IMG/VR virus record: IMGVR_UViG_3300025598_000030
Coordinates: 1-64,000 of that record
Source: a virus
Length of the DNA: 64,000 nucleotides
Direction: 5' to 3' (one strand)
Below are positions 1 through 64,000 of the stretch, piece after piece (the stretch's first letter is position 1; each line of letters starts with the position of its first letter). Below the pieces are notes generated by a model. The model searched no databases, was not told where the DNA came from, and saw only the letters and a program-made list of their open reading frames with translations. The translations under genes were made by a program, and so were the position numbers.

Positions 1-251
1 AGAACAAACTTAAACAGATTGTATCCGAAGGGGTAACTGTTAAACAAGAAATTGAAGTCTTAACCGAAGGTCTCAATGATACTATTAAAGCAGTTGCAGA
101 AGAACTTGACATTTCAGTCGGTGAAATCAAGCAAGCAATTAATGTAGCCTCAAAAGGCAATTGGGATCAAGTTTGGAAGAAATTTGATACTGTTGAAACC
201 ATTCTTACGATTACCGGTCACGCAGTACGTAAAGAAGATGGCGAAGCGTAA
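1..251 (+). CDS. Partial (5'-truncated) small helical protein, DsbA/GapR-like dsDNA-binding protein
   Basis: Open frame from base 3 (NKLKQIVSEGVTVKQEIEVLTEGLNDTIKAVAEELDIS...EDGEA*) ending TAA 249-251; not in ORF track; pattern resembles T4 DsbA-type proteins. Confidence 0.55.
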   Translation, partial: NKLKQIVSEGVTVKQEIEVLTEGLNDTIKAVAEELDISVGEIKQAINVASKGNWDQVWKKFDTVETILTITGHAVRKEDGEA

Positions 252-274
252 ATAAATATTATTAGAACAAGGTT

Positions 275-327
275 TGGCCAGCCATAAATGGCCATGAGAT
301 GGTCTGTGAGCCATAAGTCACAAGGAG
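275..327 (+). promoter_or_regulatory. Twin hairpins with shared loop GCCATAAR directly upstream of the polymerase SD; candidate translational operator
   Basis: TGGCCA-GCCATAAA-TGGCCA (275-294) and TGTGA-GCCATAAG-TCACA (305-322), then AGGAG 323-327, ATG 335. Confidence 0.6.
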
Positions 328-334
328 AAAAAAT

Positions 335-3037
335 ATGAGTTACGTTGATTCCATGTGGGATCGCGAAAATGACATTGTGCATGTCGTTGAACGTGATCCT
401 ATAAAAGGAAGAATATATCAGCAACACCCTGCAAGATATGTTTTTTACTATCCAGATAGTAGAGGAAAATATACCAGTATCTTTGGTACTCCTCTAAACC
501 GAGTAACATCTAAAAGTTGGAAAGAACATACAAAAGAGCAAAGGATTTATAGCGGTCACAAATTATTTGAAAGTGACATCAATCCTATCTTTCGTTGTTT
601 AGAAGAAAATTATCTCGGTAAAGAACCGCCAAAACTAAATGTAGCGTTCTTTGATATTGAAGTTGATTTTGATCCTGAAAGAGGATATGCAACGCCCGAC
701 GATGCATTTATGCCTATCACTGCGATTTCAGTTCATCTTCAATGGCTCGATACTTTAGTATGTTTGGCGATTCCTCCGAAAACATTGAAAATGGATCAAG
801 CGCAGGAATTAATTAAAGATTTTCCTAATACCATGTTATTTGAAACAGAATATGAGTTGCTTGATACATTTTTGCATCTTATTGAAGATGCAGATGTGTT
901 AACAGGGTGGAATTCAGAAGGATTCGATATTCCGTATACTGTTAATCGTGTTATTAAGACTTTGAGTAAAGAAGATACCAAACGATTCTGTCTTTGGAAC
1001 CAACTTCCGAAACGTAGAGAATATGAAAAATTCGGTAAAACATCTGTTACCTATGACATCGTAGGGCGCGTACATTTAGATAGTTTGGCATTATATAGAA
1101 AATATACATATGAAGAACGACATAGTTGGAAACTTGATTCAGTCGCTGAAGATGAGCTAGGCGAACGTAAAACTCAATACGAAGGCACACTTGATCAATT
1201 ATATAATAACGATTTTAAGACTTTCATTGAATATAATAGACAAGACTGTGCAATTTTAGAAAAACTCGATAAAAAATTGAAGTTTATCGACTTAGCTAAT
1301 ACAATTGCACATGAAAATACTGTATTGCTTCAAACTACTATGGGTGCAGTTGCTGTTACTGAACAAGCAATTATCAACGAAGCACATCATTTAGGATTAA
1401 TTGTTCCTAGTAGAGATAAAACTACTAAAGTAGAAGAACACACTTCAGATGATGAAGATGATATCGATGATAAAGCAGCAGGTGCATATGTAGCATATCC
1501 TAAAAAAGGGCTGCATGATTGGCTAGGATCTATGGACATTAATAGCCTGTATCCTTCAGTTATTCGTGCATTAAACATGGGTCCGGAAACAATTATCGGT
1601 CAACTTCGACAGGATTACACCAGAGAAGAAATCGAATCCAAAATGGCCAAGAATGGCGGAAAGTTCGCGTTGGCTTGGGAAGGTAAATTTGCTAGTAACG
1701 AGTTTGAATTAGTAATGTCTCGTGATAAAGCTAAAGAAATCACTATAGATTGGGAAGATGGCAAAAGTGATACGTTATCAGGTGCAGAAATCTATGAATT
1801 AATTTATGAAAATAATAATCCATGGATGCTAAGTGCTAATGGAACTATCTTTACATACGAAAAAGAAGGCATTATCCCTGGGTTATTAGCACGTTGGTAT
1901 AAAGAACGTAAAGAACTTCAGAAAAAACTCAAAGAAGCAATCGATGCCGGTAATAAGATTGAAGAAGAATACTGGGATAAAAGACAATTAGTTAAAAAGA
2001 TTAATCTAAATAGTCTCTATGGTGCAATTCTAAATGCAGGCTGTAGATTCTTTGATAACAGAATTGGTCAATCGACTACATTAACCGGTCGTCGTATTGC
2101 AAGACATATGGCTTCTAAGATTAATGAAATTATCACAGGCGAATATGATCATTTAGGTAAAGCAATTATCTATGGTGATACCGACTCTGCATATTTCAGT
2201 GCCTATACTACATTAAAGAATGAAATTAACAAAGGGCTCATATCCTGGGATAAGGATACAGTTATTCAATTGTACAACACAGTAGCGGAGGAAGTTAATG
2301 GTACATTCCCTCAATTCATGCTAAACGACTTTCATTGTCCTAAAAAACGAGGAGAAGTTATTAAAGCAGGTCGAGAGATTGTTGCTATTAAAGGGCTTTT
2401 TATTACTAAGAAGCGTTATGCTGTACTTTATTACGATAAAGACGGAAAACGACAAGATGTTAATGGAAAACCCGGTAAGATTAAGGCTATGGGATTGGAT
2501 CTTAAACGTAGTGATACTCCGGAATTTATGCAAGATTTTCTTAGTGAAATCCTAAATAAAGTATTAACCGGAGCTGGAGAGGAAGAGATTTTAGAAAGAA
2601 TTTTAGAATTCCGTACTGAATTTAAATCTCGACCAGGTTGGGAAAAAGGTAGCCCTAAGAGAGCTAATAAAATCACCGATTATCAAGCTAGAGAACAAAA
2701 AGATGGTAAAATTGATATGCCTGGGCATGTACGTGCAAGTATCAATTGGAATACTCTAAAGAGAGCACACAGTGATAAACATTCTATTAATATTGTTGAT
2801 GGAATGAAAGTAATTGTATGTAAACTTAAAGATAATCCGTTAGGATTTACTAGTGTAGCATATCCTACAGATGAACTAAGATTACCGAAATGGTTCCAAG
2901 AATTACCATTTGATCATGATGAAATGGAAATAGCGATTATTAATAAAAAATTGAAAAATCTTATCGGTGTTCTTGAATGGGATTTAGAATCTACCACAAG
3001 AAACAATACATTTAATGATTTGTTTACATTCGAATAA
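335..3037 (+). CDS. Family B DNA polymerase (T4 gp43-like)
   Basis: Exo motifs FDIEV, GWNSEGFDIPY, YNRQD; polymerase motifs DINSLYPS, KINLNSLYG, YGDTDS; C-terminal clamp-binding-like tail FNDLFTFE. Confidence 0.97.
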   Translation: MSYVDSMWDRENDIVHVVERDPIKGRIYQQHPARYVFYYPDSRGKYTSIFGTPLNRVTSKSWKEHTKEQRIYSGHKLFESDINPIFRCLEENYLGKEPPKLNVAFFDIEVDFDPERGYATPDDAFMPITAISVHLQWLDTLVCLAIPPKTLKMDQAQELIKDFPNTMLFETEYELLDTFLHLIEDADVLTGWNSEGFDIPYTVNRVIKTLSKEDTKRFCLWNQLPKRREYEKFGKTSVTYDIVGRVHLDSLALYRKYTYEERHSWKLDSVAEDELGERKTQYEGTLDQLYNNDFKTFIEYNRQDCAILEKLDKKLKFIDLANTIAHENTVLLQTTMGAVAVTEQAIINEAHHLGLIVPSRDKTTKVEEHTSDDEDDIDDKAAGAYVAYPKKGLHDWLGSMDINSLYPSVIRALNMGPETIIGQLRQDYTREEIESKMAKNGGKFALAWEGKFASNEFELVMSRDKAKEITIDWEDGKSDTLSGAEIYELIYENNNPWMLSANGTIFTYEKEGIIPGLLARWYKERKELQKKLKEAIDAGNKIEEEYWDKRQLVKKINLNSLYGAILNAGCRFFDNRIGQSTTLTGRRIARHMASKINEIITGEYDHLGKAIIYGDTDSAYFSAYTTLKNEINKGLISWDKDTVIQLYNTVAEEVNGTFPQFMLNDFHCPKKRGEVIKAGREIVAIKGLFITKKRYAVLYYDKDGKRQDVNGKPGKIKAMGLDLKRSDTPEFMQDFLSEILNKVLTGAGEEEILERILEFRTEFKSRPGWEKGSPKRANKITDYQAREQKDGKIDMPGHVRASINWNTLKRAHSDKHSINIVDGMKVIVCKLKDNPLGFTSVAYPTDELRLPKWFQELPFDHDEMEIAIINKKLKNLIGVLEWDLESTTRNNTFNDLFTFE

Positions 3038-3051
3038 AAATAGTATATACT
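3023..3051 (+). promoter_or_regulatory. Candidate sigma70-type promoter
   Basis: TTTACA-17 bp-TATACT upstream of ORF 3073. Confidence 0.4.
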
Positions 3052-3072
3052 AATTCAAAAGGAAATATAAAA

Positions 3073-3807
3073 ATGCAAGAAATTTTAAAAGATATTGTGA
3101 GTCATACACACAATTTAGGCTTTCTAGATATTCTAAAAGTCACGGGTGATAAAAACTCAACTAAGATTGATTCTCTTTCAGCGGATCGGTCAGTAATCAT
3201 GTATTGCGAAACCGCTAAACCATATGAAGATATGATTGGGGTTTTTGGTATGCAGCAACTTAGCAAACTAAAATATTTGCTCGATGGCAGTGAATATAAA
3301 GATGATGCTAAGATTGAACTAGTCAAAGTTGATAGGAATGGAGAAAAAATACCATTTGGCATCCATTTTGAAAATAAATCAGGCGATTTTAAGAATGATT
3401 ATCGTTTTATGAACGCAGATATTGTTAATGAAAAGCTCAAGACCGTTAAATTCCGTGGGGCTAACTGGAATGTTGAGGTAACTCCTTCCTTACAAGCAAT
3501 TCAGCGCTTTCAGTTTCAAGCAGGCGCTAATAACGAGCATACTACATTCTTGGTTAAAGTAGAAAATAATAATTTGAAATTTATTTTCGGCGATCAGAGT
3601 TCACACGGTGGCGAATTTGTGTTTGCCTCTGATGTTACTGGTAAGCTATCTCATTCTCATACATGGCCAGTTCAGGCAATTTTAAGTATCTTAAAAATTG
3701 CAGATGTCAATACCTGTAAACTCAGCATTAGTGATGCCGGTGCTTTACAGATCACTATGGATAGTGGGTTAGCTACTTACAAATATATTATTCCAGCTAA
3801 GGCTTAA
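3073..3807 (+). CDS. Probable DNA sliding clamp (gp45/PCNA-like)
   Basis: 244 aa, follows polymerase, beta-rich two-domain pattern ending ...YKYIIPAKA as in PCNA/gp45-like clamps. Confidence 0.6.
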   Translation: MQEILKDIVSHTHNLGFLDILKVTGDKNSTKIDSLSADRSVIMYCETAKPYEDMIGVFGMQQLSKLKYLLDGSEYKDDAKIELVKVDRNGEKIPFGIHFENKSGDFKNDYRFMNADIVNEKLKTVKFRGANWNVEVTPSLQAIQRFQFQAGANNEHTTFLVKVENNNLKFIFGDQSSHGGEFVFASDVTGKLSHSHTWPVQAILSILKIADVNTCKLSISDAGALQITMDSGLATYKYIIPAKA

Positions 3808-3851
3808 AAATGATTAAAGGTGAATAATAATAGGTATATATAGCAAGTAAG

Positions 3852-3859
3852 TATAAATA
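3852..3859 (+). promoter_or_regulatory. T4-type late promoter
   Basis: TATAAATA upstream of SD AGGAG and ATG 3879. Confidence 0.6.
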
Positions 3860-3878
3860 AACATATAGGAGAACTATT

Positions 3879-4559
3879 ATGTTTTATGTATATGCTTATT
3901 TGAGAACTAAAGATTTAACACCGTATTATATTGGTAAAGGAAAAGATGACAGAGCGTGGCAAAAGTCTCACTCTGTTATTGTTCCTAAAGACCTAAATAG
4001 GATTATTATATTAGAAACAAATTTAACAGAGCTTGGAGCATTTGCTATTGAGCGTAGAATGATCCGTTGGTATGGTCGAAAAGATATAGGTACAGGTATT
4101 TTACATAATAGGACAGACGGTGGTGATGGATCGGCAGGCATTATTCCATGGAACAAAGATATAAAAACTGGGTCGTATCTATCAGAAAAGGGGAGAAAGA
4201 CTATTTCCGAAGCAAATAAGAAACCAAGAAAAGATACGCACAAAGAAAGAATATCAGAAGCGTTAAAAGGTAAAACAAAATCAGAAGAGCATAGAAAAAA
4301 ATTAAGCGAAGCTGGTAAAGGTAAAACTCCTTGGAATAAAGGCAAGACAGGTGTTCAAAAAGGTTCGAGATTAGGAGTAGAAGTAAGTGCTGAAACCCGT
4401 GCTAAAATGAGTGCCGCACAAAAAGGTAAAGTAATGTCGGACTTGCAAAAAGAAAAAATAAGTGCTACACTTAAAGGTAGAAAAATGTCAGACGAAACTA
4501 AAAGAAAAATGTCAGAGGCAAGAAAAAAATTATGGGAACAAAAACGAAATGAAAAGTAG
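3879..4559 (+). CDS. GIY-YIG-type homing endonuclease with NUMOD3 repeats
   Basis: N-terminal YVY...YYIGKG...E...N catalytic pattern; repeated [48 protein letters not shown]; own late promoter. Confidence 0.88.
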
Positions 4560-6195
4560 ACCACCAGTAGATTTAAGTGTATTGAATAAGGATTATGCCT
4601 GCTATTTGCCAGCAATCAGCTCGTTCTATTCAACTTATGTTGCTAAACAACGTTTAGAAGAGTATGTTCCTAAAGATCGTATCCCTAAATCATTCGATCG
4701 TGGGATCGAAGGCATGAACTTTCTTAATCCGGAAGAAGGTTATTTTACCTACAAATACGGTCTTTATTCTGCAGGTCACGCACAATTAGATCTTAATAAG
4801 AGTCTTGTACAAGAATCTATGATTCAGCAACGAGATCGAGCTAATACTATGATCTTAGGTGACTCAGGTGGCTATCAAATCGGTAAAGGTGTACTTAAAT
4901 TTGATTGGTTAAACTTCGAAGGAGCTGCTGCTAATAAGACTAGGCAGCAGATCCTCGAATGGCTAGAGCTTACAGCCGACTGGTCAATGATGCTCGATGT
5001 ACCAACTTGGGCTTGTGATCACATTCATAGTCCCAAAACTGGGCTAAAAACTTTCGAAGATTGTCTCGATAAAACAAAATTTAACAATGAATATTTCTTA
5101 AAAAATCGTCTAGGCCAGACTAAATTCTTGAATGTATTGCAGGGAAGTGACTGGGATACTGCGGAAAAATGGTATAACGGTGTTAAGGAATTCAGTGACA
5201 ATAAAGTTTGGGGTGATAAAGCTGCAGAAGGGTGGGCATTCGGTGGTGCAAATATGTGTAAGATGGATATTACACTAAAGCGTTTAATGACTATGCGCGA
5301 AGAAGGAATGTTAACCGGCAAAGATTGGATACATTTCCTAGGAACTGCACAACTAGATTGGAGTGTATTCTTGACCAGTATACAACGTCAAATTAGAAAA
5401 CATATTAACCCTAATCTTACTATTAGTTTCGACTGTGCAAGTCCATTTATTGCAACTGCTCACGGGTTGGTATACACAACTGCGCAGCATAGCAAAAAGC
5501 GCTGGTCGATTCTCATGGATAAAGCACCAGATAATAAAGCACTTGCTAATAGCGATATTCCGTTTCCATTTGAAAGCGAGATCGGACGTAGATTGGAAAT
5601 GGGCGACATTTGTTATTATGATCTAGGCACTCCGAAAACTAATGCAGAATTAGGTGTAGATAAGCAAGGTAATCAAATCGAATTCAATCCTGCTAATCCA
5701 GATCATTATTCTACAATTCCTAAGATGAATAAGATCGGAAAAATCGGTAAGACTAGCTGGGATAGTTTCAGTTATGCACTAATGATGTCACATAATGTAT
5801 ACTGTCATATTGCTGCTGTACAAAAAGCTAATCAATTAGTTGATATCGAACGTGCTAGATTTAAGCCTGATTGGCGTCATTGGATTAAACTTAGTGCAAA
5901 GAATTCAGATGGAGACGAGTTTTCTGATTGGGTTCCACGTAATATTTTATATTTCGATCGTTTTGTCGAAGAGTTATTCGAAACTAAAAATAAAAAAGAA
6001 GCATTTGCTATGATTGAAAGAGCAATGCCTTTCTTAAAAGCGCTAGAAGGAGCTCGATTGCGTGGGGGTCCTGATCAAAATCATTTTAATGCATTATTTG
6101 ATCTAGAAGAAGTTACGGCTCAAAATGAAATTGATCTAGCTCACCCGGATGATCCTAAACTCCAAGCACTTTCGGAATTACTTGATAACGATTAA
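4549..6195 (+). CDS. tRNA-guanine transglycosylase-like protein (DpdA-type DNA base-exchange enzyme)
   Basis: TGT-fold motifs DSGGYQ, MMLDVP, NVLQG, GWAFGG, IHFLG, SFDCAS, HN; neighbours folE/queE; likely start ATG 4549 rather than 4462. Confidence 0.8.
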
Positions 6196-6216
6196 TACAA
6201 TTAATGGTGAAATAAT

Positions 6217-6753
6217 ATGAAAAGAGATTACATAACTGGCGTATCTGAAGATGTTATGTTCTTTGTAGGTACAGAGGTTGAAAAGACTCCGGCTTATGGA
6301 ATGAAAACATTGTTTGTAACGGGCTTGCAACCTATTGCAGAAATTGAGAAAATGCTCGATGACCCATTCTTGACCATTGGAAGTTCCGTTACACATATTT
6401 TCTTTGGAGCTAATCATAGTTTTAATCCTAAAGAATATAAAGAATGGGCCGCTTGGGAAAATATGATCACACATTTCCTTGAGAAGGATTATTGGTGTAG
6501 TTTAGATATTCCTATGTCTGCTGTTGAAGAATTTAATGATGGTGTATTAAACGACTATGCTAATTTTATTCCTCAAATTATGATTCCGATTCCTTATATT
6601 AAATTATGGAATTACAATACTATGATTAAAATTGATGATAAAGATTTTAAGGCGACTAATCCCGGAGTTTGGACACATAGCCTGCATGATCTCAAAGATC
6701 GAAACAAATTCACAGATTGGTCACAATATAAAAACGATACGGTGTTAAAATGA
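6217..6753 (+). CDS. Hypothetical protein in deazaguanine cluster
   Basis: 178-aa ORF with globular composition (FVGTEVEKTP, HIFFGANHSF, NPGVWTHSLH). Confidence 0.7.
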   Translation: MKRDYITGVSEDVMFFVGTEVEKTPAYGMKTLFVTGLQPIAEIEKMLDDPFLTIGSSVTHIFFGANHSFNPKEYKEWAAWENMITHFLEKDYWCSLDIPMSAVEEFNDGVLNDYANFIPQIMIPIPYIKLWNYNTMIKIDDKDFKATNPGVWTHSLHDLKDRNKFTDWSQYKNDTVLK

Positions 6754-7166
6754 ATTCATTAATTAATCAATGGGCTCCGGAATGTGCTGTTACTGGTTGC
6801 ACTAATCGGGTTGGATATCATAAATCTTGGGATCGACCCGATGGAACTCCGGCAGCAAAATGGAAAGTATTCTGTGAGCATCACCGAGGCAAAGGAAAAA
6901 AAGAAGCAGATATCTGGAAATTAGAGCAAGGGTGCGCTAATAAAAATAAGAAACATTATAATTTCGAATGTTTCACAACAAAAATTGTCATTCCGGATCA
7001 ATTAGATGTTAATCATATCGATGGTGATAAAAGAAATGGATCGGTTGAAAATTTAGAAATTTTATGTAAAAATTGTCATGTTATTGTGACAAAGTTAAAA
7101 GATCACCATAAAAATAGATATGTTAATGCTGTAAATTTAAACCCTAAACTATTCGAGGTTGTATGA
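6750..7166 (+). CDS. HNH endonuclease
   Basis: LDVNHIDGDKRNGSVENLEILCKNCH HNH signature plus N-terminal Cys/His cluster. Confidence 0.85.
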   Translation: MNSLINQWAPECAVTGCTNRVGYHKSWDRPDGTPAAKWKVFCEHHRGKGKKEADIWKLEQGCANKNKKHYNFECFTTKIVIPDQLDVNHIDGDKRNGSVENLEILCKNCHVIVTKLKDHHKNRYVNAVNLNPKLFEVV

Positions 7167-7534
7167 CTACACAAGATATGATGATTTGGTGTTCCTTCCA
7201 AAAAGAAGGAATACATTGTTATCCAGCAGCAGCTACCGATCCTATGCTAGCAGATGTTAGTTTTCTAGGATTTCCACACCGGCATATTTTCCATTTTAAG
7301 GTATGGATCGAAGTATTCGATGACGATCGAGAAATTGAATTTATCCAATTTAAACGTTGGTTGCAGGACTTGTATAAAGATAGTATACTAAGTCTAGATC
7401 ATAAGAGTTGTGAAATGATTGCTAAGGATTTACATGAAGTAATTCACAACAAATATGGCGCCAGAAATATCTGGATTGAGGTAAGTGAAGACAACGAAAA
7501 TGGTTGCTTCATTAAGTTTAACAATAGATGGTGA
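7163..7534 (+). CDS. QueD-like T-fold protein (DpdL-like CDG decarboxylase candidate)
   Basis: GIHCYP...LGFPHRHIFH...SCEMIA...EVSEDNENG; T-fold QueD-like pattern with LxxxHRHxF instead of canonical CxxxHGH. Confidence 0.7.
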   Translation: MTTQDMMIWCSFQKEGIHCYPAAATDPMLADVSFLGFPHRHIFHFKVWIEVFDDDREIEFIQFKRWLQDLYKDSILSLDHKSCEMIAKDLHEVIHNKYGARNIWIEVSEDNENGCFIKFNNRW

Positions 7535-7546
7535 GGATTTTTTTAA

Positions 7547-7756
7547 ATGGCTAATTATAAGACTCGTTCGATGAAACCCGAAGTTGTTCGTATTTACGAG
7601 GACCTCGAAGCTTGGTTGGATCACTGCAGGTTCAATCTGCTGCGGTTTGATCCGGCGGACCTTTATAAGTCGAAGGAATGGCGAGACTTTTCTGCAAAGA
7701 TGAATGGCGACCGGCGAGGTTATCGGCGAGAGCGCAGTCACAGGAATAAGGAATGA
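7547..7756 (+). CDS. Hypothetical protein
   Basis: 69-aa ORF with SD GAGG, overlaps next start. Confidence 0.6.
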   Translation: MANYKTRSMKPEVVRIYEDLEAWLDHCRFNLLRFDPADLYKSKEWRDFSAKMNGDRRGYRRERSHRNKE

Positions 7757-8847
7757 CTGTTTATGTAATAGACTTAGAAAGTGTTCCAACTAGATATACC
7801 TGCGAATGGAAGACCAGTGTACCTACACTATTACGCAATCACGGACTTGATGTAAACGTAATCTCAGGCCCTTCAGATATTCCTAATGCTACTACGCCTG
7901 GTGCATTTCTTAACTTTGGTGGTACAAATGTATACAAATCTAGTCAAGTTGAACAAATTTCTCGTTTATTTTGCTCAGGAACAGTTCATGCTGGGGATCA
8001 TTTTCTTTTTACGGATGCTTGGCATCCTGGTATCATAAATCTCAAATATATGAGCGAATTGTTGCAGATTCCTGTGACAATTCACGCATTATGGCATGCA
8101 GGTAGCTATGATCCTGAAGATTTCTTAGGTAGATTGATCGGTGATAAACCATGGGTTAGACATGCTGAAAAAAGCATGTATTGGGCAATAGATCATAATT
8201 ATTTTGCAACAGATTTTCATATAAAAATGTTTTTTGATAATCTCCTGCATAATGGATCCACATCTACAAATCCTTGGTATCACGATGACTGGTTGGAACG
8301 ATTCGATGGGGATAAAATTGTACGTAGTGGTTGGCCGATGGAATATATGGAAGATACACTAACTGTGTATAAGAATATGCCCAAGCGTGACTTAATTCTT
8401 TTTCCGCATCGTATTGCTCCGGAAAAACAAGTAGAAATTTTTAGAGATCTTAAAGAACATTTACCGCAATATGAATTTGTAGTCTGCCAAGATCAGCAGT
8501 TAACTAAAAATGAATATCATAACTTGTTAGGCGAAGCAAAGCTAGTATTCAGTGCGAATCTACAAGAAACATTAGGTATTAGTTGCTATGAAGGCGCGTT
8601 AGTTGATGCAATACCGATGGTTCCTGATCGTCTAAGCTATTCAGAAATGTATTTTGAAACATTTAAATATCCTAGCGAATGGACTGAGAATTTCACTGCA
8701 TATGAAAATCATCGTGAAGAATTGTGTAATAAAATTGTTAATCATATGGAATTTTATGAAACTCGATTACCAACTTTGAAAAAACAAACAGAAATCTTAA
8801 CTAAAGATTTTTTTAGTGCAAATGAAATTTTAAAAAGATTAATTTGA
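7753..8847 (+). CDS. GT-B fold glycosyltransferase
   Basis: FPHRIAPEKQ and LQETLGISCYEG...PMVP motifs of GT4-like nucleotide-sugar binding domain. Confidence 0.8.
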   Translation: MTVYVIDLESVPTRYTCEWKTSVPTLLRNHGLDVNVISGPSDIPNATTPGAFLNFGGTNVYKSSQVEQISRLFCSGTVHAGDHFLFTDAWHPGIINLKYMSELLQIPVTIHALWHAGSYDPEDFLGRLIGDKPWVRHAEKSMYWAIDHNYFATDFHIKMFFDNLLHNGSTSTNPWYHDDWLERFDGDKIVRSGWPMEYMEDTLTVYKNMPKRDLILFPHRIAPEKQVEIFRDLKEHLPQYEFVVCQDQQLTKNEYHNLLGEAKLVFSANLQETLGISCYEGALVDAIPMVPDRLSYSEMYFETFKYPSEWTENFTAYENHREELCNKIVNHMEFYETRLPTLKKQTEILTKDFFSANEILKRLI

Positions 8848-8872
8848 CACCACCTAAATAATATTGTATTAT
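8844..8872 (+). promoter_or_regulatory. Sigma70-type promoter with embedded TAAATA late motif upstream of folE
   Basis: TTGACA (8844-8849)-17 bp-TATTAT (8867-8872); TAAATA at 8855-8860. Confidence 0.6.
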
Positions 8873-8916
8873 AAATCATAACGTCATCCACGACGAAAAC
8901 TCGGAGAATAATTATA

Positions 8917-9609
8917 ATGAACGATGTAGGCAAAAATATAAGCGAAGTAATTCGCGATCGAATTCAACGATCAGGTGAACGATTTCACAGCAATGATAAC
9001 ATTTCAAAATTTATCTATAACGACAAAGAACTAGAACTTCTAGTTGATGAAGTTACTAATAAATTTCAAGGTGTTTTAGAAAGTTTGATCATTGATACTA
9101 AACATGATCACAACACAAATGATACTGCACGACGTGTGGCTAAAATGTTTGTTAAAGAAACATTTAGTGGTAGGTATCGACCAGTCCCTAAGGTTACAGC
9201 ATTTCCGAATATGGGTTACAAGAGCCTGTATACTACAGGACCTATTAGCATTCGTAGTACTTGTGCACATCATTTTCAGAATATTGTCGGTAAGTGTTGG
9301 GTAGGCATTGTGCCAGAAGATGAAGTGATCGGACTTAGTAAGTTTAATCGTCTTGTTCATCATATCTGTGAAAGACCGCAAATTCAAGAAGAAATGACTA
9401 CGCAGATTGCTGAAGCACTTAAGGAATATGCTAAGACTGAACATATTGCTGTTGTAGTTAAAGCAGAACACTTCTGTATGACGCAAAGAGGAGTGCGAGA
9501 ACACGAAAGCGATATGACTACAGCAATTATGCTAGGTGCTTTTAACCGTGATCCTGCATTAAAGAAAGAATTTTATGACATTTGTCTAAGCATGAAAGGA
9601 CACGGATAA
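8917..9609 (+). CDS. folE: GTP cyclohydrolase I
   Basis: TARRVAKM, STCAHHF, IGLSKFNR, RPQIQE, HFCMTQRGV motifs. Confidence 0.96.
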   Translation: MNDVGKNISEVIRDRIQRSGERFHSNDNISKFIYNDKELELLVDEVTNKFQGVLESLIIDTKHDHNTNDTARRVAKMFVKETFSGRYRPVPKVTAFPNMGYKSLYTTGPISIRSTCAHHFQNIVGKCWVGIVPEDEVIGLSKFNRLVHHICERPQIQEEMTTQIAEALKEYAKTEHIAVVVKAEHFCMTQRGVREHESDMTTAIMLGAFNRDPALKKEFYDICLSMKGHG

Positions 9610-10166
9610 TGAATAAACTAATTATCGATTATCAAGAATATAAATTTTTAGTTTCAAAAATCTGTCGTGATATTACTTTATCAGGTTGGAAACCCGACTA
9701 TATTGTAGGAATCACTCGTGGCGGATTGCTTCCTGCAGTAATGATTAGTCATTATTTTAATGTTCCGTGCCAAACTCTTAAAGTTAGCCTTCGAGATAGC
9801 GGCAACAATGATACAGAATCTAACTGTTGGATGGCCGACAATGCAATTGGGTATAAATTGAGAGACAACAATGATAAAACTTCAGGATTTAGTGATCCTG
9901 AAAGTAGAAAAAATATTCTTATTGTTGACGATATCAATGATACTGGTGCTACATTTAATTGGATATTAAAAGACTGGCCTTTGAGCTGTTTAAGAGATGA
10001 TCCTGCATGGAATGATGTTTGGAACGGCAACGTGAAGTTTGCAGTTCTTGTTGATAATCTTTCAAGTATTTCCCAAGTTAAAATGGACTATCAAGGTATT
10101 GAGATTAATAAAGCAAACAACGATCTTTGGGTAGAGTTTCCTTGGGAAAATTGGTGGTTAAAATGA
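9609..10166 (+). CDS. Type I phosphoribosyltransferase (purine PRT-like)
   Basis: VGITRGG loop, PRPP motif ILIVDDINDTGAT, WVEFPWE; start ATG 9609 overlapping folE stop. Confidence 0.9.
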   Translation: MNKLIIDYQEYKFLVSKICRDITLSGWKPDYIVGITRGGLLPAVMISHYFNVPCQTLKVSLRDSGNNDTESNCWMADNAIGYKLRDNNDKTSGFSDPESRKNILIVDDINDTGATFNWILKDWPLSCLRDDPAWNDVWNGNVKFAVLVDNLSSISQVKMDYQGIEINKANNDLWVEFPWENWWLK

Positions 10167-10570
10167 ATGATCATATTTTTCCTAGGTCTTCGAATGATAA
10201 TATTTTTGCCGGACCTTTTTCTATTAAAGATGCAAATGTTCCATGGACCAATGTATTACAGGAAGATTTTTACGTTGTAGTATACCGAGACAAATATCCA
10301 GTAACCGAAGGACACTTGCTTTTCGTACCTAAATATAATACACTAGTTGCATTAGGATTCGCATTTGATCAGGCTATTCGTTATGGAAAGTTTATGGTTT
10401 CGCAAGAAACATGCGCCGCATTTAACATCGGATTAAATGCTGGTGAAGCAGCAGGTCAAACTATCATGTGGCCACATATACACCTTATTCCTCGCAGAGT
10501 AGGTGATGTTGATGATCCTGTAGGTGGTGTACGTAACACTATCCCGGGTAAAGGAAATTATAAAAAATGA
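10163..10570 (+). CDS. HIT-family nucleotide hydrolase
   Basis: DKYPVTEGHLLFVPK, NIGLNAGEAAGQTIMWPHIHLIPRR; likely start 10163. Confidence 0.9.
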   Translation: MNDHIFPRSSNDNIFAGPFSIKDANVPWTNVLQEDFYVVVYRDKYPVTEGHLLFVPKYNTLVALGFAFDQAIRYGKFMVSQETCAAFNIGLNAGEAAGQTIMWPHIHLIPRRVGDVDDPVGGVRNTIPGKGNYKK

Positions 10571-11403
10571 GCAAAATTAAAATAGCAGAATTATTTTACA
10601 GCATTCAAGGAGAAGGAAGGTACATGGGAGTACCTTCTATCTTCTTACGTACATTTGGATGCAATTTTCAATGTTCGGGCTTTGGAATGCCTAAGGGTGA
10701 ACGCAGTACAGAAGCTGTTAACATAGATCCTAGTAAATATAAGTCTTATGGCGAGTTGCCATTGGTTAGTACAGGCTGCGACAGTTATGCTAGCTGGGAT
10801 ACAAGATTCAAAAACCTTAGTCCTATGCTGACTACAGACAGCATTGCAGAACAAATTGTTAGCTTGTTGCCACATGGCGAATGGCGAGATGAGCATTTGG
10901 TTATTACCGGTGGTGAACCACTTTTGGGTTGGCAACGTGCTTATCCAGATTTGTTAGAACATCCTAAAATGGAAGATTTAACAGAAATTACTTTTGAAAC
11001 AAATGGTACACAGCAATTATCTCCAGAGTTCGCTGATTATCTAAATATGTGGAACAAAGTGGGTCGAGAGATTACATTTAGTGTTAGTGCAAAATTAAGT
11101 TGTAGTGGTGAATCCAGAGAGGATGCAATTAAACCTAGCACTGTTTGTGAATACGAAAAAGTAGGATTTACCTATCTTAAGTTTGTTGTTGCAACCGAAG
11201 AGGATGCACAAGAAGCCATTGATACTGTAAAAGTATACCGAGAAACTGGCTTCGAAGGACCAGTTTACCTTATGCCTGTAGGCGGAGTAGAAAGTGTATA
11301 CTCGCTAAATAATCGCCGTGTTGCCGATCTTGCAATGCAAAATGGGTTAAGATACAGTGATAGACTCCAAGTTCCACTCTTTGGTAACGCATGGTCGACG
11401 TGA
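10567..11403 (+). CDS. queE: 7-carboxy-7-deazaguanine synthase (radical SAM)
   Basis: ELFYSIQGEG, FLRTFGCNFQC...CDS, VITGGEP, FETNGT, SDRLQ. Confidence 0.93.
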   Translation: MSKIKIAELFYSIQGEGRYMGVPSIFLRTFGCNFQCSGFGMPKGERSTEAVNIDPSKYKSYGELPLVSTGCDSYASWDTRFKNLSPMLTTDSIAEQIVSLLPHGEWRDEHLVITGGEPLLGWQRAYPDLLEHPKMEDLTEITFETNGTQQLSPEFADYLNMWNKVGREITFSVSAKLSCSGESREDAIKPSTVCEYEKVGFTYLKFVVATEEDAQEAIDTVKVYRETGFEGPVYLMPVGGVESVYSLNNRRVADLAMQNGLRYSDRLQVPLFGNAWST

Positions 11404-11440
11404 TATAATGCCCCATTTATTTACAAATAATATAAATTTT

Positions 11441-11448
11441 TATAAATA
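11441..11448 (+). promoter_or_regulatory. T4-type late promoter
   Basis: TATAAATA upstream of ATG 11465. Confidence 0.55.
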
Positions 11449-11464
11449 CTTGGGGTACATTATC

Positions 11465-12220
11465 ATGACTAATCCAGTAAACAAAAAAACCAAAGAACAA
11501 TTTTTAAAGGAAATTCCGATCAATTTAGGAATAGAAATAATCGGTGAATATATAAACACCGATACAAAAATTGAATATAGATGTTCTCACGGAACACACT
11601 ACTCATTACCATGGCAAATAAAAAAATTCAAATATTGTTGTCGCAAAGGATACTATGAGAGTGGTAAAATGTGGGAATCAACTATGATATTATCAGAAGA
11701 AAGACTTAAATGGTATAAAGAACAACGACCGGCATTAGATTTTACAAACGCTGTATTGGTATCGGGAACCAGAAATAAATTTAATAACATAAAATGCAAT
11801 ATTCATTCTGATATTACATTTACAGGATATTCGTCAAAACAACATTGCACACCATGCCCGGCATGCAAAGTTGACGATTTTAAAGAATTAATGGCATTAA
11901 GAAAAGGAGTATTTCATGCTATACACAAAATTACACCGATATCAAAATCAGAAAAACTTTGGTTAGATGAATTAAAGATACCGGAAAGACAATACTGGCT
12001 AAAAGATGTAAAATATAGGGTAGATGGGTATGATCCTGTTTCAAACACTGTTTATCTTTATCATGGAAGATTTTGGCACGGTTGCCCAGAAACATTTGAT
12101 CCAGAAATGATACACCCTATTATAAAAATACCTATGAAAGATTTATACGAAAAAACTCTTATGTATGAAAATAAAATTAAAGAAGCTGGATATAATTTAG
12201 TAGTAAAATGGGGAACTTAA
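11465..12220 (+). CDS. Free-standing Vsr/PD-(D/E)xK-type endonuclease with N-terminal Zn-ribbon repeats
   Basis: SKSEKLWLD...YRVDGYD...YLYHGRFWHGCP...GYNLVVKW; CSHG, CNIH, CPAC clusters; start uncertain (11408 or 11465). Confidence 0.8.
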   Translation: MTNPVNKKTKEQFLKEIPINLGIEIIGEYINTDTKIEYRCSHGTHYSLPWQIKKFKYCCRKGYYESGKMWESTMILSEERLKWYKEQRPALDFTNAVLVSGTRNKFNNIKCNIHSDITFTGYSSKQHCTPCPACKVDDFKELMALRKGVFHAIHKITPISKSEKLWLDELKIPERQYWLKDVKYRVDGYDPVSNTVYLYHGRFWHGCPETFDPEMIHPIIKIPMKDLYEKTLMYENKIKEAGYNLVVKWGT

Positions 12221-12699
12221 TGAATAAAATTATTAAACGAGTGTTAGGTATCGATAAACTAGAAGCTGCTACCTTAGAAGCAACTAGACTTGCAGCCGAA
12301 GCAGAAACAAAAGCTCAAGAATTGATTGCTAGGGCAGAAGCAGCTAAAATTGCAGCCAATGCAGCAGAAAATGATAGAAAAGAACAGCAAAGATTAGCTA
12401 AACTAACTCCAAAAGAAATTGCTACAGAAAAGAAAGAACCATATTTTGAAGTAGTAGGATTTCATACTACTCCAGAAAATCCACGTTTTGGCTTTTGGGA
12501 ACTTGACTGGAACGAGTATAAGGTAGTAGAATTAAAAGCGTTAGGATATTATGGTGAAACTGACGAAGAAGTCATCGATCAATGGTTTACTGAGATTTGT
12601 AGAGAATCCGGTACAGCAGTTGGGGCGAGCATGGATCGACGATCTATGGGATTCATCGATGTTAAACAAATTGGCGGTGGCCGCTCGGAGATAAGTTAA
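12220..12699 (+). CDS. Hypothetical protein
   Basis: Coiled-coil N-terminus, FWELDWNE motif; ATG 12220 overlapping upstream stop. Confidence 0.7.
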   Translation: MNKIIKRVLGIDKLEAATLEATRLAAEAETKAQELIARAEAAKIAANAAENDRKEQQRLAKLTPKEIATEKKEPYFEVVGFHTTPENPRFGFWELDWNEYKVVELKALGYYGETDEEVIDQWFTEICRESGTAVGASMDRRSMGFIDVKQIGGGRSEIS

Positions 12700-13697
12700 T
12701 GACATATATTTTGGTAGATACTGCAAATGTTTTTTTCCGGGCCAGGCATGTTGCTCGAGGAAACCTTGAAGAGAAAGTAGGATTAAGCCTACATACTATG
12801 TTTACTAGTATTAGAAAAGCATGGAGAGATTTTAATGGATCTCATGTAATCTTTTGTCTCGAAGGTAGGTCTTGGCGTAAAGATGTTTATCCTCCATACA
12901 AGAGACAAAGATCCGAAGCTCGTGCAGCTTTATCTCCAAGCGAAGCTGAAGAAGAAAAATTATTCTGGGAAACACTTGACGAATTCGAAAATTTCGTAAT
13001 TGAAAAAACTAATTGTACGGTGTTACATAATTCACAATTAGAGGCAGACGATCTCATTGCCGGATGGATACAAGCTCATCCCGATGATCAACATGTAATT
13101 ATTTCAACTGATGGCGATTTTGCACAGTTAATTTCTCCTAATGTTCGTCAATATAATGGTGTTACTGGTGTAACTATTACACATGAAGGTTATTTTGACG
13201 AATTAGGCAAGCGCGTTGTCGATAAAAAAACACAACAAGAAAAACCGGCACCAGACCCAGAATGGTTATTGTTTGAAAAGTGTATGCGAGGCGATACATC
13301 AGATAATATTTTCAGTGCATATCCGGGTGTTCGAACTAAAGGGTCGAAGAATAAAGTTGGCCTAATTGATGCATACGCTGACAGACAATCTAAAGGATAT
13401 AATTGGAATAATATCATGTTACAGCGATGGGTAGATCATGACGGAATCGAACATCGAGTTATCGACGATTATTCTCGAAATGTAACTTTGTGTGATTTGA
13501 CTGCACAACCCGATCATATTAAAATGATAATTAAAGAAACCATTGATGTAGCAAAAACTGCTGAAAAAAATGTCGGACAAGTAGGAGTTCGATTTCTTAA
13601 ATTTTGCGGAAAATATGATCTAGTAAAGATTACTGAAAATGCCGATAGTTACGTTTACCCACTTAATGCGAGGTATATAAATGAATGCCACAACTAA
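12699..13697 (+). CDS. rnh: T4 RNase H-like 5'-3' exonuclease
   Basis: LVDTAN, SWRK...YK, EADDLIA, STDGDFAQL, GDTSDNI motifs. Confidence 0.92.
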   Translation: MTYILVDTANVFFRARHVARGNLEEKVGLSLHTMFTSIRKAWRDFNGSHVIFCLEGRSWRKDVYPPYKRQRSEARAALSPSEAEEEKLFWETLDEFENFVIEKTNCTVLHNSQLEADDLIAGWIQAHPDDQHVIISTDGDFAQLISPNVRQYNGVTGVTITHEGYFDELGKRVVDKKTQQEKPAPDPEWLLFEKCMRGDTSDNIFSAYPGVRTKGSKNKVGLIDAYADRQSKGYNWNNIMLQRWVDHDGIEHRVIDDYSRNVTLCDLTAQPDHIKMIIKETIDVAKTAEKNVGQVGVRFLKFCGKYDLVKITENADSYVYPLNARYINECHN

Positions 13698-14163
13698 AGT
13701 TTTAGTTCCTAACAAATGTTGGATCATAGAAGAACATGGTTCAAAATTAGGTACTTTGAATAAAGAAAAGAAAGGATATTCTTTTTTCCGTAAAGGAGAT
13801 AAAACAGAATTATCCACTATTAGGGATGTTCGAGAGATTTTTGGACCAGATCTATTTGATAATGTGAGTGATTCTAAACTCTCGATCAAAAAAGAAGAAA
13901 TCAAATCAATATATGATTATCCTTGTAGCTCAAAACCATTTAATCCGGTTTATAATATAAAGAAAAAGCTACCAATATATGCTAAAAGCTCAAAGAGTAA
14001 GAGTTTATATTGTGCAGGACACTATATAATTAAATTTCGAAAAGGATGGGTAAAAAGCTTCTGTCCTAAATTAATTACGTTAGAACGTTACCCTTATCAA
14101 GGCCCATTTAAAAATGAAAATGAAATGAAAAATGCTTTAAATTTGGTGAATAAAAATGAGTAA
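13681..14163 (+). CDS. Hypothetical protein
   Basis: 160-aa ORF in operon. Confidence 0.7.
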   Translation: MNATTKVLVPNKCWIIEEHGSKLGTLNKEKKGYSFFRKGDKTELSTIRDVREIFGPDLFDNVSDSKLSIKKEEIKSIYDYPCSSKPFNPVYNIKKKLPIYAKSSKSKSLYCAGHYIIKFRKGWVKSFCPKLITLERYPYQGPFKNENEMKNALNLVNKNE

Positions 14164-14386
14164 TCTCAATACATTAGCTATCGAAAAGTTTTTAGAAAAG
14201 GCAAGAATTTCAATCAAAACAAACCAAAGAAATTTAGTTTTAGACATTAAAGAAGTTCAAGCATTGTCCGATAGTTTGTCAGTTGTAATGACTAGACTAG
14301 CAGGCACACTAGACGAACAATTAAAAAATGCCCAAAATCAACCAAATGTCATTTCTATCAATATGGACGGGGGCGGTTTTCGGTAA
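14156..14386 (+). CDS. Hypothetical protein
   Basis: 76-aa ORF ending MDGGGFR. Confidence 0.65.
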   Translation: MSNLNTLAIEKFLEKARISIKTNQRNLVLDIKEVQALSDSLSVVMTRLAGTLDEQLKNAQNQPNVISINMDGGGFR

Positions 14387-14394
14387 AAATAGAA

Positions 14395-14429
14395 TAAATA
14401 AGTGAGTATTTAAATTATACTCACTTATT
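14395..14429 (+). promoter_or_regulatory. TAAATA late motif overlapping a 13-bp hairpin that abuts the start codon
   Basis: AATAAGTGAGTAT (14397-14409) / ATACTCACTTATT (14417-14429); TAAATA 14395-14400; ATG 14430. Confidence 0.6.
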
Positions 14430-14729
14430 ATGAGCCGACCAAAACCAAACATATTATTAGAAATAACCAATAAAAAAACTTATAAAACTGAACAGGTTTT
14501 AGAAGCAGAAGCTATTTGGGCGGTTTTTTATAAAGATAAACCTGTTAATCTTAAGACTAGTTCTGTATTAGCTCAGCAATTAGGTCCGAAGTATAAAAAA
14601 GTATCTTTTTCTAATGCAGGACACGCACATAATCTTGCAGAAAAACTAAACAAGTTGTATAATTGTGAAGATTTTTCAGTATACAAACTAACTACAGGTC
14701 AAAAGATTTCGGATGGATATAAAGCATAA
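14430..14729 (+). CDS. Hypothetical protein
   Basis: 99-aa ORF (MSRPKP...KYKKVSFSNAGHA). Confidence 0.75.
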   Translation: MSRPKPNILLEITNKKTYKTEQVLEAEAIWAVFYKDKPVNLKTSSVLAQQLGPKYKKVSFSNAGHAHNLAEKLNKLYNCEDFSVYKLTTGQKISDGYKA

Positions 14730-15108
14730 ATTAACGGTAGAATTTCTAACAAAATGGCTTGGGTATGAGCCAACGGCATTGGTTGTCGAAAAATATTACC
14801 AAAAATGGTGGAAAAATATTAGAGAAAATGGCGAACGTAGTCTTCGTTTGACATATGATGGTTTTACTTTTTTAAAAAATCATGACCTTTTAAAATTTTA
14901 TCAAATTGACATAGTAGATAGTGTTTATACCAGTAAAGTAATGCTGCAACTAGACAAGTATCTAGATTGTCCTTGGTACCTATCTTCTAACCAAACGATA
15001 TGGGTTAGCCGAGATAAAGTTGCAGTGCAACTCATTTTGTTCGGTGGCGATTTGGCAAAATTCGGGCATGCTAAACACAGATCCGAAGAAAAATCATTGA
15101 CTGAATGA
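14713..15108 (+). CDS. Hypothetical protein
   Basis: 131-aa ORF (SLRLTYDG, LDCPWY). Confidence 0.7.
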   Translation: MDIKHKLTVEFLTKWLGYEPTALVVEKYYQKWWKNIRENGERSLRLTYDGFTFLKNHDLLKFYQIDIVDSVYTSKVMLQLDKYLDCPWYLSSNQTIWVSRDKVAVQLILFGGDLAKFGHAKHRSEEKSLTE

Positions 15109-15124
15109 TAAAAAAGCGTATAAT
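15097..15124 (+). promoter_or_regulatory. Sigma70-type promoter
   Basis: TTGACT-16 bp-TATAAT upstream of ATPase gene. Confidence 0.55.
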
Positions 15125-15170
15125 AAACGCTTGAAAGATGATTCCTTAACACTAAACTTAAAGGTATTTT

Positions 15171-16259
15171 ATGGCAGAGAAAATTTCAGTTAATCGCACT
15201 GTGAGCCCCAACGAAGCTAAGAAAAGCATTCGTAAGTGCATTAAAGTCAAACGTCCTGTTTTTATGTGGGGACCTCCGGGTATTGGCAAGAGCGACATCG
15301 TTAAACAGATCGGCGATGAGCAAAATCGTCCAGTTATCGACGTTCGTTTGAGCCTTTGGGAACCTACCGATATTAAAGGTATTCCTTATTATAATGCATC
15401 ACTTAATACTATGAGTTGGGCTCCGCCTGCAGAATTGCCCACTGATCCAGATAGTAATGCTATTTTATTCCTTGATGAACTTAATTCAGCAGCTCCGGCT
15501 ACCCAAGCTGCTGCTTATCAGCTTATTTTGAATCGCCGTGTTGGCACATATCGATTGCCCGACGGTGTAGCTATTGTGGCCGCCGGTAATCGCGAAACTG
15601 ATAAGGGCGTTACTTATCGTATGCCTGCGCCGTTGGCAAATCGATTCCTTCATGTCGAACTTCGTACTGATTTTGAAGATTGGCTATTCTGGGCAACTGC
15701 TAATAACGTTCATCAACAGGTTGTTGGTTATCTTAGTTTTGCAAAGCAAGATTTGTATGATTTCGATCCTAAGAGTGCAAGCCGTAGTTTTGCAACTCCT
15801 CGCTCTTGGAGTTTTGTAAGTGATCTTCTTATCGATGATGACTTGGATGACGATACCCTAACAGATCTTATTTCAGGTGCTGTTGGTGAAGGACCTACTC
15901 ATAAATTTATGGCACACCGTAAGGTCGCTAAACAGATGCCTAACCCTGAAGACATCCTGTCAGGTAAGGTTACTAAATGTTCGATTAAAGAAATCAGCGC
16001 AATGTATTCGCTAGGCATCAGTTTGTGTTACGAACTCAAGGAAGCAGATAAGAAGAAAGTTAAGAATTGGGATGCATTAGCAGACAACTTTTTCCGCTTT
16101 TTGATGGATAATTTTCCGACTGAATTGACTGTTATGGCATCTAAAATCGCTCTTACTAACTACGATCTTCCATTTGATACGCAGCGACTTAAGAATTTTG
16201 ATGAATTCCATGACAAATATGGCAAATACATCCTCACTGCAATGGATCAAGTAGTTTGA
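15171..16259 (+). CDS. MoxR-like AAA+ ATPase
   Basis: Walker A GPPGIGKS, Walker B ILFLDE, AAGN sensor, PLANRF arginine finger, TPRSW. Confidence 0.92.
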   Translation: MAEKISVNRTVSPNEAKKSIRKCIKVKRPVFMWGPPGIGKSDIVKQIGDEQNRPVIDVRLSLWEPTDIKGIPYYNASLNTMSWAPPAELPTDPDSNAILFLDELNSAAPATQAAAYQLILNRRVGTYRLPDGVAIVAAGNRETDKGVTYRMPAPLANRFLHVELRTDFEDWLFWATANNVHQQVVGYLSFAKQDLYDFDPKSASRSFATPRSWSFVSDLLIDDDLDDDTLTDLISGAVGEGPTHKFMAHRKVAKQMPNPEDILSGKVTKCSIKEISAMYSLGISLCYELKEADKKKVKNWDALADNFFRFLMDNFPTELTVMASKIALTNYDLPFDTQRLKNFDEFHDKYGKYILTAMDQVV

Positions 16260-16265
16260 ATTTGT

Positions 16266-16287
16266 GGGCCCGCAAGGGCCCTTTTTT
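16266..16287 (+). terminator. Rho-independent terminator
   Basis: GGGCCC-GCAA-GGGCCC followed by TTTTTT. Confidence 0.8.
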
Positions 16288-16303
16288 GATTAAGGAAATT
16301 TAT

Positions 16304-17548
16304 ATGACCACTACAGCTCCGAAAAAATCGTCAAAATCGAAACCTAATAAAACGTTTTCTACTGCAGAAAAAAATCAAATTATCGAAAAATTGATCGGTG
16401 CACGTATTGCATTGCTGCTTAAACATCCGTTTTTCGGTAATATGGCTACTCGCATGAGATTAATTGATGCTAGTGATTGGTGCGATACGTTAGCAACTGA
16501 TGGTCGTAATTTTTATTACAATAATCAATTTGTAAATGACCTTCGTCCAAAAGAAGTAGAATTTGGGTTTGCACACGAAGTTTTACATAACGTGTTTGAT
16601 CATCTTGGACGATTCGGAACTCGCGATAAACAACTTTCAAATATTGCGGCAGATTTTGCTGTTAATCAGATTTTGGTCGACAACAAAATCGGAGAAGTTC
16701 CTCGTACTATTAAAATTATCCAAGATAACAAATATAGAAGTTGGAGTTTTGAACAAATTTACGAAGATCTTGAAAAACGTTGCAAAAAGATTAATATTGA
16801 AGATCTAGGCGAATTGCTTGACGAACATCTCGACGGCGAAGACGGCAGTGGCGGAGGTGACGGCGATAAAGAAGGCAAACGTCCAAAACTTTCTCCTGAA
16901 GAACGTAAACAAATTCGCGACGAAATTAAAGAAGCAATGTTGGCTGCTGCACAGGCTGCAGGTGCAGATAAAACTCCTGCAGGTATTCAGCGATTAATTT
17001 CCGATTTTACCGAACCTAAAATGGATTGGCGCCAATTGCTTCGAATGAATATTCAAAGTATTCTTAAGAGCAATTTTAGTTTTGCTCGTCCTAATCGTAA
17101 AAGTCAGCAATGCGGTGCAGTTCTTCCTGGTTTGTTAAATGAAGAAACCATCGATGTTTGCGTTGGTATTGATATGAGTGGTAGTATTACTGATAAACAA
17201 GCTAAAGATATGATCAGCGAAGTCAAAGGTATTATGGACGAATATCAAGATTTCAAACTAACATTGTGGACGTTTGATACTAAAGTATATGATGTTGCAG
17301 AATTTACTGCAGATACTGCTAATGATATTACCGAATATATTCCTAAAGGCGGTGGTGGTACATCGTTTGAATGTAATTGGGATTTTATGAAAGACAACGG
17401 CATTGAACCAAAGAAATTTGTTATGTTTACAGATGGTTATCCTTGCAGTGGTTGGGGAGATGAAGATTATTGTGACACATTGTTCATTATTCATGGAAAC
17501 AATAAAATTGTTGCACCATTTGGTGAAACTGCGTATTACGAACTATAA
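16304..17548 (+). CDS. Metallopeptidase-like plus vWA domain protein (DUF2201-like)
   Basis: HExxH (AHEVLH), MIDAS DMSGS, GGGGT, FTDG; SD AAGGA before ATG 16304. Confidence 0.88.
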   Translation: MTTTAPKKSSKSKPNKTFSTAEKNQIIEKLIGARIALLLKHPFFGNMATRMRLIDASDWCDTLATDGRNFYYNNQFVNDLRPKEVEFGFAHEVLHNVFDHLGRFGTRDKQLSNIAADFAVNQILVDNKIGEVPRTIKIIQDNKYRSWSFEQIYEDLEKRCKKINIEDLGELLDEHLDGEDGSGGGDGDKEGKRPKLSPEERKQIRDEIKEAMLAAAQAAGADKTPAGIQRLISDFTEPKMDWRQLLRMNIQSILKSNFSFARPNRKSQQCGAVLPGLLNEETIDVCVGIDMSGSITDKQAKDMISEVKGIMDEYQDFKLTLWTFDTKVYDVAEFTADTANDITEYIPKGGGGTSFECNWDFMKDNGIEPKKFVMFTDGYPCSGWGDEDYCDTLFIIHGNNKIVAPFGETAYYEL

Positions 17549-17829
17549 TGCCATTAGAAAGAGGTACTGTAAATCCGCTTAATTTATTAGAACAGCGAAA
17601 GCTGTTCTATCCCCCTCCCCATTTTGTATCCATAAATTTATCCGATATGAGATTGGCCGAAAAGTGTGACCAGTGGATCTATTCTCACTTAAATAGTAGG
17701 TACTGTGTTAGAACTAAACTAGCGTTAGATCGAGACAGGCGAACAACGAGTGTTTGCGAAATTAGCTTCGAGGATCCTAAAGAACTTTCGATGTTTAGTT
17801 TAGCATGCCCGTATTTGCATAAAACCTAG
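17548..17829 (+). CDS. Hypothetical protein
   Basis: 93-aa ORF, translationally coupled. Confidence 0.65.
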   Translation: MPLERGTVNPLNLLEQRKLFYPPPHFVSINLSDMRLAEKCDQWIYSHLNSRYCVRTKLALDRDRRTTSVCEISFEDPKELSMFSLACPYLHKT

Positions 17830-17843
17830 GAGAAATTATTGCA

Positions 17844-18080
17844 ATGAATACAGATGATACAAACTCAAGAGCATATACAGCTACACCACCTGCAACAGAA
17901 GCACCACAATTGAATCTTGTAGATCTACAGAATCTACGAGCAGTTGTTGATGTTGCTGCTCGTCGTGGTGCATTCGGTGCCGCTGAAATGGCATCAGTAG
18001 GAGCGGTATTTACAAAGTTAGATAGCTTTTTAAATGCTAATCTACCTGCTGATCAGTCACAGACTCCGGCAGCACAATAA
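17844..18080 (+). CDS. Hypothetical protein
   Basis: 78-aa ORF with SD GGAG. Confidence 0.7.
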   Translation: MNTDDTNSRAYTATPPATEAPQLNLVDLQNLRAVVDVAARRGAFGAAEMASVGAVFTKLDSFLNANLPADQSQTPAAQ

Positions 18081-18089
18081 GGAGATCGT

Positions 18090-18686
18090 ATGAAACATGT
18101 TGGTAAAATGAAAAATAATTCAGCTAGATTAGCTGTTCTTTATAGAACAGTTCCAGGTGAACCACATAATGCACTAGTTGTGGGAACACAAGGACTAATA
18201 GATAGTCATCATGATACTCTTATGTCTTTGATCGAGACTGAAGGCGCTCAACAGGCAAATGAACTTGCAGACATCTTGGCTGTTCGCAGATTCCCTGATG
18301 GAAGTGTTATGTTGGATTATCTGCATCGTAATAATCATATAAGAAAAGTACCGACCAACATGGTTCTTATGACTCCAGATAGTCAAACCCAAATACCATT
18401 AGACGAATTGAATGTATTAATTGCTAAACAGAAAAACGTAAGTTTGGATGAGTTAGCAGTGACGGACGGGAATCCGACACCTAAAAATACCAAGAAGGTA
18501 GAAATCGAAGTTCCTAAAGAAAAAGAGGAAACTGCATCGTCAACTCAATCATTCGAATTGACTCCTGCAGAAATGCGTAGTCGTGCTGATACCTTGTATA
18601 AAGAAGCATCACGCCTTCGTAAAGAAGCAGATGCTATGGATCCTCCAAAATCTAAGAAAAAGACGCCTAAAGTCGAAGTCGAATGA
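18090..18686 (+). CDS. Hypothetical protein
   Basis: 198-aa ORF with SD AAGGAG. Confidence 0.75.
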   Translation: MKHVGKMKNNSARLAVLYRTVPGEPHNALVVGTQGLIDSHHDTLMSLIETEGAQQANELADILAVRRFPDGSVMLDYLHRNNHIRKVPTNMVLMTPDSQTQIPLDELNVLIAKQKNVSLDELAVTDGNPTPKNTKKVEIEVPKEKEETASSTQSFELTPAEMRSRADTLYKEASRLRKEADAMDPPKSKKKTPKVEVE

Positions 18687-19171
18687 TAATTGGGTTAGTA
18701 GCAGTAGAAAAAGGTCATGGCATTGGATTCCAAGGTCAAATGCCATGGCCGAAATTAGAAAATGATTTATCATGGTTTAAAGAAAAAACACTTAATCAAA
18801 TTGTCATAATGGGTTCGACAACTTGGAAAAGTATCGGCAAATTTTTACCTGATAGAATAAATGTAGTAATTAGTTCTAAGTTACATACAGCAGCAAACTT
18901 TACTTTTACAGATCCTGTATCCGCTATTGAAGAATTAAAAGAAAGATTTCACAATAAAGATATATGTATTATTGGCGGCCAAAAAATATACGATAGTGTT
19001 AAAAATCTAGTGGAATGTTGGTACATTACCGAAATCGATTCTTCATATGTATGTGATACTTTTTTTGATTTAAAATTTGTACAAGACAATTACAAAGAAA
19101 TAACAGAATTAGATAAATTTGACAAAACGATTAATACCCCGGCTTATATAATTAAAGAATATAAAAAATGA
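18683..19171 (+). CDS. folA: Dihydrofolate reductase
   Basis: IGFQGQMPW...DLSWFK..T, VIMGSTTW, LPDRINVVIS, IIGG, CDTFF. Confidence 0.93.
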   Translation: MIIGLVAVEKGHGIGFQGQMPWPKLENDLSWFKEKTLNQIVIMGSTTWKSIGKFLPDRINVVISSKLHTAANFTFTDPVSAIEELKERFHNKDICIIGGQKIYDSVKNLVECWYITEIDSSYVCDTFFDLKFVQDNYKEITELDKFDKTINTPAYIIKEYKK

Positions 19172-20040
19172 AACAATATTTAGACTTACTTAAAGATGTT
19201 CTCGAAAATGGAGAAACTCGCCCAGATCGCACAGGAGTAGGTACTTTAAGCAAATTCGGAGCACAATTGAGATTTAATCTATCCGAAGGGTTTCCGGCGG
19301 TAACAACAAAGAAATTAGCATGGCGAGCTGTAGTTAGCGAACTACTTTGGTTCATAGAAGGAAGCGGAGACGAATTTCGACTTCGTGAAATACTTCATGG
19401 AAATAGATATTCTAACGAAAAAACTATTTGGACTGATAATGCTAATGCACCATATTGGGTTGGTAAAAATCTAAAAAGACATGCCGGAGATCTTGGTAGA
19501 GTCTATGGTGTACAGTGGCGTCGTTGGCGCAAGCCATTGGTGAGGATCAATAAAGTTGTTCTTCAAAATCATGATCAATTATTAGATCTTATTAACGGCA
19601 TCAAAGATGATCCATATAGTCGTAGACATATTATTACTGCATGGAATCCCGGTGAATTGGAGCTCATGGCATTACCTCCCTGTCATACTATGAGTCAATT
19701 CTATGTTAATAATGGAAAATTAAGTTGTCATATGTATCAACGATCAGCAGATTTATTTTTAGGAGTTCCTTTTAATATTGCTAGCTATGCGTTGTTTACA
19801 CATATGATTGCACAAGTTTGTAAATTAGAAGTAGGCGATTTAATTATATCATTCGGCGATGCTCATATCTATGAAAATCATATCGAACAAGTAAAGGAAC
19901 AATTAAAGAGAACCCCTCTACCTTTGCCGAAATTAGAACTTAATCCGGAAATCGATGTTATTACTGATTTTGATATGAACGATATTTCTTTAATCGATTA
20001 CCAATGTCATTCCACAATCAAAGCACCAATGTCTGTTTAA
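19168..20040 (+). CDS. thyA: Thymidylate synthase
   Basis: DRTGVGT, ELLWF, DLGRVYG.QWR, MALPPCH, YQRSADLFLGVPFN, DAHIYENH. Confidence 0.97.
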   Translation: MKQYLDLLKDVLENGETRPDRTGVGTLSKFGAQLRFNLSEGFPAVTTKKLAWRAVVSELLWFIEGSGDEFRLREILHGNRYSNEKTIWTDNANAPYWVGKNLKRHAGDLGRVYGVQWRRWRKPLVRINKVVLQNHDQLLDLINGIKDDPYSRRHIITAWNPGELELMALPPCHTMSQFYVNNGKLSCHMYQRSADLFLGVPFNIASYALFTHMIAQVCKLEVGDLIISFGDAHIYENHIEQVKEQLKRTPLPLPKLELNPEIDVITDFDMNDISLIDYQCHSTIKAPMSV

Positions 20041-21371
20041 CGTCCGATAGCAAACCAGTTAATAAATAACCCAGTTGTAGCATTTCCGCTAGCCATATAT
20101 TGTAGATATACGCCGATTCCTGTTTTGGTCATTGAGTACACCTGCGCTGCTTGATCAGCGACATTATCTGCATAAGGCAACAATATAGTTGCCTGGGCAT
20201 TTAAGCATGCATTAGGGAATCCATTAGTTAACCCGCAACTTGCAAAATTTACATTTATACCACCTTCAGTGCCGGAATAAGGACCAGCTCTTCCCCAAGC
20301 CAAGGTCAATCCACCGGGTAATATCTGATAACCGTTTACTGTAAGACTTTGGTTCGTTCCTTGGAATGTCGAAGTAGTTAAACCTCCTAAAGCATTAGCA
20401 GACACAGTTATCGGAGCTGATCCATTATAAGTTGTTCCGTCAAAGAATGTGAGAGAATTTTGAACCGAACTAGCAGGTCCTACAAAACTATTTGCAGAAA
20501 TATTTCCTGAACTATCTCTAGCAACTACAGTATTCGGAGTAGAATTAGTTGTAGCATATTCAACAGTCGTTCCATTGACATATAAACTATTAGCACGAGT
20601 TGCTGTTCCATTTATTAAATTAACTGATACATTACCACTAGAATCTCTAGCAACTATGGTATTTGCAACAGAACTGGTAGTTGCAATACTATAAGATCCT
20701 GAATCATTTAGAACCGAATCAGCTTGTAAAGCATGAGCTGCAGTTCCATATAACATTGTTCCGGTTGTTAAAGATACTGCCGATCTTCCTAATGTATCAG
20801 CTCCCGATAATGTTATTCCTTGAGAAATAACATTGAATGATGCTTGATTAGGATCTGTTACATTAACAGTAAATCTACTATCAGCTGAATTAACGTATAC
20901 TGTAGAACTGTTAACTATAACCCTCGATACTAAATGAGATTTTCCAAGAGAATCTGCTATTGTTGAAAGCACCGCTCCATTCGATCCATACCCTGATGAT
21001 AGCGAAATAAAAGTTCCGTTCGATTTAATCGACACTTGATTATTCGCGGGATTTAACCAAAAGTCTCCAGTTTGTAAATTTCCTGGAGTACTAGTGGCTG
21101 TTGAAATTACCGATAATTGTTTAAAACTAGATCCATCATAAACTTTTAGATTAATATTTTTTGAATCAAACCAAAGTTGTCCCTGCAATGGAGCACTAGG
21201 TGCTGTATTATTTGAAAAATTTTCTAACAAATATAATAGATTATTATCAATAATACCGCCATACCCGGCATAATTTTTTCCTACAAAAGTCAATGAAGTA
21301 GACTGATCAATTGACCCGTCTGCAACAGTAACTAATGTATTTCCATTTGATTTTTTTAATATATACGGCAT
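20037..21371 (-). CDS. Tail fibre-like structural protein
   Basis: Shared N-terminal module with the three upstream genes; C-terminal NGYQILPGGLTLAWG...FPNAC...WFAIGR typical of fibre tips. Confidence 0.75.
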   Translation of the reverse strand: MPYILKKSNGNTLVTVADGSIDQSTSLTFVGKNYAGYGGIIDNNLLYLLENFSNNTAPSAPLQGQLWFDSKNINLKVYDGSSFKQLSVISTATSTPGNLQTGDFWLNPANNQVSIKSNGTFISLSSGYGSNGAVLSTIADSLGKSHLVSRVIVNSSTVYVNSADSRFTVNVTDPNQASFNVISQGITLSGADTLGRSAVSLTTGTMLYGTAAHALQADSVLNDSGSYSIATTSSVANTIVARDSSGNVSVNLINGTATRANSLYVNGTTVEYATTNSTPNTVVARDSSGNISANSFVGPASSVQNSLTFFDGTTYNGSAPITVSANALGGLTTSTFQGTNQSLTVNGYQILPGGLTLAWGRAGPYSGTEGGINVNFASCGLTNGFPNACLNAQATILLPYADNVADQAAQVYSMTKTGIGVYLQYMASGNATTGLFINWFAIGR

Positions 21372-21397
21372 TATTTTATTCCAAATTTATTTAATAA

Positions 21398-22981
21398 TTA
21401 TGAGTAATAACCTATTATTCTAATAGCTACTGCTTCCATACCGCCACCATTTTGGGGTCTTGCAGGTATAGAATAATCAAAGCTTCCTGCAGGATGAGTG
21501 GTTAATCCCACTGTCTCAGCAGTCTGTCTAACCGGTACAGTAACTTGTACCATACCTATATTTTGATTCCAATACTTATAATCACCATTTACTGATCTAG
21601 CTAATAAGAAAGTATCCGACCAAGGCCATGTACTATTATTCCCAACAGTGGTTGAATTTCTACCTAAAACTACTGCGATATTATAATTACTCGGCCACAC
21701 ACCATCACCTAAATAGTGTGCAAGATAATGGATTTCTAAAATTAAAGATTTAACATTAGCTGGAATTCCGCCCACTCCGGCAGCGGTATAAGTAGTCCAC
21801 CCTACATTTAATACAGGAGTATTAGGATCTACACCACCACTGCTATTTAAAAATGCAGAACCATTGCCAGTCATATCGTATACAGTTATTGGAGTTATAA
21901 ATCCATATGTTGGTTCTATTGCATTTATTTGTGATATTAATGCTGCTTTTGTGCTATCTACATAAGATTTAACTGCTTGTTGAGTCGGCAAACGATTATT
22001 AGCATTAGCGGTCAATGATCCATCAGAATCAAACAATCCGACAGTAGTAGATGCCGAGTCAGTTAATGTCGTAAAACTTACATTCCCTGCAGACAAACTA
22101 GACCCTACAAAATTTTGAGAATAAACATTACTCCATCTCAATCCCGATGTTCCTAAGTTAACCGAATTGGTAGTAGATGGATTTAAGCTGGTATCTAAGG
22201 ACCAAGCTCCGCTAATTAATCCAGAAGTGCTGCTTAATAAATTTGCACTTATTCCTGTTACCGCAATATTTCCGCTAGAATCTCTTTCTACAATAGTACT
22301 CGGAGTTGCAGATATAGCAGCCGAAACTTCTCCGCCACCGTCACCTAATAATTGATTAGCAAGTAATGCAGCTTGAGAATAACCAATCAATACAGTATCA
22401 TTTGTTGAACCATAATTTTTAAGATTAATACCCTTCTGTATTGAAGTATACCCAGTAACCGGAGAACCTGTATTAATAGTGAATGATGAATTACTAACAA
22501 TTGCTACCATTTCCCCATTAACGAACCATTCTATAACCGGATGAGCAGTATTAGATTGATCTAAAATAGTAGTCGATACTGATCTAGTAGTACCATAACC
22601 CGGGATTCCGTCAGGACCGATAATACTAAATCCTGTTCCATTGTTAATAGAAAGTTGATTATTAACAGTATCATAATATAAATTACCAGTAGAACTAGCA
22701 TATGCTTGGTTAGTTGATAAAACCGCCAATGGTTGCCAGACAGAATTATAAACTTTTAAAAGATTATTTGTTTTATCAAACCAAAGTTGGCCGGTTAATT
22801 GATTAACAGGAGCAGTTGTATTTGCAAAATTCTCTAATAGATAAACATAATTTTCATTCTGTAATTGACCAAAATTATATAAATTTTTACCCGGCAACGA
22901 TAATGTGGTAGTTATATCATAACTCCCATCCGCAATAGTTGTTAATATCGTTCCATCACTTTTTCTTATAGTATACGGCAT
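21398..22981 (-). CDS. Tail fibre/baseplate-associated structural protein
   Basis: MPYTIRKSDG...GKN...LLENF...GQLWFD module; S/T/N/G-rich. Confidence 0.7.
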   Translation of the reverse strand: MPYTIRKSDGTILTTIADGSYDITTTLSLPGKNLYNFGQLQNENYVYLLENFANTTAPVNQLTGQLWFDKTNNLLKVYNSVWQPLAVLSTNQAYASSTGNLYYDTVNNQLSINNGTGFSIIGPDGIPGYGTTRSVSTTILDQSNTAHPVIEWFVNGEMVAIVSNSSFTINTGSPVTGYTSIQKGINLKNYGSTNDTVLIGYSQAALLANQLLGDGGGEVSAAISATPSTIVERDSSGNIAVTGISANLLSSTSGLISGAWSLDTSLNPSTTNSVNLGTSGLRWSNVYSQNFVGSSLSAGNVSFTTLTDSASTTVGLFDSDGSLTANANNRLPTQQAVKSYVDSTKAALISQINAIEPTYGFITPITVYDMTGNGSAFLNSSGGVDPNTPVLNVGWTTYTAAGVGGIPANVKSLILEIHYLAHYLGDGVWPSNYNIAVVLGRNSTTVGNNSTWPWSDTFLLARSVNGDYKYWNQNIGMVQVTVPVRQTAETVGLTTHPAGSFDYSIPARPQNGGGMEAVAIRIIGYYS

Positions 22982-22991
22982 CATTCATTCC

Positions 22992-24899
22992 TTAAGGTAA
23001 CGTAATCGAGCCCTGATATGTCCAAACTCCGTTGACTACTTCAAATAACATAGCAGTGTATACCGTTGTATAAACAGCATTAGTTGGTTGTGTTACAACA
23101 CCTACATTGGTTACAACCTGTTGAGCATTTTGAACGCCACCTGCATCAACAAATGCATAATTTTCGGTTACATTAGTATTCAATTGAGGGATACCTACTG
23201 TAGATGCAGAACATAATACACGCATCACAGTGCCGTTAATTAAATCATATGTCGGATCAGCATTGACCGGTGGCGCTAAGACCGTAAGCCAACTAGCAAT
23301 TGTTGTGGTAGGATTTGTCATATTAGTAATATCAACACTAAAAATAAACCCTTTTGTACCGACAAGATATAATTTATTATCTACATATTGTTTATTAGCT
23401 GCATCTGTAGGATCAGTACATGTATTAACATTAGTAACCTTTGAACTATTAACATTAACTACTCCACCGCCGGCAGGTTTTAAATTCATATCAACCGACG
23501 TACCGACACCAGGAGCTACCATCGATATAGTACCGGTAGTAATACTTACATTAGTGACCGTTAAGTAATTTAAAGTCCCTAATTGATTAATTCCGATTGC
23601 AGAAGTTATTGAAGACCCTAATGTTGATGACGTTAGAACTGTAGTTCCATTAATTTGATAAGAATTATAGTTATTAACAAGGTTAAAATTATCGTCCACT
23701 TGCCATGAACTTAAAGAATTACTCCAATTTAGATTATGGGTTCTAGTACCCATTAATGTAATTCCGCCACCATCAGCTAATGAATCACTAGGTGAAGCAC
23801 TATATGCTAATTGAATATTTTTGTCTGTAATCTGTAAATTATTTGTTTGTAATGTAACCGTTGTTCCGGCTATAGTTGTATTACCTTTAATAGATACAGG
23901 ACCGGTAACTGACAATGTTCCGGTCATAGTTAAATCAGAGTTTACATTTACTATACTGGTACCGGTCGATGCTCCTGGGAAAAATGTTAATGAAGGTTTT
24001 CCGAATGTCGTATCATCGCCGTTTAATCGAATCGCTGTAAAATATCCCGGAGTTAAACTACTATTTGCTCTGATATCAAATAATTTATTCAACTCATTAC
24101 TATTCAAGTAATTAGCGGTACTACTTGAAACAATCGAAACACTACTATTTGTACCTACATATAATCCAGCATTATTTAAAATATTTAATCGTTGTGTTGT
24201 GTATTGAGTTGCAGTAGCATTAATTTGTAAATAATTCGCTGTTAAAAAGTTTGTAATTGTTGTTACAGCATCGGCATTTGTTGCATCTCCGACAAATTTA
24301 AGTCCAGGAACAGAAGGATTTAAATTTATTCCCGGCGATACTGAAGTCATTCCATGAAACGTCGATGCAAATGTAAACGATGCAGTAGTTGCCATCGCAA
24401 TTAATACACCGTTATTATATAAACTAGCAACTGTATTTGTATTATTACTCGAATCTGTGATTACATCATTAACCCAAACATTTGTTGTCGAAGTGGTGGC
24501 ATTATTTTGAGGTCCAGCTAATATCCAATTTCTGCCATCTTCTGTAAAATATAAAGTATGATTTGTGGTATTAATCCAAAGATCTCCCGCATTAGCTAAT
24601 GTAGGAGTAGTAGGATATAATTGTGCACTTGAAACTGATTTAAATACATTATCTAAGGTATAGACATATAATTTTCCATCGACTCTATTATACCAAAGCT
24701 GACCCACTAGCGGGGATCTCGGTTGAATCCCATCAGTTGCAAAATTTTCTAATAACTGAACAAGGTTGTCATTATAATATTGTCCATAGGCATTTACATT
24801 TTTACCTATTAATGCTAAACTAGTAGCTAACTGATCAACTGTGCCGTCAGCCAATGTAAGCAATACTGTACCATCTGAATTTTTTATTGTATATGCCAT
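22992..24899 (-). CDS. Tail fibre/baseplate-associated structural protein
   Basis: Same N-terminal module; DAANKQYVD fibre motif. Confidence 0.7.
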   Translation of the reverse strand: MAYTIKNSDGTVLLTLADGTVDQLATSLALIGKNVNAYGQYYNDNLVQLLENFATDGIQPRSPLVGQLWYNRVDGKLYVYTLDNVFKSVSSAQLYPTTPTLANAGDLWINTTNHTLYFTEDGRNWILAGPQNNATTSTTNVWVNDVITDSSNNTNTVASLYNNGVLIAMATTASFTFASTFHGMTSVSPGINLNPSVPGLKFVGDATNADAVTTITNFLTANYLQINATATQYTTQRLNILNNAGLYVGTNSSVSIVSSSTANYLNSNELNKLFDIRANSSLTPGYFTAIRLNGDDTTFGKPSLTFFPGASTGTSIVNVNSDLTMTGTLSVTGPVSIKGNTTIAGTTVTLQTNNLQITDKNIQLAYSASPSDSLADGGGITLMGTRTHNLNWSNSLSSWQVDDNFNLVNNYNSYQINGTTVLTSSTLGSSITSAIGINQLGTLNYLTVTNVSITTGTISMVAPGVGTSVDMNLKPAGGGVVNVNSSKVTNVNTCTDPTDAANKQYVDNKLYLVGTKGFIFSVDITNMTNPTTTIASWLTVLAPPVNADPTYDLINGTVMRVLCSASTVGIPQLNTNVTENYAFVDAGGVQNAQQVVTNVGVVTQPTNAVYTTVYTAMLFEVVNGVWTYQGSITLP

Positions 24900-24903
24900 A
24901 TTC

Positions 24904-25545
24904 TTAAGTCTTTATAATATATGCAGTCGAAGTAGACTGATAAGTTAATGATCCATTACTTACAGGTAACCCTGCAATCTGAGGAACATTGAAATAATCT
25001 ATTGCCGAACTTCCGTAATTAATGCCGATAACCGCATATAAATCCGGATAGTTGTATCTATAATAAGATGAACCATCACAAAGAAGCCATCCAGTAGGTG
25101 CAGGAACACTCGAAGATGGCCATATTATAATCATCCCTGTCTGCGGTGTCGAAACATCCGATAGAAAATCTGTTTTAGATATGCTTAATGCATTGCCATT
25201 ATCAGAGATAGCTAGTAATGCATCTCCGGATGCTGCTGTTTCTGTAGGTAATGACGATATCGTATTAGAGTTAAATGAATTAACTGCATTCCAATTTAAT
25301 CCATCAAATACAGATAAAGTCGATGTAGCATTATTAAACCATAACTGTCCTGCTGTCGGATTGGCTGGAGAAGTGGAATTTGAAAAATTTTCTACTAAAT
25401 GAAGGAAATTTGTAGCAAATGCTTGTCCATAATTAGGATAATTCTTTCCGATTAAGGTTAAACTAGTATCAGTAATATTAACACTATTATCTGGAATAGT
25501 AACTAATGGTTGTGTAGGATCTGATTTAGATATTACGTATGGCAT
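24904..25545 (-). CDS. Short structural protein with tail-collar domain
   Basis: Same N-terminal module; GMIIIW...PTGWLLCDG...YPDLYAVIG.NYG...FNVP collar signature. Confidence 0.8.
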   Translation of the reverse strand: MPYVISKSDPTQPLVTIPDNSVNITDTSLTLIGKNYPNYGQAFATNFLHLVENFSNSTSPANPTAGQLWFNNATSTLSVFDGLNWNAVNSFNSNTISSLPTETAASGDALLAISDNGNALSISKTDFLSDVSTPQTGMIIIWPSSSVPAPTGWLLCDGSSYYRYNYPDLYAVIGINYGSSAIDYFNVPQIAGLPVSNGSLTYQSTSTAYIIKT

Positions 25546-25547
25546 AA

Positions 25548-26192
25548 TTAACTTCCATTAGTTAGACTTTGTATTCTAACAGTATAATCAACTTGAATTA
25601 ATCTATTTAGAGCTTTCTGAACCGGATGGAAAATGACATGTGTTAACAATGGACCAGAATTCTGACCAGTCGGGTCATAACCTCTGAGGCCCAATTCATC
25701 AAAAACAAATGTAGTATTAGATGATACACTGGCATCAAATGCTGGTTGCCCTGATGGCTCACCAAAATCTAATAAACAACTAACTAAAACATCAGAATAA
25801 TATGTTCCGGGAACATGTCTGACTTCCATAAAATTTCTAGATGGGTCAACATCATACGGGTTATTTGCATCAACTACTTTATAATAAGTTTGATTATATA
25901 ACGCAGCATCTGATCCTACTACATTCGGAGTAAGATAGGTAATAATTCCGGTAGGATCTATTCTACTTCCGCCATTTCCGAATGCCATTTCACTGATAAA
26001 ATTCTGACCTAAATTTGCAACACTATTAGCTAATGCTATAGAAAAATTCTCGTAATGAATTGCGTTTCTTTTATCAACAAAAACTTCTTTTGTTTCTGGA
26101 TCAAAGATTTTAATGTGACCTTGAATTCTAAGAGATCCTGTTTCATTGGGATTTTTAGAACTTGGTTGATTTTTTATCATATTTTCTTCCAT
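25548..26192 (-). CDS. Virion structural protein (baseplate region)
   Basis: GHIKIFDP...KRNAIHYEN...FDELGL...HVIFHPVQK; start uncertain (26192 or 26180). Confidence 0.65.
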   Translation of the reverse strand: MEENMIKNQPSSKNPNETGSLRIQGHIKIFDPETKEVFVDKRNAIHYENFSIALANSVANLGQNFISEMAFGNGGSRIDPTGIITYLTPNVVGSDAALYNQTYYKVVDANNPYDVDPSRNFMEVRHVPGTYYSDVLVSCLLDFGEPSGQPAFDASVSSNTTFVFDELGLRGYDPTGQNSGPLLTHVIFHPVQKALNRLIQVDYTVRIQSLTNGS

Positions 26193-26202
26193 TTTTTCGT
26201 TT

Positions 26203-29200
26203 TTATATTTGTCCATAGTAATATTTATCCGGGATAGTTGCCGGCGCATCACGTAAAAATACTGCAAATAACCCATTATCAGTTAATATCGATGTATTTG
26301 TTGAAGCATACATGTTATTTGTAGCAACTTTTTGTAATACTGTAATATGTGTTCCGGTTATTAATCCAGTTAAATTTAAATTTAAAACAGCAGTCGCTGT
26401 TGTACCATAAGATGTTAAATTATTGATTACATAATCAGGCTGAATATAGTTTATACCAGTATACATAAATCCGTTGATTGAATTTATATTATTTGAATTT
26501 AAGTAAACCCATACTTGGTTAGTTGTTGTAACTAAGTAAGAATCATATAAATTAACCGAAGTTGAGAACGTAGCGGTACTAGCAGTCGATGTTGATCCGA
26601 TTATATTAAACGGATATGGATCATAACCTACTGAAATATCTTGTTTATAATAAGATAACTTATTCAACAAGTTTCCGGCATAAAGAACAGTAAACTGATC
26701 ATTTAATGTACTTGTAGTTAACGAAATTCCATTAATTAGATACGAAGCAGTATTAGTAACTGTAAGAATTTGTTTAATTGTTGTTTCTTTATAAGGAGCA
26801 TTTTGAGATATTCCTTGATCTATTACTGATGTCCCTGCAGGATATACCGAATTTGCACCGGTTCCTAACGAACTTCTTCTTAAATTACTCAATACATTAT
26901 TATTAACAGTCAAATATTCGATCCATTCGCCGTTTATTAATATGGCTCCTGGAATTTTTCTAACTAAATCTGGCTCAGTTAATACATCCGCATCTTCTAC
27001 TACAATAGTAGTTGACGTAGAATATAATGGTTCAGCTAATTGAGTGGTATTCCCTCTACTTAATCTCTTGAATTGCGAACGTCCTAAAATATCAGTAAAG
27101 ACTCTATATCCTACTGAACCTTTATTTAAATAAGCATTGGTCATACTAAGTACAGAAATAGTTTGTCCTTGAGTGTAAGGATACGTATCTCTAATAGATA
27201 AAATCTGTCCTGTACTATCTAATGAAAAATCTAGACCGTTAACTAGAGCATTATTTTCAATTGTTACCCAAATATACTGGTCACTCAATGCAGGTCTACT
27301 TAATGTATAACGGTTTGATGGTCTAGAAATAAATGTGTCAGTTCTAATCAGACTATTATCTCCGTCAGTAAATGATATCACCTTTAATACATTTCCTACA
27401 CCGTAATTTGCACTAGGTTTAATATAAATGTATCCGTTATTAAAGTAATAATCACTAAATGTATGGTTCGTTATGGCCATTGCATCGCCTGTTTGTAAGA
27501 AACCATTATAGAAAACCACAGTATTATTCGGTTGATCCACATAGAAATCTATACCGTTTCGTATTTTGATGCCGTTTACGTAGATTTCTACTTCACTCGA
27601 ATCAAATGTTCCTGATGGATATGTATCGTTCGGATCGATCAAGAATACTGTTTGCCCACCCGCAACCGAATAATATACAGTTGTAGGTGAAATTAATCTC
27701 TTAGTGTCGATTTCAACGATAGCTTGTGCATTTGCTGGACCCAAATTACCGGGATATACAGTTAGCTGATAAGAACTTGTAATTCCATCTCCTACAAAAT
27801 ATTCTTCAGTAACATCGCTAAACTGATTGTGGGTTGAGGAGAATGACCATGTTTGCAATGTATAATCACCGATCGGTAATCCACTTACAATTAATCGACC
27901 TGAACTGATAGTGTATTGAGTCGGAGTAAGCTGTATACCATTTAATGTAGCATATATACTTCCAATTTCTTCAGCAAATCCGACATGTGCACTTATAGTT
28001 GTCACATTAGATTCTGTTACAAAATCATTAGTAATTAAATCAACACCTCCGATACCTACAATAGTTATTCCTACAGTTCCTGTGCTGGTCTGGGTATTAA
28101 TAATAATAGTATCATTGTCAAAGTTTAAATTATAATCATATCCGTATGATAATACTTCATTATTAAAGACAACCATTGCAGAATCTACATTAGGAGGCAT
28201 CATAGGTAGATTAAACACAGTAGTAGTTGAGGTTTGAATAATTTGATTAATGGAATGCGATACTAATGGGCTACCGGTATGCGTTCTTGTATATACCGAT
28301 ATACCTACACTTTCGTACATCTGTCCTTTTATCATTTCTTCCGGACTATTACTGATATACGGAGAAATGAATTGATCACCATCGACTATTATATCTTCTG
28401 GATTGATTCCGAATGCTGTCGTGTAGCCTAAATCACCACCGTCTAATATAGTATCTAATACTCCCGGAGTAAGGTTATAATCCCAGAATTCTAAAAGAGT
28501 TGTTCCAGGAGTAATTGTTTCAATAATAGGAGTATCGAATATTACCGCTGAATATACAGCATAGTTAATATACTGTAATGTGATCGGAAATGCTGTCGAA
28601 TTAGACGGCCATGTTCCTGTTATAGTATAGACGCTAGTATTCGGAGCCGGGCCACTAATTCCACCAACTGCAGCAATCACTCCGCCGTTGAATATGATTT
28701 CATAATTACTTGGGTTGGCAGCAATTGCTGCTGCTTCATTTGAATTACTAATACTCACAGTTATTGCATTAGTATCTGCATTAGATTGATTATAACTATT
28801 AGTAGGAATATTTAAACTAAACCCGATAGTATAAGAATTTGTTACACTGGTTACTAATACTGTGCTACTTCCAAATTTATTATCATTAGCAGTTGCTGTG
28901 CTAAGAGCCACGGTATTCACACGTAATCCTGGTGATATTCCTTGAATAGTGTTTACAAACAAGGTGTTTGTTCCTGTAATTGCAGTAGCAACCACTGTTG
29001 CTGTTGTATAATAACTAGAATCGTCGCCATATAATGAATTACCGTATGGTGTCATGTCCCAATTAGTAGTGTAATCGAAGGTTAATCCCTGAATTTGAGG
29101 AATAGAAGGATCTATTCCACTCATTAATTGAGATACATCATTTCCCGGCATTCCTATAGTCGGGTCATAATAGTAATTAACTCTATCCACTGCGCTGAAT

Positions 29201-32200
29201 ATATCGATTCTCTTATTATATGTAATAGATACAACCTGTCCCTGTGTTGGGACAAAATTTAATATTAATTTCGATACTAATCTATGATATCCATTAATAA
29301 ATTGTTTAGTGGTAGCAATATTATATTGTGTTGCTAAGACTCTAGTTCCGATATCATTATTGCTTATTATTATAGAAATATTAGATTTTGCATTATCTGC
29401 CGGCCATGATAATGTAAATTCATATGTATTACCATCTGCAATAAATTGATCATAGACCGAAGTGTTTGATATCTCACTCGATGGCGTTATTCTATCAAAC
29501 TTCATTTCTAGAGAATTTTGTCTAACTTTAGTATTAGACATCCTAGCATATACCTTAGCTGGAATTAATGAAGTAGATCCCCCGCCTACTAATGTTATGG
29601 TAGGTGTTTTTGTATATCCACTTCCTGGATTAGTTATAATAACAGAAGTTACTTTTCCTAAAGAAATATATGCTTCACCGGTGGCTCCTAACCCCGTGTC
29701 ACCTATAGCAGGTATTATCTGTACTTGAGGAACAGCAGTATATCCACTTCCTGCAGAAACTACATATGCACTATCTACCGATAAAGTGTAATTATCATTC
29801 CAAGATTTCCAAGGATATTCAGTTAAGAGCTTAGGTATATCTAAGACGTTAACAAAAGAGGAGTTTTCATTATCGTAGTATGCCGGAAGATCAAAATCAG
29901 TTATATATGATTGAGAGTTGTCTAATATATCATAATTAATTTGATAATTTCTAACTTTACTGTGATACGGTTTAACCTCTTCTAAATATTCTTCATAATA
30001 TTCACTATTTTGGAATCTATAAACAGGACGCTGATCTAATGATCCAGCTAAATTTTTCACATTTAAGAATGCTGTTTTAAATGCCCAATCTAGGAATTTC
30101 TGTTCACTAAATGCATATTTTACTGCTTTAAAGAATGTGTAATTCCAATAAACCTTCAATGATCCTACAAATATATCATTTTTAATAGCATTTAAAACAT
30201 TAACTAATTCTGTTATAGGAGTTTGATCATATAATGTTTGATCATATGTAAAATAAGAATCATAATTATAGGTGCTATTTGCTATATTCCAGAGGTCGTC
30301 ACTGAGTTGTATTGTGGCATTTTCGCTTAATACTAAGTTGTATTGATCAGTAAAATCGCCTCCTGAACTAACTTTTTCTAAAATAATATATTTGCCGTTG
30401 CCTTGATTTGCAACCTTTACATAAGATCCATCAGCAACTGTGAGCGTATTCAATTGCCATATTTCGTCTACCGTAGCAGTTAATGATTTCAATTCATCAT
30501 AATCATTACTGCTCCAATCCACATAAGACCAATATTGTGTTGTATCATAATCTTGGGTATGCATTTTAACCCATTTATTATTAATTCGTTGATACTGAGC
30601 CCATAAGTTATCACTATTACTATCGGATGTTACTATTACGGTATATGGTCTTACGACTAATGTTGGAGAACTACTGAATCCTATACCTGCATTGACTATT
30701 GAAGTTGTAATAATATTTCCATTGCTATTAATAGTTGTCGTAATCGATGCGTTTCCTAATGTATCACCCGGTGCTGCGATTATTTCAACAGAAGGGCCAG
30801 CCCACGCTATCGGATTTCCGTAACTATCTAATTCAACCGGTAATAATGTTCCATAAGAAGTGCCAGAATTAACAATTTGAACGCTAGTTATTGATCCATC
30901 AGTTATTTGACAAGATAGAATTGCTGGTTCAATTCCGATCGTTACTAAATTAACCAACTCATCGTATGAATTAACAATTAAATCATAAGTTCTAGAATAT
31001 ACATCTGGGATTTCTTCCTTACTGTTTAAGTTAGTAAAATCCGCAATATCAGTGATGCGATATTGAGAGAAAATCCCATTAACATATTCGATAACATTAT
31101 GTAAAGCTTCTGTTCGATTAACAAACATGCTTTGTTTTGGTCTAAATTCTATACCATATTTTTGTCTATCACTAAGGGTAGGATCCGGAACAGGGTTTCC
31201 TAAACTATCATAACCAACTAAGCTATCGATTAACTTTCTATTAAGCATAGTTGTCGGCATATAATTTTCATCACCTTCACTCAATAATACCCATTCTGTA
31301 TGTTTGTTAATAGAATTATTAATACTATCAGATGCAATATTCAAATAAATGTTATTAGAATCAAGATCATTAGTTACATTAGTAATTGCAATAGAATTTT
31401 GTGATAATATAGATACAAATTTTGTACCATTACTAGCAGGATTATAAATCAAATTAGAAACATCGTTTGCAGATAATCTTCTATTTGAAACATTAGGAAC
31501 TATAACAGTATTTTTAACCCAATAAAAATACACATTAGTAGCTGCACCTGTATTAGAATCATAATATTGTTTTACACTTATAACACTATCATCAGGATAT
31601 TTCGGTTGTCCACTAATATTCTCAGCTAATCCGGCAGTTGTATCTGCTAAAGCACTCCATTGACTTGGCAGATATTCACTTTGTATCCATTCATATACAT
31701 CTATACTGCAACCTGGGAATAAATTTCCCCATGAATTCTTTCTGTATTCTAAATCACTTTGTTCATACCATACATACTTAACTGTAGATAAATCCCACCA
31801 TAATTCACCAACGTGTTCTTCTATCCAGCTAGTGTTTGTATCAACATTTACTCCTTGCACACCGATGCTATATGTTGCAGGATCAAATTCTGTTTTATAT
31901 TTGATTTCTTGATCAGCTAATCCTAAAATTTTGCCTTTTACAGGATCTACTATGTCTAGATAATCTAAAATTTTCGACGATTGACTATCTATTGTAATGG
32001 CTTTCTTGATCTTAGAAAGGTCTACCAAATCATCTTCTTGTCTTAAAATATTCCAAGTAGGTGAATTTTTAATAATTTCTGCAAATTGATAAAACGCCCC
32101 ATGATCAGGAGTTGCAGTAGGTGCTCCTACAAATACATTTCCGTTAGAAATTGCAACGCTAGACCCATAACTACTACCATTTAATAATGTTCCATTATCA

Positions 32201-35200
32201 AACAATTCTCTTGCAAATATGAATTTAGCATTTCTTCTTTCAAAAACATAAACCGAACCGGAATTAGAAATATCATCATAAAATTTAGTCGTATTATTAT
32301 CAAAAGTGGTTGTACCACCATCTATCATGGTATTCAAACGTTGAACACCGGTTGACGAAATATAAATTGTATTATTATCTTTTATATTAATAAAAGTTCC
32401 GAAGTTTAATCTTTGATTTTTCAAAGGATTATGTATCGTTTGTATTAATTGATACCCAGATGATGTATTATTATAAACATAAACTTTTCCAGGCCCATTG
32501 ATGTCATCACCTACAGATGCCGAGGATACAAACAAGTATTGACTGTCATCTGTTATTGCTATTGCCGATCCCCAATAATCTGTAATCGAAAGATCCGATG
32601 GCGGACTAATCGAATCGATTAAAGTAGTTCCGTTATAAATTCTTACACTAGAACTAGTATTATGAACTGTTGGCATAGAGATTGCAATAACAGAACCTGT
32701 TGCATCACCGGTAATTAGGTATTTGTCTGTACCAGTAGTAAGGTTAATGACATTATTTAGAGTCAATGTTCCATTTATACCAGTTGCAGTAGTTTCAACA
32801 TTTAAATTAAATGAATAAACTTTCGACTCTAACGGTGAAGTAACATATAATGTTTTATTTCCGTAAATATCAAATGATTTTGTAAGATAAATCTCATCAC
32901 CAAACGATGTAGTAGTTGTGTTTATATAATCAACTATAAACTGTCCGGTAACAAAATTAACCTGAACTAAGTTCGCATCAGGAGCACCCGAAATAATGAT
33001 ATTAAAATCAGGATCATATATTAAAGATTTACCAAGAGATGTTTGAGATGAACTTAATGTAGGATCATTTACTTCAAAAGTCCCAATTAATGCAGGTGTT
33101 TGATTATATAACCCATTATAAATGAATACTTTTCCATATCCAGTGCTAATATCATGATAATATGGCGCACTTACTGCTAAAATATCTGCATTAACTGCTG
33201 TAGCTAAACGATACCCGAAACGTTGGTCTATTGATTGTACCCCATTTACAAACGATATAGAAGGATTAAAATTATTATTCTTTTGGTAAACTGCCCATTT
33301 TGATTGTAAAGTTCCAGCATCGCCCATATCGGCCCATATTGTCTCTCCAAAATTTAAAAATAAATTATTTTGAAGATTATCAATATCGTCGAAGCTACTA
33401 ACTCTTACACTAATAAATTTAAATAATAATGCGTTTGTAGTCGACGGAGCTATTGAACTTAATGTAGTTTCTACCGCAAATGAAGTTAAATTAGGTATAC
33501 TAATTATTTCATAGACACCGTCGGTATTGTTATCTAATCCAATAATAGAAACGATATCACCTACTGATAAATTATGATAGACATCAGTTGTAAACACCAT
33601 CGAAGTGGCCGGGTTTAATATAGCTGAATTTATTACATTTGCTACTTGTTTTGTATAACGTCGAACATCCCAATCATGATTATCTGTAAATCCGATCCAG
33701 ATAGTATCCCCATCATTAAGACTAGTATTATTAGCAATATCAAATAAACTATTTTTATTATAAGCGGTAGCAGTAATATCATCTATTCTTACATAGCCTG
33801 CAGTAGGTAATAATAAATTGTTACTGTTATATGTACATGATGGTATTGTAGAAAATACTTGATTTGAAGAATAATCTGTCGGAATGATGCTTAGATCTGA
33901 TGGTAAAATATACGATATAGCATCATTATTTCCGATTATTGGTTGGTCAACAAATGTTATAATTTGACTATTTTCTTTAAAATCTGTTTCTCTTAATGGA
34001 AATTCTATCTCATTATATGTTGTATAATTACCGTAAGATCCGATTCTAAATGCCCATTCCTCATTGAATTGCAATTGCCCTTGTAGATTATGTATACTGG
34101 CTTTTGATAGTTTTTGTATAGCATTAGCTGTGCCTTTTTCTCTAATAAATCCTTGATAGAATTTATATTGAGCTATCGGGTCAACTATAATATTAGTTAG
34201 ATAATTTCTCGGAGTATAACCTATTAAATGTTGTGCAGCTTTTTGCTGTCCGGCATCGAAATTATCTATATCTAAACTATAGAAATCTTCAAATTGACTT
34301 ATTTTATAATCAAAATTCGGTAACAATGCAGCGACCGGTTTTGTTCCTAAAATATTCCATGAACTAGCATCAAAGGTTGCAACTCCCGATAGGCTAGTTT
34401 TAGCTGCATAATATTTTCCGGAATATTTAACAACATCAGCAGCTGAATAATCAGTAAAGGGTTGCCAGCTTGATATAATTGCTTCGTCATATACAAATCC
34501 CGGAACCAAGTAATCGCCATTCCAATCTCCAGTAATGAATCCAGAGATCTTCATTCTAGATTGTCTATATCCGGTTTCAATATCGTAAACAATGTCTCCG
34601 AATATAGTATTATTATTCAATATAATCGAATGTTCTTTTTGAACTAAATTCAATCTTGCAAAATATAACCCTTGGTTAGTATTCTGCGCTGTAATAGAAC
34701 AAATATTATCTTCTCTTGAAATATTAAATTTGTCATGTGGAAATGGTAACCCTGTAGCAGTTAATAAACTATATTCATAAAAACTATCGAGTACATTATC
34801 TACTACAGAATCAGTAAATTGGAATTGAATCTGATTAGAAAATGGACTAATAGTTATAACAGAACCATTACCCCATGATTGAGTAGTCCAATATAAAAAT
34901 TCTTTAGCACTAAAATTCCAATCAATCACTGAGCCTAAATCGGAATTATATTGATTAAATTGGAAACCTTGATTAATTAGGTATTGACCATATCCTAATA
35001 TAATATCATATATTTCTTGTATTGTATCAAATTTCGAACCATATGGTATTATTGTAACATTTTCATCAAAAGATTTAGTAGCTAATGCTGATGATCCGCC
35101 GACAATCGGTAATTGTGATATTTTAATATGATTGATAATATTAAAAGAGGAACCAGAATTTTCTGTTGCATTAACTGTATAAAATTGATTGTTATATTCA

Positions 35201-38200
35201 ACAATTTGTCCTGTTTGATAAAGAGTATTTTCTGTCCATGTTAAGAAAGGAACTGTTTTCCCTCCTACAGTAACCAATGTATCACTAGAGGTATGTATAG
35301 GCAATTGCACACTAAATCGTGGATTTTCTTTATCATAACCTTTAATTACAAATTGTGCATTATTTTTTTCTACAATAATACCAGAAATACTCACAGTCTT
35401 AACAGGATTACTAATTGTATAAAATAAAGTATAATCTTCTTCTGATAATGCAACTCCGGGACTAGCAGAATTAGGACTTACTGAATCGATTAATATTTCT
35501 AATTTATTTTTACTCAAAAACCCGCCGGCTTTATAGAATAGATTAAAATTTGCATATAATAAATCGTTTTTAAGACTGGTCAAATATCCTAAAGACTTCT
35601 TTTTTCCATTTTCCACTACAAGCATACTATAACCAGAAGTTAAAGTATTATTATCTGAAAAAATAGAAACAGAATTTAAATTTAAGAAACTATTTAAAGA
35701 ACCATAGCGATATTGACCTGTTGCATCTTTAGTCAACCTAGCAGGATCATACATTTTTGCAGCATAATCAGCAGGCTTTGATAAAGCACAAATTACTTGT
35801 GCTGCAAATGGCCAAAGACTGCTGCGTCTCCATGCAGTTTCGGCCGGACTGTAATCGCCAAATACCCAATCTTGTGTGCTATTATTAAAAAATCCTTCAT
35901 TAACAATACCACTCCAGTATCTAAGGTCGACAAGGTTGCCGTGTTCGTCTACCGGAATCGCATTGGTTAATCCTGGTCTAACATATACTTCGTCTACCCC
36001 TGCTCGATCTCCGTACCTTATCAACCCTGCCTCTAAATCTTGCCATAAATTTAAATTTCCAGACGTATAAGGAGCAGGTCCGTATTCTTCTTCCCACCAA
36101 GAAGGCATAATACTAAATCCCAACATCTCCCAAGGGCAGGTATCCGGGCGATCGGTATCAAAATAATACTTATAAATGCCTCTCCACCCGCCGGCCGGCA
36201 GCGGAGTCTCTGTAATATAATCGACATTTGATCCGTAATTATAAGTTTTGTAATTATCTACATCATAATCGAGATTTTCTATATAATTTATATTAAATGT
36301 AGAGGTCCATTTAATGAAGTCTGCTGAAACTAATTTATATATCTCTGAATATGTATAATCATTTGTTCTATATAATCCGGGAAGAATTTTATCAATGTTA
36401 ATTAATTCTCGATTATATTCAACCTTAATATTATTAAAAACTCTTAATTCGAATTCTAATAATATTAAATCTCTGAGATCATAATTTCCTTGATTAAAAT
36501 TATCGATAGTTGTATATGCAATAGTTAAACTGCCGTCATGCCCTTGTAATACTACTTGAGGTACAGAATATGAATAATCTATAAAAATATTTGGAATATA
36601 TTTCGGATATAATCCTAACTTTGTAGGAGTCGGAGGAACATAATTACCTATTGTAGATGTATAATCTTTAATTACTAAGACATCACCGACAGATAATGTA
36701 GCAGTTACTTCTACTGTTGAATATGTTTCATTAAATGTATAATCTCGACCGTATGCTAACGAACTATCATTCAAATATAATAAAACAGATCTATAAGAAA
36801 GATTATCTAACGAGTACCCAGAAGTTAATGGATATGTGGTATTTCTAACGTCAGTTATGGTATATTTTTGTGTAACAACATTATTTCCATAAGCGATCAT
36901 ATCACTTTGACTATATGGAAATGAAGAATTTTTACTTAAATTTATTTCAGATAATATCGAGTCTAATGCATCTGCAGGAGTTAAATTTATATCTGCATTG
37001 GTAGAAAATTTAATAAGATTTAATTTAAATTGATAATAATCATTTCCTACTGATCTAATTGCAGGGATTAATCCGTGCTCTATATTAGTAATAAATTCTT
37101 GAGAAAAGGATAGTGGATTATTACTTGTAATAATTCTAGATCCATATTTGCTTATATCGGGCAAACTTTTTAGATTACTAATACCTGGATAATTCCCAAC
37201 AAATCTAGGATCCTTATCGACCATTGTTTTAACATGATCGGAAATCTCACTAAATGTAAATTGCAAAATTTGTCCGTTTAGTGGATTATTAGTCAGGTTG
37301 ATCGGAGTTTCATATACCCCAGTATCATTAGGATCTGAAGAAGTATACAAGTTAATTAAAACATTTGTAGCAGTATTCACCGAATTATTCAGTTTGACAG
37401 ATAATTCAGTTTTGTCTTTCACTAATGTATATTGCGAATTTAGTAATTTTGCATTATTAACAAATACTTCTAAAGTTAAGTCATTAATTAATGCAGGATT
37501 ATCAAATGCTGTAACAGATATGCTATCACCACTGTTTATTGATTGAAATTGTTGTACAGGTATTTGATAAGACTCACCCTTAGTCCATATGTTAACAAAA
37601 TTAAACCCCAAATCGCCATTGTTAATTCTTAAGAATGTCTCCGATGTCGGAACATCTGTTACTGCTGTAGGAGATAATAATTTAATAATATCTGAATTAA
37701 AGTAATTTTGAAATAAGAATAATCCTTCTATTCCGACATCTTTATACAATAATGGAAATCCTAATATAGGATCATTTGTTCCTGTGCCGATTGCATAACC
37801 GAATAACTTATTTCCTGAAAAAATAGAATCATAATACGTTTTATCGCTATAACTATTCCCATTAGCATCATATAAATCAAACAACGGAGCTTGATTTAAA
37901 ACAGTACGTTGTTGAGCAGTGACCCATTCAGAACCATTAAACCACCATTCTATTGCTTTACCGGTAGTGCCGAAAAGCGTTACCATACTATTTCCGAAGA
38001 CTGGATCGATCTTTTTAACTAGATTAATTTTATAGACGCCGAAAATACTACTTAACGTAGCTTCGAATACTTTACCTCTTACTAACGGGTCAGTATCAGC
38101 ATTAAAAATTACTAATTGACCTGGTTGTAAAGGTAATCCATCAACAGTAGCCGATGTTGCGCTTTCTATAGTAGAAAATGCATCTTTTGTTACTTGATCA

Positions 38201-39501
38201 ATAACATCAACAGAGGGTATACTATTTGTACCGAAATTATAAAGTTGTAAATCAGGTCTAAATTCTATGATAGGATAGACAGCTCGTTGATTGATCGGAA
38301 ATGTTGGAATATTTCCATTAGCAGCGGCTGATTTACGAATAACATCACTATGGAACCAACGATTATATCGAGACCACGGATTGAGATCTCTACTTGATCG
38401 ATTAATAGTAATATATTCCGGAGTTAATGGAAGATTTTGAAAATTATCAAAAGGATAATCGTCAAATAAAGTTGTATCAAAGTTATCATCATATTGTGTT
38501 GAGACATTTTCAGGAGTTTGTAAAACAGAAAAATCTACCAATCTAATAGAATCCCCCACTCCTTCAACAATATAATCTTTACCTAAATAAGATTCAGGAA
38601 TTACATTTCCAGCAAAATTAATTTTTAATCCATTAATTAATTCTATTCCATTAGCAGTAGTGTAAGTTGCTTTACCGATAATATCTGCATTGATATCTAA
38701 ATAAGAATTTTCTGTAATATTTCTAACTAAGATATTTCCCGGCACAACAGTCGTATCATCAGATGCATAATAAAGAATTCCGGGCAAAGTATCAACTACT
38801 GTAAAAATAATCTGCCCATTGCTAACACCGTTGCCGGTTAATGAACCGCCCGAGCCTGGTTCATTATTTGTTTTAATATAGAATGTATGTTTAGAATTAA
38901 TATTAAGAACGTAAGTTACGCCTTTATAAAATGTTAGAACTGGATCTTCAGTTAGCCCATCTGGCGTGAATACAAAATAACTTCCATCCGCAGAATCTGT
39001 TACTGTATACGTGCTAACGGTATTTCGTTGTTGGCCAGTTATGGTAACTGCATCAGGACCCATCGGTAACCAGTAGTATTCTCTAAAATTAACAAACTTA
39101 TCCCAATCAATATGTGGATAATATGAATTAACATCAGGTGAAAACAACTTATTAAAATTACTTGTATTAGCACCATAGAAAGATAATTGATTTACTAAAT
39201 CATCTATACCAAAAACATTTTTAATATTTCCTAGAGAATCTTGATTGATCAATGCTGGTTCAAATTGATATTTGTTTCTTAGTTCATTGCTACTAATATT
39301 AGAATTATTAACATAAACATCAGTTAATGAATTGTATGTCGGGCTTAATTTGCTACCTACAAATCCGTTAAATCTTGTTAAAGATGGAACCGAATAGAGA
39401 GGATCAAGTGCTCCGGATAAAAATTTAGTATTTTTATTGGTTTGAAAATAAGAAGGAAGTAAATTTACTGATTTTCTACGGTTTTTATTTGAATTACTCA
39501 T
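26203..39501 (-). CDS. Giant (4432 aa) baseplate-wedge-associated structural protein
   Basis: Uninterrupted 13.3-kb ORF downstream of gp6-like gene; beta-propeller-like repeats (GKVFIY, GKVYVY, GSVYVF), GSGYT..P repeats, Ig-like segments. Confidence 0.75.
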   Translation of the reverse strand: MSNSNKNRRKSVNLLPSYFQTNKNTKFLSGALDPLYSVPSLTRFNGFVGSKLSPTYNSLTDVYVNNSNISSNELRNKYQFEPALINQDSLGNIKNVFGIDDLVNQLSFYGANTSNFNKLFSPDVNSYYPHIDWDKFVNFREYYWLPMGPDAVTITGQQRNTVSTYTVTDSADGSYFVFTPDGLTEDPVLTFYKGVTYVLNINSKHTFYIKTNNEPGSGGSLTGNGVSNGQIIFTVVDTLPGILYYASDDTTVVPGNILVRNITENSYLDINADIIGKATYTTANGIELINGLKINFAGNVIPESYLGKDYIVEGVGDSIRLVDFSVLQTPENVSTQYDDNFDTTLFDDYPFDNFQNLPLTPEYITINRSSRDLNPWSRYNRWFHSDVIRKSAAANGNIPTFPINQRAVYPIIEFRPDLQLYNFGTNSIPSVDVIDQVTKDAFSTIESATSATVDGLPLQPGQLVIFNADTDPLVRGKVFEATLSSIFGVYKINLVKKIDPVFGNSMVTLFGTTGKAIEWWFNGSEWVTAQQRTVLNQAPLFDLYDANGNSYSDKTYYDSIFSGNKLFGYAIGTGTNDPILGFPLLYKDVGIEGLFLFQNYFNSDIIKLLSPTAVTDVPTSETFLRINNGDLGFNFVNIWTKGESYQIPVQQFQSINSGDSISVTAFDNPALINDLTLEVFVNNAKLLNSQYTLVKDKTELSVKLNNSVNTATNVLINLYTSSDPNDTGVYETPINLTNNPLNGQILQFTFSEISDHVKTMVDKDPRFVGNYPGISNLKSLPDISKYGSRIITSNNPLSFSQEFITNIEHGLIPAIRSVGNDYYQFKLNLIKFSTNADINLTPADALDSILSEINLSKNSSFPYSQSDMIAYGNNVVTQKYTITDVRNTTYPLTSGYSLDNLSYRSVLLYLNDSSLAYGRDYTFNETYSTVEVTATLSVGDVLVIKDYTSTIGNYVPPTPTKLGLYPKYIPNIFIDYSYSVPQVVLQGHDGSLTIAYTTIDNFNQGNYDLRDLILLEFELRVFNNIKVEYNRELINIDKILPGLYRTNDYTYSEIYKLVSADFIKWTSTFNINYIENLDYDVDNYKTYNYGSNVDYITETPLPAGGWRGIYKYYFDTDRPDTCPWEMLGFSIMPSWWEEEYGPAPYTSGNLNLWQDLEAGLIRYGDRAGVDEVYVRPGLTNAIPVDEHGNLVDLRYWSGIVNEGFFNNSTQDWVFGDYSPAETAWRRSSLWPFAAQVICALSKPADYAAKMYDPARLTKDATGQYRYGSLNSFLNLNSVSIFSDNNTLTSGYSMLVVENGKKKSLGYLTSLKNDLLYANFNLFYKAGGFLSKNKLEILIDSVSPNSASPGVALSEEDYTLFYTISNPVKTVSISGIIVEKNNAQFVIKGYDKENPRFSVQLPIHTSSDTLVTVGGKTVPFLTWTENTLYQTGQIVEYNNQFYTVNATENSGSSFNIINHIKISQLPIVGGSSALATKSFDENVTIIPYGSKFDTIQEIYDIILGYGQYLINQGFQFNQYNSDLGSVIDWNFSAKEFLYWTTQSWGNGSVITISPFSNQIQFQFTDSVVDNVLDSFYEYSLLTATGLPFPHDKFNISREDNICSITAQNTNQGLYFARLNLVQKEHSIILNNNTIFGDIVYDIETGYRQSRMKISGFITGDWNGDYLVPGFVYDEAIISSWQPFTDYSAADVVKYSGKYYAAKTSLSGVATFDASSWNILGTKPVAALLPNFDYKISQFEDFYSLDIDNFDAGQQKAAQHLIGYTPRNYLTNIIVDPIAQYKFYQGFIREKGTANAIQKLSKASIHNLQGQLQFNEEWAFRIGSYGNYTTYNEIEFPLRETDFKENSQIITFVDQPIIGNNDAISYILPSDLSIIPTDYSSNQVFSTIPSCTYNSNNLLLPTAGYVRIDDITATAYNKNSLFDIANNTSLNDGDTIWIGFTDNHDWDVRRYTKQVANVINSAILNPATSMVFTTDVYHNLSVGDIVSIIGLDNNTDGVYEIISIPNLTSFAVETTLSSIAPSTTNALLFKFISVRVSSFDDIDNLQNNLFLNFGETIWADMGDAGTLQSKWAVYQKNNNFNPSISFVNGVQSIDQRFGYRLATAVNADILAVSAPYYHDISTGYGKVFIYNGLYNQTPALIGTFEVNDPTLSSSQTSLGKSLIYDPDFNIIISGAPDANLVQVNFVTGQFIVDYINTTTTSFGDEIYLTKSFDIYGNKTLYVTSPLESKVYSFNLNVETTATGINGTLTLNNVINLTTGTDKYLITGDATGSVIAISMPTVHNTSSSVRIYNGTTLIDSISPPSDLSITDYWGSAIAITDDSQYLFVSSASVGDDINGPGKVYVYNNTSSGYQLIQTIHNPLKNQRLNFGTFINIKDNNTIYISSTGVQRLNTMIDGGTTTFDNNTTKFYDDISNSGSVYVFERRNAKFIFARELFDNGTLLNGSSYGSSVAISNGNVFVGAPTATPDHGAFYQFAEIIKNSPTWNILRQEDDLVDLSKIKKAITIDSQSSKILDYLDIVDPVKGKILGLADQEIKYKTEFDPATYSIGVQGVNVDTNTSWIEEHVGELWWDLSTVKYVWYEQSDLEYRKNSWGNLFPGCSIDVYEWIQSEYLPSQWSALADTTAGLAENISGQPKYPDDSVISVKQYYDSNTGAATNVYFYWVKNTVIVPNVSNRRLSANDVSNLIYNPASNGTKFVSILSQNSIAITNVTNDLDSNNIYLNIASDSINNSINKHTEWVLLSEGDENYMPTTMLNRKLIDSLVGYDSLGNPVPDPTLSDRQKYGIEFRPKQSMFVNRTEALHNVIEYVNGIFSQYRITDIADFTNLNSKEEIPDVYSRTYDLIVNSYDELVNLVTIGIEPAILSCQITDGSITSVQIVNSGTSYGTLLPVELDSYGNPIAWAGPSVEIIAAPGDTLGNASITTTINSNGNIITTSIVNAGIGFSSSPTLVVRPYTVIVTSDSNSDNLWAQYQRINNKWVKMHTQDYDTTQYWSYVDWSSNDYDELKSLTATVDEIWQLNTLTVADGSYVKVANQGNGKYIILEKVSSGGDFTDQYNLVLSENATIQLSDDLWNIANSTYNYDSYFTYDQTLYDQTPITELVNVLNAIKNDIFVGSLKVYWNYTFFKAVKYAFSEQKFLDWAFKTAFLNVKNLAGSLDQRPVYRFQNSEYYEEYLEEVKPYHSKVRNYQINYDILDNSQSYITDFDLPAYYDNENSSFVNVLDIPKLLTEYPWKSWNDNYTLSVDSAYVVSAGSGYTAVPQVQIIPAIGDTGLGATGEAYISLGKVTSVIITNPGSGYTKTPTITLVGGGSTSLIPAKVYARMSNTKVRQNSLEMKFDRITPSSEISNTSVYDQFIADGNTYEFTLSWPADNAKSNISIIISNNDIGTRVLATQYNIATTKQFINGYHRLVSKLILNFVPTQGQVVSITYNKRIDIFSAVDRVNYYYDPTIGMPGNDVSQLMSGIDPSIPQIQGLTFDYTTNWDMTPYGNSLYGDDSSYYTTATVVATAITGTNTLFVNTIQGISPGLRVNTVALSTATANDNKFGSSTVLVTSVTNSYTIGFSLNIPTNSYNQSNADTNAITVSISNSNEAAAIAANPSNYEIIFNGGVIAAVGGISGPAPNTSVYTITGTWPSNSTAFPITLQYINYAVYSAVIFDTPIIETITPGTTLLEFWDYNLTPGVLDTILDGGDLGYTTAFGINPEDIIVDGDQFISPYISNSPEEMIKGQMYESVGISVYTRTHTGSPLVSHSINQIIQTSTTTVFNLPMMPPNVDSAMVVFNNEVLSYGYDYNLNFDNDTIIINTQTSTGTVGITIVGIGGVDLITNDFVTESNVTTISAHVGFAEEIGSIYATLNGIQLTPTQYTISSGRLIVSGLPIGDYTLQTWSFSSTHNQFSDVTEEYFVGDGITSSYQLTVYPGNLGPANAQAIVEIDTKRLISPTTVYYSVAGGQTVFLIDPNDTYPSGTFDSSEVEIYVNGIKIRNGIDFYVDQPNNTVVFYNGFLQTGDAMAITNHTFSDYYFNNGYIYIKPSANYGVGNVLKVISFTDGDNSLIRTDTFISRPSNRYTLSRPALSDQYIWVTIENNALVNGLDFSLDSTGQILSIRDTYPYTQGQTISVLSMTNAYLNKGSVGYRVFTDILGRSQFKRLSRGNTTQLAEPLYSTSTTIVVEDADVLTEPDLVRKIPGAILINGEWIEYLTVNNNVLSNLRRSSLGTGANSVYPAGTSVIDQGISQNAPYKETTIKQILTVTNTASYLINGISLTTSTLNDQFTVLYAGNLLNKLSYYKQDISVGYDPYPFNIIGSTSTASTATFSTSVNLYDSYLVTTTNQVWVYLNSNNINSINGFMYTGINYIQPDYVINNLTSYGTTATAVLNLNLTGLITGTHITVLQKVATNNMYASTNTSILTDNGLFAVFLRDAPATIPDKYYYGQI

Positions 39502-39515
39502 TATAAAGTTGGTCC

Positions 39516-42500
39516 TTAACTACTCGAAACGATCAATGTTGCATTTAATTCTGATGCTGTTAAACTACTTAGTATTTGTATATCACTGACTGTTGCGCCA
39601 CTAATAAAAATTTCGTTACTCTGGCAAGTTATCTGAAATAAACTTCCAAAACTGTTATTAGTCGACTTCGGAACTATAACAAAGTTAGTAATGTCCGGTG
39701 TCATTATATTCATAACATACGTTACTAACTCACCGAAATTAAAGGTTTGTCCGAAATCCCAATTTTCTATTGCAAAAAAGTTATTAATTGCAGTTAAAAT
39801 ACTCGATTGTAAACTAGTTGCACTAAGTGTGCTTGTTGGACTTTGAACTGCTTTGAAAGTTGCTTGTAACGATGTCGGTGCCGGGCCACCGAATAATACT
39901 TTGTAAATTGCAGGATGATATACGATTTCATCACTTATGCTTTTAATTGGTTCTAAATATGATGAATAATTATTTTCTAAACTTTGTGATGTTGGAGTAA
40001 TAGGTGCTGTTCCAGTTCCTGACATTAACCAACTTCTATATTCTGAATCATAACTACTGCTTAATAGATAAACATCAATAATATTCATCTTCGATGGATC
40101 TAATCTTCTTTCATTTGCAGCATTATGTATATAATGAAACTTAATATTTTTTCTACCAGATCTTGCAAAATACAAGTAAGGAGACGGAGTGTCATATGAA
40201 TTTGTCGAACTTGAATAAATTTTTATAAGATCTATATCATAAAAATAATATTTCTGTCCATCAATTGGGTTTACCACTGCATTTTGATTAGGATAAGCAA
40301 TTATGCTACCATTATATAAAGAATAAGTACTACCGGTAGCTGATTTTAGAAAATAGATAAATTTATCTTTGTATCCTGTCTGTAAACTATTACTATCAGG
40401 AGAAACAATATTGTTAAATGTATCAGGATCATCAATTTGACCATTATCATTGCGATCGTAAAAACTAATTAAAACTTTTTTAGGTTCTACATAACCGTCA
40501 GATTCGATAACAGCGCTATTAATTTGCCATGAATAATCATAACCTAATGAGATAGTATCTGGAGTAGGTCCTTTATTAATCGACAATACATCTATACGAT
40601 CTTTTACAACTGTATCATTTGTAAAATCATAATTCTTTGTCGATGTATCCACAAAGAAAGCTGTTTGAGCTGCGCTTTCAAATACATAATCAAGAGTTCT
40701 ATATCTAACATTATATTCTTTTCCAGTCCATTGAAATGCCACCATCCAACTAGCATCGAGATTCGAATTGCTAATGTCTTTTTGATGAGATAAACTGAAA
40801 GAATTTAATAGATCTAAATTAGTATCTACAATTATATACCATGTTCGTGTTGTAGCATCGAAACTTAGTCCAAAATTTCTCTTTGATAGTGATAAATTTG
40901 CAATTTCAGTCTGTATATCATAAGATAGAATATTAATAAATTTAGGTATAATAGTCTGAGGTATTGCACTCGATGGGATGCTCAATGATGGGCTTTGTAA
41001 TGATCCATTATTAATTACTTGTCCATTTCCGAATATGCTACCTGTCATAGTAATCGGCCCAACTCCGGTAACTAAATTTCCTGTTCCATTGTTAGAACCA
41101 TCACCTATAATATTAACCACTTGTGCCCATATATATGATTTAGTTGTATCATCACTTATATTAGTAAGTTGTCCATTTGGTAAAAAGTAATTATTAGCAG
41201 GTGGTACAAATTTTATCAAAGATCCTGCCGATATATAAGACAAGTTACCAGTACCTAAATATCCTACAGAAACAGGGCCAGTGTAAGAGTTAAAATATCC
41301 ATTAGTTTGATTTGTTAATAAATTCGATTGATTCCATGCAAGATTTGCATAGCTTAAATCAACTCTAGGATATTGATCTAAATAAAACGAGTTTAATCCT
41401 GCAGATCCTATAACTGTTGAAAGTTGTGTTTGTAAAACAGAGAAAATTTCATTTCGAGTAGTGAAAGAAAATTGAAAATTCCCTTCGTTATATTCTTTAT
41501 ATAAAATACCATCTGTTGCAAAAATATCAGTAGAACTATATGCTCCACTAACATCACTTAATTCATAATATTTGCTGATTCCGCTGCTAACTCTATTGAT
41601 ACTTTTAAGTTTAATAATATCAGGACTAACGTTGAGAGGAGCAATATTATAATCCTCAGCAGTAATCATTCTATTTTGAGTATAATATGTCTGAGGAGCT
41701 TTTAATTTAATATCGTCACTAGATTCACTACCTGAAGCATTCGATACTGTATATTGTAAACTTAAAATTAATGTTAATAATTGAGACTGTCCTGAACTAT
41801 CTGTAAAAGGAATTTGAACAGAAACATTGCTTAATTGCTCTGGTTTAATACTATAAGTTAATCCGCTACTTTGTCTATAATATAATGCAAATGATCCATT
41901 TGGTAAATTTCCAAAACTGCCATCAGCAAACGATAGATCTATTTGATCATTATCTCTAGTTAAGACCGCATAGATATTGCGCTGGCCGGAATTCAAGCTA
42001 TTATAAATGACATTATTGCCTGTTAGTGCAGGAACTTGTTGCCATAGAGTCTGTAAAGTAGTGCCGTCGAGGCTTTTTTGCCAAAGCCATACATCTGTAT
42101 CATTAATGTTATTGACATTAATACCTACTAATTCGTTCGGCACCGGACTACTTACTGAAAAGCTAGCATTAGACAATGTACCTTCGCGAAAATGAATAAA
42201 AAACCCGGTATTTGCACTACCACTTCCTTGATTATCATTTTGAAAAATTATTCCTAATGAATTACCAAGTTGCGGTGTTTCTTCATAGATATAATTATTA
42301 TTAGCAAAGGTCGACGATACTAATTCAAATGATAATGTTGTTCCTGCTATGCTCTTTGTAAAACTAAAAACTGGCACATCGGCATTATTAGAATTAATCT
42401 TATATTGTTCTGTAGATATCCCATTAATCACAGAACTAATAACAGGTTTACCAAACTGTGTCGGCGAAACCATTGCAGAATTTAAAATTGTAATGAATTG

Positions 42501-42959
42501 TTGATACCAATTAGAATTAGTAGGATCATCCCATCCAACAATGACATTCGATAAGTTTGTTCCATTAACATCATAAACATTACCAGTAGTAGATATAGAG
42601 GTAATTTTTAATAATCCATTTGCAGGAACATTTCTTTTAGGATTGTAACTAATTAGCTGTGCTAATCTTAGAATACTATCTCTTCTTTCAGCTGTCTCTA
42701 AAAAGTTTTCTCGAGCATTTAAATCAATTCGAAAACTGAGATTTTGTCCTAAAAAAGCAATTAGATCAACAAGTGCTATATATTCACTGCTATCAATATA
42801 ATCGTTAAAATCTTCAGGAAAATTCTCTCTAAGATATGTAATCATTGTTCGACGTAATGTGTCGAAATCATAACTTTGAAATTCTGCGTTTTGGAAACTC
42901 TGGTAAATCTTTTTCCAATCTTCTGCTACTAATAGTTGATTAGTTGTTGATGGTATCAT
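39516..42959 (-). CDS. Baseplate wedge protein (T4 gp6-like)
   Basis: YDFDTLR, ENFLETAERRDSILRLA..ISY.P, FADGSFG, ES..DIK..AP, QNRMITAEDY. Confidence 0.85.
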   Translation of the reverse strand: MIPSTTNQLLVAEDWKKIYQSFQNAEFQSYDFDTLRRTMITYLRENFPEDFNDYIDSSEYIALVDLIAFLGQNLSFRIDLNARENFLETAERRDSILRLAQLISYNPKRNVPANGLLKITSISTTGNVYDVNGTNLSNVIVGWDDPTNSNWYQQFITILNSAMVSPTQFGKPVISSVINGISTEQYKINSNNADVPVFSFTKSIAGTTLSFELVSSTFANNNYIYEETPQLGNSLGIIFQNDNQGSGSANTGFFIHFREGTLSNASFSVSSPVPNELVGINVNNINDTDVWLWQKSLDGTTLQTLWQQVPALTGNNVIYNSLNSGQRNIYAVLTRDNDQIDLSFADGSFGNLPNGSFALYYRQSSGLTYSIKPEQLSNVSVQIPFTDSSGQSQLLTLILSLQYTVSNASGSESSDDIKLKAPQTYYTQNRMITAEDYNIAPLNVSPDIIKLKSINRVSSGISKYYELSDVSGAYSSTDIFATDGILYKEYNEGNFQFSFTTRNEIFSVLQTQLSTVIGSAGLNSFYLDQYPRVDLSYANLAWNQSNLLTNQTNGYFNSYTGPVSVGYLGTGNLSYISAGSLIKFVPPANNYFLPNGQLTNISDDTTKSYIWAQVVNIIGDGSNNGTGNLVTGVGPITMTGSIFGNGQVINNGSLQSPSLSIPSSAIPQTIIPKFINILSYDIQTEIANLSLSKRNFGLSFDATTRTWYIIVDTNLDLLNSFSLSHQKDISNSNLDASWMVAFQWTGKEYNVRYRTLDYVFESAAQTAFFVDTSTKNYDFTNDTVVKDRIDVLSINKGPTPDTISLGYDYSWQINSAVIESDGYVEPKKVLISFYDRNDNGQIDDPDTFNNIVSPDSNSLQTGYKDKFIYFLKSATGSTYSLYNGSIIAYPNQNAVVNPIDGQKYYFYDIDLIKIYSSSTNSYDTPSPYLYFARSGRKNIKFHYIHNAANERRLDPSKMNIIDVYLLSSSYDSEYRSWLMSGTGTAPITPTSQSLENNYSSYLEPIKSISDEIVYHPAIYKVLFGGPAPTSLQATFKAVQSPTSTLSATSLQSSILTAINNFFAIENWDFGQTFNFGELVTYVMNIMTPDITNFVIVPKSTNNSFGSLFQITCQSNEIFISGATVSDIQILSSLTASELNATLIVSSS

Positions 42960-43010
42960 ATAGCCTTTCTCATAAGATACCGTATTTATTTGAGTAATAA
43001 TATACGTATA

Positions 43011-43451
43011 TTATTGCGATAATAATCCTAATTCTCTATCGAATGATAAAGACATGCTAGCTGTTTGGTCTGTTCCGATATATTGAAGTGTAATTTCTAA
43101 AAGAATTCCGTATTCTTGTTCTACAGTATCTAATTGTATCGGAACAACTCTCGGATCATTATTGCAAATTCTGTTAATATCATCTGCTATAGCCTGTTTA
43201 ACACTATCGGTAAATGGCTCGTATATTAAACTCCAAATAATTGTGCCGAAAGTAGGATTCATTACTCTCTCACCTAAGCGAGTATTAAACTGATTTAATA
43301 AATCTTGTTTAATAAGGTCAAAATCGTATAATCTTACATTATTTGTAACATCAGTGTTTACCGAACTATAACCAAAATAAAATTGACTTTGTTTATAAGT
43401 TAATGTAGGTTTAAATTGAACTGGGTTTATTTCTATATTTTTATAAGGCAT
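43011..43451 (-). CDS. Baseplate wedge subunit (gp25-like)
   Basis: IKQDLLN.F.TRLGERVMNPTFG..I...EP...DPRV. Confidence 0.88.
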   Translation of the reverse strand: MPYKNIEINPVQFKPTLTYKQSQFYFGYSSVNTDVTNNVRLYDFDLIKQDLLNQFNTRLGERVMNPTFGTIIWSLIYEPFTDSVKQAIADDINRICNNDPRVVPIQLDTVEQEYGILLEITLQYIGTDQTASMSLSFDRELGLLSQ

Positions 43452-43459
43452 GTTCGTAT

Positions 43460-45829
43460 TTATGGGCCGGTAGTATTACTTGTTGTTGGCGTTGTAGTGG
43501 GCCCGACAACATCGCCTGCACTATTAGTTAGAGGTACTGAAGAATCATACGTAGGAATCGGTGTACCTTGCAATTGTCCTAAGAAACATTCATAATATCC
43601 TTTCTTAGTTGCATAAATGTCAGGTGTACAATAACCTACAGCTCTTACTGCTGCATCAAAATATCCGGGATCTGTTTGAGATAGTTTAACTCTGTCTGCA
43701 ATATATATTGCACTAACATAAGCTGAAATTTTAGGATCATTTAATAAAGACGGATTATCTACTAATGCCGTTGCAGATGGTAATAACCCTCTATCATATA
43801 ATAACTTGCTATATTTTGTATAACTAGTCCGACCAGTAATTTGAATATACCCTCTACCGATAAATTTGGTACCGTCTCCTGAGGTAGTATTTCCTAAAGA
43901 TCTGTATTGATTGTCAGGCGACCCAAACGGCGGCGGTCCGTATAAAAATTCAGGTAATTTAGATGGGTCAGCGGCTTTTTCTTGAGCTAAAGCTAAGTCA
44001 CCTTTGAATATAGATGGAAAGACCTGTAATAATCTATTAGCAGAATAATTAAATTTCTCAGTTTGTATCTGCCATTTTGATTCTCCTCCTGTTATACCTA
44101 ATAAAGAAGCAATAGATATAGGAGTATTCAATCCAACTGCGGTACAAGCTGCTTTAAGTTGTGTAATTCCTGTTAGATTAGACGGATTTGAAATATCTGC
44201 TGCATATTTAGGTTCGCATGTACCAGATAATACCTCGGGTAAGTTAGCAGATGAGGCCGAAGAAACAGCCGAAGTATCAGGAATTCCACTAGCTGCTCTA
44301 CTTTGTACAGTGACATCGGTATTAGTTGAACTAAATTTCACAGGATCTATATTTTCATGTTGATCCCACGGTTCGTGTGTCGGAACGCGCTGCATAATAC
44401 TACTAATAGGATTAGCTTTATAAAATGTTCCGTGTGCCCATCCGTTCTCTGCTTTTCTATTAGGTAAGCTATATGTAGGCAACTGAGGAGGTAAACTGGC
44501 TAATTCTGCACTTGCAGCGGCTGCTGCCGATGGTCCATTTAAATGTATCTTTGCGCCAGTTGCAATTATATTTCCGCTTGCTCCGAAATGATGTGTACCT
44601 GCAGTACTTAATTTTACATCACCCTCTGCCGAAATATCGATTCCTGCTCCTGTAGTTGCTAATAAACCTTGATCTACCAATATGTTTAAATTATTCCCTA
44701 CACTGACCTTTAAATCTTTTCCTATTGTTTCGTCTTTATTTTTAGCAATAGATATCTTTGCATAATCATCTACGATTAAATTATAATACCCGGCAATATT
44801 CTGTTCCATATTTCCCAATGCACGAACATTAATATTTCTGCCGGCTTCGATGTTAATATCTCGATCAGCTCTGAAATTAAAATCTGCTTCAGAGTGTATA
44901 CTAACACTATCAGCAGCATATACATCTATTTTACCATTTGACGTTAATTCAATCCAAGCAGTTCCTTGGCTATTAGCAATATAAATCAAATCACTGCTGT
45001 TATGCATTAAAATTTGATGACCGGTTCTAGTACGTATACGTACTAATTCGTCTACAATTTTTCCAGTTTTTGGATCGACCCTGCCATCATCCATGACAAA
45101 TTGTGTGCCTCCTAATCGCTTAATAGGCACTAATGTTTTTTTATCATATCCTACTGCTGCTTTTCTTCCAGTTAAATCTAAAGGACCCGGAGTACTGATA
45201 CCATAAACTGTGCTTGGCATTTCTCGTCTAGCAGAACTAGATGTAATACCTCTAATATTATCGATTAATAGTCCTTGTGCTAATAATCGATCAGCGAATG
45301 GATGAATTGGGCGATATTGAGAACTGGGCATCGGGTGATCCTTAACTGTTCTCATCATAAATTCACCCACTGGCAATCTTGATGTTTGATATTTTAATTG
45401 CTGTTCGGGACTTATAAAAACTTTATCGCTCGCTGCAATTCCGGGAACGCTATGATTTTGGTAAGTATCCGGACAACACCCTAAAATGTAACCTTGATTA
45501 GGATCGCCGTCGATAAAAATTACCAATACCCATGCACCTATATCAGGAGGAACCATCCACATGCCATAACTATGTTGTACATCTTCATATTTTTTAGGAT
45601 CAGTTCCTTCAAATAATTGATTCATCGTTCCCCAAAATGGAGGAAGATAATATGCACGACCTGTTAACTGTTCTGCATTAGGATCGTCTGTTGTACCTCT
45701 TTGAATAGAAACTTCAAATGCTCCCATTCTAGTCGGGTCGAGATGATTTGTTACCCTGGCTTTATATGGTCCAGGACTCGGCATCTTTTTTGTAAATACC
45801 GATGTTATTCGTTTATCAACTGCACTCAT
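43460..45829 (-). CDS. Baseplate hub/spike (gp5/VgrG-like) with C-terminal GH19-type lysozyme domain
   Basis: OB-fold DPTRMG...PPDIG..VLVIF..GD; beta-helix repeats; HLNGP; RVPTHEPW; C-terminal ES...E.FNYS...GN...DG.KFIGRGYIQITGR..Y. Confidence 0.85.
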   Translation of the reverse strand: MSAVDKRITSVFTKKMPSPGPYKARVTNHLDPTRMGAFEVSIQRGTTDDPNAEQLTGRAYYLPPFWGTMNQLFEGTDPKKYEDVQHSYGMWMVPPDIGAWVLVIFIDGDPNQGYILGCCPDTYQNHSVPGIAASDKVFISPEQQLKYQTSRLPVGEFMMRTVKDHPMPSSQYRPIHPFADRLLAQGLLIDNIRGITSSSARREMPSTVYGISTPGPLDLTGRKAAVGYDKKTLVPIKRLGGTQFVMDDGRVDPKTGKIVDELVRIRTRTGHQILMHNSSDLIYIANSQGTAWIELTSNGKIDVYAADSVSIHSEADFNFRADRDINIEAGRNINVRALGNMEQNIAGYYNLIVDDYAKISIAKNKDETIGKDLKVSVGNNLNILVDQGLLATTGAGIDISAEGDVKLSTAGTHHFGASGNIIATGAKIHLNGPSAAAAASAELASLPPQLPTYSLPNRKAENGWAHGTFYKANPISSIMQRVPTHEPWDQHENIDPVKFSSTNTDVTVQSRAASGIPDTSAVSSASSANLPEVLSGTCEPKYAADISNPSNLTGITQLKAACTAVGLNTPISIASLLGITGGESKWQIQTEKFNYSANRLLQVFPSIFKGDLALAQEKAADPSKLPEFLYGPPPFGSPDNQYRSLGNTTSGDGTKFIGRGYIQITGRTSYTKYSKLLYDRGLLPSATALVDNPSLLNDPKISAYVSAIYIADRVKLSQTDPGYFDAAVRAVGYCTPDIYATKKGYYECFLGQLQGTPIPTYDSSVPLTNSAGDVVGPTTTPTTSNTTGP

Positions 45830-48800
45830 TTTTTATTTGACCCATTTATTAAATTTATTAAAGGACTAGATGCTGCAGATGCACTCTTCGATCCGTATTT
45901 GCTTACTACAGACGGAGATACATTTGATACATTAGGAAGTCCTGTTGGAACCACTGAATTTATAGTATTTACTACAGCCTCTACACTAGGGGAATTTCCT
46001 GTTAATTGTGAAAAACCTGATTGAAGTGTACTGACCTTACCTGAAACTGCTATAGGAGAAAGTGCCGATCCAGCAACTACCGAAGCTTTATTATTCGAAA
46101 TTAATTTATTGATATTCGGTATACTAGCAGCTCCTGGAATATCTGATAAAGTTCCACCATTTTTTAAGATATATCTTACATCACTAATGTTTATATCAGC
46201 ATCAGGCGCACTAATTGTCGGTTGGGTTGAGGGAATATTTTTAAGTCCTTGTACCGGTATATTATTAATCAATAACCCATTACTTACTGCGGCATTAATA
46301 TCAACATTCTTAGGAACATTTTGTGCCGCTTGAATAATTGTATTATAGATTTTAGATCTCAATCCGCCACTTAAACCTGCTAATCTATTAGGATTAATAC
46401 CTAAAGTAGATTCTAGAGAATTTACATTACCGTTTATATTAGATAATTGTGCAGAATTACTAGAGACTAATCCTGCAGCATTATTACCTAAATTATTCAC
46501 TTGACTTAATGCACTACTAGAAAGATTGGAAGAATTTGCACCCGAAGCTATAGCATTTTGAGCAATTGTATTAGGTGAAACATTATTAAATCCTATCGAA
46601 TTGGCTACATTACTTAATTGATTTACCGACCCGCCTGCACTATTAATATTTGTTGAAAAATTCGTCAAACCTGAGTTAGTTAATCTAATAGCAGAAGCAA
46701 CATTTAGTAATCCTAAAGCCGAAGATCCGGATAGACGATTAATTAAAGACCCATTAATTCCTGATGCGCCGGAAGATAATGAATTAATAAATGATCCTAT
46801 CGATAATCCTCCAGTTGGAGAACCTGAAATGCTTTGTAAATTACCCGGAAGAAGGTTAGATAAATCTCCAGGTAACCCATTAAGTGATAGAGATGATGCA
46901 ATTTCCGCAGCCAAGGTATCTTCAGTGGCTCTAACTGTGGACGGAGTATCAGGAGGTGGATTAATATTTTCTCTCACCGGATCAGGGTATTCTATTACCG
47001 GTAATGGGAGTTTAGTTGGCGGAGGTACATCGGTATCTTCCACTTGTGCAGTTAATCTAATTAAATCTAATTTTTGTGTAAACTTTCCGTCTTTAAAATA
47101 ATTAACTATTTGAGTTACTCTAAATACTCCGCTATACTTAGCAGTATATACCGACTTACCTGTTTTTGAATCAGCTACTGATTGAAAAATAGCTTCACCG
47201 GTAGTCGGGTCAATATCTAAAGGATTTTTAAAATTTATAACAATATGAACATCGCCGTGGATAAATGGCGCTTCGTCTTGTCCTACAGTCCCATCTGGAT
47301 TCTTAGTATGACGTTGATTTCCGATATTATCTGTTACTAGATAATATGGATCTCCTATGATGTTTAATTCTGCAGTGCATTGATCGACATTTTCTAAAAT
47401 TGCTTTATGCATAGACTTAGCTAGGTCTGCATATGGATCAGTAGTGGGCAATGCAGTATTAGGCACACCTGATACTACAACCATTGTATTGTCTGTTGCT
47501 ACTTTTATAGGAGGTTTTCCTAACCAACTTTTTTCTCGATCGGCAAGTTTAGAATCAGGTAATGCTGTTTTACTAGATCCCGACTGTTCTGTTAATCCTC
47601 CATTAGACGGAACTCCTACCTTATTGCCTAATGCTTTAGGTATTGCACTAAAAAATAAAGTATTAAATTGCAATCTAAATCCTGTAATGTCTACATTTTT
47701 ACCAGAATATATATAATTGTATTCTCGATGAATACTTTCTTTTAACTTTGAAGTATCTGCTGTAGCAGGAACTTTAGGAGGAAACCTAGAATAATGTATT
47801 TTATATGGTACAACAACATATCTATATTTAAAAAGAGGTAGGTTTGTTTTAGGATTGTCAATACCTAAATGTTCTGTTTCAACATTGACCATAAAATAAT
47901 CAACCATACCGTTTTCATCAATTTTAAAAGTTTCTGCTATATTTTTTACATATTCGCTATCTCGTATCACCGAAGAAATACAATCTACGACATCTTGTCC
48001 TTTTGCAAATTGTGCTATAGGATTAACAGGATCGTAAGGGATTGTATCTGTATTGTTATTATCTGTGACTTTTGATTGGTCTATAAATTCATAAGCAGTG
48101 TTAGATTTATAAAGTTCGACTAATTTCTTACCAGCAATCTCATTATCTTTTGTATAATCTAATCCGGTATCTGTTGGGGTAGGGAATACGATTTCAAATA
48201 TATCATGACTAACATTACCTTGAGAATTACTAAGCGCTTGTGCTTCTTTTAGCTTTCCTGTATTAATACCATCCATAAAGCTGGTTAATATATCTTTAAT
48301 AACACTACCTTTAATCTGTACAGTATCTTTAAGATTTTGAACCTCGCCTAATGCTTGTTCATTCCAAGGAACTGCACTGCAATTATAAACCGTTCCGCTT
48401 TCTTTTACTTCAATATCAATTGAAGTAAATTTCATAGGAAAGTATCTTGTAGATTTATCGATAATCTCAGGATCTGATAAATCAGGTCCATCTGGGTATC
48501 CTATAAATTGCATTTTAAGCATATATGGACAATTAATATAACTATCATGCCCGGAAGCAATTGCAGAAACATGCAATGCTTCTATAAAACCACTCATACT
48601 ATATGGTTCAGTGATTTGAAATTTAATATTAGTAGCAGGAGACATGCTAGTTTTTTTATCACCGCCGACAATATTTTCTATTTCTACTTGATCGATATAA
48701 AAATCAAATTGCCCTGGGCTTTGTGTATTAAAATTTTGTAAGAGAGAGGAAAACGATTCATTTAATCTGTTAATTTCTGCAATTACATTTTGATTATGTT

Positions 48801-49143
48801 TAGCTTGAGTGGAATTAGGATTAGTATATAACTGCGAGGCAGGAGCAGTACGCTGAATTGGATTTTGTAAACCTGTTGTTCCTTTACCTCCTGATCTAGC
48901 AATAATCCAATAGTCTTGATTATCGTCAAGATTGAATGGATTAACCAATGCATTACCTTTAAGAGATGCTAAAGTGAAATTGTAAGTATAAGATTTATAA
49001 TTGTTTAAAATATTAGATCCTAAAGTTTTTCCTGCTATAGGTATCTTATTTTGTTCAGTACTGCTTTTAGACGGGGTTTTATTTTCTGTTTTAGAATCCC
49101 CGGAAAATGATTGTTGTTTCGGTGCAATTACGAGAGCTGGCAT
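45826..49143 (-). CDS. Baseplate hub/tail-associated protein with low-complexity C-terminus
   Basis: Position between gp53-like and gp5-like genes; IIGDPYYL and YSGVFRVTQIVNYFKDGKFTQKL hub-type motifs. Confidence 0.6.
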   Translation of the reverse strand: MPALVIAPKQQSFSGDSKTENKTPSKSSTEQNKIPIAGKTLGSNILNNYKSYTYNFTLASLKGNALVNPFNLDDNQDYWIIARSGGKGTTGLQNPIQRTAPASQLYTNPNSTQAKHNQNVIAEINRLNESFSSLLQNFNTQSPGQFDFYIDQVEIENIVGGDKKTSMSPATNIKFQITEPYSMSGFIEALHVSAIASGHDSYINCPYMLKMQFIGYPDGPDLSDPEIIDKSTRYFPMKFTSIDIEVKESGTVYNCSAVPWNEQALGEVQNLKDTVQIKGSVIKDILTSFMDGINTGKLKEAQALSNSQGNVSHDIFEIVFPTPTDTGLDYTKDNEIAGKKLVELYKSNTAYEFIDQSKVTDNNNTDTIPYDPVNPIAQFAKGQDVVDCISSVIRDSEYVKNIAETFKIDENGMVDYFMVNVETEHLGIDNPKTNLPLFKYRYVVVPYKIHYSRFPPKVPATADTSKLKESIHREYNYIYSGKNVDITGFRLQFNTLFFSAIPKALGNKVGVPSNGGLTEQSGSSKTALPDSKLADREKSWLGKPPIKVATDNTMVVVSGVPNTALPTTDPYADLAKSMHKAILENVDQCTAELNIIGDPYYLVTDNIGNQRHTKNPDGTVGQDEAPFIHGDVHIVINFKNPLDIDPTTGEAIFQSVADSKTGKSVYTAKYSGVFRVTQIVNYFKDGKFTQKLDLIRLTAQVEDTDVPPPTKLPLPVIEYPDPVRENINPPPDTPSTVRATEDTLAAEIASSLSLNGLPGDLSNLLPGNLQSISGSPTGGLSIGSFINSLSSGASGINGSLINRLSGSSALGLLNVASAIRLTNSGLTNFSTNINSAGGSVNQLSNVANSIGFNNVSPNTIAQNAIASGANSSNLSSSALSQVNNLGNNAAGLVSSNSAQLSNINGNVNSLESTLGINPNRLAGLSGGLRSKIYNTIIQAAQNVPKNVDINAAVSNGLLINNIPVQGLKNIPSTQPTISAPDADINISDVRYILKNGGTLSDIPGAASIPNINKLISNNKASVVAGSALSPIAVSGKVSTLQSGFSQLTGNSPSVEAVVNTINSVVPTGLPNVSNVSPSVVSKYGSKSASAASSPLINLINGSNKK

Positions 49144-49144
49144 T

Positions 49145-49447
49145 TTATATACCTAATAATGTTTTTAAAGTTTGCAGCTGGGGAAGGTATATTGCCTGGC
49201 CGGCATATAAATCATAGATAGGATCTTTAATTATATCCTTGTTTCTTACAGCGAATACCCACCACAATGAAGGATCTCCGTATAGATCATATGCTAGCAA
49301 ATCCGGTCGATTAGCATATTGACTAGTAACAACAAACTGTACATCGTTAGTTACATTAGGAATATTACGAAAATTGATAATATCCAAGTATCCATTAGAG
49401 ACTACTGTGGTATAATAAGGGCTATTTTTAGAATAAGTTGCGGACAT
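49145..49447 (-). CDS. Baseplate protein (gp53/LysM-like)
   Basis: RPDLLAYDLYGDPSLWWVFAVRN...DP. Confidence 0.82.
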   Translation of the reverse strand: MSATYSKNSPYYTTVVSNGYLDIINFRNIPNVTNDVQFVVTSQYANRPDLLAYDLYGDPSLWWVFAVRNKDIIKDPIYDLYAGQAIYLPQLQTLKTLLGI

Positions 49448-50355
49448 TATAAGTATCCTTGAGCACGTTGATTACCGGTCAACCATCCAGAAACTGTACC
49501 ATTTAACATTTCTCGTCTGCTATAAACCGGAGATAATGTCAAATTAATTGTTGTAAATACCGGCACAGAAGAAGATCCATATAAAAAATTATTCTGATCG
49601 GCGCCGGCTGTAAAGTAATCTATACCTTCCGGCAGATCAAAATTAAATCCTTTAATAACAACAGGAACCATATCTAACATATAAGGACCATAGGCCATTA
49701 ATCTACAGACCGGCGGCGGCGCTCCTGCATTAGGATCATCACCAAATTTCATCTTAGTAAGAGCTCTTAATAAATGTATTACTCCTAATAAAATTTGAGA
49801 TTCGATATCATTTTGAGCTGAAAATTTACCGGTAATTTTAATATCACTTACTGCACTACTTTTATAAAAATTTTGAGTATAGTTAGAATGAACAGCATTA
49901 AATGGTTCATAATTAGCGCTATGATCTAATGTAATCGACGGAGTATAAGGAAAAATTATTCCTCCATTTCGTTTAAGTTCACCATTAGGACCTGCTGCTT
50001 GATTAATTAAATAGGAGTCCGGAACTATTAATCTAACTCTTTGATCTATATGACCAAATTTTGCTACGGCTCTAGGCGGAGTAGTCGGAGTCGCACTAGG
50101 TTTAAGAGATGCTGTTAATGATTCTGCTAATCCTGCGACATTTGCTGATAATTGTTGCGAAAGATTGACTATATTAGTAGGATTCGATATTTTTTTTAAA
50201 CTTTCAGCATCCGACACACTGGGATTTGTAATAGCTTCGGATGCGATAGATCCTGACGATGCTTGCGATGTTTGTATCGTTCCATCTGCATTAGTAGTTG
50301 TTACTAATCCAGACGAATCTGTTTGAGAAGATGTTGGAAATCCTGTAATGGCCAT
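49447..50355 (-). CDS. Tail tube initiator/baseplate-tail tube junction-like protein
   Basis: GIIFPYTP, HSNY, GAPPPVCRLMAYG, VPVVIK.F motifs; first gene of structural block. Confidence 0.55.
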   Translation of the reverse strand: MAITGFPTSSQTDSSGLVTTTNADGTIQTSQASSGSIASEAITNPSVSDAESLKKISNPTNIVNLSQQLSANVAGLAESLTASLKPSATPTTPPRAVAKFGHIDQRVRLIVPDSYLINQAAGPNGELKRNGGIIFPYTPSITLDHSANYEPFNAVHSNYTQNFYKSSAVSDIKITGKFSAQNDIESQILLGVIHLLRALTKMKFGDDPNAGAPPPVCRLMAYGPYMLDMVPVVIKGFNFDLPEGIDYFTAGADQNNFLYGSSSVPVFTTINLTLSPVYSRREMLNGTVSGWLTGNQRAQGYL

Positions 50356-50374
50356 AGTTAATCTCGTTATCTGC

Positions 50375-50438
50375 TATTTACCCTATAAATAATATTGGTA
50401 TTTAATTGGTTGACATTTTGTTGTTTTTTTGCTACAAT
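50375..50438. promoter_or_regulatory. Divergent promoter region: late TAAATA motifs on both strands and consensus sigma70 promoter for the late sigma gene
   Basis: Minus-strand TAAATA 50375-50380; plus TATAAATA 50384-50391; TTGACA (50410-50415)-17 bp-TACAAT (50433-50438). Confidence 0.7.
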
Positions 50439-50464
50439 AACCCTAAGGAAGGAAAAATATAATA

Positions 50465-51373
50465 ATGACCATAACAACAAGTCCTACAGGAAGAAAAGTA
50501 AAATATTTAAATAATAGAGATTTATTAGCAGAAATACATAAAAGCAAATGCAGTTTTTCAAGTTTTACAAAGCCCGAATATAATCAACATGACGTTATTT
50601 TAACTGGTTTAGATAAAATCAATATAAGAACTATAGCAGAAGCTAAACGAAATAGAGCAAAAAGAATCGGCATAGAAACATTTAATCAAGCTAGATTAAA
50701 CGGTGATAAAAAGATAAAATTGATTGAGTGTACTCCCGATTATAAAACTATAGATAAAAAAGATGTTATTATACGAATTATGACATATGATCATATTCCG
50801 TTATCACCTAGTCGTAAAAAAACAGCAAAGACTACTGCGGATCGTCACGAAAAAGTAAATTTTCCACCTTTCCAGCATTGGAAATTTGATGAGAATGAAG
50901 AATTAATTTGTGTTGGTAAAAGCCATTGGAAAGGCTCTATAGATTCCGGAAAGTTTAGTAAAGATCATGGCAGAGTTACAGAAAATCTAGGCAGAATGTA
51001 TATCAAATTAAGCGAGCGTTATGCACAACGTAGTAATTGGAGAGGCTATACTTATGTTGATGAGATGCGTGGGCAAGCTATCTTACAGTTAAGCCAAATT
51101 GGATTACAATTTGATGAATCAAAAAGCGAAAATCCATTCGCTTATTATACTGCTGCAGTAACTAATTCATTTACTCGCGTACTTAATTTAGAAAAGAAAA
51201 GTCAAAATATTCGAGATGATTTACTCGAAGTCAACGGATTAACGCCTAGTCTCACTAGACAAACCAAAGAAGAATTCGCTGATGAGGTTGCAAAACAGGC
51301 CGAAATTTACAAAAACATCCGTATGCCAAAAAGTCAAGAAAGTGATTTTGCATCAGATGAGGATGAAGATTGA
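50465..51373 (+). CDS. Late-transcription sigma factor (T4 gp55-like)
   Basis: YLNNRDLL, NWRGYTYVDEM, FDESKSENPFAYYT, acidic tail; precedes gp47/gp46 as in T4-like phages. Confidence 0.8.
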   Translation: MTITTSPTGRKVKYLNNRDLLAEIHKSKCSFSSFTKPEYNQHDVILTGLDKINIRTIAEAKRNRAKRIGIETFNQARLNGDKKIKLIECTPDYKTIDKKDVIIRIMTYDHIPLSPSRKKTAKTTADRHEKVNFPPFQHWKFDENEELICVGKSHWKGSIDSGKFSKDHGRVTENLGRMYIKLSERYAQRSNWRGYTYVDEMRGQAILQLSQIGLQFDESKSENPFAYYTAAVTNSFTRVLNLEKKSQNIRDDLLEVNGLTPSLTRQTKEEFADEVAKQAEIYKNIRMPKSQESDFASDEDED

Positions 51374-51416
51374 TTATTATTTGCAATCCTGTTAAAATAA
51401 AACATGGAGTATAATA

Positions 51417-52430
51417 ATGTCACTATTTAAAAAAGTAGCAGCCTTTACAGATCTACACGTCGGTCTCAAGGGTAATAGTCAATTACACCTGCAAGATTGC
51501 GAAGAATTTGTAGATTGGTTTATTGAAAAGGCCAAAGATGCCGGTTGCGATACTGGCATCTTTTTAGGTGACTGGCATCATCAGAGAAATTCAATCAATC
51601 TAATCACTTTAGATACTAGTGTACGTCTTTTAGAAAAACTCGGAAAAGCTTTTGACCAATTTATTTGGTTTCCCGGCAACCATGATTTATTTTTTAGAGA
51701 TAAACGTGATGTACATAGTTCTTCCTTCGGACGTCATATTCCTGGAGTGACTGTTATCGATACTGTTACTACTATCGATGATGTCACTTTAGTTCCATGG
51801 CTAGTTAAAGAAGAGTGGAAATCTATTTCAAAATCTAAAAGTAGGTATGTTTTCGGCCATCTCGAATTGCCTACATTTATGATGAATGCTATGGTTGCAG
51901 CTCCAGACCACGGATTATTGCAGCCTACTCATTTCCGTAATCAGGAACTAGTGTTTAGTGGACATTTCCATAAACGTCAAAATCAAGGAAAGATTTGGTA
52001 TATCGGTAATGCGTTTCCACATGATTTTGCCGATTCGTGGGACGATGAAAGAGGAATGATGATTATGGAATGGGGTAGAACTCCTGAATTCCACGCTTGG
52101 ACCGATGCTCCTAAATATCGTTCGATCAAACTCAGTCAACTGATAGAAGATAAAGATAACATTTTAAAATCTAAGATGTATCTCAAAGTTACAGCTGATG
52201 TAGAATTAAATTACGAAGAAGCTATCTTTCTAAAAGAGAGTTTTATGGCTGATGAAAATGTGAGAGAATTTAGTATGGTTAGAGATCGTATTAGCTTAGA
52301 AGGAGTTGAAGAAACACCAACTGAAGCTACAATACAAAGTGTAGATCAAATTGTAACACAAGAATTACTTAACATTTCAAGCGAACAGTTTAGTTCGGCA
52401 ACATTATTGGATATTTGGCAACGTCTATGA
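51417..52430 (+). CDS. Recombination nuclease, Mre11/SbcD (gp47-like)
   Basis: DLH, FLGDWH, GNHD, FGH, SGHFH metallophosphoesterase motifs. Confidence 0.93.
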   Translation: MSLFKKVAAFTDLHVGLKGNSQLHLQDCEEFVDWFIEKAKDAGCDTGIFLGDWHHQRNSINLITLDTSVRLLEKLGKAFDQFIWFPGNHDLFFRDKRDVHSSSFGRHIPGVTVIDTVTTIDDVTLVPWLVKEEWKSISKSKSRYVFGHLELPTFMMNAMVAAPDHGLLQPTHFRNQELVFSGHFHKRQNQGKIWYIGNAFPHDFADSWDDERGMMIMEWGRTPEFHAWTDAPKYRSIKLSQLIEDKDNILKSKMYLKVTADVELNYEEAIFLKESFMADENVREFSMVRDRISLEGVEETPTEATIQSVDQIVTQELLNISSEQFSSATLLDIWQRL

Positions 52431-54217
52431 CAAACATTGAACTCGAAAGTATGACACTCAAGAATTTTATGAGTGTCGGTAATCAAACACAATCTATAAA
52501 TTTTAAAAGCGACTGTTTAACCTTAGTATTAGGAACAAATCTTGACCTCGGAGGTGAAGATACAGGTAGTCGAAATGGAACAGGCAAGACTACTATGATT
52601 AATGGATTGAGTTATCTTTTTTTCGGAGAGGCATTATCTCGAATTAAGAAAGAAAACTTAATTAACAAAACTAACGGCAAGAATTTGTTAGCTACTGGAT
52701 CATTTAAAATCAACGGTGTTCAATATAGGATCGAACGTGGCCGAAAGCCAACATTTCTTAAACTTTATATTAACGATAAAGAACATGTTGGCCGAGATAA
52801 TGAAGAATCTCAAGGCGATAGTAGAGAAACTCAAAAATATATAGAAAATCTAGTCGGTATGAGTCATACTATGTTTAAACATATTGTTGCTCTCAATACC
52901 TACACCGAGCCATTCCTTAGTTTAAAAGCTGCTGATCAGCGCGAAGTTATCGAAGAGCTTATCGGTAGTACAATGTTAAGTACTAAAGCCGAATCATTGA
53001 GATTGTTAATTAAGGAAACTAAAGATGCTATCACTACTGAACAAATAAAAATTGATAGTGTTAAAAATGCTAATGAGGGTATACAACGCAGTATCAATTC
53101 ATTAATTGCAAAGCGTGACTTATGGAACAAAAAGCAAGAAAAGGATCTTGAAGATTATGCTGCAGCGATTGCCGAATTAGAAAGTTTGGATATTTCTGCG
53201 GAACTCCAATTACATAACGATTTAAAAGTATGGAAAGATAATAATACTCAGTTACAGAATTTGAAGAAGCAAAAAGCTGGTTCGGATTCGTCATTGATAC
53301 AAGCTGATAGAAATGTCAAAAGATATACTAATGAATTAGAAAAATTAGCAGACAATAAGTGCCCTCAATGTGATCAAGATTTGCATAATGATACACATGT
53401 CACTTTAATTGCCAATACAGAGAAAAATTTATCTGATGCTGTTGATTATTATAATACTGTAAAGAGCAATATCGATGAATTAACTTTGCAAATTAATGCA
53501 ATCGGTGATATCGGAGTATGTCCTAAGACCTTTTATTCTACTGAGGCAGAAGCGTTAGGACATCAAAATCAATTAATGAATTTAGAGAAAGCATTAATTG
53601 ATTGTAGTAATCAGGTAAATCCATATACAGATCAAATTGAAGAGCTAGAAAAAACTGCCTTACAGTCTATTTCTTGGGATAAGATCAATGAATTAACGAA
53701 ATTAAAAGAGCATCAAGACTTTTTACTTAAACTATTAACTAACAAGGATAGTTTTATCCGTAAAAAGATTATCGATCAAAATCTTGCACATCTTAATCAT
53801 AGACTTAGCTATTATTTGGATAGATTGAAACTTCCGCATTTAGTTAAATTTAAAAATGATTTAGAAGTAGAGATTACAGATTTTGGTAAAGACCTAGACT
53901 TCGACAATTTATCTAGAGGCGAACGTAATAGACTTATTTTAAGTATGAGTTTTGCTTTTAGAGATGTTTGGGAAAGTCTATACCAAAGCGTTAACTTGTT
54001 ATTTGTCGACGAGTTAATGGATTCGGGAATGGACTCTGCCGGTGTTGAAGCAGGACTAAGACTGTTAAAACAAATGGCTAGAGAAGGTGGTAAAAACATT
54101 TACTTGATTTCTCATAAAGATGAACTGGTTAGTAGAGTTGACAGTATCTTAAGGGTAGTTAAAGAAAATGGATTTACTTCTTATTCAAATTCAACCGAGC
54201 CAGTAGGACTATTATGA
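52427..54217 (+). CDS. Recombination ATPase, Rad50/SbcC (gp46-like)
   Basis: KNFMS, NGTGKTT, CPQC zinc hook, LSRGE, LLFVDE, ISHK; likely start ATG 52427. Confidence 0.95.
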   Translation: MTNIELESMTLKNFMSVGNQTQSINFKSDCLTLVLGTNLDLGGEDTGSRNGTGKTTMINGLSYLFFGEALSRIKKENLINKTNGKNLLATGSFKINGVQYRIERGRKPTFLKLYINDKEHVGRDNEESQGDSRETQKYIENLVGMSHTMFKHIVALNTYTEPFLSLKAADQREVIEELIGSTMLSTKAESLRLLIKETKDAITTEQIKIDSVKNANEGIQRSINSLIAKRDLWNKKQEKDLEDYAAAIAELESLDISAELQLHNDLKVWKDNNTQLQNLKKQKAGSDSSLIQADRNVKRYTNELEKLADNKCPQCDQDLHNDTHVTLIANTEKNLSDAVDYYNTVKSNIDELTLQINAIGDIGVCPKTFYSTEAEALGHQNQLMNLEKALIDCSNQVNPYTDQIEELEKTALQSISWDKINELTKLKEHQDFLLKLLTNKDSFIRKKIIDQNLAHLNHRLSYYLDRLKLPHLVKFKNDLEVEITDFGKDLDFDNLSRGERNRLILSMSFAFRDVWESLYQSVNLLFVDELMDSGMDSAGVEAGLRLLKQMAREGGKNIYLISHKDELVSRVDSILRVVKENGFTSYSNSTEPVGLL

Positions 54218-54519
54218 TAAACAAGTATATAGAATTACATGAAAAATTTATGGAATTACTCGCAGAGTATCATAATAATCACATTTATTTTATAAGGAAG
54301 CCGAATACTTATACGTTGCGATTAGTTGCAAAAACGATGAGAGAGCTAAAAAGGCTCACTCGTGAAATGAAAGTTAACAACGTAGAACTTAGTCGTACTT
54401 TATTAGAAGAAAAAAGAAAAAGTGTGATAGAAAATAAAATACAAAAGGAGATGAGGAAAAATGAGCGACTTAAACGAATCAACAGTCAATACGACGGAAC
54501 AGATGGTAACAACACTTAA
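54214..54519 (+). CDS. Small basic helical hypothetical protein
   Basis: 101-aa ORF coupled to gp46. Confidence 0.6.
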   Translation: MINKYIELHEKFMELLAEYHNNHIYFIRKPNTYTLRLVAKTMRELKRLTREMKVNNVELSRTLLEEKRKSVIENKIQKEMRKNERLKRINSQYDGTDGNNT

Positions 54520-54676
54520 GACATATGTAGATGAAAATAGTAAGTTTATAAATGGAAATTCAGCGGCAGGAACCCGTGCACGTAAGGCGTTAGCCGAACT
54601 TGGCAAACTAGTAAAAGCTCGACGTAATGAAATTACTGCCGAAAAGAATGCACGTAAAATTAATAAAGTAAATTAA
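54461..54676 (+). CDS. Histone H1-like (Hc1-family) small basic protein
   Basis: KF..GNSAAGTRARKAL.EL.KL...RRNEI..EK; SD GAGG. Confidence 0.75.
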   Translation: MSDLNESTVNTTEQMVTTLKTYVDENSKFINGNSAAGTRARKALAELGKLVKARRNEITAEKNARKINKVN

Positions 54677-54679
54677 TTA

Positions 54680-55633
54680 ATGAAAGTACTATTTCACACC
54701 CATACTCCTTGTTATTTAGGAACGACCGTTTCTGTAATGAACTATGCAAGATATAATCAAGAAGTATTAGGTAATGAGAGCATTATTTGCTATAATCATG
54801 ATTTTAAGGGAGAAATGATCAATGGTAACCTTGATAAAGATGTGCTAAAAAAATGGACTGATATATGTGAAGTTAGAAGCACCACTGATGGAAACTATAA
54901 TGATGTCTGTAAAGATGTCGATGTTGCATATTTTCAAAGAAGTGGCGAGCCAGAACCATTACCGAATACTGCTAGAACTGCTATTCATGCTGTTTTTCAA
55001 CTTAACACCCCACATGGTGATCGATATGCATATATTTCGGAATGGTTATCTAAAAAAGTAACCGGCGGTGTTGCACCTTGGGTTCCATATATAGTGCAGA
55101 TGCCGAAGCCTAATCAAGATATGAGAGAATTTTTCGGTATTCCTAAAGATAAAATCATTATCGGTAGATTAGGAAGTTGGAATATTTTTGTCGACGGAAT
55201 GGAATGGGCATGTCAAGCTATTGTTAATATTGTAAACAAACGGAATGATATTGTTTTCCTATTAGTCAATACTAAAAAGTTTTACGAACATCCTAATATC
55301 ATTTATGTAAATGGGATTGCAGATGAACAAATAAAATCTAATTTTATAAACACATGTGATGCAATGATACACTCTAGATGGCAAGGAGAAAGTTTCGGAA
55401 TGGCTATCTGCGAATTTCTATTTCATAATAAGCCAGTACTATCATGGAACGGAGGAGTCGATCAGCATCATATCGATCTTCTAAAAGATACCGGATTATT
55501 GTATAATAGCACCGCTGATTTAGAGAATAAATTAGATAATATTAAATCGTTTAATGGCGATTATCATAAAATTGTCGAAAAATTTAATCCTAATAATGTA
55601 ATGCAGCAGTTTAAATCAGTATTTTTAGATTGA
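54680..55633 (+). CDS. GT-B fold glycosyltransferase
   Basis: GTTVS...YA.YN, IGRLGS, FINTCDAMIHSRWQGESFGMAICEF...KPV. Confidence 0.85.
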   Translation: MKVLFHTHTPCYLGTTVSVMNYARYNQEVLGNESIICYNHDFKGEMINGNLDKDVLKKWTDICEVRSTTDGNYNDVCKDVDVAYFQRSGEPEPLPNTARTAIHAVFQLNTPHGDRYAYISEWLSKKVTGGVAPWVPYIVQMPKPNQDMREFFGIPKDKIIIGRLGSWNIFVDGMEWACQAIVNIVNKRNDIVFLLVNTKKFYEHPNIIYVNGIADEQIKSNFINTCDAMIHSRWQGESFGMAICEFLFHNKPVLSWNGGVDQHHIDLLKDTGLLYNSTADLENKLDNIKSFNGDYHKIVEKFNPNNVMQQFKSVFLD

Positions 55634-56058
55634 TGACTTGGTTCTATCAAGGACAAATAGTTACTGAACTTCCTGAGACCTGTGTTGGTTTTATATATCT
55701 TATTACTAACACTATCTCAGGACGTATGTATATTGGCAAAAAACTGGCAAAATTTTCAAAAACAAAATATAAAACAGTTAAACTTAAAAACGGCAAAAAG
55801 AAACGTAAAAAAATCAAAGGCACAATAGAATCAGATTGGCAAACATATTACGGTTCCAGTGATGAACTTAATCGAGATATAGAAAAATTAGGCAAAGAAA
55901 ACTTTCAAAGAGAAATATTACATTATTGTAATAGCAAGGCACAAACTTCATACTTAGAAGCAAAAGAACAATTTGACCGGCGCGTGTTAGAATCCACTGA
56001 ATATTACAATGGTCATATACGTGTTAGAGTCCACGGCTCACATATACTCAAAAAATAA
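55633..56058 (+). CDS. GIY-YIG nuclease (T4 endonuclease II-like, catalytic domain only)
   Basis: GFIYLITN...MYIGKK, DWQTYYGSS, F.REIL, YLE, YYNG. Confidence 0.85.
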   Translation: MTWFYQGQIVTELPETCVGFIYLITNTISGRMYIGKKLAKFSKTKYKTVKLKNGKKKRKKIKGTIESDWQTYYGSSDELNRDIEKLGKENFQREILHYCNSKAQTSYLEAKEQFDRRVLESTEYYNGHIRVRVHGSHILKK

Positions 56059-56059
56059 G

Positions 56060-56490
56060 GCAAAATAAGCAGTAAGGCTAGCATCGGCTGATATCGGATG
56101 CCCATGATAACCACACGAAAGTGATGGGGACGGAAGACTCTGCGCTGCACAGAGGACTCAACTACTATCCTTAACAGGACGAGGATCGCGAATTGCTGCG
56201 GTTTAGTTGCTTAAGAAAAGAATTCAGGCACAAAGAAGGGAGAAAAACCCTACGTTGTTACATAAGACTAGCGTTTGTGTAATAGCCGCCGTCATATAAA
56301 GACGCTGCTCGAGGTACCGGATGACCGCCTCTGTAATGCAGTAACGCTAGTGGCTGTGATACTCAGATAATCTACAGTTTTTTGCCCGGCAACGGGCAAA
56401 GCATGGCTGCTTTATCTAGATAATCATTAAAAAAAAGAAAATGCTTCGAGCTGATAAGCGAAGAAGCAGGTGAGCTCTTGCTCACCTTTC
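56060..56490 (+). ncRNA. Candidate large structured non-coding RNA
   Basis: ORF-free, GC-richer intergenic region with many stems, GNRA tetraloops and a 9-nt loop-to-downstream complement; see findings. Confidence 0.6.
56468..56490 (+). terminator. Terminator-like hairpin ending the structured region
   Basis: AGGTGAGC-TCTT-GCTCACCT then short T run; TAAATA follows at 56494-56499. Confidence 0.45.
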
Positions 56491-56520
56491 GCATAAATAA
56501 ATTATAGTGTGGAAAAATAA

Positions 56521-57669
56521 ATGAGATTAACTGATGTATTATCGAAAAATGAGTTAAGAACTTTAAGAGAAGCAGATAATGCGCTAGTACCTGCAGGTGG
56601 AAGAAAAATAACAGGTGGAGCAATAGTACCTGCAAATAAAGCAAATGATCCTCGTTCCGGAGAATTCCTTGGAGGAAGTTCTACAAATCCATCAGGCAAT
56701 CAAAGTAATATGCAGTATCAAGTGCCTAATACTCAGAATCCTAACGGAATTAATCCGGCTAACTGGTTTAAACCTCAAAATCCTAATGCTGTAAAGATTA
56801 ATCAAACTCCACCACCTGGTCAAACAACTCAAGCAGGTCCTACTGGGGCAACTCCACCACCTGGTCAAACAACTCAAGCAGGTCCTACTGGGGCAACAAC
56901 AACTCCGAATACGCCAACAGGAATTACAGGGCCTGCGGGAACAACCCCACCGCCGCCTGGTCAAACAACTCAGCCTGCTACAACTACAGCAGCAAATTCT
57001 GCAGCAGGACTTAATATGCCAAAAAGTGGGATTATGTCTAAAGCTGTTGGCAAAATTGCTACCGGTCTTGGAAAAGCAGTCGGAGGAGTTCAAGGTGCTG
57101 CTCAAGGTGCTAAATTAGCATTTAATCGAGGACAAAGTGCTGCGAGTGCTGCTGCAACTAGAAATGTTGCTCAAGCAGGTGGAATGAGTCCTGGTCAAAT
57201 ACGTTCAGCGCTTAATACACCGAAAGGATCAGCAACTCCTGGAGGTACTGCACCTAGTGCTAGTGGTACTAGAGGCGCAGCTGGTACAGCAGGAATAGGT
57301 AGTGGCGGAAGAGGATCTGGTGCTGCAGGTGCTGCAAGCGCCGGAGGTGCTTCAACTAATACTAGAACTGCCGGTACATCTGGTCCAGCAGGACGTAGCC
57401 CATTTCCGAATTTAGTAGGACAAGATTTTGATAGCACACACAATGTACCAGTCACTGCTGCAGGCGCTGCAAAATGGAATGCAGAAAAAACTAAAACTCA
57501 ACAAAACCTTGATTGGTTTACTCAAAAAGAAACTGCTGCTACTAGAGCAGGATATTTGCCGAATAAAAACACAGGAGTATGGACAGCACCGGCAGCTTCT
57601 GGAACACAACCTACTGCCGAATCGGTAGAAGACATAATTAGATTAGCTAAACAACTAGCGGCTCGTTAA
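56521..57669 (+). CDS. Low-complexity G/A/T/P-rich protein, possible internal head protein
   Basis: Preceded by TAAATA; MRLTDVL...LREA N-terminus and ESVEDIIRLA C-terminus. Confidence 0.6.
   Translation: MRLTDVLSKNELRTLREADNALVPAGGRKITGGAIVPANKANDPRSGEFLGGSSTNPSGNQSNMQYQVPNTQNPNGINPANWFKPQNPNAVKINQTPPPGQTTQAGPTGATPPPGQTTQAGPTGATTTPNTPTGITGPAGTTPPPPGQTTQPATTTAANSAAGLNMPKSGIMSKAVGKIATGLGKAVGGVQGAAQGAKLAFNRGQSAASAAATRNVAQAGGMSPGQIRSALNTPKGSATPGGTAPSASGTRGAAGTAGIGSGGRGSGAAGAASAGGASTNTRTAGTSGPAGRSPFPNLVGQDFDSTHNVPVTAAGAAKWNAEKTKTQQNLDWFTQKETAATRAGYLPNKNTGVWTAPAASGTQPTAESVEDIIRLAKQLAAR
56806..56895 (+). repeat. Two tandem 45-bp coding repeats (TPPPGQTTQAGPTGA)
   Basis: ACTCCACCACCTGGTCAAACAACTCAAGCAGGTCCTACTGGGGCA x2; degenerate third copy near 56944-56973. 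Confidence 0.9.
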
Positions 57670-57884
57670 AAGAACGGCATCCCGCTTTTTTGAGTCGTTT
57701 CTAGATTAGATTCTATAATGTTACCGATAATTTTTCGATCATCTATATCCATATTATAAGCTTCGGAAATAGTAACACCTCCTCTCATAAACCAACATAT
57801 CTTATATAGTTCATCTTTAAGGGCTTTTGAATCATTTTCCATATCTAGAACCAGTTGGTTTATCTCTTCTAGATCAAGAGACAA
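57666..57884 (-). CDS. Small ORF in -1 frame behind gp26-like gene; probable frameshift extension (gp51/tail chaperone-like)
   Basis: No ATG/SD at ORF start; -1 frame open through slippery T TTT TTC at 57902-57896. Confidence 0.6.
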   Translation of the reverse strand: MSLDLEEINQLVLDMENDSKALKDELYKICWFMRGGVTISEAYNMDIDDRKIIGNIIESNLETTQKSGMPFF

Positions 57885-57889
57885 AAGCC

Positions 57890-58750
57890 TTATCCGAAAA
57901 AAGTTGAAGGATCGAATGTTAATGGAACTTCAACTTCCTCTGCAGAGCCAGCAGCAACCATTTCATCAGTGGCTTTAACACGTAATGGCTTAATCGCAAT
58001 ATCATCTTTAAGCTTATCTAGATGATTTTTCACAGCATTGAAGATATTTTTATCGCAATTTTGCATAAATTCTGAAATAAATTCACGTTCTGTTACAGAA
58101 CCTGCAGTAGTATCAATACGATATATAGTATTTGATACTAGATCTAAAGTCATTTTTGTTAATTTATTGAAACTGTCCGCAAATAATTCTAATTTTTTAT
58201 CTTCATCTATAGCTTTATCGTTAACTAAATTAATTATTCGTTGAGTTTCAAAGGATTCTGCACTAGCTTTTGATAGTTCTCTATAATTTAAAGGTCTTAC
58301 ATATATAACGAGATTAGAAGCTATTTCGATTCTTTCGTCCCATGCAGGCGCAGACACTAATTGTGCAAGAATATCTTTAAGATCTATACCGTATGTAGCA
58401 TCTACGCCTTTAACTGTAACAGTTGTATCCATAAATTCGCCATAAGTTGCTAGCCTGATTGCAATTAATATAGCATCAATGTCTGTCTGAGGACATTGCC
58501 ACCCATCGAGTATGTTAGGAACACAGCTTTGAATCACATCAGCAACTGCTTGCCCATTAAGTAATGCATCTGGAGTTTTTAAAATCAACTCATCTCTAGC
58601 AGTCATAGAATATACAGGATATTCGTTTGTAGGGGTACGTTGCAAAGACCCGTCGGGCCAATACTTTCCTTGACTAGGTAAAGTAATATAAATCTTAGGT
58701 TGTCTCATTAATCCTAATAATGGATTAGTTTTTTGTGGAGGAATCTGCAT
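57890..58750 (-). CDS. Baseplate hub assembly/tail chaperone (T4 gp26-like)
   Basis: LPSQG, MTARDE..LK.PDALLNG, DIDAILIAIRLATYG, RPLNY, C-terminal FDPSTFFG. Confidence 0.75.
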   Translation of the reverse strand: MQIPPQKTNPLLGLMRQPKIYITLPSQGKYWPDGSLQRTPTNEYPVYSMTARDELILKTPDALLNGQAVADVIQSCVPNILDGWQCPQTDIDAILIAIRLATYGEFMDTTVTVKGVDATYGIDLKDILAQLVSAPAWDERIEIASNLVIYVRPLNYRELSKASAESFETQRIINLVNDKAIDEDKKLELFADSFNKLTKMTLDLVSNTIYRIDTTAGSVTEREFISEFMQNCDKNIFNAVKNHLDKLKDDIAIKPLRVKATDEMVAAGSAEEVEVPLTFDPSTFFG

Positions 58751-58764
58751 ATTTTTAACTCCGA

Positions 58765-58800
58765 TAAATAATTAATAGCGTGCATATTATTTATATGCAC
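58765..58800. promoter_or_regulatory. Crossed divergent late promoters with hairpin
   Basis: Plus TAAATA 58765-58770; minus TAAATA 58788-58793 in loop of GTGCATAT/ATATGCAC inverted repeat (58780-58800). Confidence 0.55.
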
Positions 58801-58819
58801 AGATAACTGAGGCCTTACG

Positions 58820-61102
58820 ATGGCAAATGTAACCGGTTCTATTGGCGATCAACATGTTGTTTTAGAAAATGCAGCTACAGAAGCTACATTAAAGGCTTTA
58901 TTACAGGCCTTTTTAGCTAAAAATGCGGGAGATGCATCTACACTTAAAAAAATTGCCGAAAAAGTTAATCTTAATACTGAAGAAGTTGAAGAACAATTAG
59001 AAGATTTAGGTGAAGAAGCTGAAAAAACCGGTACTGAATTTAAACGAACTACCGAAGATATATCAAGATCACGCAAAGGTTTCATTAACGCTTTTGATAG
59101 TTACACAAAAGAGTTCACTGCAGGCACCGCAAAAGCTAGCCAATTATTCGAGGCATTCGGCACTCTTAACAATACATTCGGTGTATTAGCCACTGTATCT
59201 GCCAAACTGCTAGCTATTCAAGAGCAGTATCTAGTAACATACCAGCAGATTTCCGGAGCAGGTGCTAATTTTGCAGGTAGTTTGACAGATATGAAAATGG
59301 CTTCTGCTGAATCTTATCTATCTTTAGAACAATTCGGACGACTTGTAACAGAAAATTCTGGTTCTTTTGCTAGAATGGGTAATAGTGTTGATGGTGGTGT
59401 TAGAGCATTTACAAAATTATCTCACGAATTGATTAACGGTACGACAGGAAAAAGTTTATTAGGGCTAGGCTATACTACTGACGAATTAAATCAACAAATG
59501 GTCGACTATATAGCGAATACCGGCGGTAGAACTCGAGAAGAAATGGCTAATACTAAGGAAATTTCTAATTCAACTAAAGAATACCTAACAGAATTAGATG
59601 CTTTATCTACAATTACAGGTAAATCTAGAAAAGAACAAGAAGCAGCAGCTAAAGAAGCAGCAGCTAATCAAGCTGTACAAGCAAAACTGCAAACTATGAG
59701 CGTAGAAGAACGCAAGAAATATGAAATTGCTAGAGCTGAAGCATTTGCAAGAGGCGGAAAAGGTGCGGAAGAAGCATTGCAAAGCGCATTACTAGGCTTT
59801 CCGCCTATGACTAAAGCTGCACAAGAATATACCGCAGTAGCAGGTAACATGAATGATGTTACAATGGAACAGGCTAAAGCAATTACTGATAGTACAAAAA
59901 GCGTTAAAGATATGAAAAATGGCGCAGCAGCGTACAACGAAGCAGCCATTAAAGATAAAAAAAATCTAGGTACTGCAGGCGATGCTATGATAATGAGAGG
60001 CGGAACTATGGCAAGTACTGCTGCTTCGATATATCAAACCGCTAATAGAGCAGTAGCGCAAGGTGCTGAAACTACTGCTAAATCATTAAAACAAGTAACT
60101 GACGTTTCTGATGAACAAGCTAAACGAGCAGAATCACAAGCTGCAGATGCTGCAGAGTCGAGCAAAGCTATGCAAGACCTTGCTGCAAATCTTAATACTT
60201 TCTTAAATCCGATAATAAAATACGGAGCAGGTGCTATTAATGCATTAATAAGCGGGTTTAACAAGCTTCCTCATTGGCTTCAGTTAACTGTAGAAGGTTT
60301 AGCAGCAGCCTATTTGGCAATTAGAGGTTATAAAGCTATGGTCGGCGTAAAAAGTGTTGCCGGCGGCATAGCAAGTAACATGGCAAAAGGTGCTGGAGGA
60401 GGACCGGGCGGAGTATTAGGTGAGGTTGAAAAAGCAGGTCCGGGAACTGGCGGTGTTTTACAAAGTTTAGCAGGAGGACTTAAATCTTTTGCTAATCCGC
60501 AGATTTTACTAGGCGCTACAATTTTAGCTGGCTCAATCGCAATCATTATTACAGGAATCGGTGCTGGAATTGCAGCAGCTTCGTGGTTAATGGGCAAAGC
60601 TTTACCTACTTTAGCTGAAGGATTAAGCAAGTTTGCTAACATTAATGGCGATAATCTCAAGAAAACCGGCGCAGGATTAGGTGTTCTCGGCCTGGGACTA
60701 ATGGCATTTATACCATTCGGTATTGCAGGGATGCCTGCTGTACTAGCAGTAAACTTAATGGCCAATGGTTTAGAAAAGATGGCCGCCGTAGATCCTAGTA
60801 AATTAGAGCGTGTTGCCGGTGCTATGAAATCTATAAAAGATAATACTCCTGGTATAGGTGCTAGCATATCTGCAGGTATATTCGGCCTTGTTAGCAAGGT
60901 TACTGGCGGAGGATCAGCAACTGCTACACCTGCAACAGCTACCGCAGGTATTGATGTCTCACAGAATTCGCTCTACAATGCCGTAAAAGAGTTAAATAAC
61001 ACATCAAATGGTATGCTTGAAGTGTTAAATGAAATAGCAGGACACAGCAAACGCACCGGTGATGCAGTTAAACGACTGAATAACAACAATTGGGCCAATT
61101 AA
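58820..61102 (+). CDS. Tape-measure-like protein
   Basis: 760 aa, Ala-rich helical repeats, ELDALSTITGKSR, hydrophobic G/A-rich segments in C-terminal third. Confidence 0.65.
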   Translation: MANVTGSIGDQHVVLENAATEATLKALLQAFLAKNAGDASTLKKIAEKVNLNTEEVEEQLEDLGEEAEKTGTEFKRTTEDISRSRKGFINAFDSYTKEFTAGTAKASQLFEAFGTLNNTFGVLATVSAKLLAIQEQYLVTYQQISGAGANFAGSLTDMKMASAESYLSLEQFGRLVTENSGSFARMGNSVDGGVRAFTKLSHELINGTTGKSLLGLGYTTDELNQQMVDYIANTGGRTREEMANTKEISNSTKEYLTELDALSTITGKSRKEQEAAAKEAAANQAVQAKLQTMSVEERKKYEIARAEAFARGGKGAEEALQSALLGFPPMTKAAQEYTAVAGNMNDVTMEQAKAITDSTKSVKDMKNGAAAYNEAAIKDKKNLGTAGDAMIMRGGTMASTAASIYQTANRAVAQGAETTAKSLKQVTDVSDEQAKRAESQAADAAESSKAMQDLAANLNTFLNPIIKYGAGAINALISGFNKLPHWLQLTVEGLAAAYLAIRGYKAMVGVKSVAGGIASNMAKGAGGGPGGVLGEVEKAGPGTGGVLQSLAGGLKSFANPQILLGATILAGSIAIIITGIGAGIAAASWLMGKALPTLAEGLSKFANINGDNLKKTGAGLGVLGLGLMAFIPFGIAGMPAVLAVNLMANGLEKMAAVDPSKLERVAGAMKSIKDNTPGIGASISAGIFGLVSKVTGGGSATATPATATAGIDVSQNSLYNAVKELNNTSNGMLEVLNEIAGHSKRTGDAVKRLNNNNWAN

Positions 61103-61103
61103 T

Positions 61104-62840
61104 ATGACATGGAAACGCTTTTTTTCACCTGTATCTTCCGGGGCAATGAGCCCGTTAAGTCAAAGCGGCCGTGCAAATCCTACACGTACTAACTATTCAT
61201 CATATCTTCCGGATGTTTATAGCGGGCATCCTAACCGTTTAGAGCGTTATAGCCAGTATGATACTATGGATATGGATCCGGAAGTTAATGCTGCATTTGA
61301 CATTTTAGCTGAATTCTGCACTCAAATGAACGATGAAAATGGTACACCATTCCAAACATTCTTCAAAGAACAAGCTACTTCTACTGAAATTAAGATTATT
61401 AAGAAATACATGCAGCAATGGACTAAGTTAAACAAGTTCGGAACACGTATTTTTAAGATTATTCGCAATACTTTTAAGTATGGTGATTGCTTTTTCATTA
61501 GAGATCCTGAAACTTTAGCTTGGTTTTATATAGATCCTAGTAAGATTGATAAGATTATTGTTAACGAAAGTGAAGGTAAAGAACCCGAACAATATGTTAT
61601 TCGTGATATGAATATCAATTTTCAAAATTTAACAGTAACACAGATCAACCCAACTAATCAAAATAGTACTCCGGGCGGTACTGCTTATGTAACAGGCGGC
61701 GCACAACAACGAGGTATGGTCGGGGCATATCCTCAAGCTACCGGAAGTCGATTCACTCAAAACCAAAATCAATGGGCTATTGATGCTAAACATCTAATAC
61801 ATCTTAGCTTAAGTGAAGGATTAGATAATAATTTTCCATTTGGCAATAGTTTAATGGAAACAATTTTTAAAGTTTATAAGCAAAAAGAGTTATTAGAAGA
61901 CGCAATTATTATCTATCGCGTACAGCGTGCACCAGAACGTCGTGTATTTTATATCGACGTAGGTAATATGCCTAGTCATTTGGCTATGAGCTTTGTTGAA
62001 CGTGTTAAAAATGAAGTAAATCAACGTAGAATTCCTAGTGTATCAGGAGGCGGGCAGAGCATTATCGATGCTAGCTATAACCCTTTAAGCATTAACGAAG
62101 ACTATTTCTTCCCACAAACTGCTGAAGGACGTGGCAGCAAAGTAGAAACATTACCGGGCGGTACTAATTTAGGTGAAATTAGTGACTTGTTATTCTTTAC
62201 ACAGAAGTTAATGCGTGCATTACGCATACCTAGCAGTTACTTACCAACCGGCGCAGCCGATGATCAAACCCCGTTTAACGATGGGAGAGTCGGTACTGCA
62301 TATATTCAAGAGTTGCGTTTTAACAACTATTGCGAACGTTTACAGAGTTTGATTAACGAACAGTTTGATACTGAATTTAAATTCTATCTATATAGCAAAG
62401 GTATTAATATCGATCCTAACTTATTCGATGTTAAGTTTAATCCTCCGCAAAACTTTGCTGCACATCGTCAAGCAGAAATGGATCAAGCTAGAGTTAGTAC
62501 ATTTGGTAGTGTATCGGAGATTCCATATTTGAGTAAACGTTTTGCATTGAAACGTTTCTTAGGATTAACTGCAGAAGAAATTGCAGAAAACGAGCAGATG
62601 TGGAGAGAAGAAAACGTAGATACAGAAACTCCATTAAATGCACAAGGAGAAATGCGTTCAGCAGGTATTACTACTTCAGGATTAGGTAGCGATATGGCAA
62701 GTTTAGGACAAAGTGATGCAGGCACTGAAGAATTACAAAATATAGGTAGCGAAGCAGCTGGAGGGTCACCATTAGGAGGACAACCGGCTTCAGGCGGTGC
62801 TCCTCCTCCGCCATCCGGTGGTGCTGCTCCTCCGGCATAA
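61104..62840 (+). CDS. Portal protein (T4 gp20-like)
   Basis: EDAIIIYRVQRAPERRVFYIDVGNMP, EDYFFP, GRGSKVETLPGG.NLGEI.D, ALRIPSSYL, ELRF. Confidence 0.95.
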   Translation: MTWKRFFSPVSSGAMSPLSQSGRANPTRTNYSSYLPDVYSGHPNRLERYSQYDTMDMDPEVNAAFDILAEFCTQMNDENGTPFQTFFKEQATSTEIKIIKKYMQQWTKLNKFGTRIFKIIRNTFKYGDCFFIRDPETLAWFYIDPSKIDKIIVNESEGKEPEQYVIRDMNINFQNLTVTQINPTNQNSTPGGTAYVTGGAQQRGMVGAYPQATGSRFTQNQNQWAIDAKHLIHLSLSEGLDNNFPFGNSLMETIFKVYKQKELLEDAIIIYRVQRAPERRVFYIDVGNMPSHLAMSFVERVKNEVNQRRIPSVSGGGQSIIDASYNPLSINEDYFFPQTAEGRGSKVETLPGGTNLGEISDLLFFTQKLMRALRIPSSYLPTGAADDQTPFNDGRVGTAYIQELRFNNYCERLQSLINEQFDTEFKFYLYSKGINIDPNLFDVKFNPPQNFAAHRQAEMDQARVSTFGSVSEIPYLSKRFALKRFLGLTAEEIAENEQMWREENVDTETPLNAQGEMRSAGITTSGLGSDMASLGQSDAGTEELQNIGSEAAGGSPLGGQPASGGAPPPPSGGAAPPA

Positions 62841-62855
62841 TTGGTAAATAACAGT

Positions 62856-63101
62856 ATGTTATTGAAAGAGTTTATATATTTTAGTCAAGATGATGCAGAA
62901 ATGCGTAACAATGATCGTTACGACATCGGGCACGATTCTAGTGTACTTGATTTGAAAGATACCCGTAAAAGTCGTCTTACATTAAGCGCGTTGAATAGAT
63001 TAAGGAAAGCAGGCGATGCTCGTCAGCAAGAAAAAAGAGCCGAACTCGAATTAGTAAGGAAAATGTACGCAGCACCTAAACCAGAAGCTTCGCCTCTATA
63101 A
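62856..63101 (+). CDS. Small head-region protein
   Basis: MLLKEF...DTRKSRLTL..LNRLRK...MY; ATG 62856 five nt after TAAATA. Confidence 0.7.
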   Translation: MLLKEFIYFSQDDAEMRNNDRYDIGHDSSVLDLKDTRKSRLTLSALNRLRKAGDARQQEKRAELELVRKMYAAPKPEASPL

Positions 63102-63159
63102 ATCTACATTTTTCCAAAATAGACCGTTTTTGGCCTATTTCGCATAAGTATTCTACAAT

Positions 63160-63183
63160 GGCTGTAAATATTACTCGACAGCC
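63160..63183 (+). promoter_or_regulatory. Late promoter motif within short inverted repeat
   Basis: GGCTGT...ACAGCC enclosing TAAATA (63165-63170) upstream of SD AAGGAG. Confidence 0.5.
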
Positions 63184-63216
63184 TTGCCGATTTTTTATTA
63201 TTAAGGAGAACCCGCA

Positions 63217-64000
63217 ATGTCTAACAAATTTGAAAAATTACTAGACTATCTAGTAAATGAAGAAATGGACAAAGCCAATGAGCTTTTCCATGAAATTGTT
63301 GTTGAAAAATCAAGAACAATTTATGAAAATTTAATTTCTGAAGAAGCACGTGAAGAAGATGAAGAAGATGATGAATCTATGGAAGAAGCACGTGAAGAAG
63401 ATGAATCTATGGAAGAAGCACGTGAAGAAGATGAAGAAGATGAATCTATGGAAGAGTCATGGATGAGCGACGAAAGCGTCTATGAAATCGGCGGCGATCC
63501 TGCCGATGATCTTGAACATGATACTGTAGACCATGATGCACCGGGTACATTCGGTATGGGCGGTGAAGAAGATCATGACAGCTTCGGAGATGACGACATG
63601 GGCGGCGATCATGATATGATGGGCGACGACGACATGGGCGGCGATCATGATATGATGGGCGGCGATGACGAACCAGTTACAAAAGGTGATCTAGAAGCTA
63701 TCGAAGATAGTATTGTAGATAAAGTTGTTAGCGCTCTAAAAAATACCAAAGGAGCTGAAGTAGATTTCGGCGATGACGATATGGGCGATGACGATATGGG
63801 CGATGACTTCGGTGGAGAAGACGGAGAAGATGATTCATTCGACTTTGATGACGAAGATGACGAAGATGATGAAGAAGACGAAGAAGACGAAGAAGACGAA
63901 GGGGAAATGAACCTCGACGAAAGTTTTCTAAGAGAATATAGTCAAGTCGTACGTAGCGGCAAAGATTACACAGCCGGTAGTCCAGGCGAAGAAGGCTCTG
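63217..64000 (+). CDS. Very acidic prohead core/scaffold-like protein (3'-truncated)
   Basis: Not in ORF track; SD AAGGAG; MSNKFEKLLDYLVNEEMDKANELFHEIVVEKSRTIYENL followed by D/E-rich repeats; lies after portal like T4 gp67/68. Confidence 0.75.
   Translation, partial: MSNKFEKLLDYLVNEEMDKANELFHEIVVEKSRTIYENLISEEAREEDEEDDESMEEAREEDESMEEAREEDEEDESMEESWMSDESVYEIGGDPADDLEHDTVDHDAPGTFGMGGEEDHDSFGDDDMGGDHDMMGDDDMGGDHDMMGGDDEPVTKGDLEAIEDSIVDKVVSALKNTKGAEVDFGDDDMGDDDMGDDFGGEDGEDDSFDFDDEDDEDDEEDEEDEEDEGEMNLDESFLREYSQVVRSGKDYTAGSPGEEGS
63340..63665 (+). repeat. Coding tandem repeats in acidic protein
   Basis: GAAGAAGCACGTGAAGAAGATGAA x3 (EEAREEDE) and GACGACATGGGCGGCGATCATGATATGATGGGC x2 (DDMGGDHDMMG). 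Confidence 0.85.

What the first reader, a model, noticed from the sequence alone, without database searches (positions are those of the whole stretch)
56060..56490. Candidate large, ornate non-coding RNA immediately behind a stand-alone GIY-YIG nuclease
Seen: the largest non-coding gap in an otherwise densely packed genome, visibly GC-richer, and almost fully foldable on the + strand: GCATC/GATGC (56081-56101); CCCAT..CAC-GAAA-GTG.ATGGG (56101-56128, GNRA loop); CTCTG/CAGAG (56138-56154); CAACTA/TAGTTG (56159-56209) enclosing TCCT-TAAC-AGGA; AGGG/CCCT (56237-56251); a 12-bp G-U-containing stem GTTGTTACATAA/TTGTGTAATAGC (56254-56286) whose loop region ACTAGCGTT is exactly complementary to AACGCTAGT at 56343-56351 (pseudoknot or switch); CGTC/GACG; CTGC..GAGG..CGG-ATGA-CCG..CCTC..GCAG multiloop (56305-56341); TTTGCCCG-GCAA-CGGGCAAA (56381-56400, GNRA loop); terminal hairpin 56468-56487. 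G-U pairs and GNRA loops argue for RNA rather than DNA structure. It begins right after the stop of a nuclease that has only a catalytic domain plus a Lys-rich insert (KTKYKTVKLKNGKKKRKKIK). Inference: an undescribed phage ncRNA, possibly forming a ribonucleoprotein with (guiding or restraining) the nuclease, or a ribozyme/structural RNA. I cannot assign it to a known class.
Basis: partly seen in the sequence, partly recalled or inferred. Interest (0 to 1): 0.85.

Follow-up and report, generated by a model that had tools for sequence, protein, structure and literature searches.

The report
Full-length twin-box Polynucleobacter-1 phage RNA
The gene-free gap behind a small nuclease gene of this uncultured freshwater T4-like phage encodes a real, doubly knotted RNA of about 415 bases whose first third is an already catalogued orphan motif, and whose function and partner are still unknown.

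Summary
Window 56076-56490 (+) encodes a structured RNA. Its 5' third (56076-56212) is a full-length match to Rfam RF01718, Polynucleobacter-1 (93.3 bits, cut-off 37), so it is not wholly undescribed. No Rfam family covers the other two thirds, yet they are conserved as one unit with the 5' third: 130 of 237 fetched viral loci hold the full length, in 94 distinct sequence clusters. On 94 sequences, 88.1% of cells pair against 74.2% in shuffles, and 73 of 89 pairs change on both sides. Two pseudoknots are supported. Two exposed 7-letter words (56365-71 and 56418-24) are identical in 91 of 94 RNAs and change together at least 21 times. I found no complementary partner.

The nuclease-RNP idea is not supported. 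The GIY-YIG gene is a syntenic neighbour: 115 of 147 instances have it directly upstream. An unrelated PDDEXK nuclease replaces it in 10. The RNA also occurs in three bacterial genomes with no such nuclease nearby. Close GIY-YIG relatives can lack the RNA. This scan has already reported the same family on other DNA several times.

The parts
55633..56058 (+). GIY-YIG nuclease gene: catalytic domain only, 141-142 aa. The ORF listing gives TTG at 55630; ATG at 55633 overlaps the stop of the upstream gene.
   Evidence: Pfam SegE_GIY-YIG, E 1.5e-33, residues 4-130. phrog_447, E 9.7e-38. 60-85% identical to 39 relatives, with conserved G20, Y23, Y34, G36, R94, N127.
56076..56490 (+). Whole RNA, about 415 nt. 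The ends are inferred from conservation, not from transcripts.
   Evidence: nhmmer profile hits spanning the full length in 130 of 237 loci. Covariation on 94 sequences.
56076..56212 (+). 5' domain = Rfam RF01718, Polynucleobacter-1. Helices: 56081-85/56097-101; 56111-16/56121-27; 56138-42/56150-54; 56159-64/56204-09; 56169-70/56177-78; 56184-89/56198-203.
   Evidence: 93.3 bits, gathering score 37, model positions 1-141 of 141. Helices 1-10.
56237..56251 (+). Small hairpin AGGG/CCCT.
   Evidence: 4 pairs, all with changes on both sides; the outermost pair is 85.1% paired and the inner three 93.6% (helices 11-12).
56254..56286 (+). Long hairpin whose loop (56268-74) forms pseudoknot 1.
   Evidence: 11 pairs, 92.6% paired, 11 of 11 change on both sides, many G-U pairs (helix 13).
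56268..56350 (+). Pseudoknot 1: 56268-74 pairs with 56344-50.
   Evidence: Inner six pairs 97.2% paired, 6 of 6 change on both sides (helices 14-15). Two compensating changes against L002 alone.
56291..56325 (+). Pseudoknot 2: GUCAU (56291-95) pairs with AUGAC (56321-25).
Evidence: 98.9% paired; C-G 70 / U-A 24 and A-U 59 / G-C 24 (helix 16).
56305..56341 (+). Helices CTGC/GCAG (56305-08/56338-41) and GAGG/CCTC (56311-14/56328-31), enclosing the invariant GGUA..ACCGCC core.
   Evidence: helices 17-19. Invariant columns.
56354..56377 (+). Hairpin that displays twin box 1 (AGAUAAU, 56365-71) in its loop.
   Evidence: Identical to box 2 in 91 of 94 RNAs. Mutual information 0.99 bits at position 1. 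The stem is badly aligned in A2 (45% paired), so I read it by eye.
56380..56401 (+). Hairpin UUUUGCCC/GGGCAAAG between the two boxes.
   Evidence: 8 pairs, 97.2% paired, 4 with changes on both sides (helix 22).
56418..56424 (+). Twin box 2 (AGAUAAU), preceded by the conserved AUCU.
56444..56463 (+). 3' hairpin with the conserved GAGC..AGCGAA motif.
   Evidence: Conserved block. 70.3% paired in a poorly aligned part (helix 23).
56469..56489 (+). Terminal G+C-rich hairpin followed by UUU; a possible terminator.
   Evidence: 7 pairs, all with changes on both sides, 71.5% paired (helix 24). The strict terminator scan did not call it.
56492..56499 (+). CATAAATA, a 7-of-8 match to the T4 late-promoter word TATAAATA (consensus recalled), ahead of the next gene at 56521-57669.
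   Evidence: The exact word lies just after the RNA in 16 of 94 relatives and upstream of the RNA in 0 of 94.

Best explanation
This is one more full-length member of a large family of phage-borne structured RNAs. Only the 5' domain of that family is catalogued, as Polynucleobacter-1, RF01718.

Shown: an RNA of about 415 nt with at least 14 covarying helices and two pseudoknots. It lies at the 3' end of the rightward gp47/gp46/Hc1-like/nuclease gene block of an uncultured freshwater T4-like phage. A hairpin and a late-promoter-like word for the next gene follow it.

Inferred mechanism: the RNA is read through from the nuclease operon and acts on its own, in trans. Its knotted core serves as a rigid scaffold that holds out two copies of one 7-letter word (AGAUAAU here). 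Both copies are read by the same outside partner, most likely by base pairing with a nucleic acid that is not encoded next to the RNA, such as a host RNA or a distant target. The two words must therefore change together. The neighbouring GIY-YIG nuclease is a conserved neighbour, not the partner.
For: - Identity: RF01718 at 93.3 bits against a cut-off of 37.
- Full length conserved in 130 of 237 loci, 94 clusters.
- 88.1% of cells paired against 74.2% shuffled. Covariation score 0.412 against 0.170 (0 of 500 shuffles) and 0.055-0.083 when slid.
- Twin words identical in 119 of 132 instances by exact search and in 91 of 94 alignment rows.
- Position 1 changes at least 21 times on the tree, always in both words. 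8 of 8 independent pairs on supported branches go the same way, p 0.008.
- No column between the two words tracks position 1 (no mutual information above 0.25). The concordance is therefore not a swapped cassette.
- Independence from the nuclease: PDDEXK_15 sits in the same slot in 10 instances, one of them (L230) with ordinary words.
- Bacterial copies keep the twin words (AGCGAAA twice, GGCGAAA twice) without either nuclease.
- 9 of 77 close GIY-YIG relatives lack the RNA.
- No late-promoter word upstream in 0 of 94, and a median gap of 20 nt to the nuclease stop, which fits read-through.
Against: - No partner was found. The reverse complement of each RNA's own word is not enriched within 5 kb (40 seen, 31.6 expected).
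- There is no genome-wide excess of a phage's own word.
- 0 homologous coding sites carry the complement of the own word in five phage genomes, one of them 99% complete.
- There is no paired complement above the control in the three bacterial carriers.
- A pairing partner with U opposite position 1 would tolerate both A and G, so pairing alone does not fully explain the strict concordance.
- Transcription, RNA ends and abundance are unknown.
- A non-homologous nuclease in the same slot could also be read as 'this slot needs a nuclease for the RNA'.
Confidence: 0.45

Rival explanations
1. Protein scaffold or sponge. The two identical words are binding sites for the two halves of a dimeric RNA-binding protein, from phage or host, whose specificity differs between lineages. 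The RNA titrates or organises that protein.
For: - Two identical sites 53 nt apart in similar local contexts: conserved ACUC or AUCU before the word, with identity reaching a few bases upstream.
- No nucleic-acid partner was found.
- In bacteria a DUF6641 gene lies divergently next to the RNA in 2 of 2 loci with room.
Against: - None of the six neighbouring protein families has a column that tracks the words convincingly. GIY-YIG is the weakest, 0.22 of 0.99 bits.
- DUF6641 is absent from 5 large RNA-bearing phage contigs, one 99% complete, and from the flanks.
- At least 21 flips of one base would each need a matching change in protein specificity.
Confidence: 0.2
2. Nuclease partner. The RNA binds the catalytic-domain-only GIY-YIG enzyme and guides or restrains it.
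For: - The nuclease lacks a DNA-binding domain.
- 115 of 147 RNAs have it directly upstream on the same strand, median gap 20 nt.
- 68 of 80 best GIY-YIG relatives have the RNA downstream.
- Where GIY-YIG is missing in phages, another small nuclease fills the slot.
Against: - The whole neighbourhood is syntenic, so adjacency is inherited.
- An unrelated nuclease fold goes with the same RNA.
- Bacterial copies have no nuclease next to them.
- 9 of 77 close relatives and 0 of 3 cultured phages with a homologue carry the RNA.
- The protein family occurs in 504 cultured phage records, and the RNA gave no blastn match in that collection.
- Protein columns do not track the words.
- No end segment matches flanking DNA.
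Confidence: 0.05
3. Cis-acting element of the operon: a 3' UTR that stabilises or terminates the nuclease operon transcript, or a leader of the gene downstream, as the 2010 description suggested for the 141-nt motif.
For: - It sits 18 nt after the stop codon, with no promoter-like site before it.
- A terminal hairpin follows.
- The 2010 table marks the motif as likely cis-regulatory (table passage only).
Against: - About 415 nt with two pseudoknots and twin co-evolving words is far more than a stabiliser needs.
- Downstream genes differ or converge on the RNA in many loci.
- The next gene here has its own late-promoter-like word.
- In bacteria the RNA stands behind a divergent promoter region with unrelated genes after it.
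Confidence: 0.1
4. Catalytic or self-assembling RNA: a ribozyme, or a multimeric ornate RNA like ROOL or GOLLD.
For: - Size, two pseudoknots and an invariant core (GGUA..ACCGCC).
- Occurrence in both phages and bacterial islands.
Against: - No Rfam ribozyme, intron, GOLLD or ROOL match.
- The twin words are not self-complementary across variants, and no loop in the RNA covaries as their complement.
Confidence: 0.1

Closest known systems
Polynucleobacter-1 RNA motif (Rfam RF01718; Weinberg et al. 2010, Genome Biol 11:R31, PMC2864571)
   Same: Window 56076-56212 matches the whole 141-position model at 93.3 bits. The freshwater habitat agrees. Members also occur in genomes of the order reached through a Burkholderiales record.
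   Different: The catalogued motif is only the 5' third. Here and in 130 other loci it continues for roughly 220-270 more conserved bases, with two pseudoknots and twin words. It lies 3' of a gene, not in an evident 5' UTR. Its function is unknown in print as far as my searches reach.
cow-rumen-2 RNA (Rfam RF02947)
   Same: A weak match over 56255-56350. It shares a hairpin with a UAGC loop, AUAGCCGCC, GGAUGACC and GUAA in the same order.
   Different: 15.7 bits against a cut-off of 66, E 4. It was not seen again in 19 relatives at E up to 1. This is a lead for a shared central module, not membership.
Nuclease-associated guide RNAs (HEARO / IscB omega RNA, TnpB reRNA). What I say about these systems is recalled.
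   Same: A structured RNA of a few hundred bases directly beside a small nuclease gene.
   Different: No Rfam HEARO match. The nuclease is GIY-YIG, not RuvC/HNH. Co-occurrence is not obligatory. There is no terminal guide segment; the variable part is two internal 7-letter words with no match found.
Large ornate phage-associated RNAs GOLLD and ROOL. What I say about these RNAs is recalled.
   Same: Large, highly structured, phage-borne, of unknown function.
   Different: No covariance-model match. This RNA is smaller, and no tRNA lies in the window.
Seg-type free-standing GIY-YIG homing endonucleases of T4 (Pfam PF19835)
   Same: The catalytic domain matches the SegE_GIY-YIG profile.
   Different: Only 142 aa, with no C-terminal DNA-binding region. 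It holds a fixed place in a conserved gene order rather than sporadic insertion sites. It is highly conserved: 60-85% identity to the window's protein over 40 sequences.

Membership tests
Polynucleobacter-1 RNA (RF01718) | Covariance-model score at or above Rfam's gathering score over the full model | tested here: met
   93.3 bits against 37, model positions 1-141 of 141, E 1e-18. Same result through the genome search.
Polynucleobacter-1 RNA (RF01718) | Consensus helices kept by compensating changes in relatives | tested here: met
   Helices 1, 2, 5, 6, 7 and 9 are 86.6-98.1% paired, and at least 2 pairs change on both sides in every one. The inner 2 pairs of the second hairpin are badly aligned (35.2% paired).
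Polynucleobacter-1 RNA (RF01718) | Stand-alone motif of about 141 nt, thought to be a 5' UTR element | tested here: not met
   It is the 5' domain of an RNA of about 415 nt. It lies 18 nt after a stop codon.
Guide RNA of a nuclease (OMEGA/HEARO type) | Obligatory co-occurrence of the RNA and its nuclease | tested here: not met
   13 of 134 RNAs with room have no GIY-YIG, and 10 of those have PDDEXK instead. 3 bacterial copies have neither. 9 of 77 GIY-YIG relatives lack the RNA. 0 of 3 cultured phages have it.
Guide RNA of a nuclease (OMEGA/HEARO type) | Variable guide segment that matches a target or the element's flank | tested here: not met
   The only fast-varying parts are the two 7-letter words. 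Their complement is not enriched nearby (40 against 31.6) and is not at homologous sites in five genomes (0 found).
Guide RNA of a nuclease (OMEGA/HEARO type) | Physical complex and RNA-dependent cleavage | not testable with these tools
No complex job was run.
Seg-type homing endonuclease cassette | Sporadic presence at varying insertion sites among related phages | tested here: not met
   The same order, gp47-like, gp46-like, Hc1-like, nuclease, RNA, recurs across the loci.
Seg-type homing endonuclease cassette | GIY-YIG catalytic domain plus a separate DNA-binding domain | tested here: not met
   The catalytic domain covers residues 4-130 of 142, and no second domain is found.
cow-rumen-2 RNA (RF02947) | Score at or above the gathering score | tested here: not met
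   15.7 bits against 66.
GOLLD, ROOL, group I/II introns, tmRNA, RNase P RNA | Any match in Rfam 15 or ARAGORN | tested here: not met
   RF01718 is the only gathering-level match in 64 kb. Nothing relevant at E up to 10. No tRNA or tmRNA.

The most novel reading that the evidence does not exclude
The RNA is a self-contained, bivalent, programmable reader. Its knotted core presents two copies of one short specificity word that pairs with a host or rival nucleic acid. The rapid concerted change of the word (at least 36 changes of word among 94 RNAs) would record an arms race. The same device moves between giant T4-like phages and bacterial islands, where it lies beside DUF6641, an integrase and a Zorya system. 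It would then be a new class of RNA-only or RNA-plus-unknown-protein effector in phage-host conflict.
Probability: 0.15. Interest if true: 0.85.

Novelty: new variant of a known kind. Interest (0 to 1): 0.55.

Why it matters
An orphan motif listed in 2010 turns out to be the first domain of a much larger, doubly knotted RNA.

Two internal words stay identical while changing often. This is an unusual evolutionary signature: identity covariation, not complementarity. It points to an unknown reader.

For this window specifically, the result is confirmatory. It adds one more member and argues against an RNA-guided GIY-YIG nuclease.

Tried and rejected
1. DNA similarity to cultured phages. blastn of 56060-56520 against 50,697 records gave no match.

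2. Synteny by the upstream glycosyltransferase-like gene. Only 1 of 80 loci (L002) holds the RNA. That gene is not a good anchor.

3. Genome contigs pattern scan. The 15-base pattern is too short for 596 billion bases.

4. A partner for the words inside the RNA. The only hot spot is the G/U-rich strand at 56202-07 (30 own against 17.7 for other words). It is already paired in two covarying helices, so I rejected it.

5. Partner in the flanks, as a genome-wide motif, at homologous coding sites of five phage genomes, or in intergenic DNA. Nothing was found. Two copies of the complement at window 11016 and 11036 lie inside a QueE-like ORF, and its homologues in three other phages do not carry them. 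This is coincidence.

6. Paired complements in the three bacterial carriers: no more than the reversed-pattern control.

7. DUF6641 as a universal partner: 0 of 5 large phage contigs, none in the flanks or in G000.

8. Late promoter for the RNA: 0 of 94. Simple sigma-70 and terminator scans found nothing at the RNA.

9. Solved-structure relatives of the nuclease by sequence: only 3r3p_A at E 0.066. A link to T4 endonuclease II, which I recalled, found no support by sequence.

10. Sequencing runs. 20 DNA runs hold the stretch (16 named studies; one row names none); 19 are labelled freshwater metagenome and one bioanode metagenome. No RNA holder is listed.

11. Ideas considered from the word sequences alone and dropped, with no test possible or with variants that do not fit: CsrA GGA sites (42 of 94 RNAs start the word with A), a tRNA anticodon-loop complement, the anti-Shine-Dalgarno sequence, C/D boxes, self-complementary dimerisation (fails for the GCAUAAU variant), and a -10 promoter mimic.

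12. Literature. Searches found no paper on the extended RNA. Of Weinberg 2010 I saw only the table passage, and of Rfam 15 only a table passage. Supplements are closed, and the 2010 supplement may describe the motif's flanks.

Full report
**What is there.** The window is part of an 84,180-base IMG/VR viral contig that CheckV rates 24% complete. The genes around the finding are T4-like:
- an SMC/Rad50-like gp46 homologue at 52415-54217;
- a small Hc1-like basic protein at 54461-54676;
- a glycosyltransferase-like gene;
- a 142-aa GIY-YIG protein at 55630-56058;
- on the other strand, a T4 baseplate protein.

Between the GIY-YIG stop and the next start codon lie 462 bases without an ORF of 60 codons. 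This is the largest such gap in the window. Its GC is 0.45-0.46 against about 0.3-0.37 upstream.

**Known part.** Rfam 15 gives exactly one match at gathering level in the 64 kb: RF01718, Polynucleobacter-1, at 56076-56212 on the + strand. It scores 93.3 bits against a cut-off of 37 and covers all 141 model positions. The only paper in the library that names the motif is Weinberg et al. 2010. I saw its table row, which lists the motif as a probable RNA, possibly cis-regulatory, from Burkholderiales and fresh water or estuary.

**Unknown part.** A permissive Rfam scan of 55950-56600 finds nothing else near any cut-off. The best is cow-rumen-2 at 15.7 bits against 66. Yet the rest is not filler. 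A profile built from six sequences matched 145 of the 237 loci so fetched. In 130 of them the match spans from the 5' domain to beyond the second box. With the window and L002 this gives 132 full-length instances in 94 clusters at about 92% identity. All 19 short loci that I re-scanned carry RF01718 above its cut-off and no second family. RF01718 is therefore the 5' domain of a larger conserved RNA.

**Structure.** I wrote a structure in window coordinates and counted it on a MAFFT alignment of the 94 cluster representatives (A2).
- 88.1% of 8053 cells form standard pairs, against 74.2% in shuffles.
- 73 of 89 pairs show changes on both sides.
- 1153 cells carry such changes, against 342 in shuffles.
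- The covariation score is 0.412, against 0.170 in shuffles (0 of 500 reach it) and 0.055-0.083 when partners are slid by 1-3 columns.

Both long-range pairings are among the best supported. Parts of the alignment around box 1 and in the 3' tail are poor, so those stems rest on weaker numbers.

**Twin words.** Two 7-letter words, 56365-71 and 56418-24, are the same (AGAUAAU). They are preceded by conserved ACUC and AUCU.
- Across 132 instances, 119 have identical words in these places. There are eight different words.
- In the alignment, 91 of 94 rows agree. The other three are shifted in register or differ by one letter.
- Mutual information between the first letters is 0.99 bits, and no other column of the RNA exceeds 0.25.
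- I built a tree without these columns. On it the first letter changes at least 21 times and the whole word at least 36 times, always in both copies.
- 8 of 8 independent pairs on supported branches agree. The tree is a quick one from about 330 columns, so the counts on all branches are rough.

Earlier agents of this scan reported the same 'twin boxes' on other DNA. I took that as a lead and re-derived it here.

Every search was negative:
- no complementary segment inside the RNA;
- none enriched within 5 kb;
- no genome-wide motif that follows the word;
- no homologous coding site in five phage genomes with four different words;
- no paired complement in the bacterial carriers beyond the control.

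One apparent pair of complements in this window is a coding coincidence.

**The nuclease.**

From the RNA side, among 147 instances:
- 115 have a GIY-YIG homologue directly upstream on the same strand, median gap 20 nt;
- 6 have one ORF in between;
- 13 have no room upstream;
- 13 have none.

Ten of those 13 carry a 172-173-aa PDDEXK_15 nuclease in the same slot (E 9.7e-28). One of them, L230, has ordinary words.

From the protein side, among the 80 best GIY-YIG relatives in viral contigs, 68 have the RNA downstream, 3 have no room and 9 have room but no RNA. More distant homologues occur in 504 cultured phage records, mostly cyanophages. The three I opened have no 400-base gap and no RF01718 match.

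The neighbourhood is one conserved block: gp47-like, gp46-like, Hc1-like, nuclease, RNA, then variable genes and the baseplate genes on the other strand. No residue column of the nuclease tracks the words. I read the nuclease as a conserved enzyme of the recombination gene block, replaceable by another nuclease fold, that happens to precede the RNA. The replacement can also be read the other way, and I leave 5% for a true partnership.

**Bacterial copies.** I sampled 151 genomes of the order of the genome behind L343, whose record title names Burkholderiales. Three have RF01718 above its cut-off.
- All three also match the later domains.
- All three carry twin words: AGCGAAA twice in one, GGCGAAA twice in two.
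- No GIY-YIG or PDDEXK gene lies nearby.
- In both loci with room, a DUF6641 gene stands divergently next to the RNA's 5' end.
- In one genome the RNA lies between a tyrosine recombinase and a Zorya type I system (ZorC, ZorD).
- DUF6641 is not in five large RNA-bearing phage contigs.

These copies show that the RNA can stand as its own transcription unit and is not tied to the phage nuclease.

**Verdict.** The mechanism remains inferred. My best reading, a trans-acting scaffold with two identical read-out words, carries 0.45.

Public knowledge covers only the 5' domain, so I class the full-length RNA as a new variant of a known kind. This window adds a further member to a family that this scan has already met repeatedly.

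Noticed in passing
L446 (G054:C4:62500-82499), RNA at about 9744-10203 on the minus strand: A bacterial copy of the full-length RNA. It lies between a tyrosine recombinase (8230-8868) with a 224-aa unknown ORF on one side, and a divergent DUF6641 gene (10373-10840) followed by a Zorya type I system (ZorD 11762-15757, ZorC 15757-17238, MotB-like, ZorA-like) on the other. The word AGCGAAA occurs four times in this RNA: both boxes, the central loop and the 3' hairpin.
   Followed up: partly
L087:10462-10980 and nine other loci (L082-L086, L088, L230, L165, L155): A PDDEXK_15 nuclease (phrog_244, annotated RusA-like resolvase) takes the place of the GIY-YIG gene directly upstream of the RNA. This is non-homologous displacement within a conserved gene order.
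   Followed up: partly
window 56521-57669: A 382-aa protein with no Pfam or PHROG match. It has low-complexity tandem PPPGQTTQAGPTGAT-like repeats and follows a late-promoter-like word. The gene in this slot belongs to many unrelated families in other loci (F7, F9, F10, F11, F14, F15).
   Followed up: no
window 54461-54676: A 71-aa basic protein. Its family (82-aa member L149:11038-11286) matches Pfam Hc1, histone H1-like (E 5.1e-13). The family is conserved between the gp46-like gene and the nuclease in 89 flanking ORFs.
   Followed up: no
window 56255-56350: Weak resemblance to Rfam cow-rumen-2, with the same order of a UAGC loop, AUAGCCGCC, GGAUGACC and GUAA. The central knotted module may recur in another orphan family.
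   Followed up: partly
L517, L527, L543, L550, L553, L559, L563, L565: Close GIY-YIG relatives (65-74% identical by the best aligned segment) with about 1500 bases downstream and no RNA match at E 1e-5. I did not look at what fills the slot there.
   Followed up: no
L002:3044-4990: Two tandem paralogues of the glycosyltransferase-like gene precede the nuclease in the closest relative. The window has one.
   Followed up: no
G156 (345,154 bases, CheckV 99%): The RNA-bearing phages include genomes of about 345 kb, so this window's phage is probably a giant T4-like phage. That fits the 24% completeness of its 84-kb contig.
   Followed up: no
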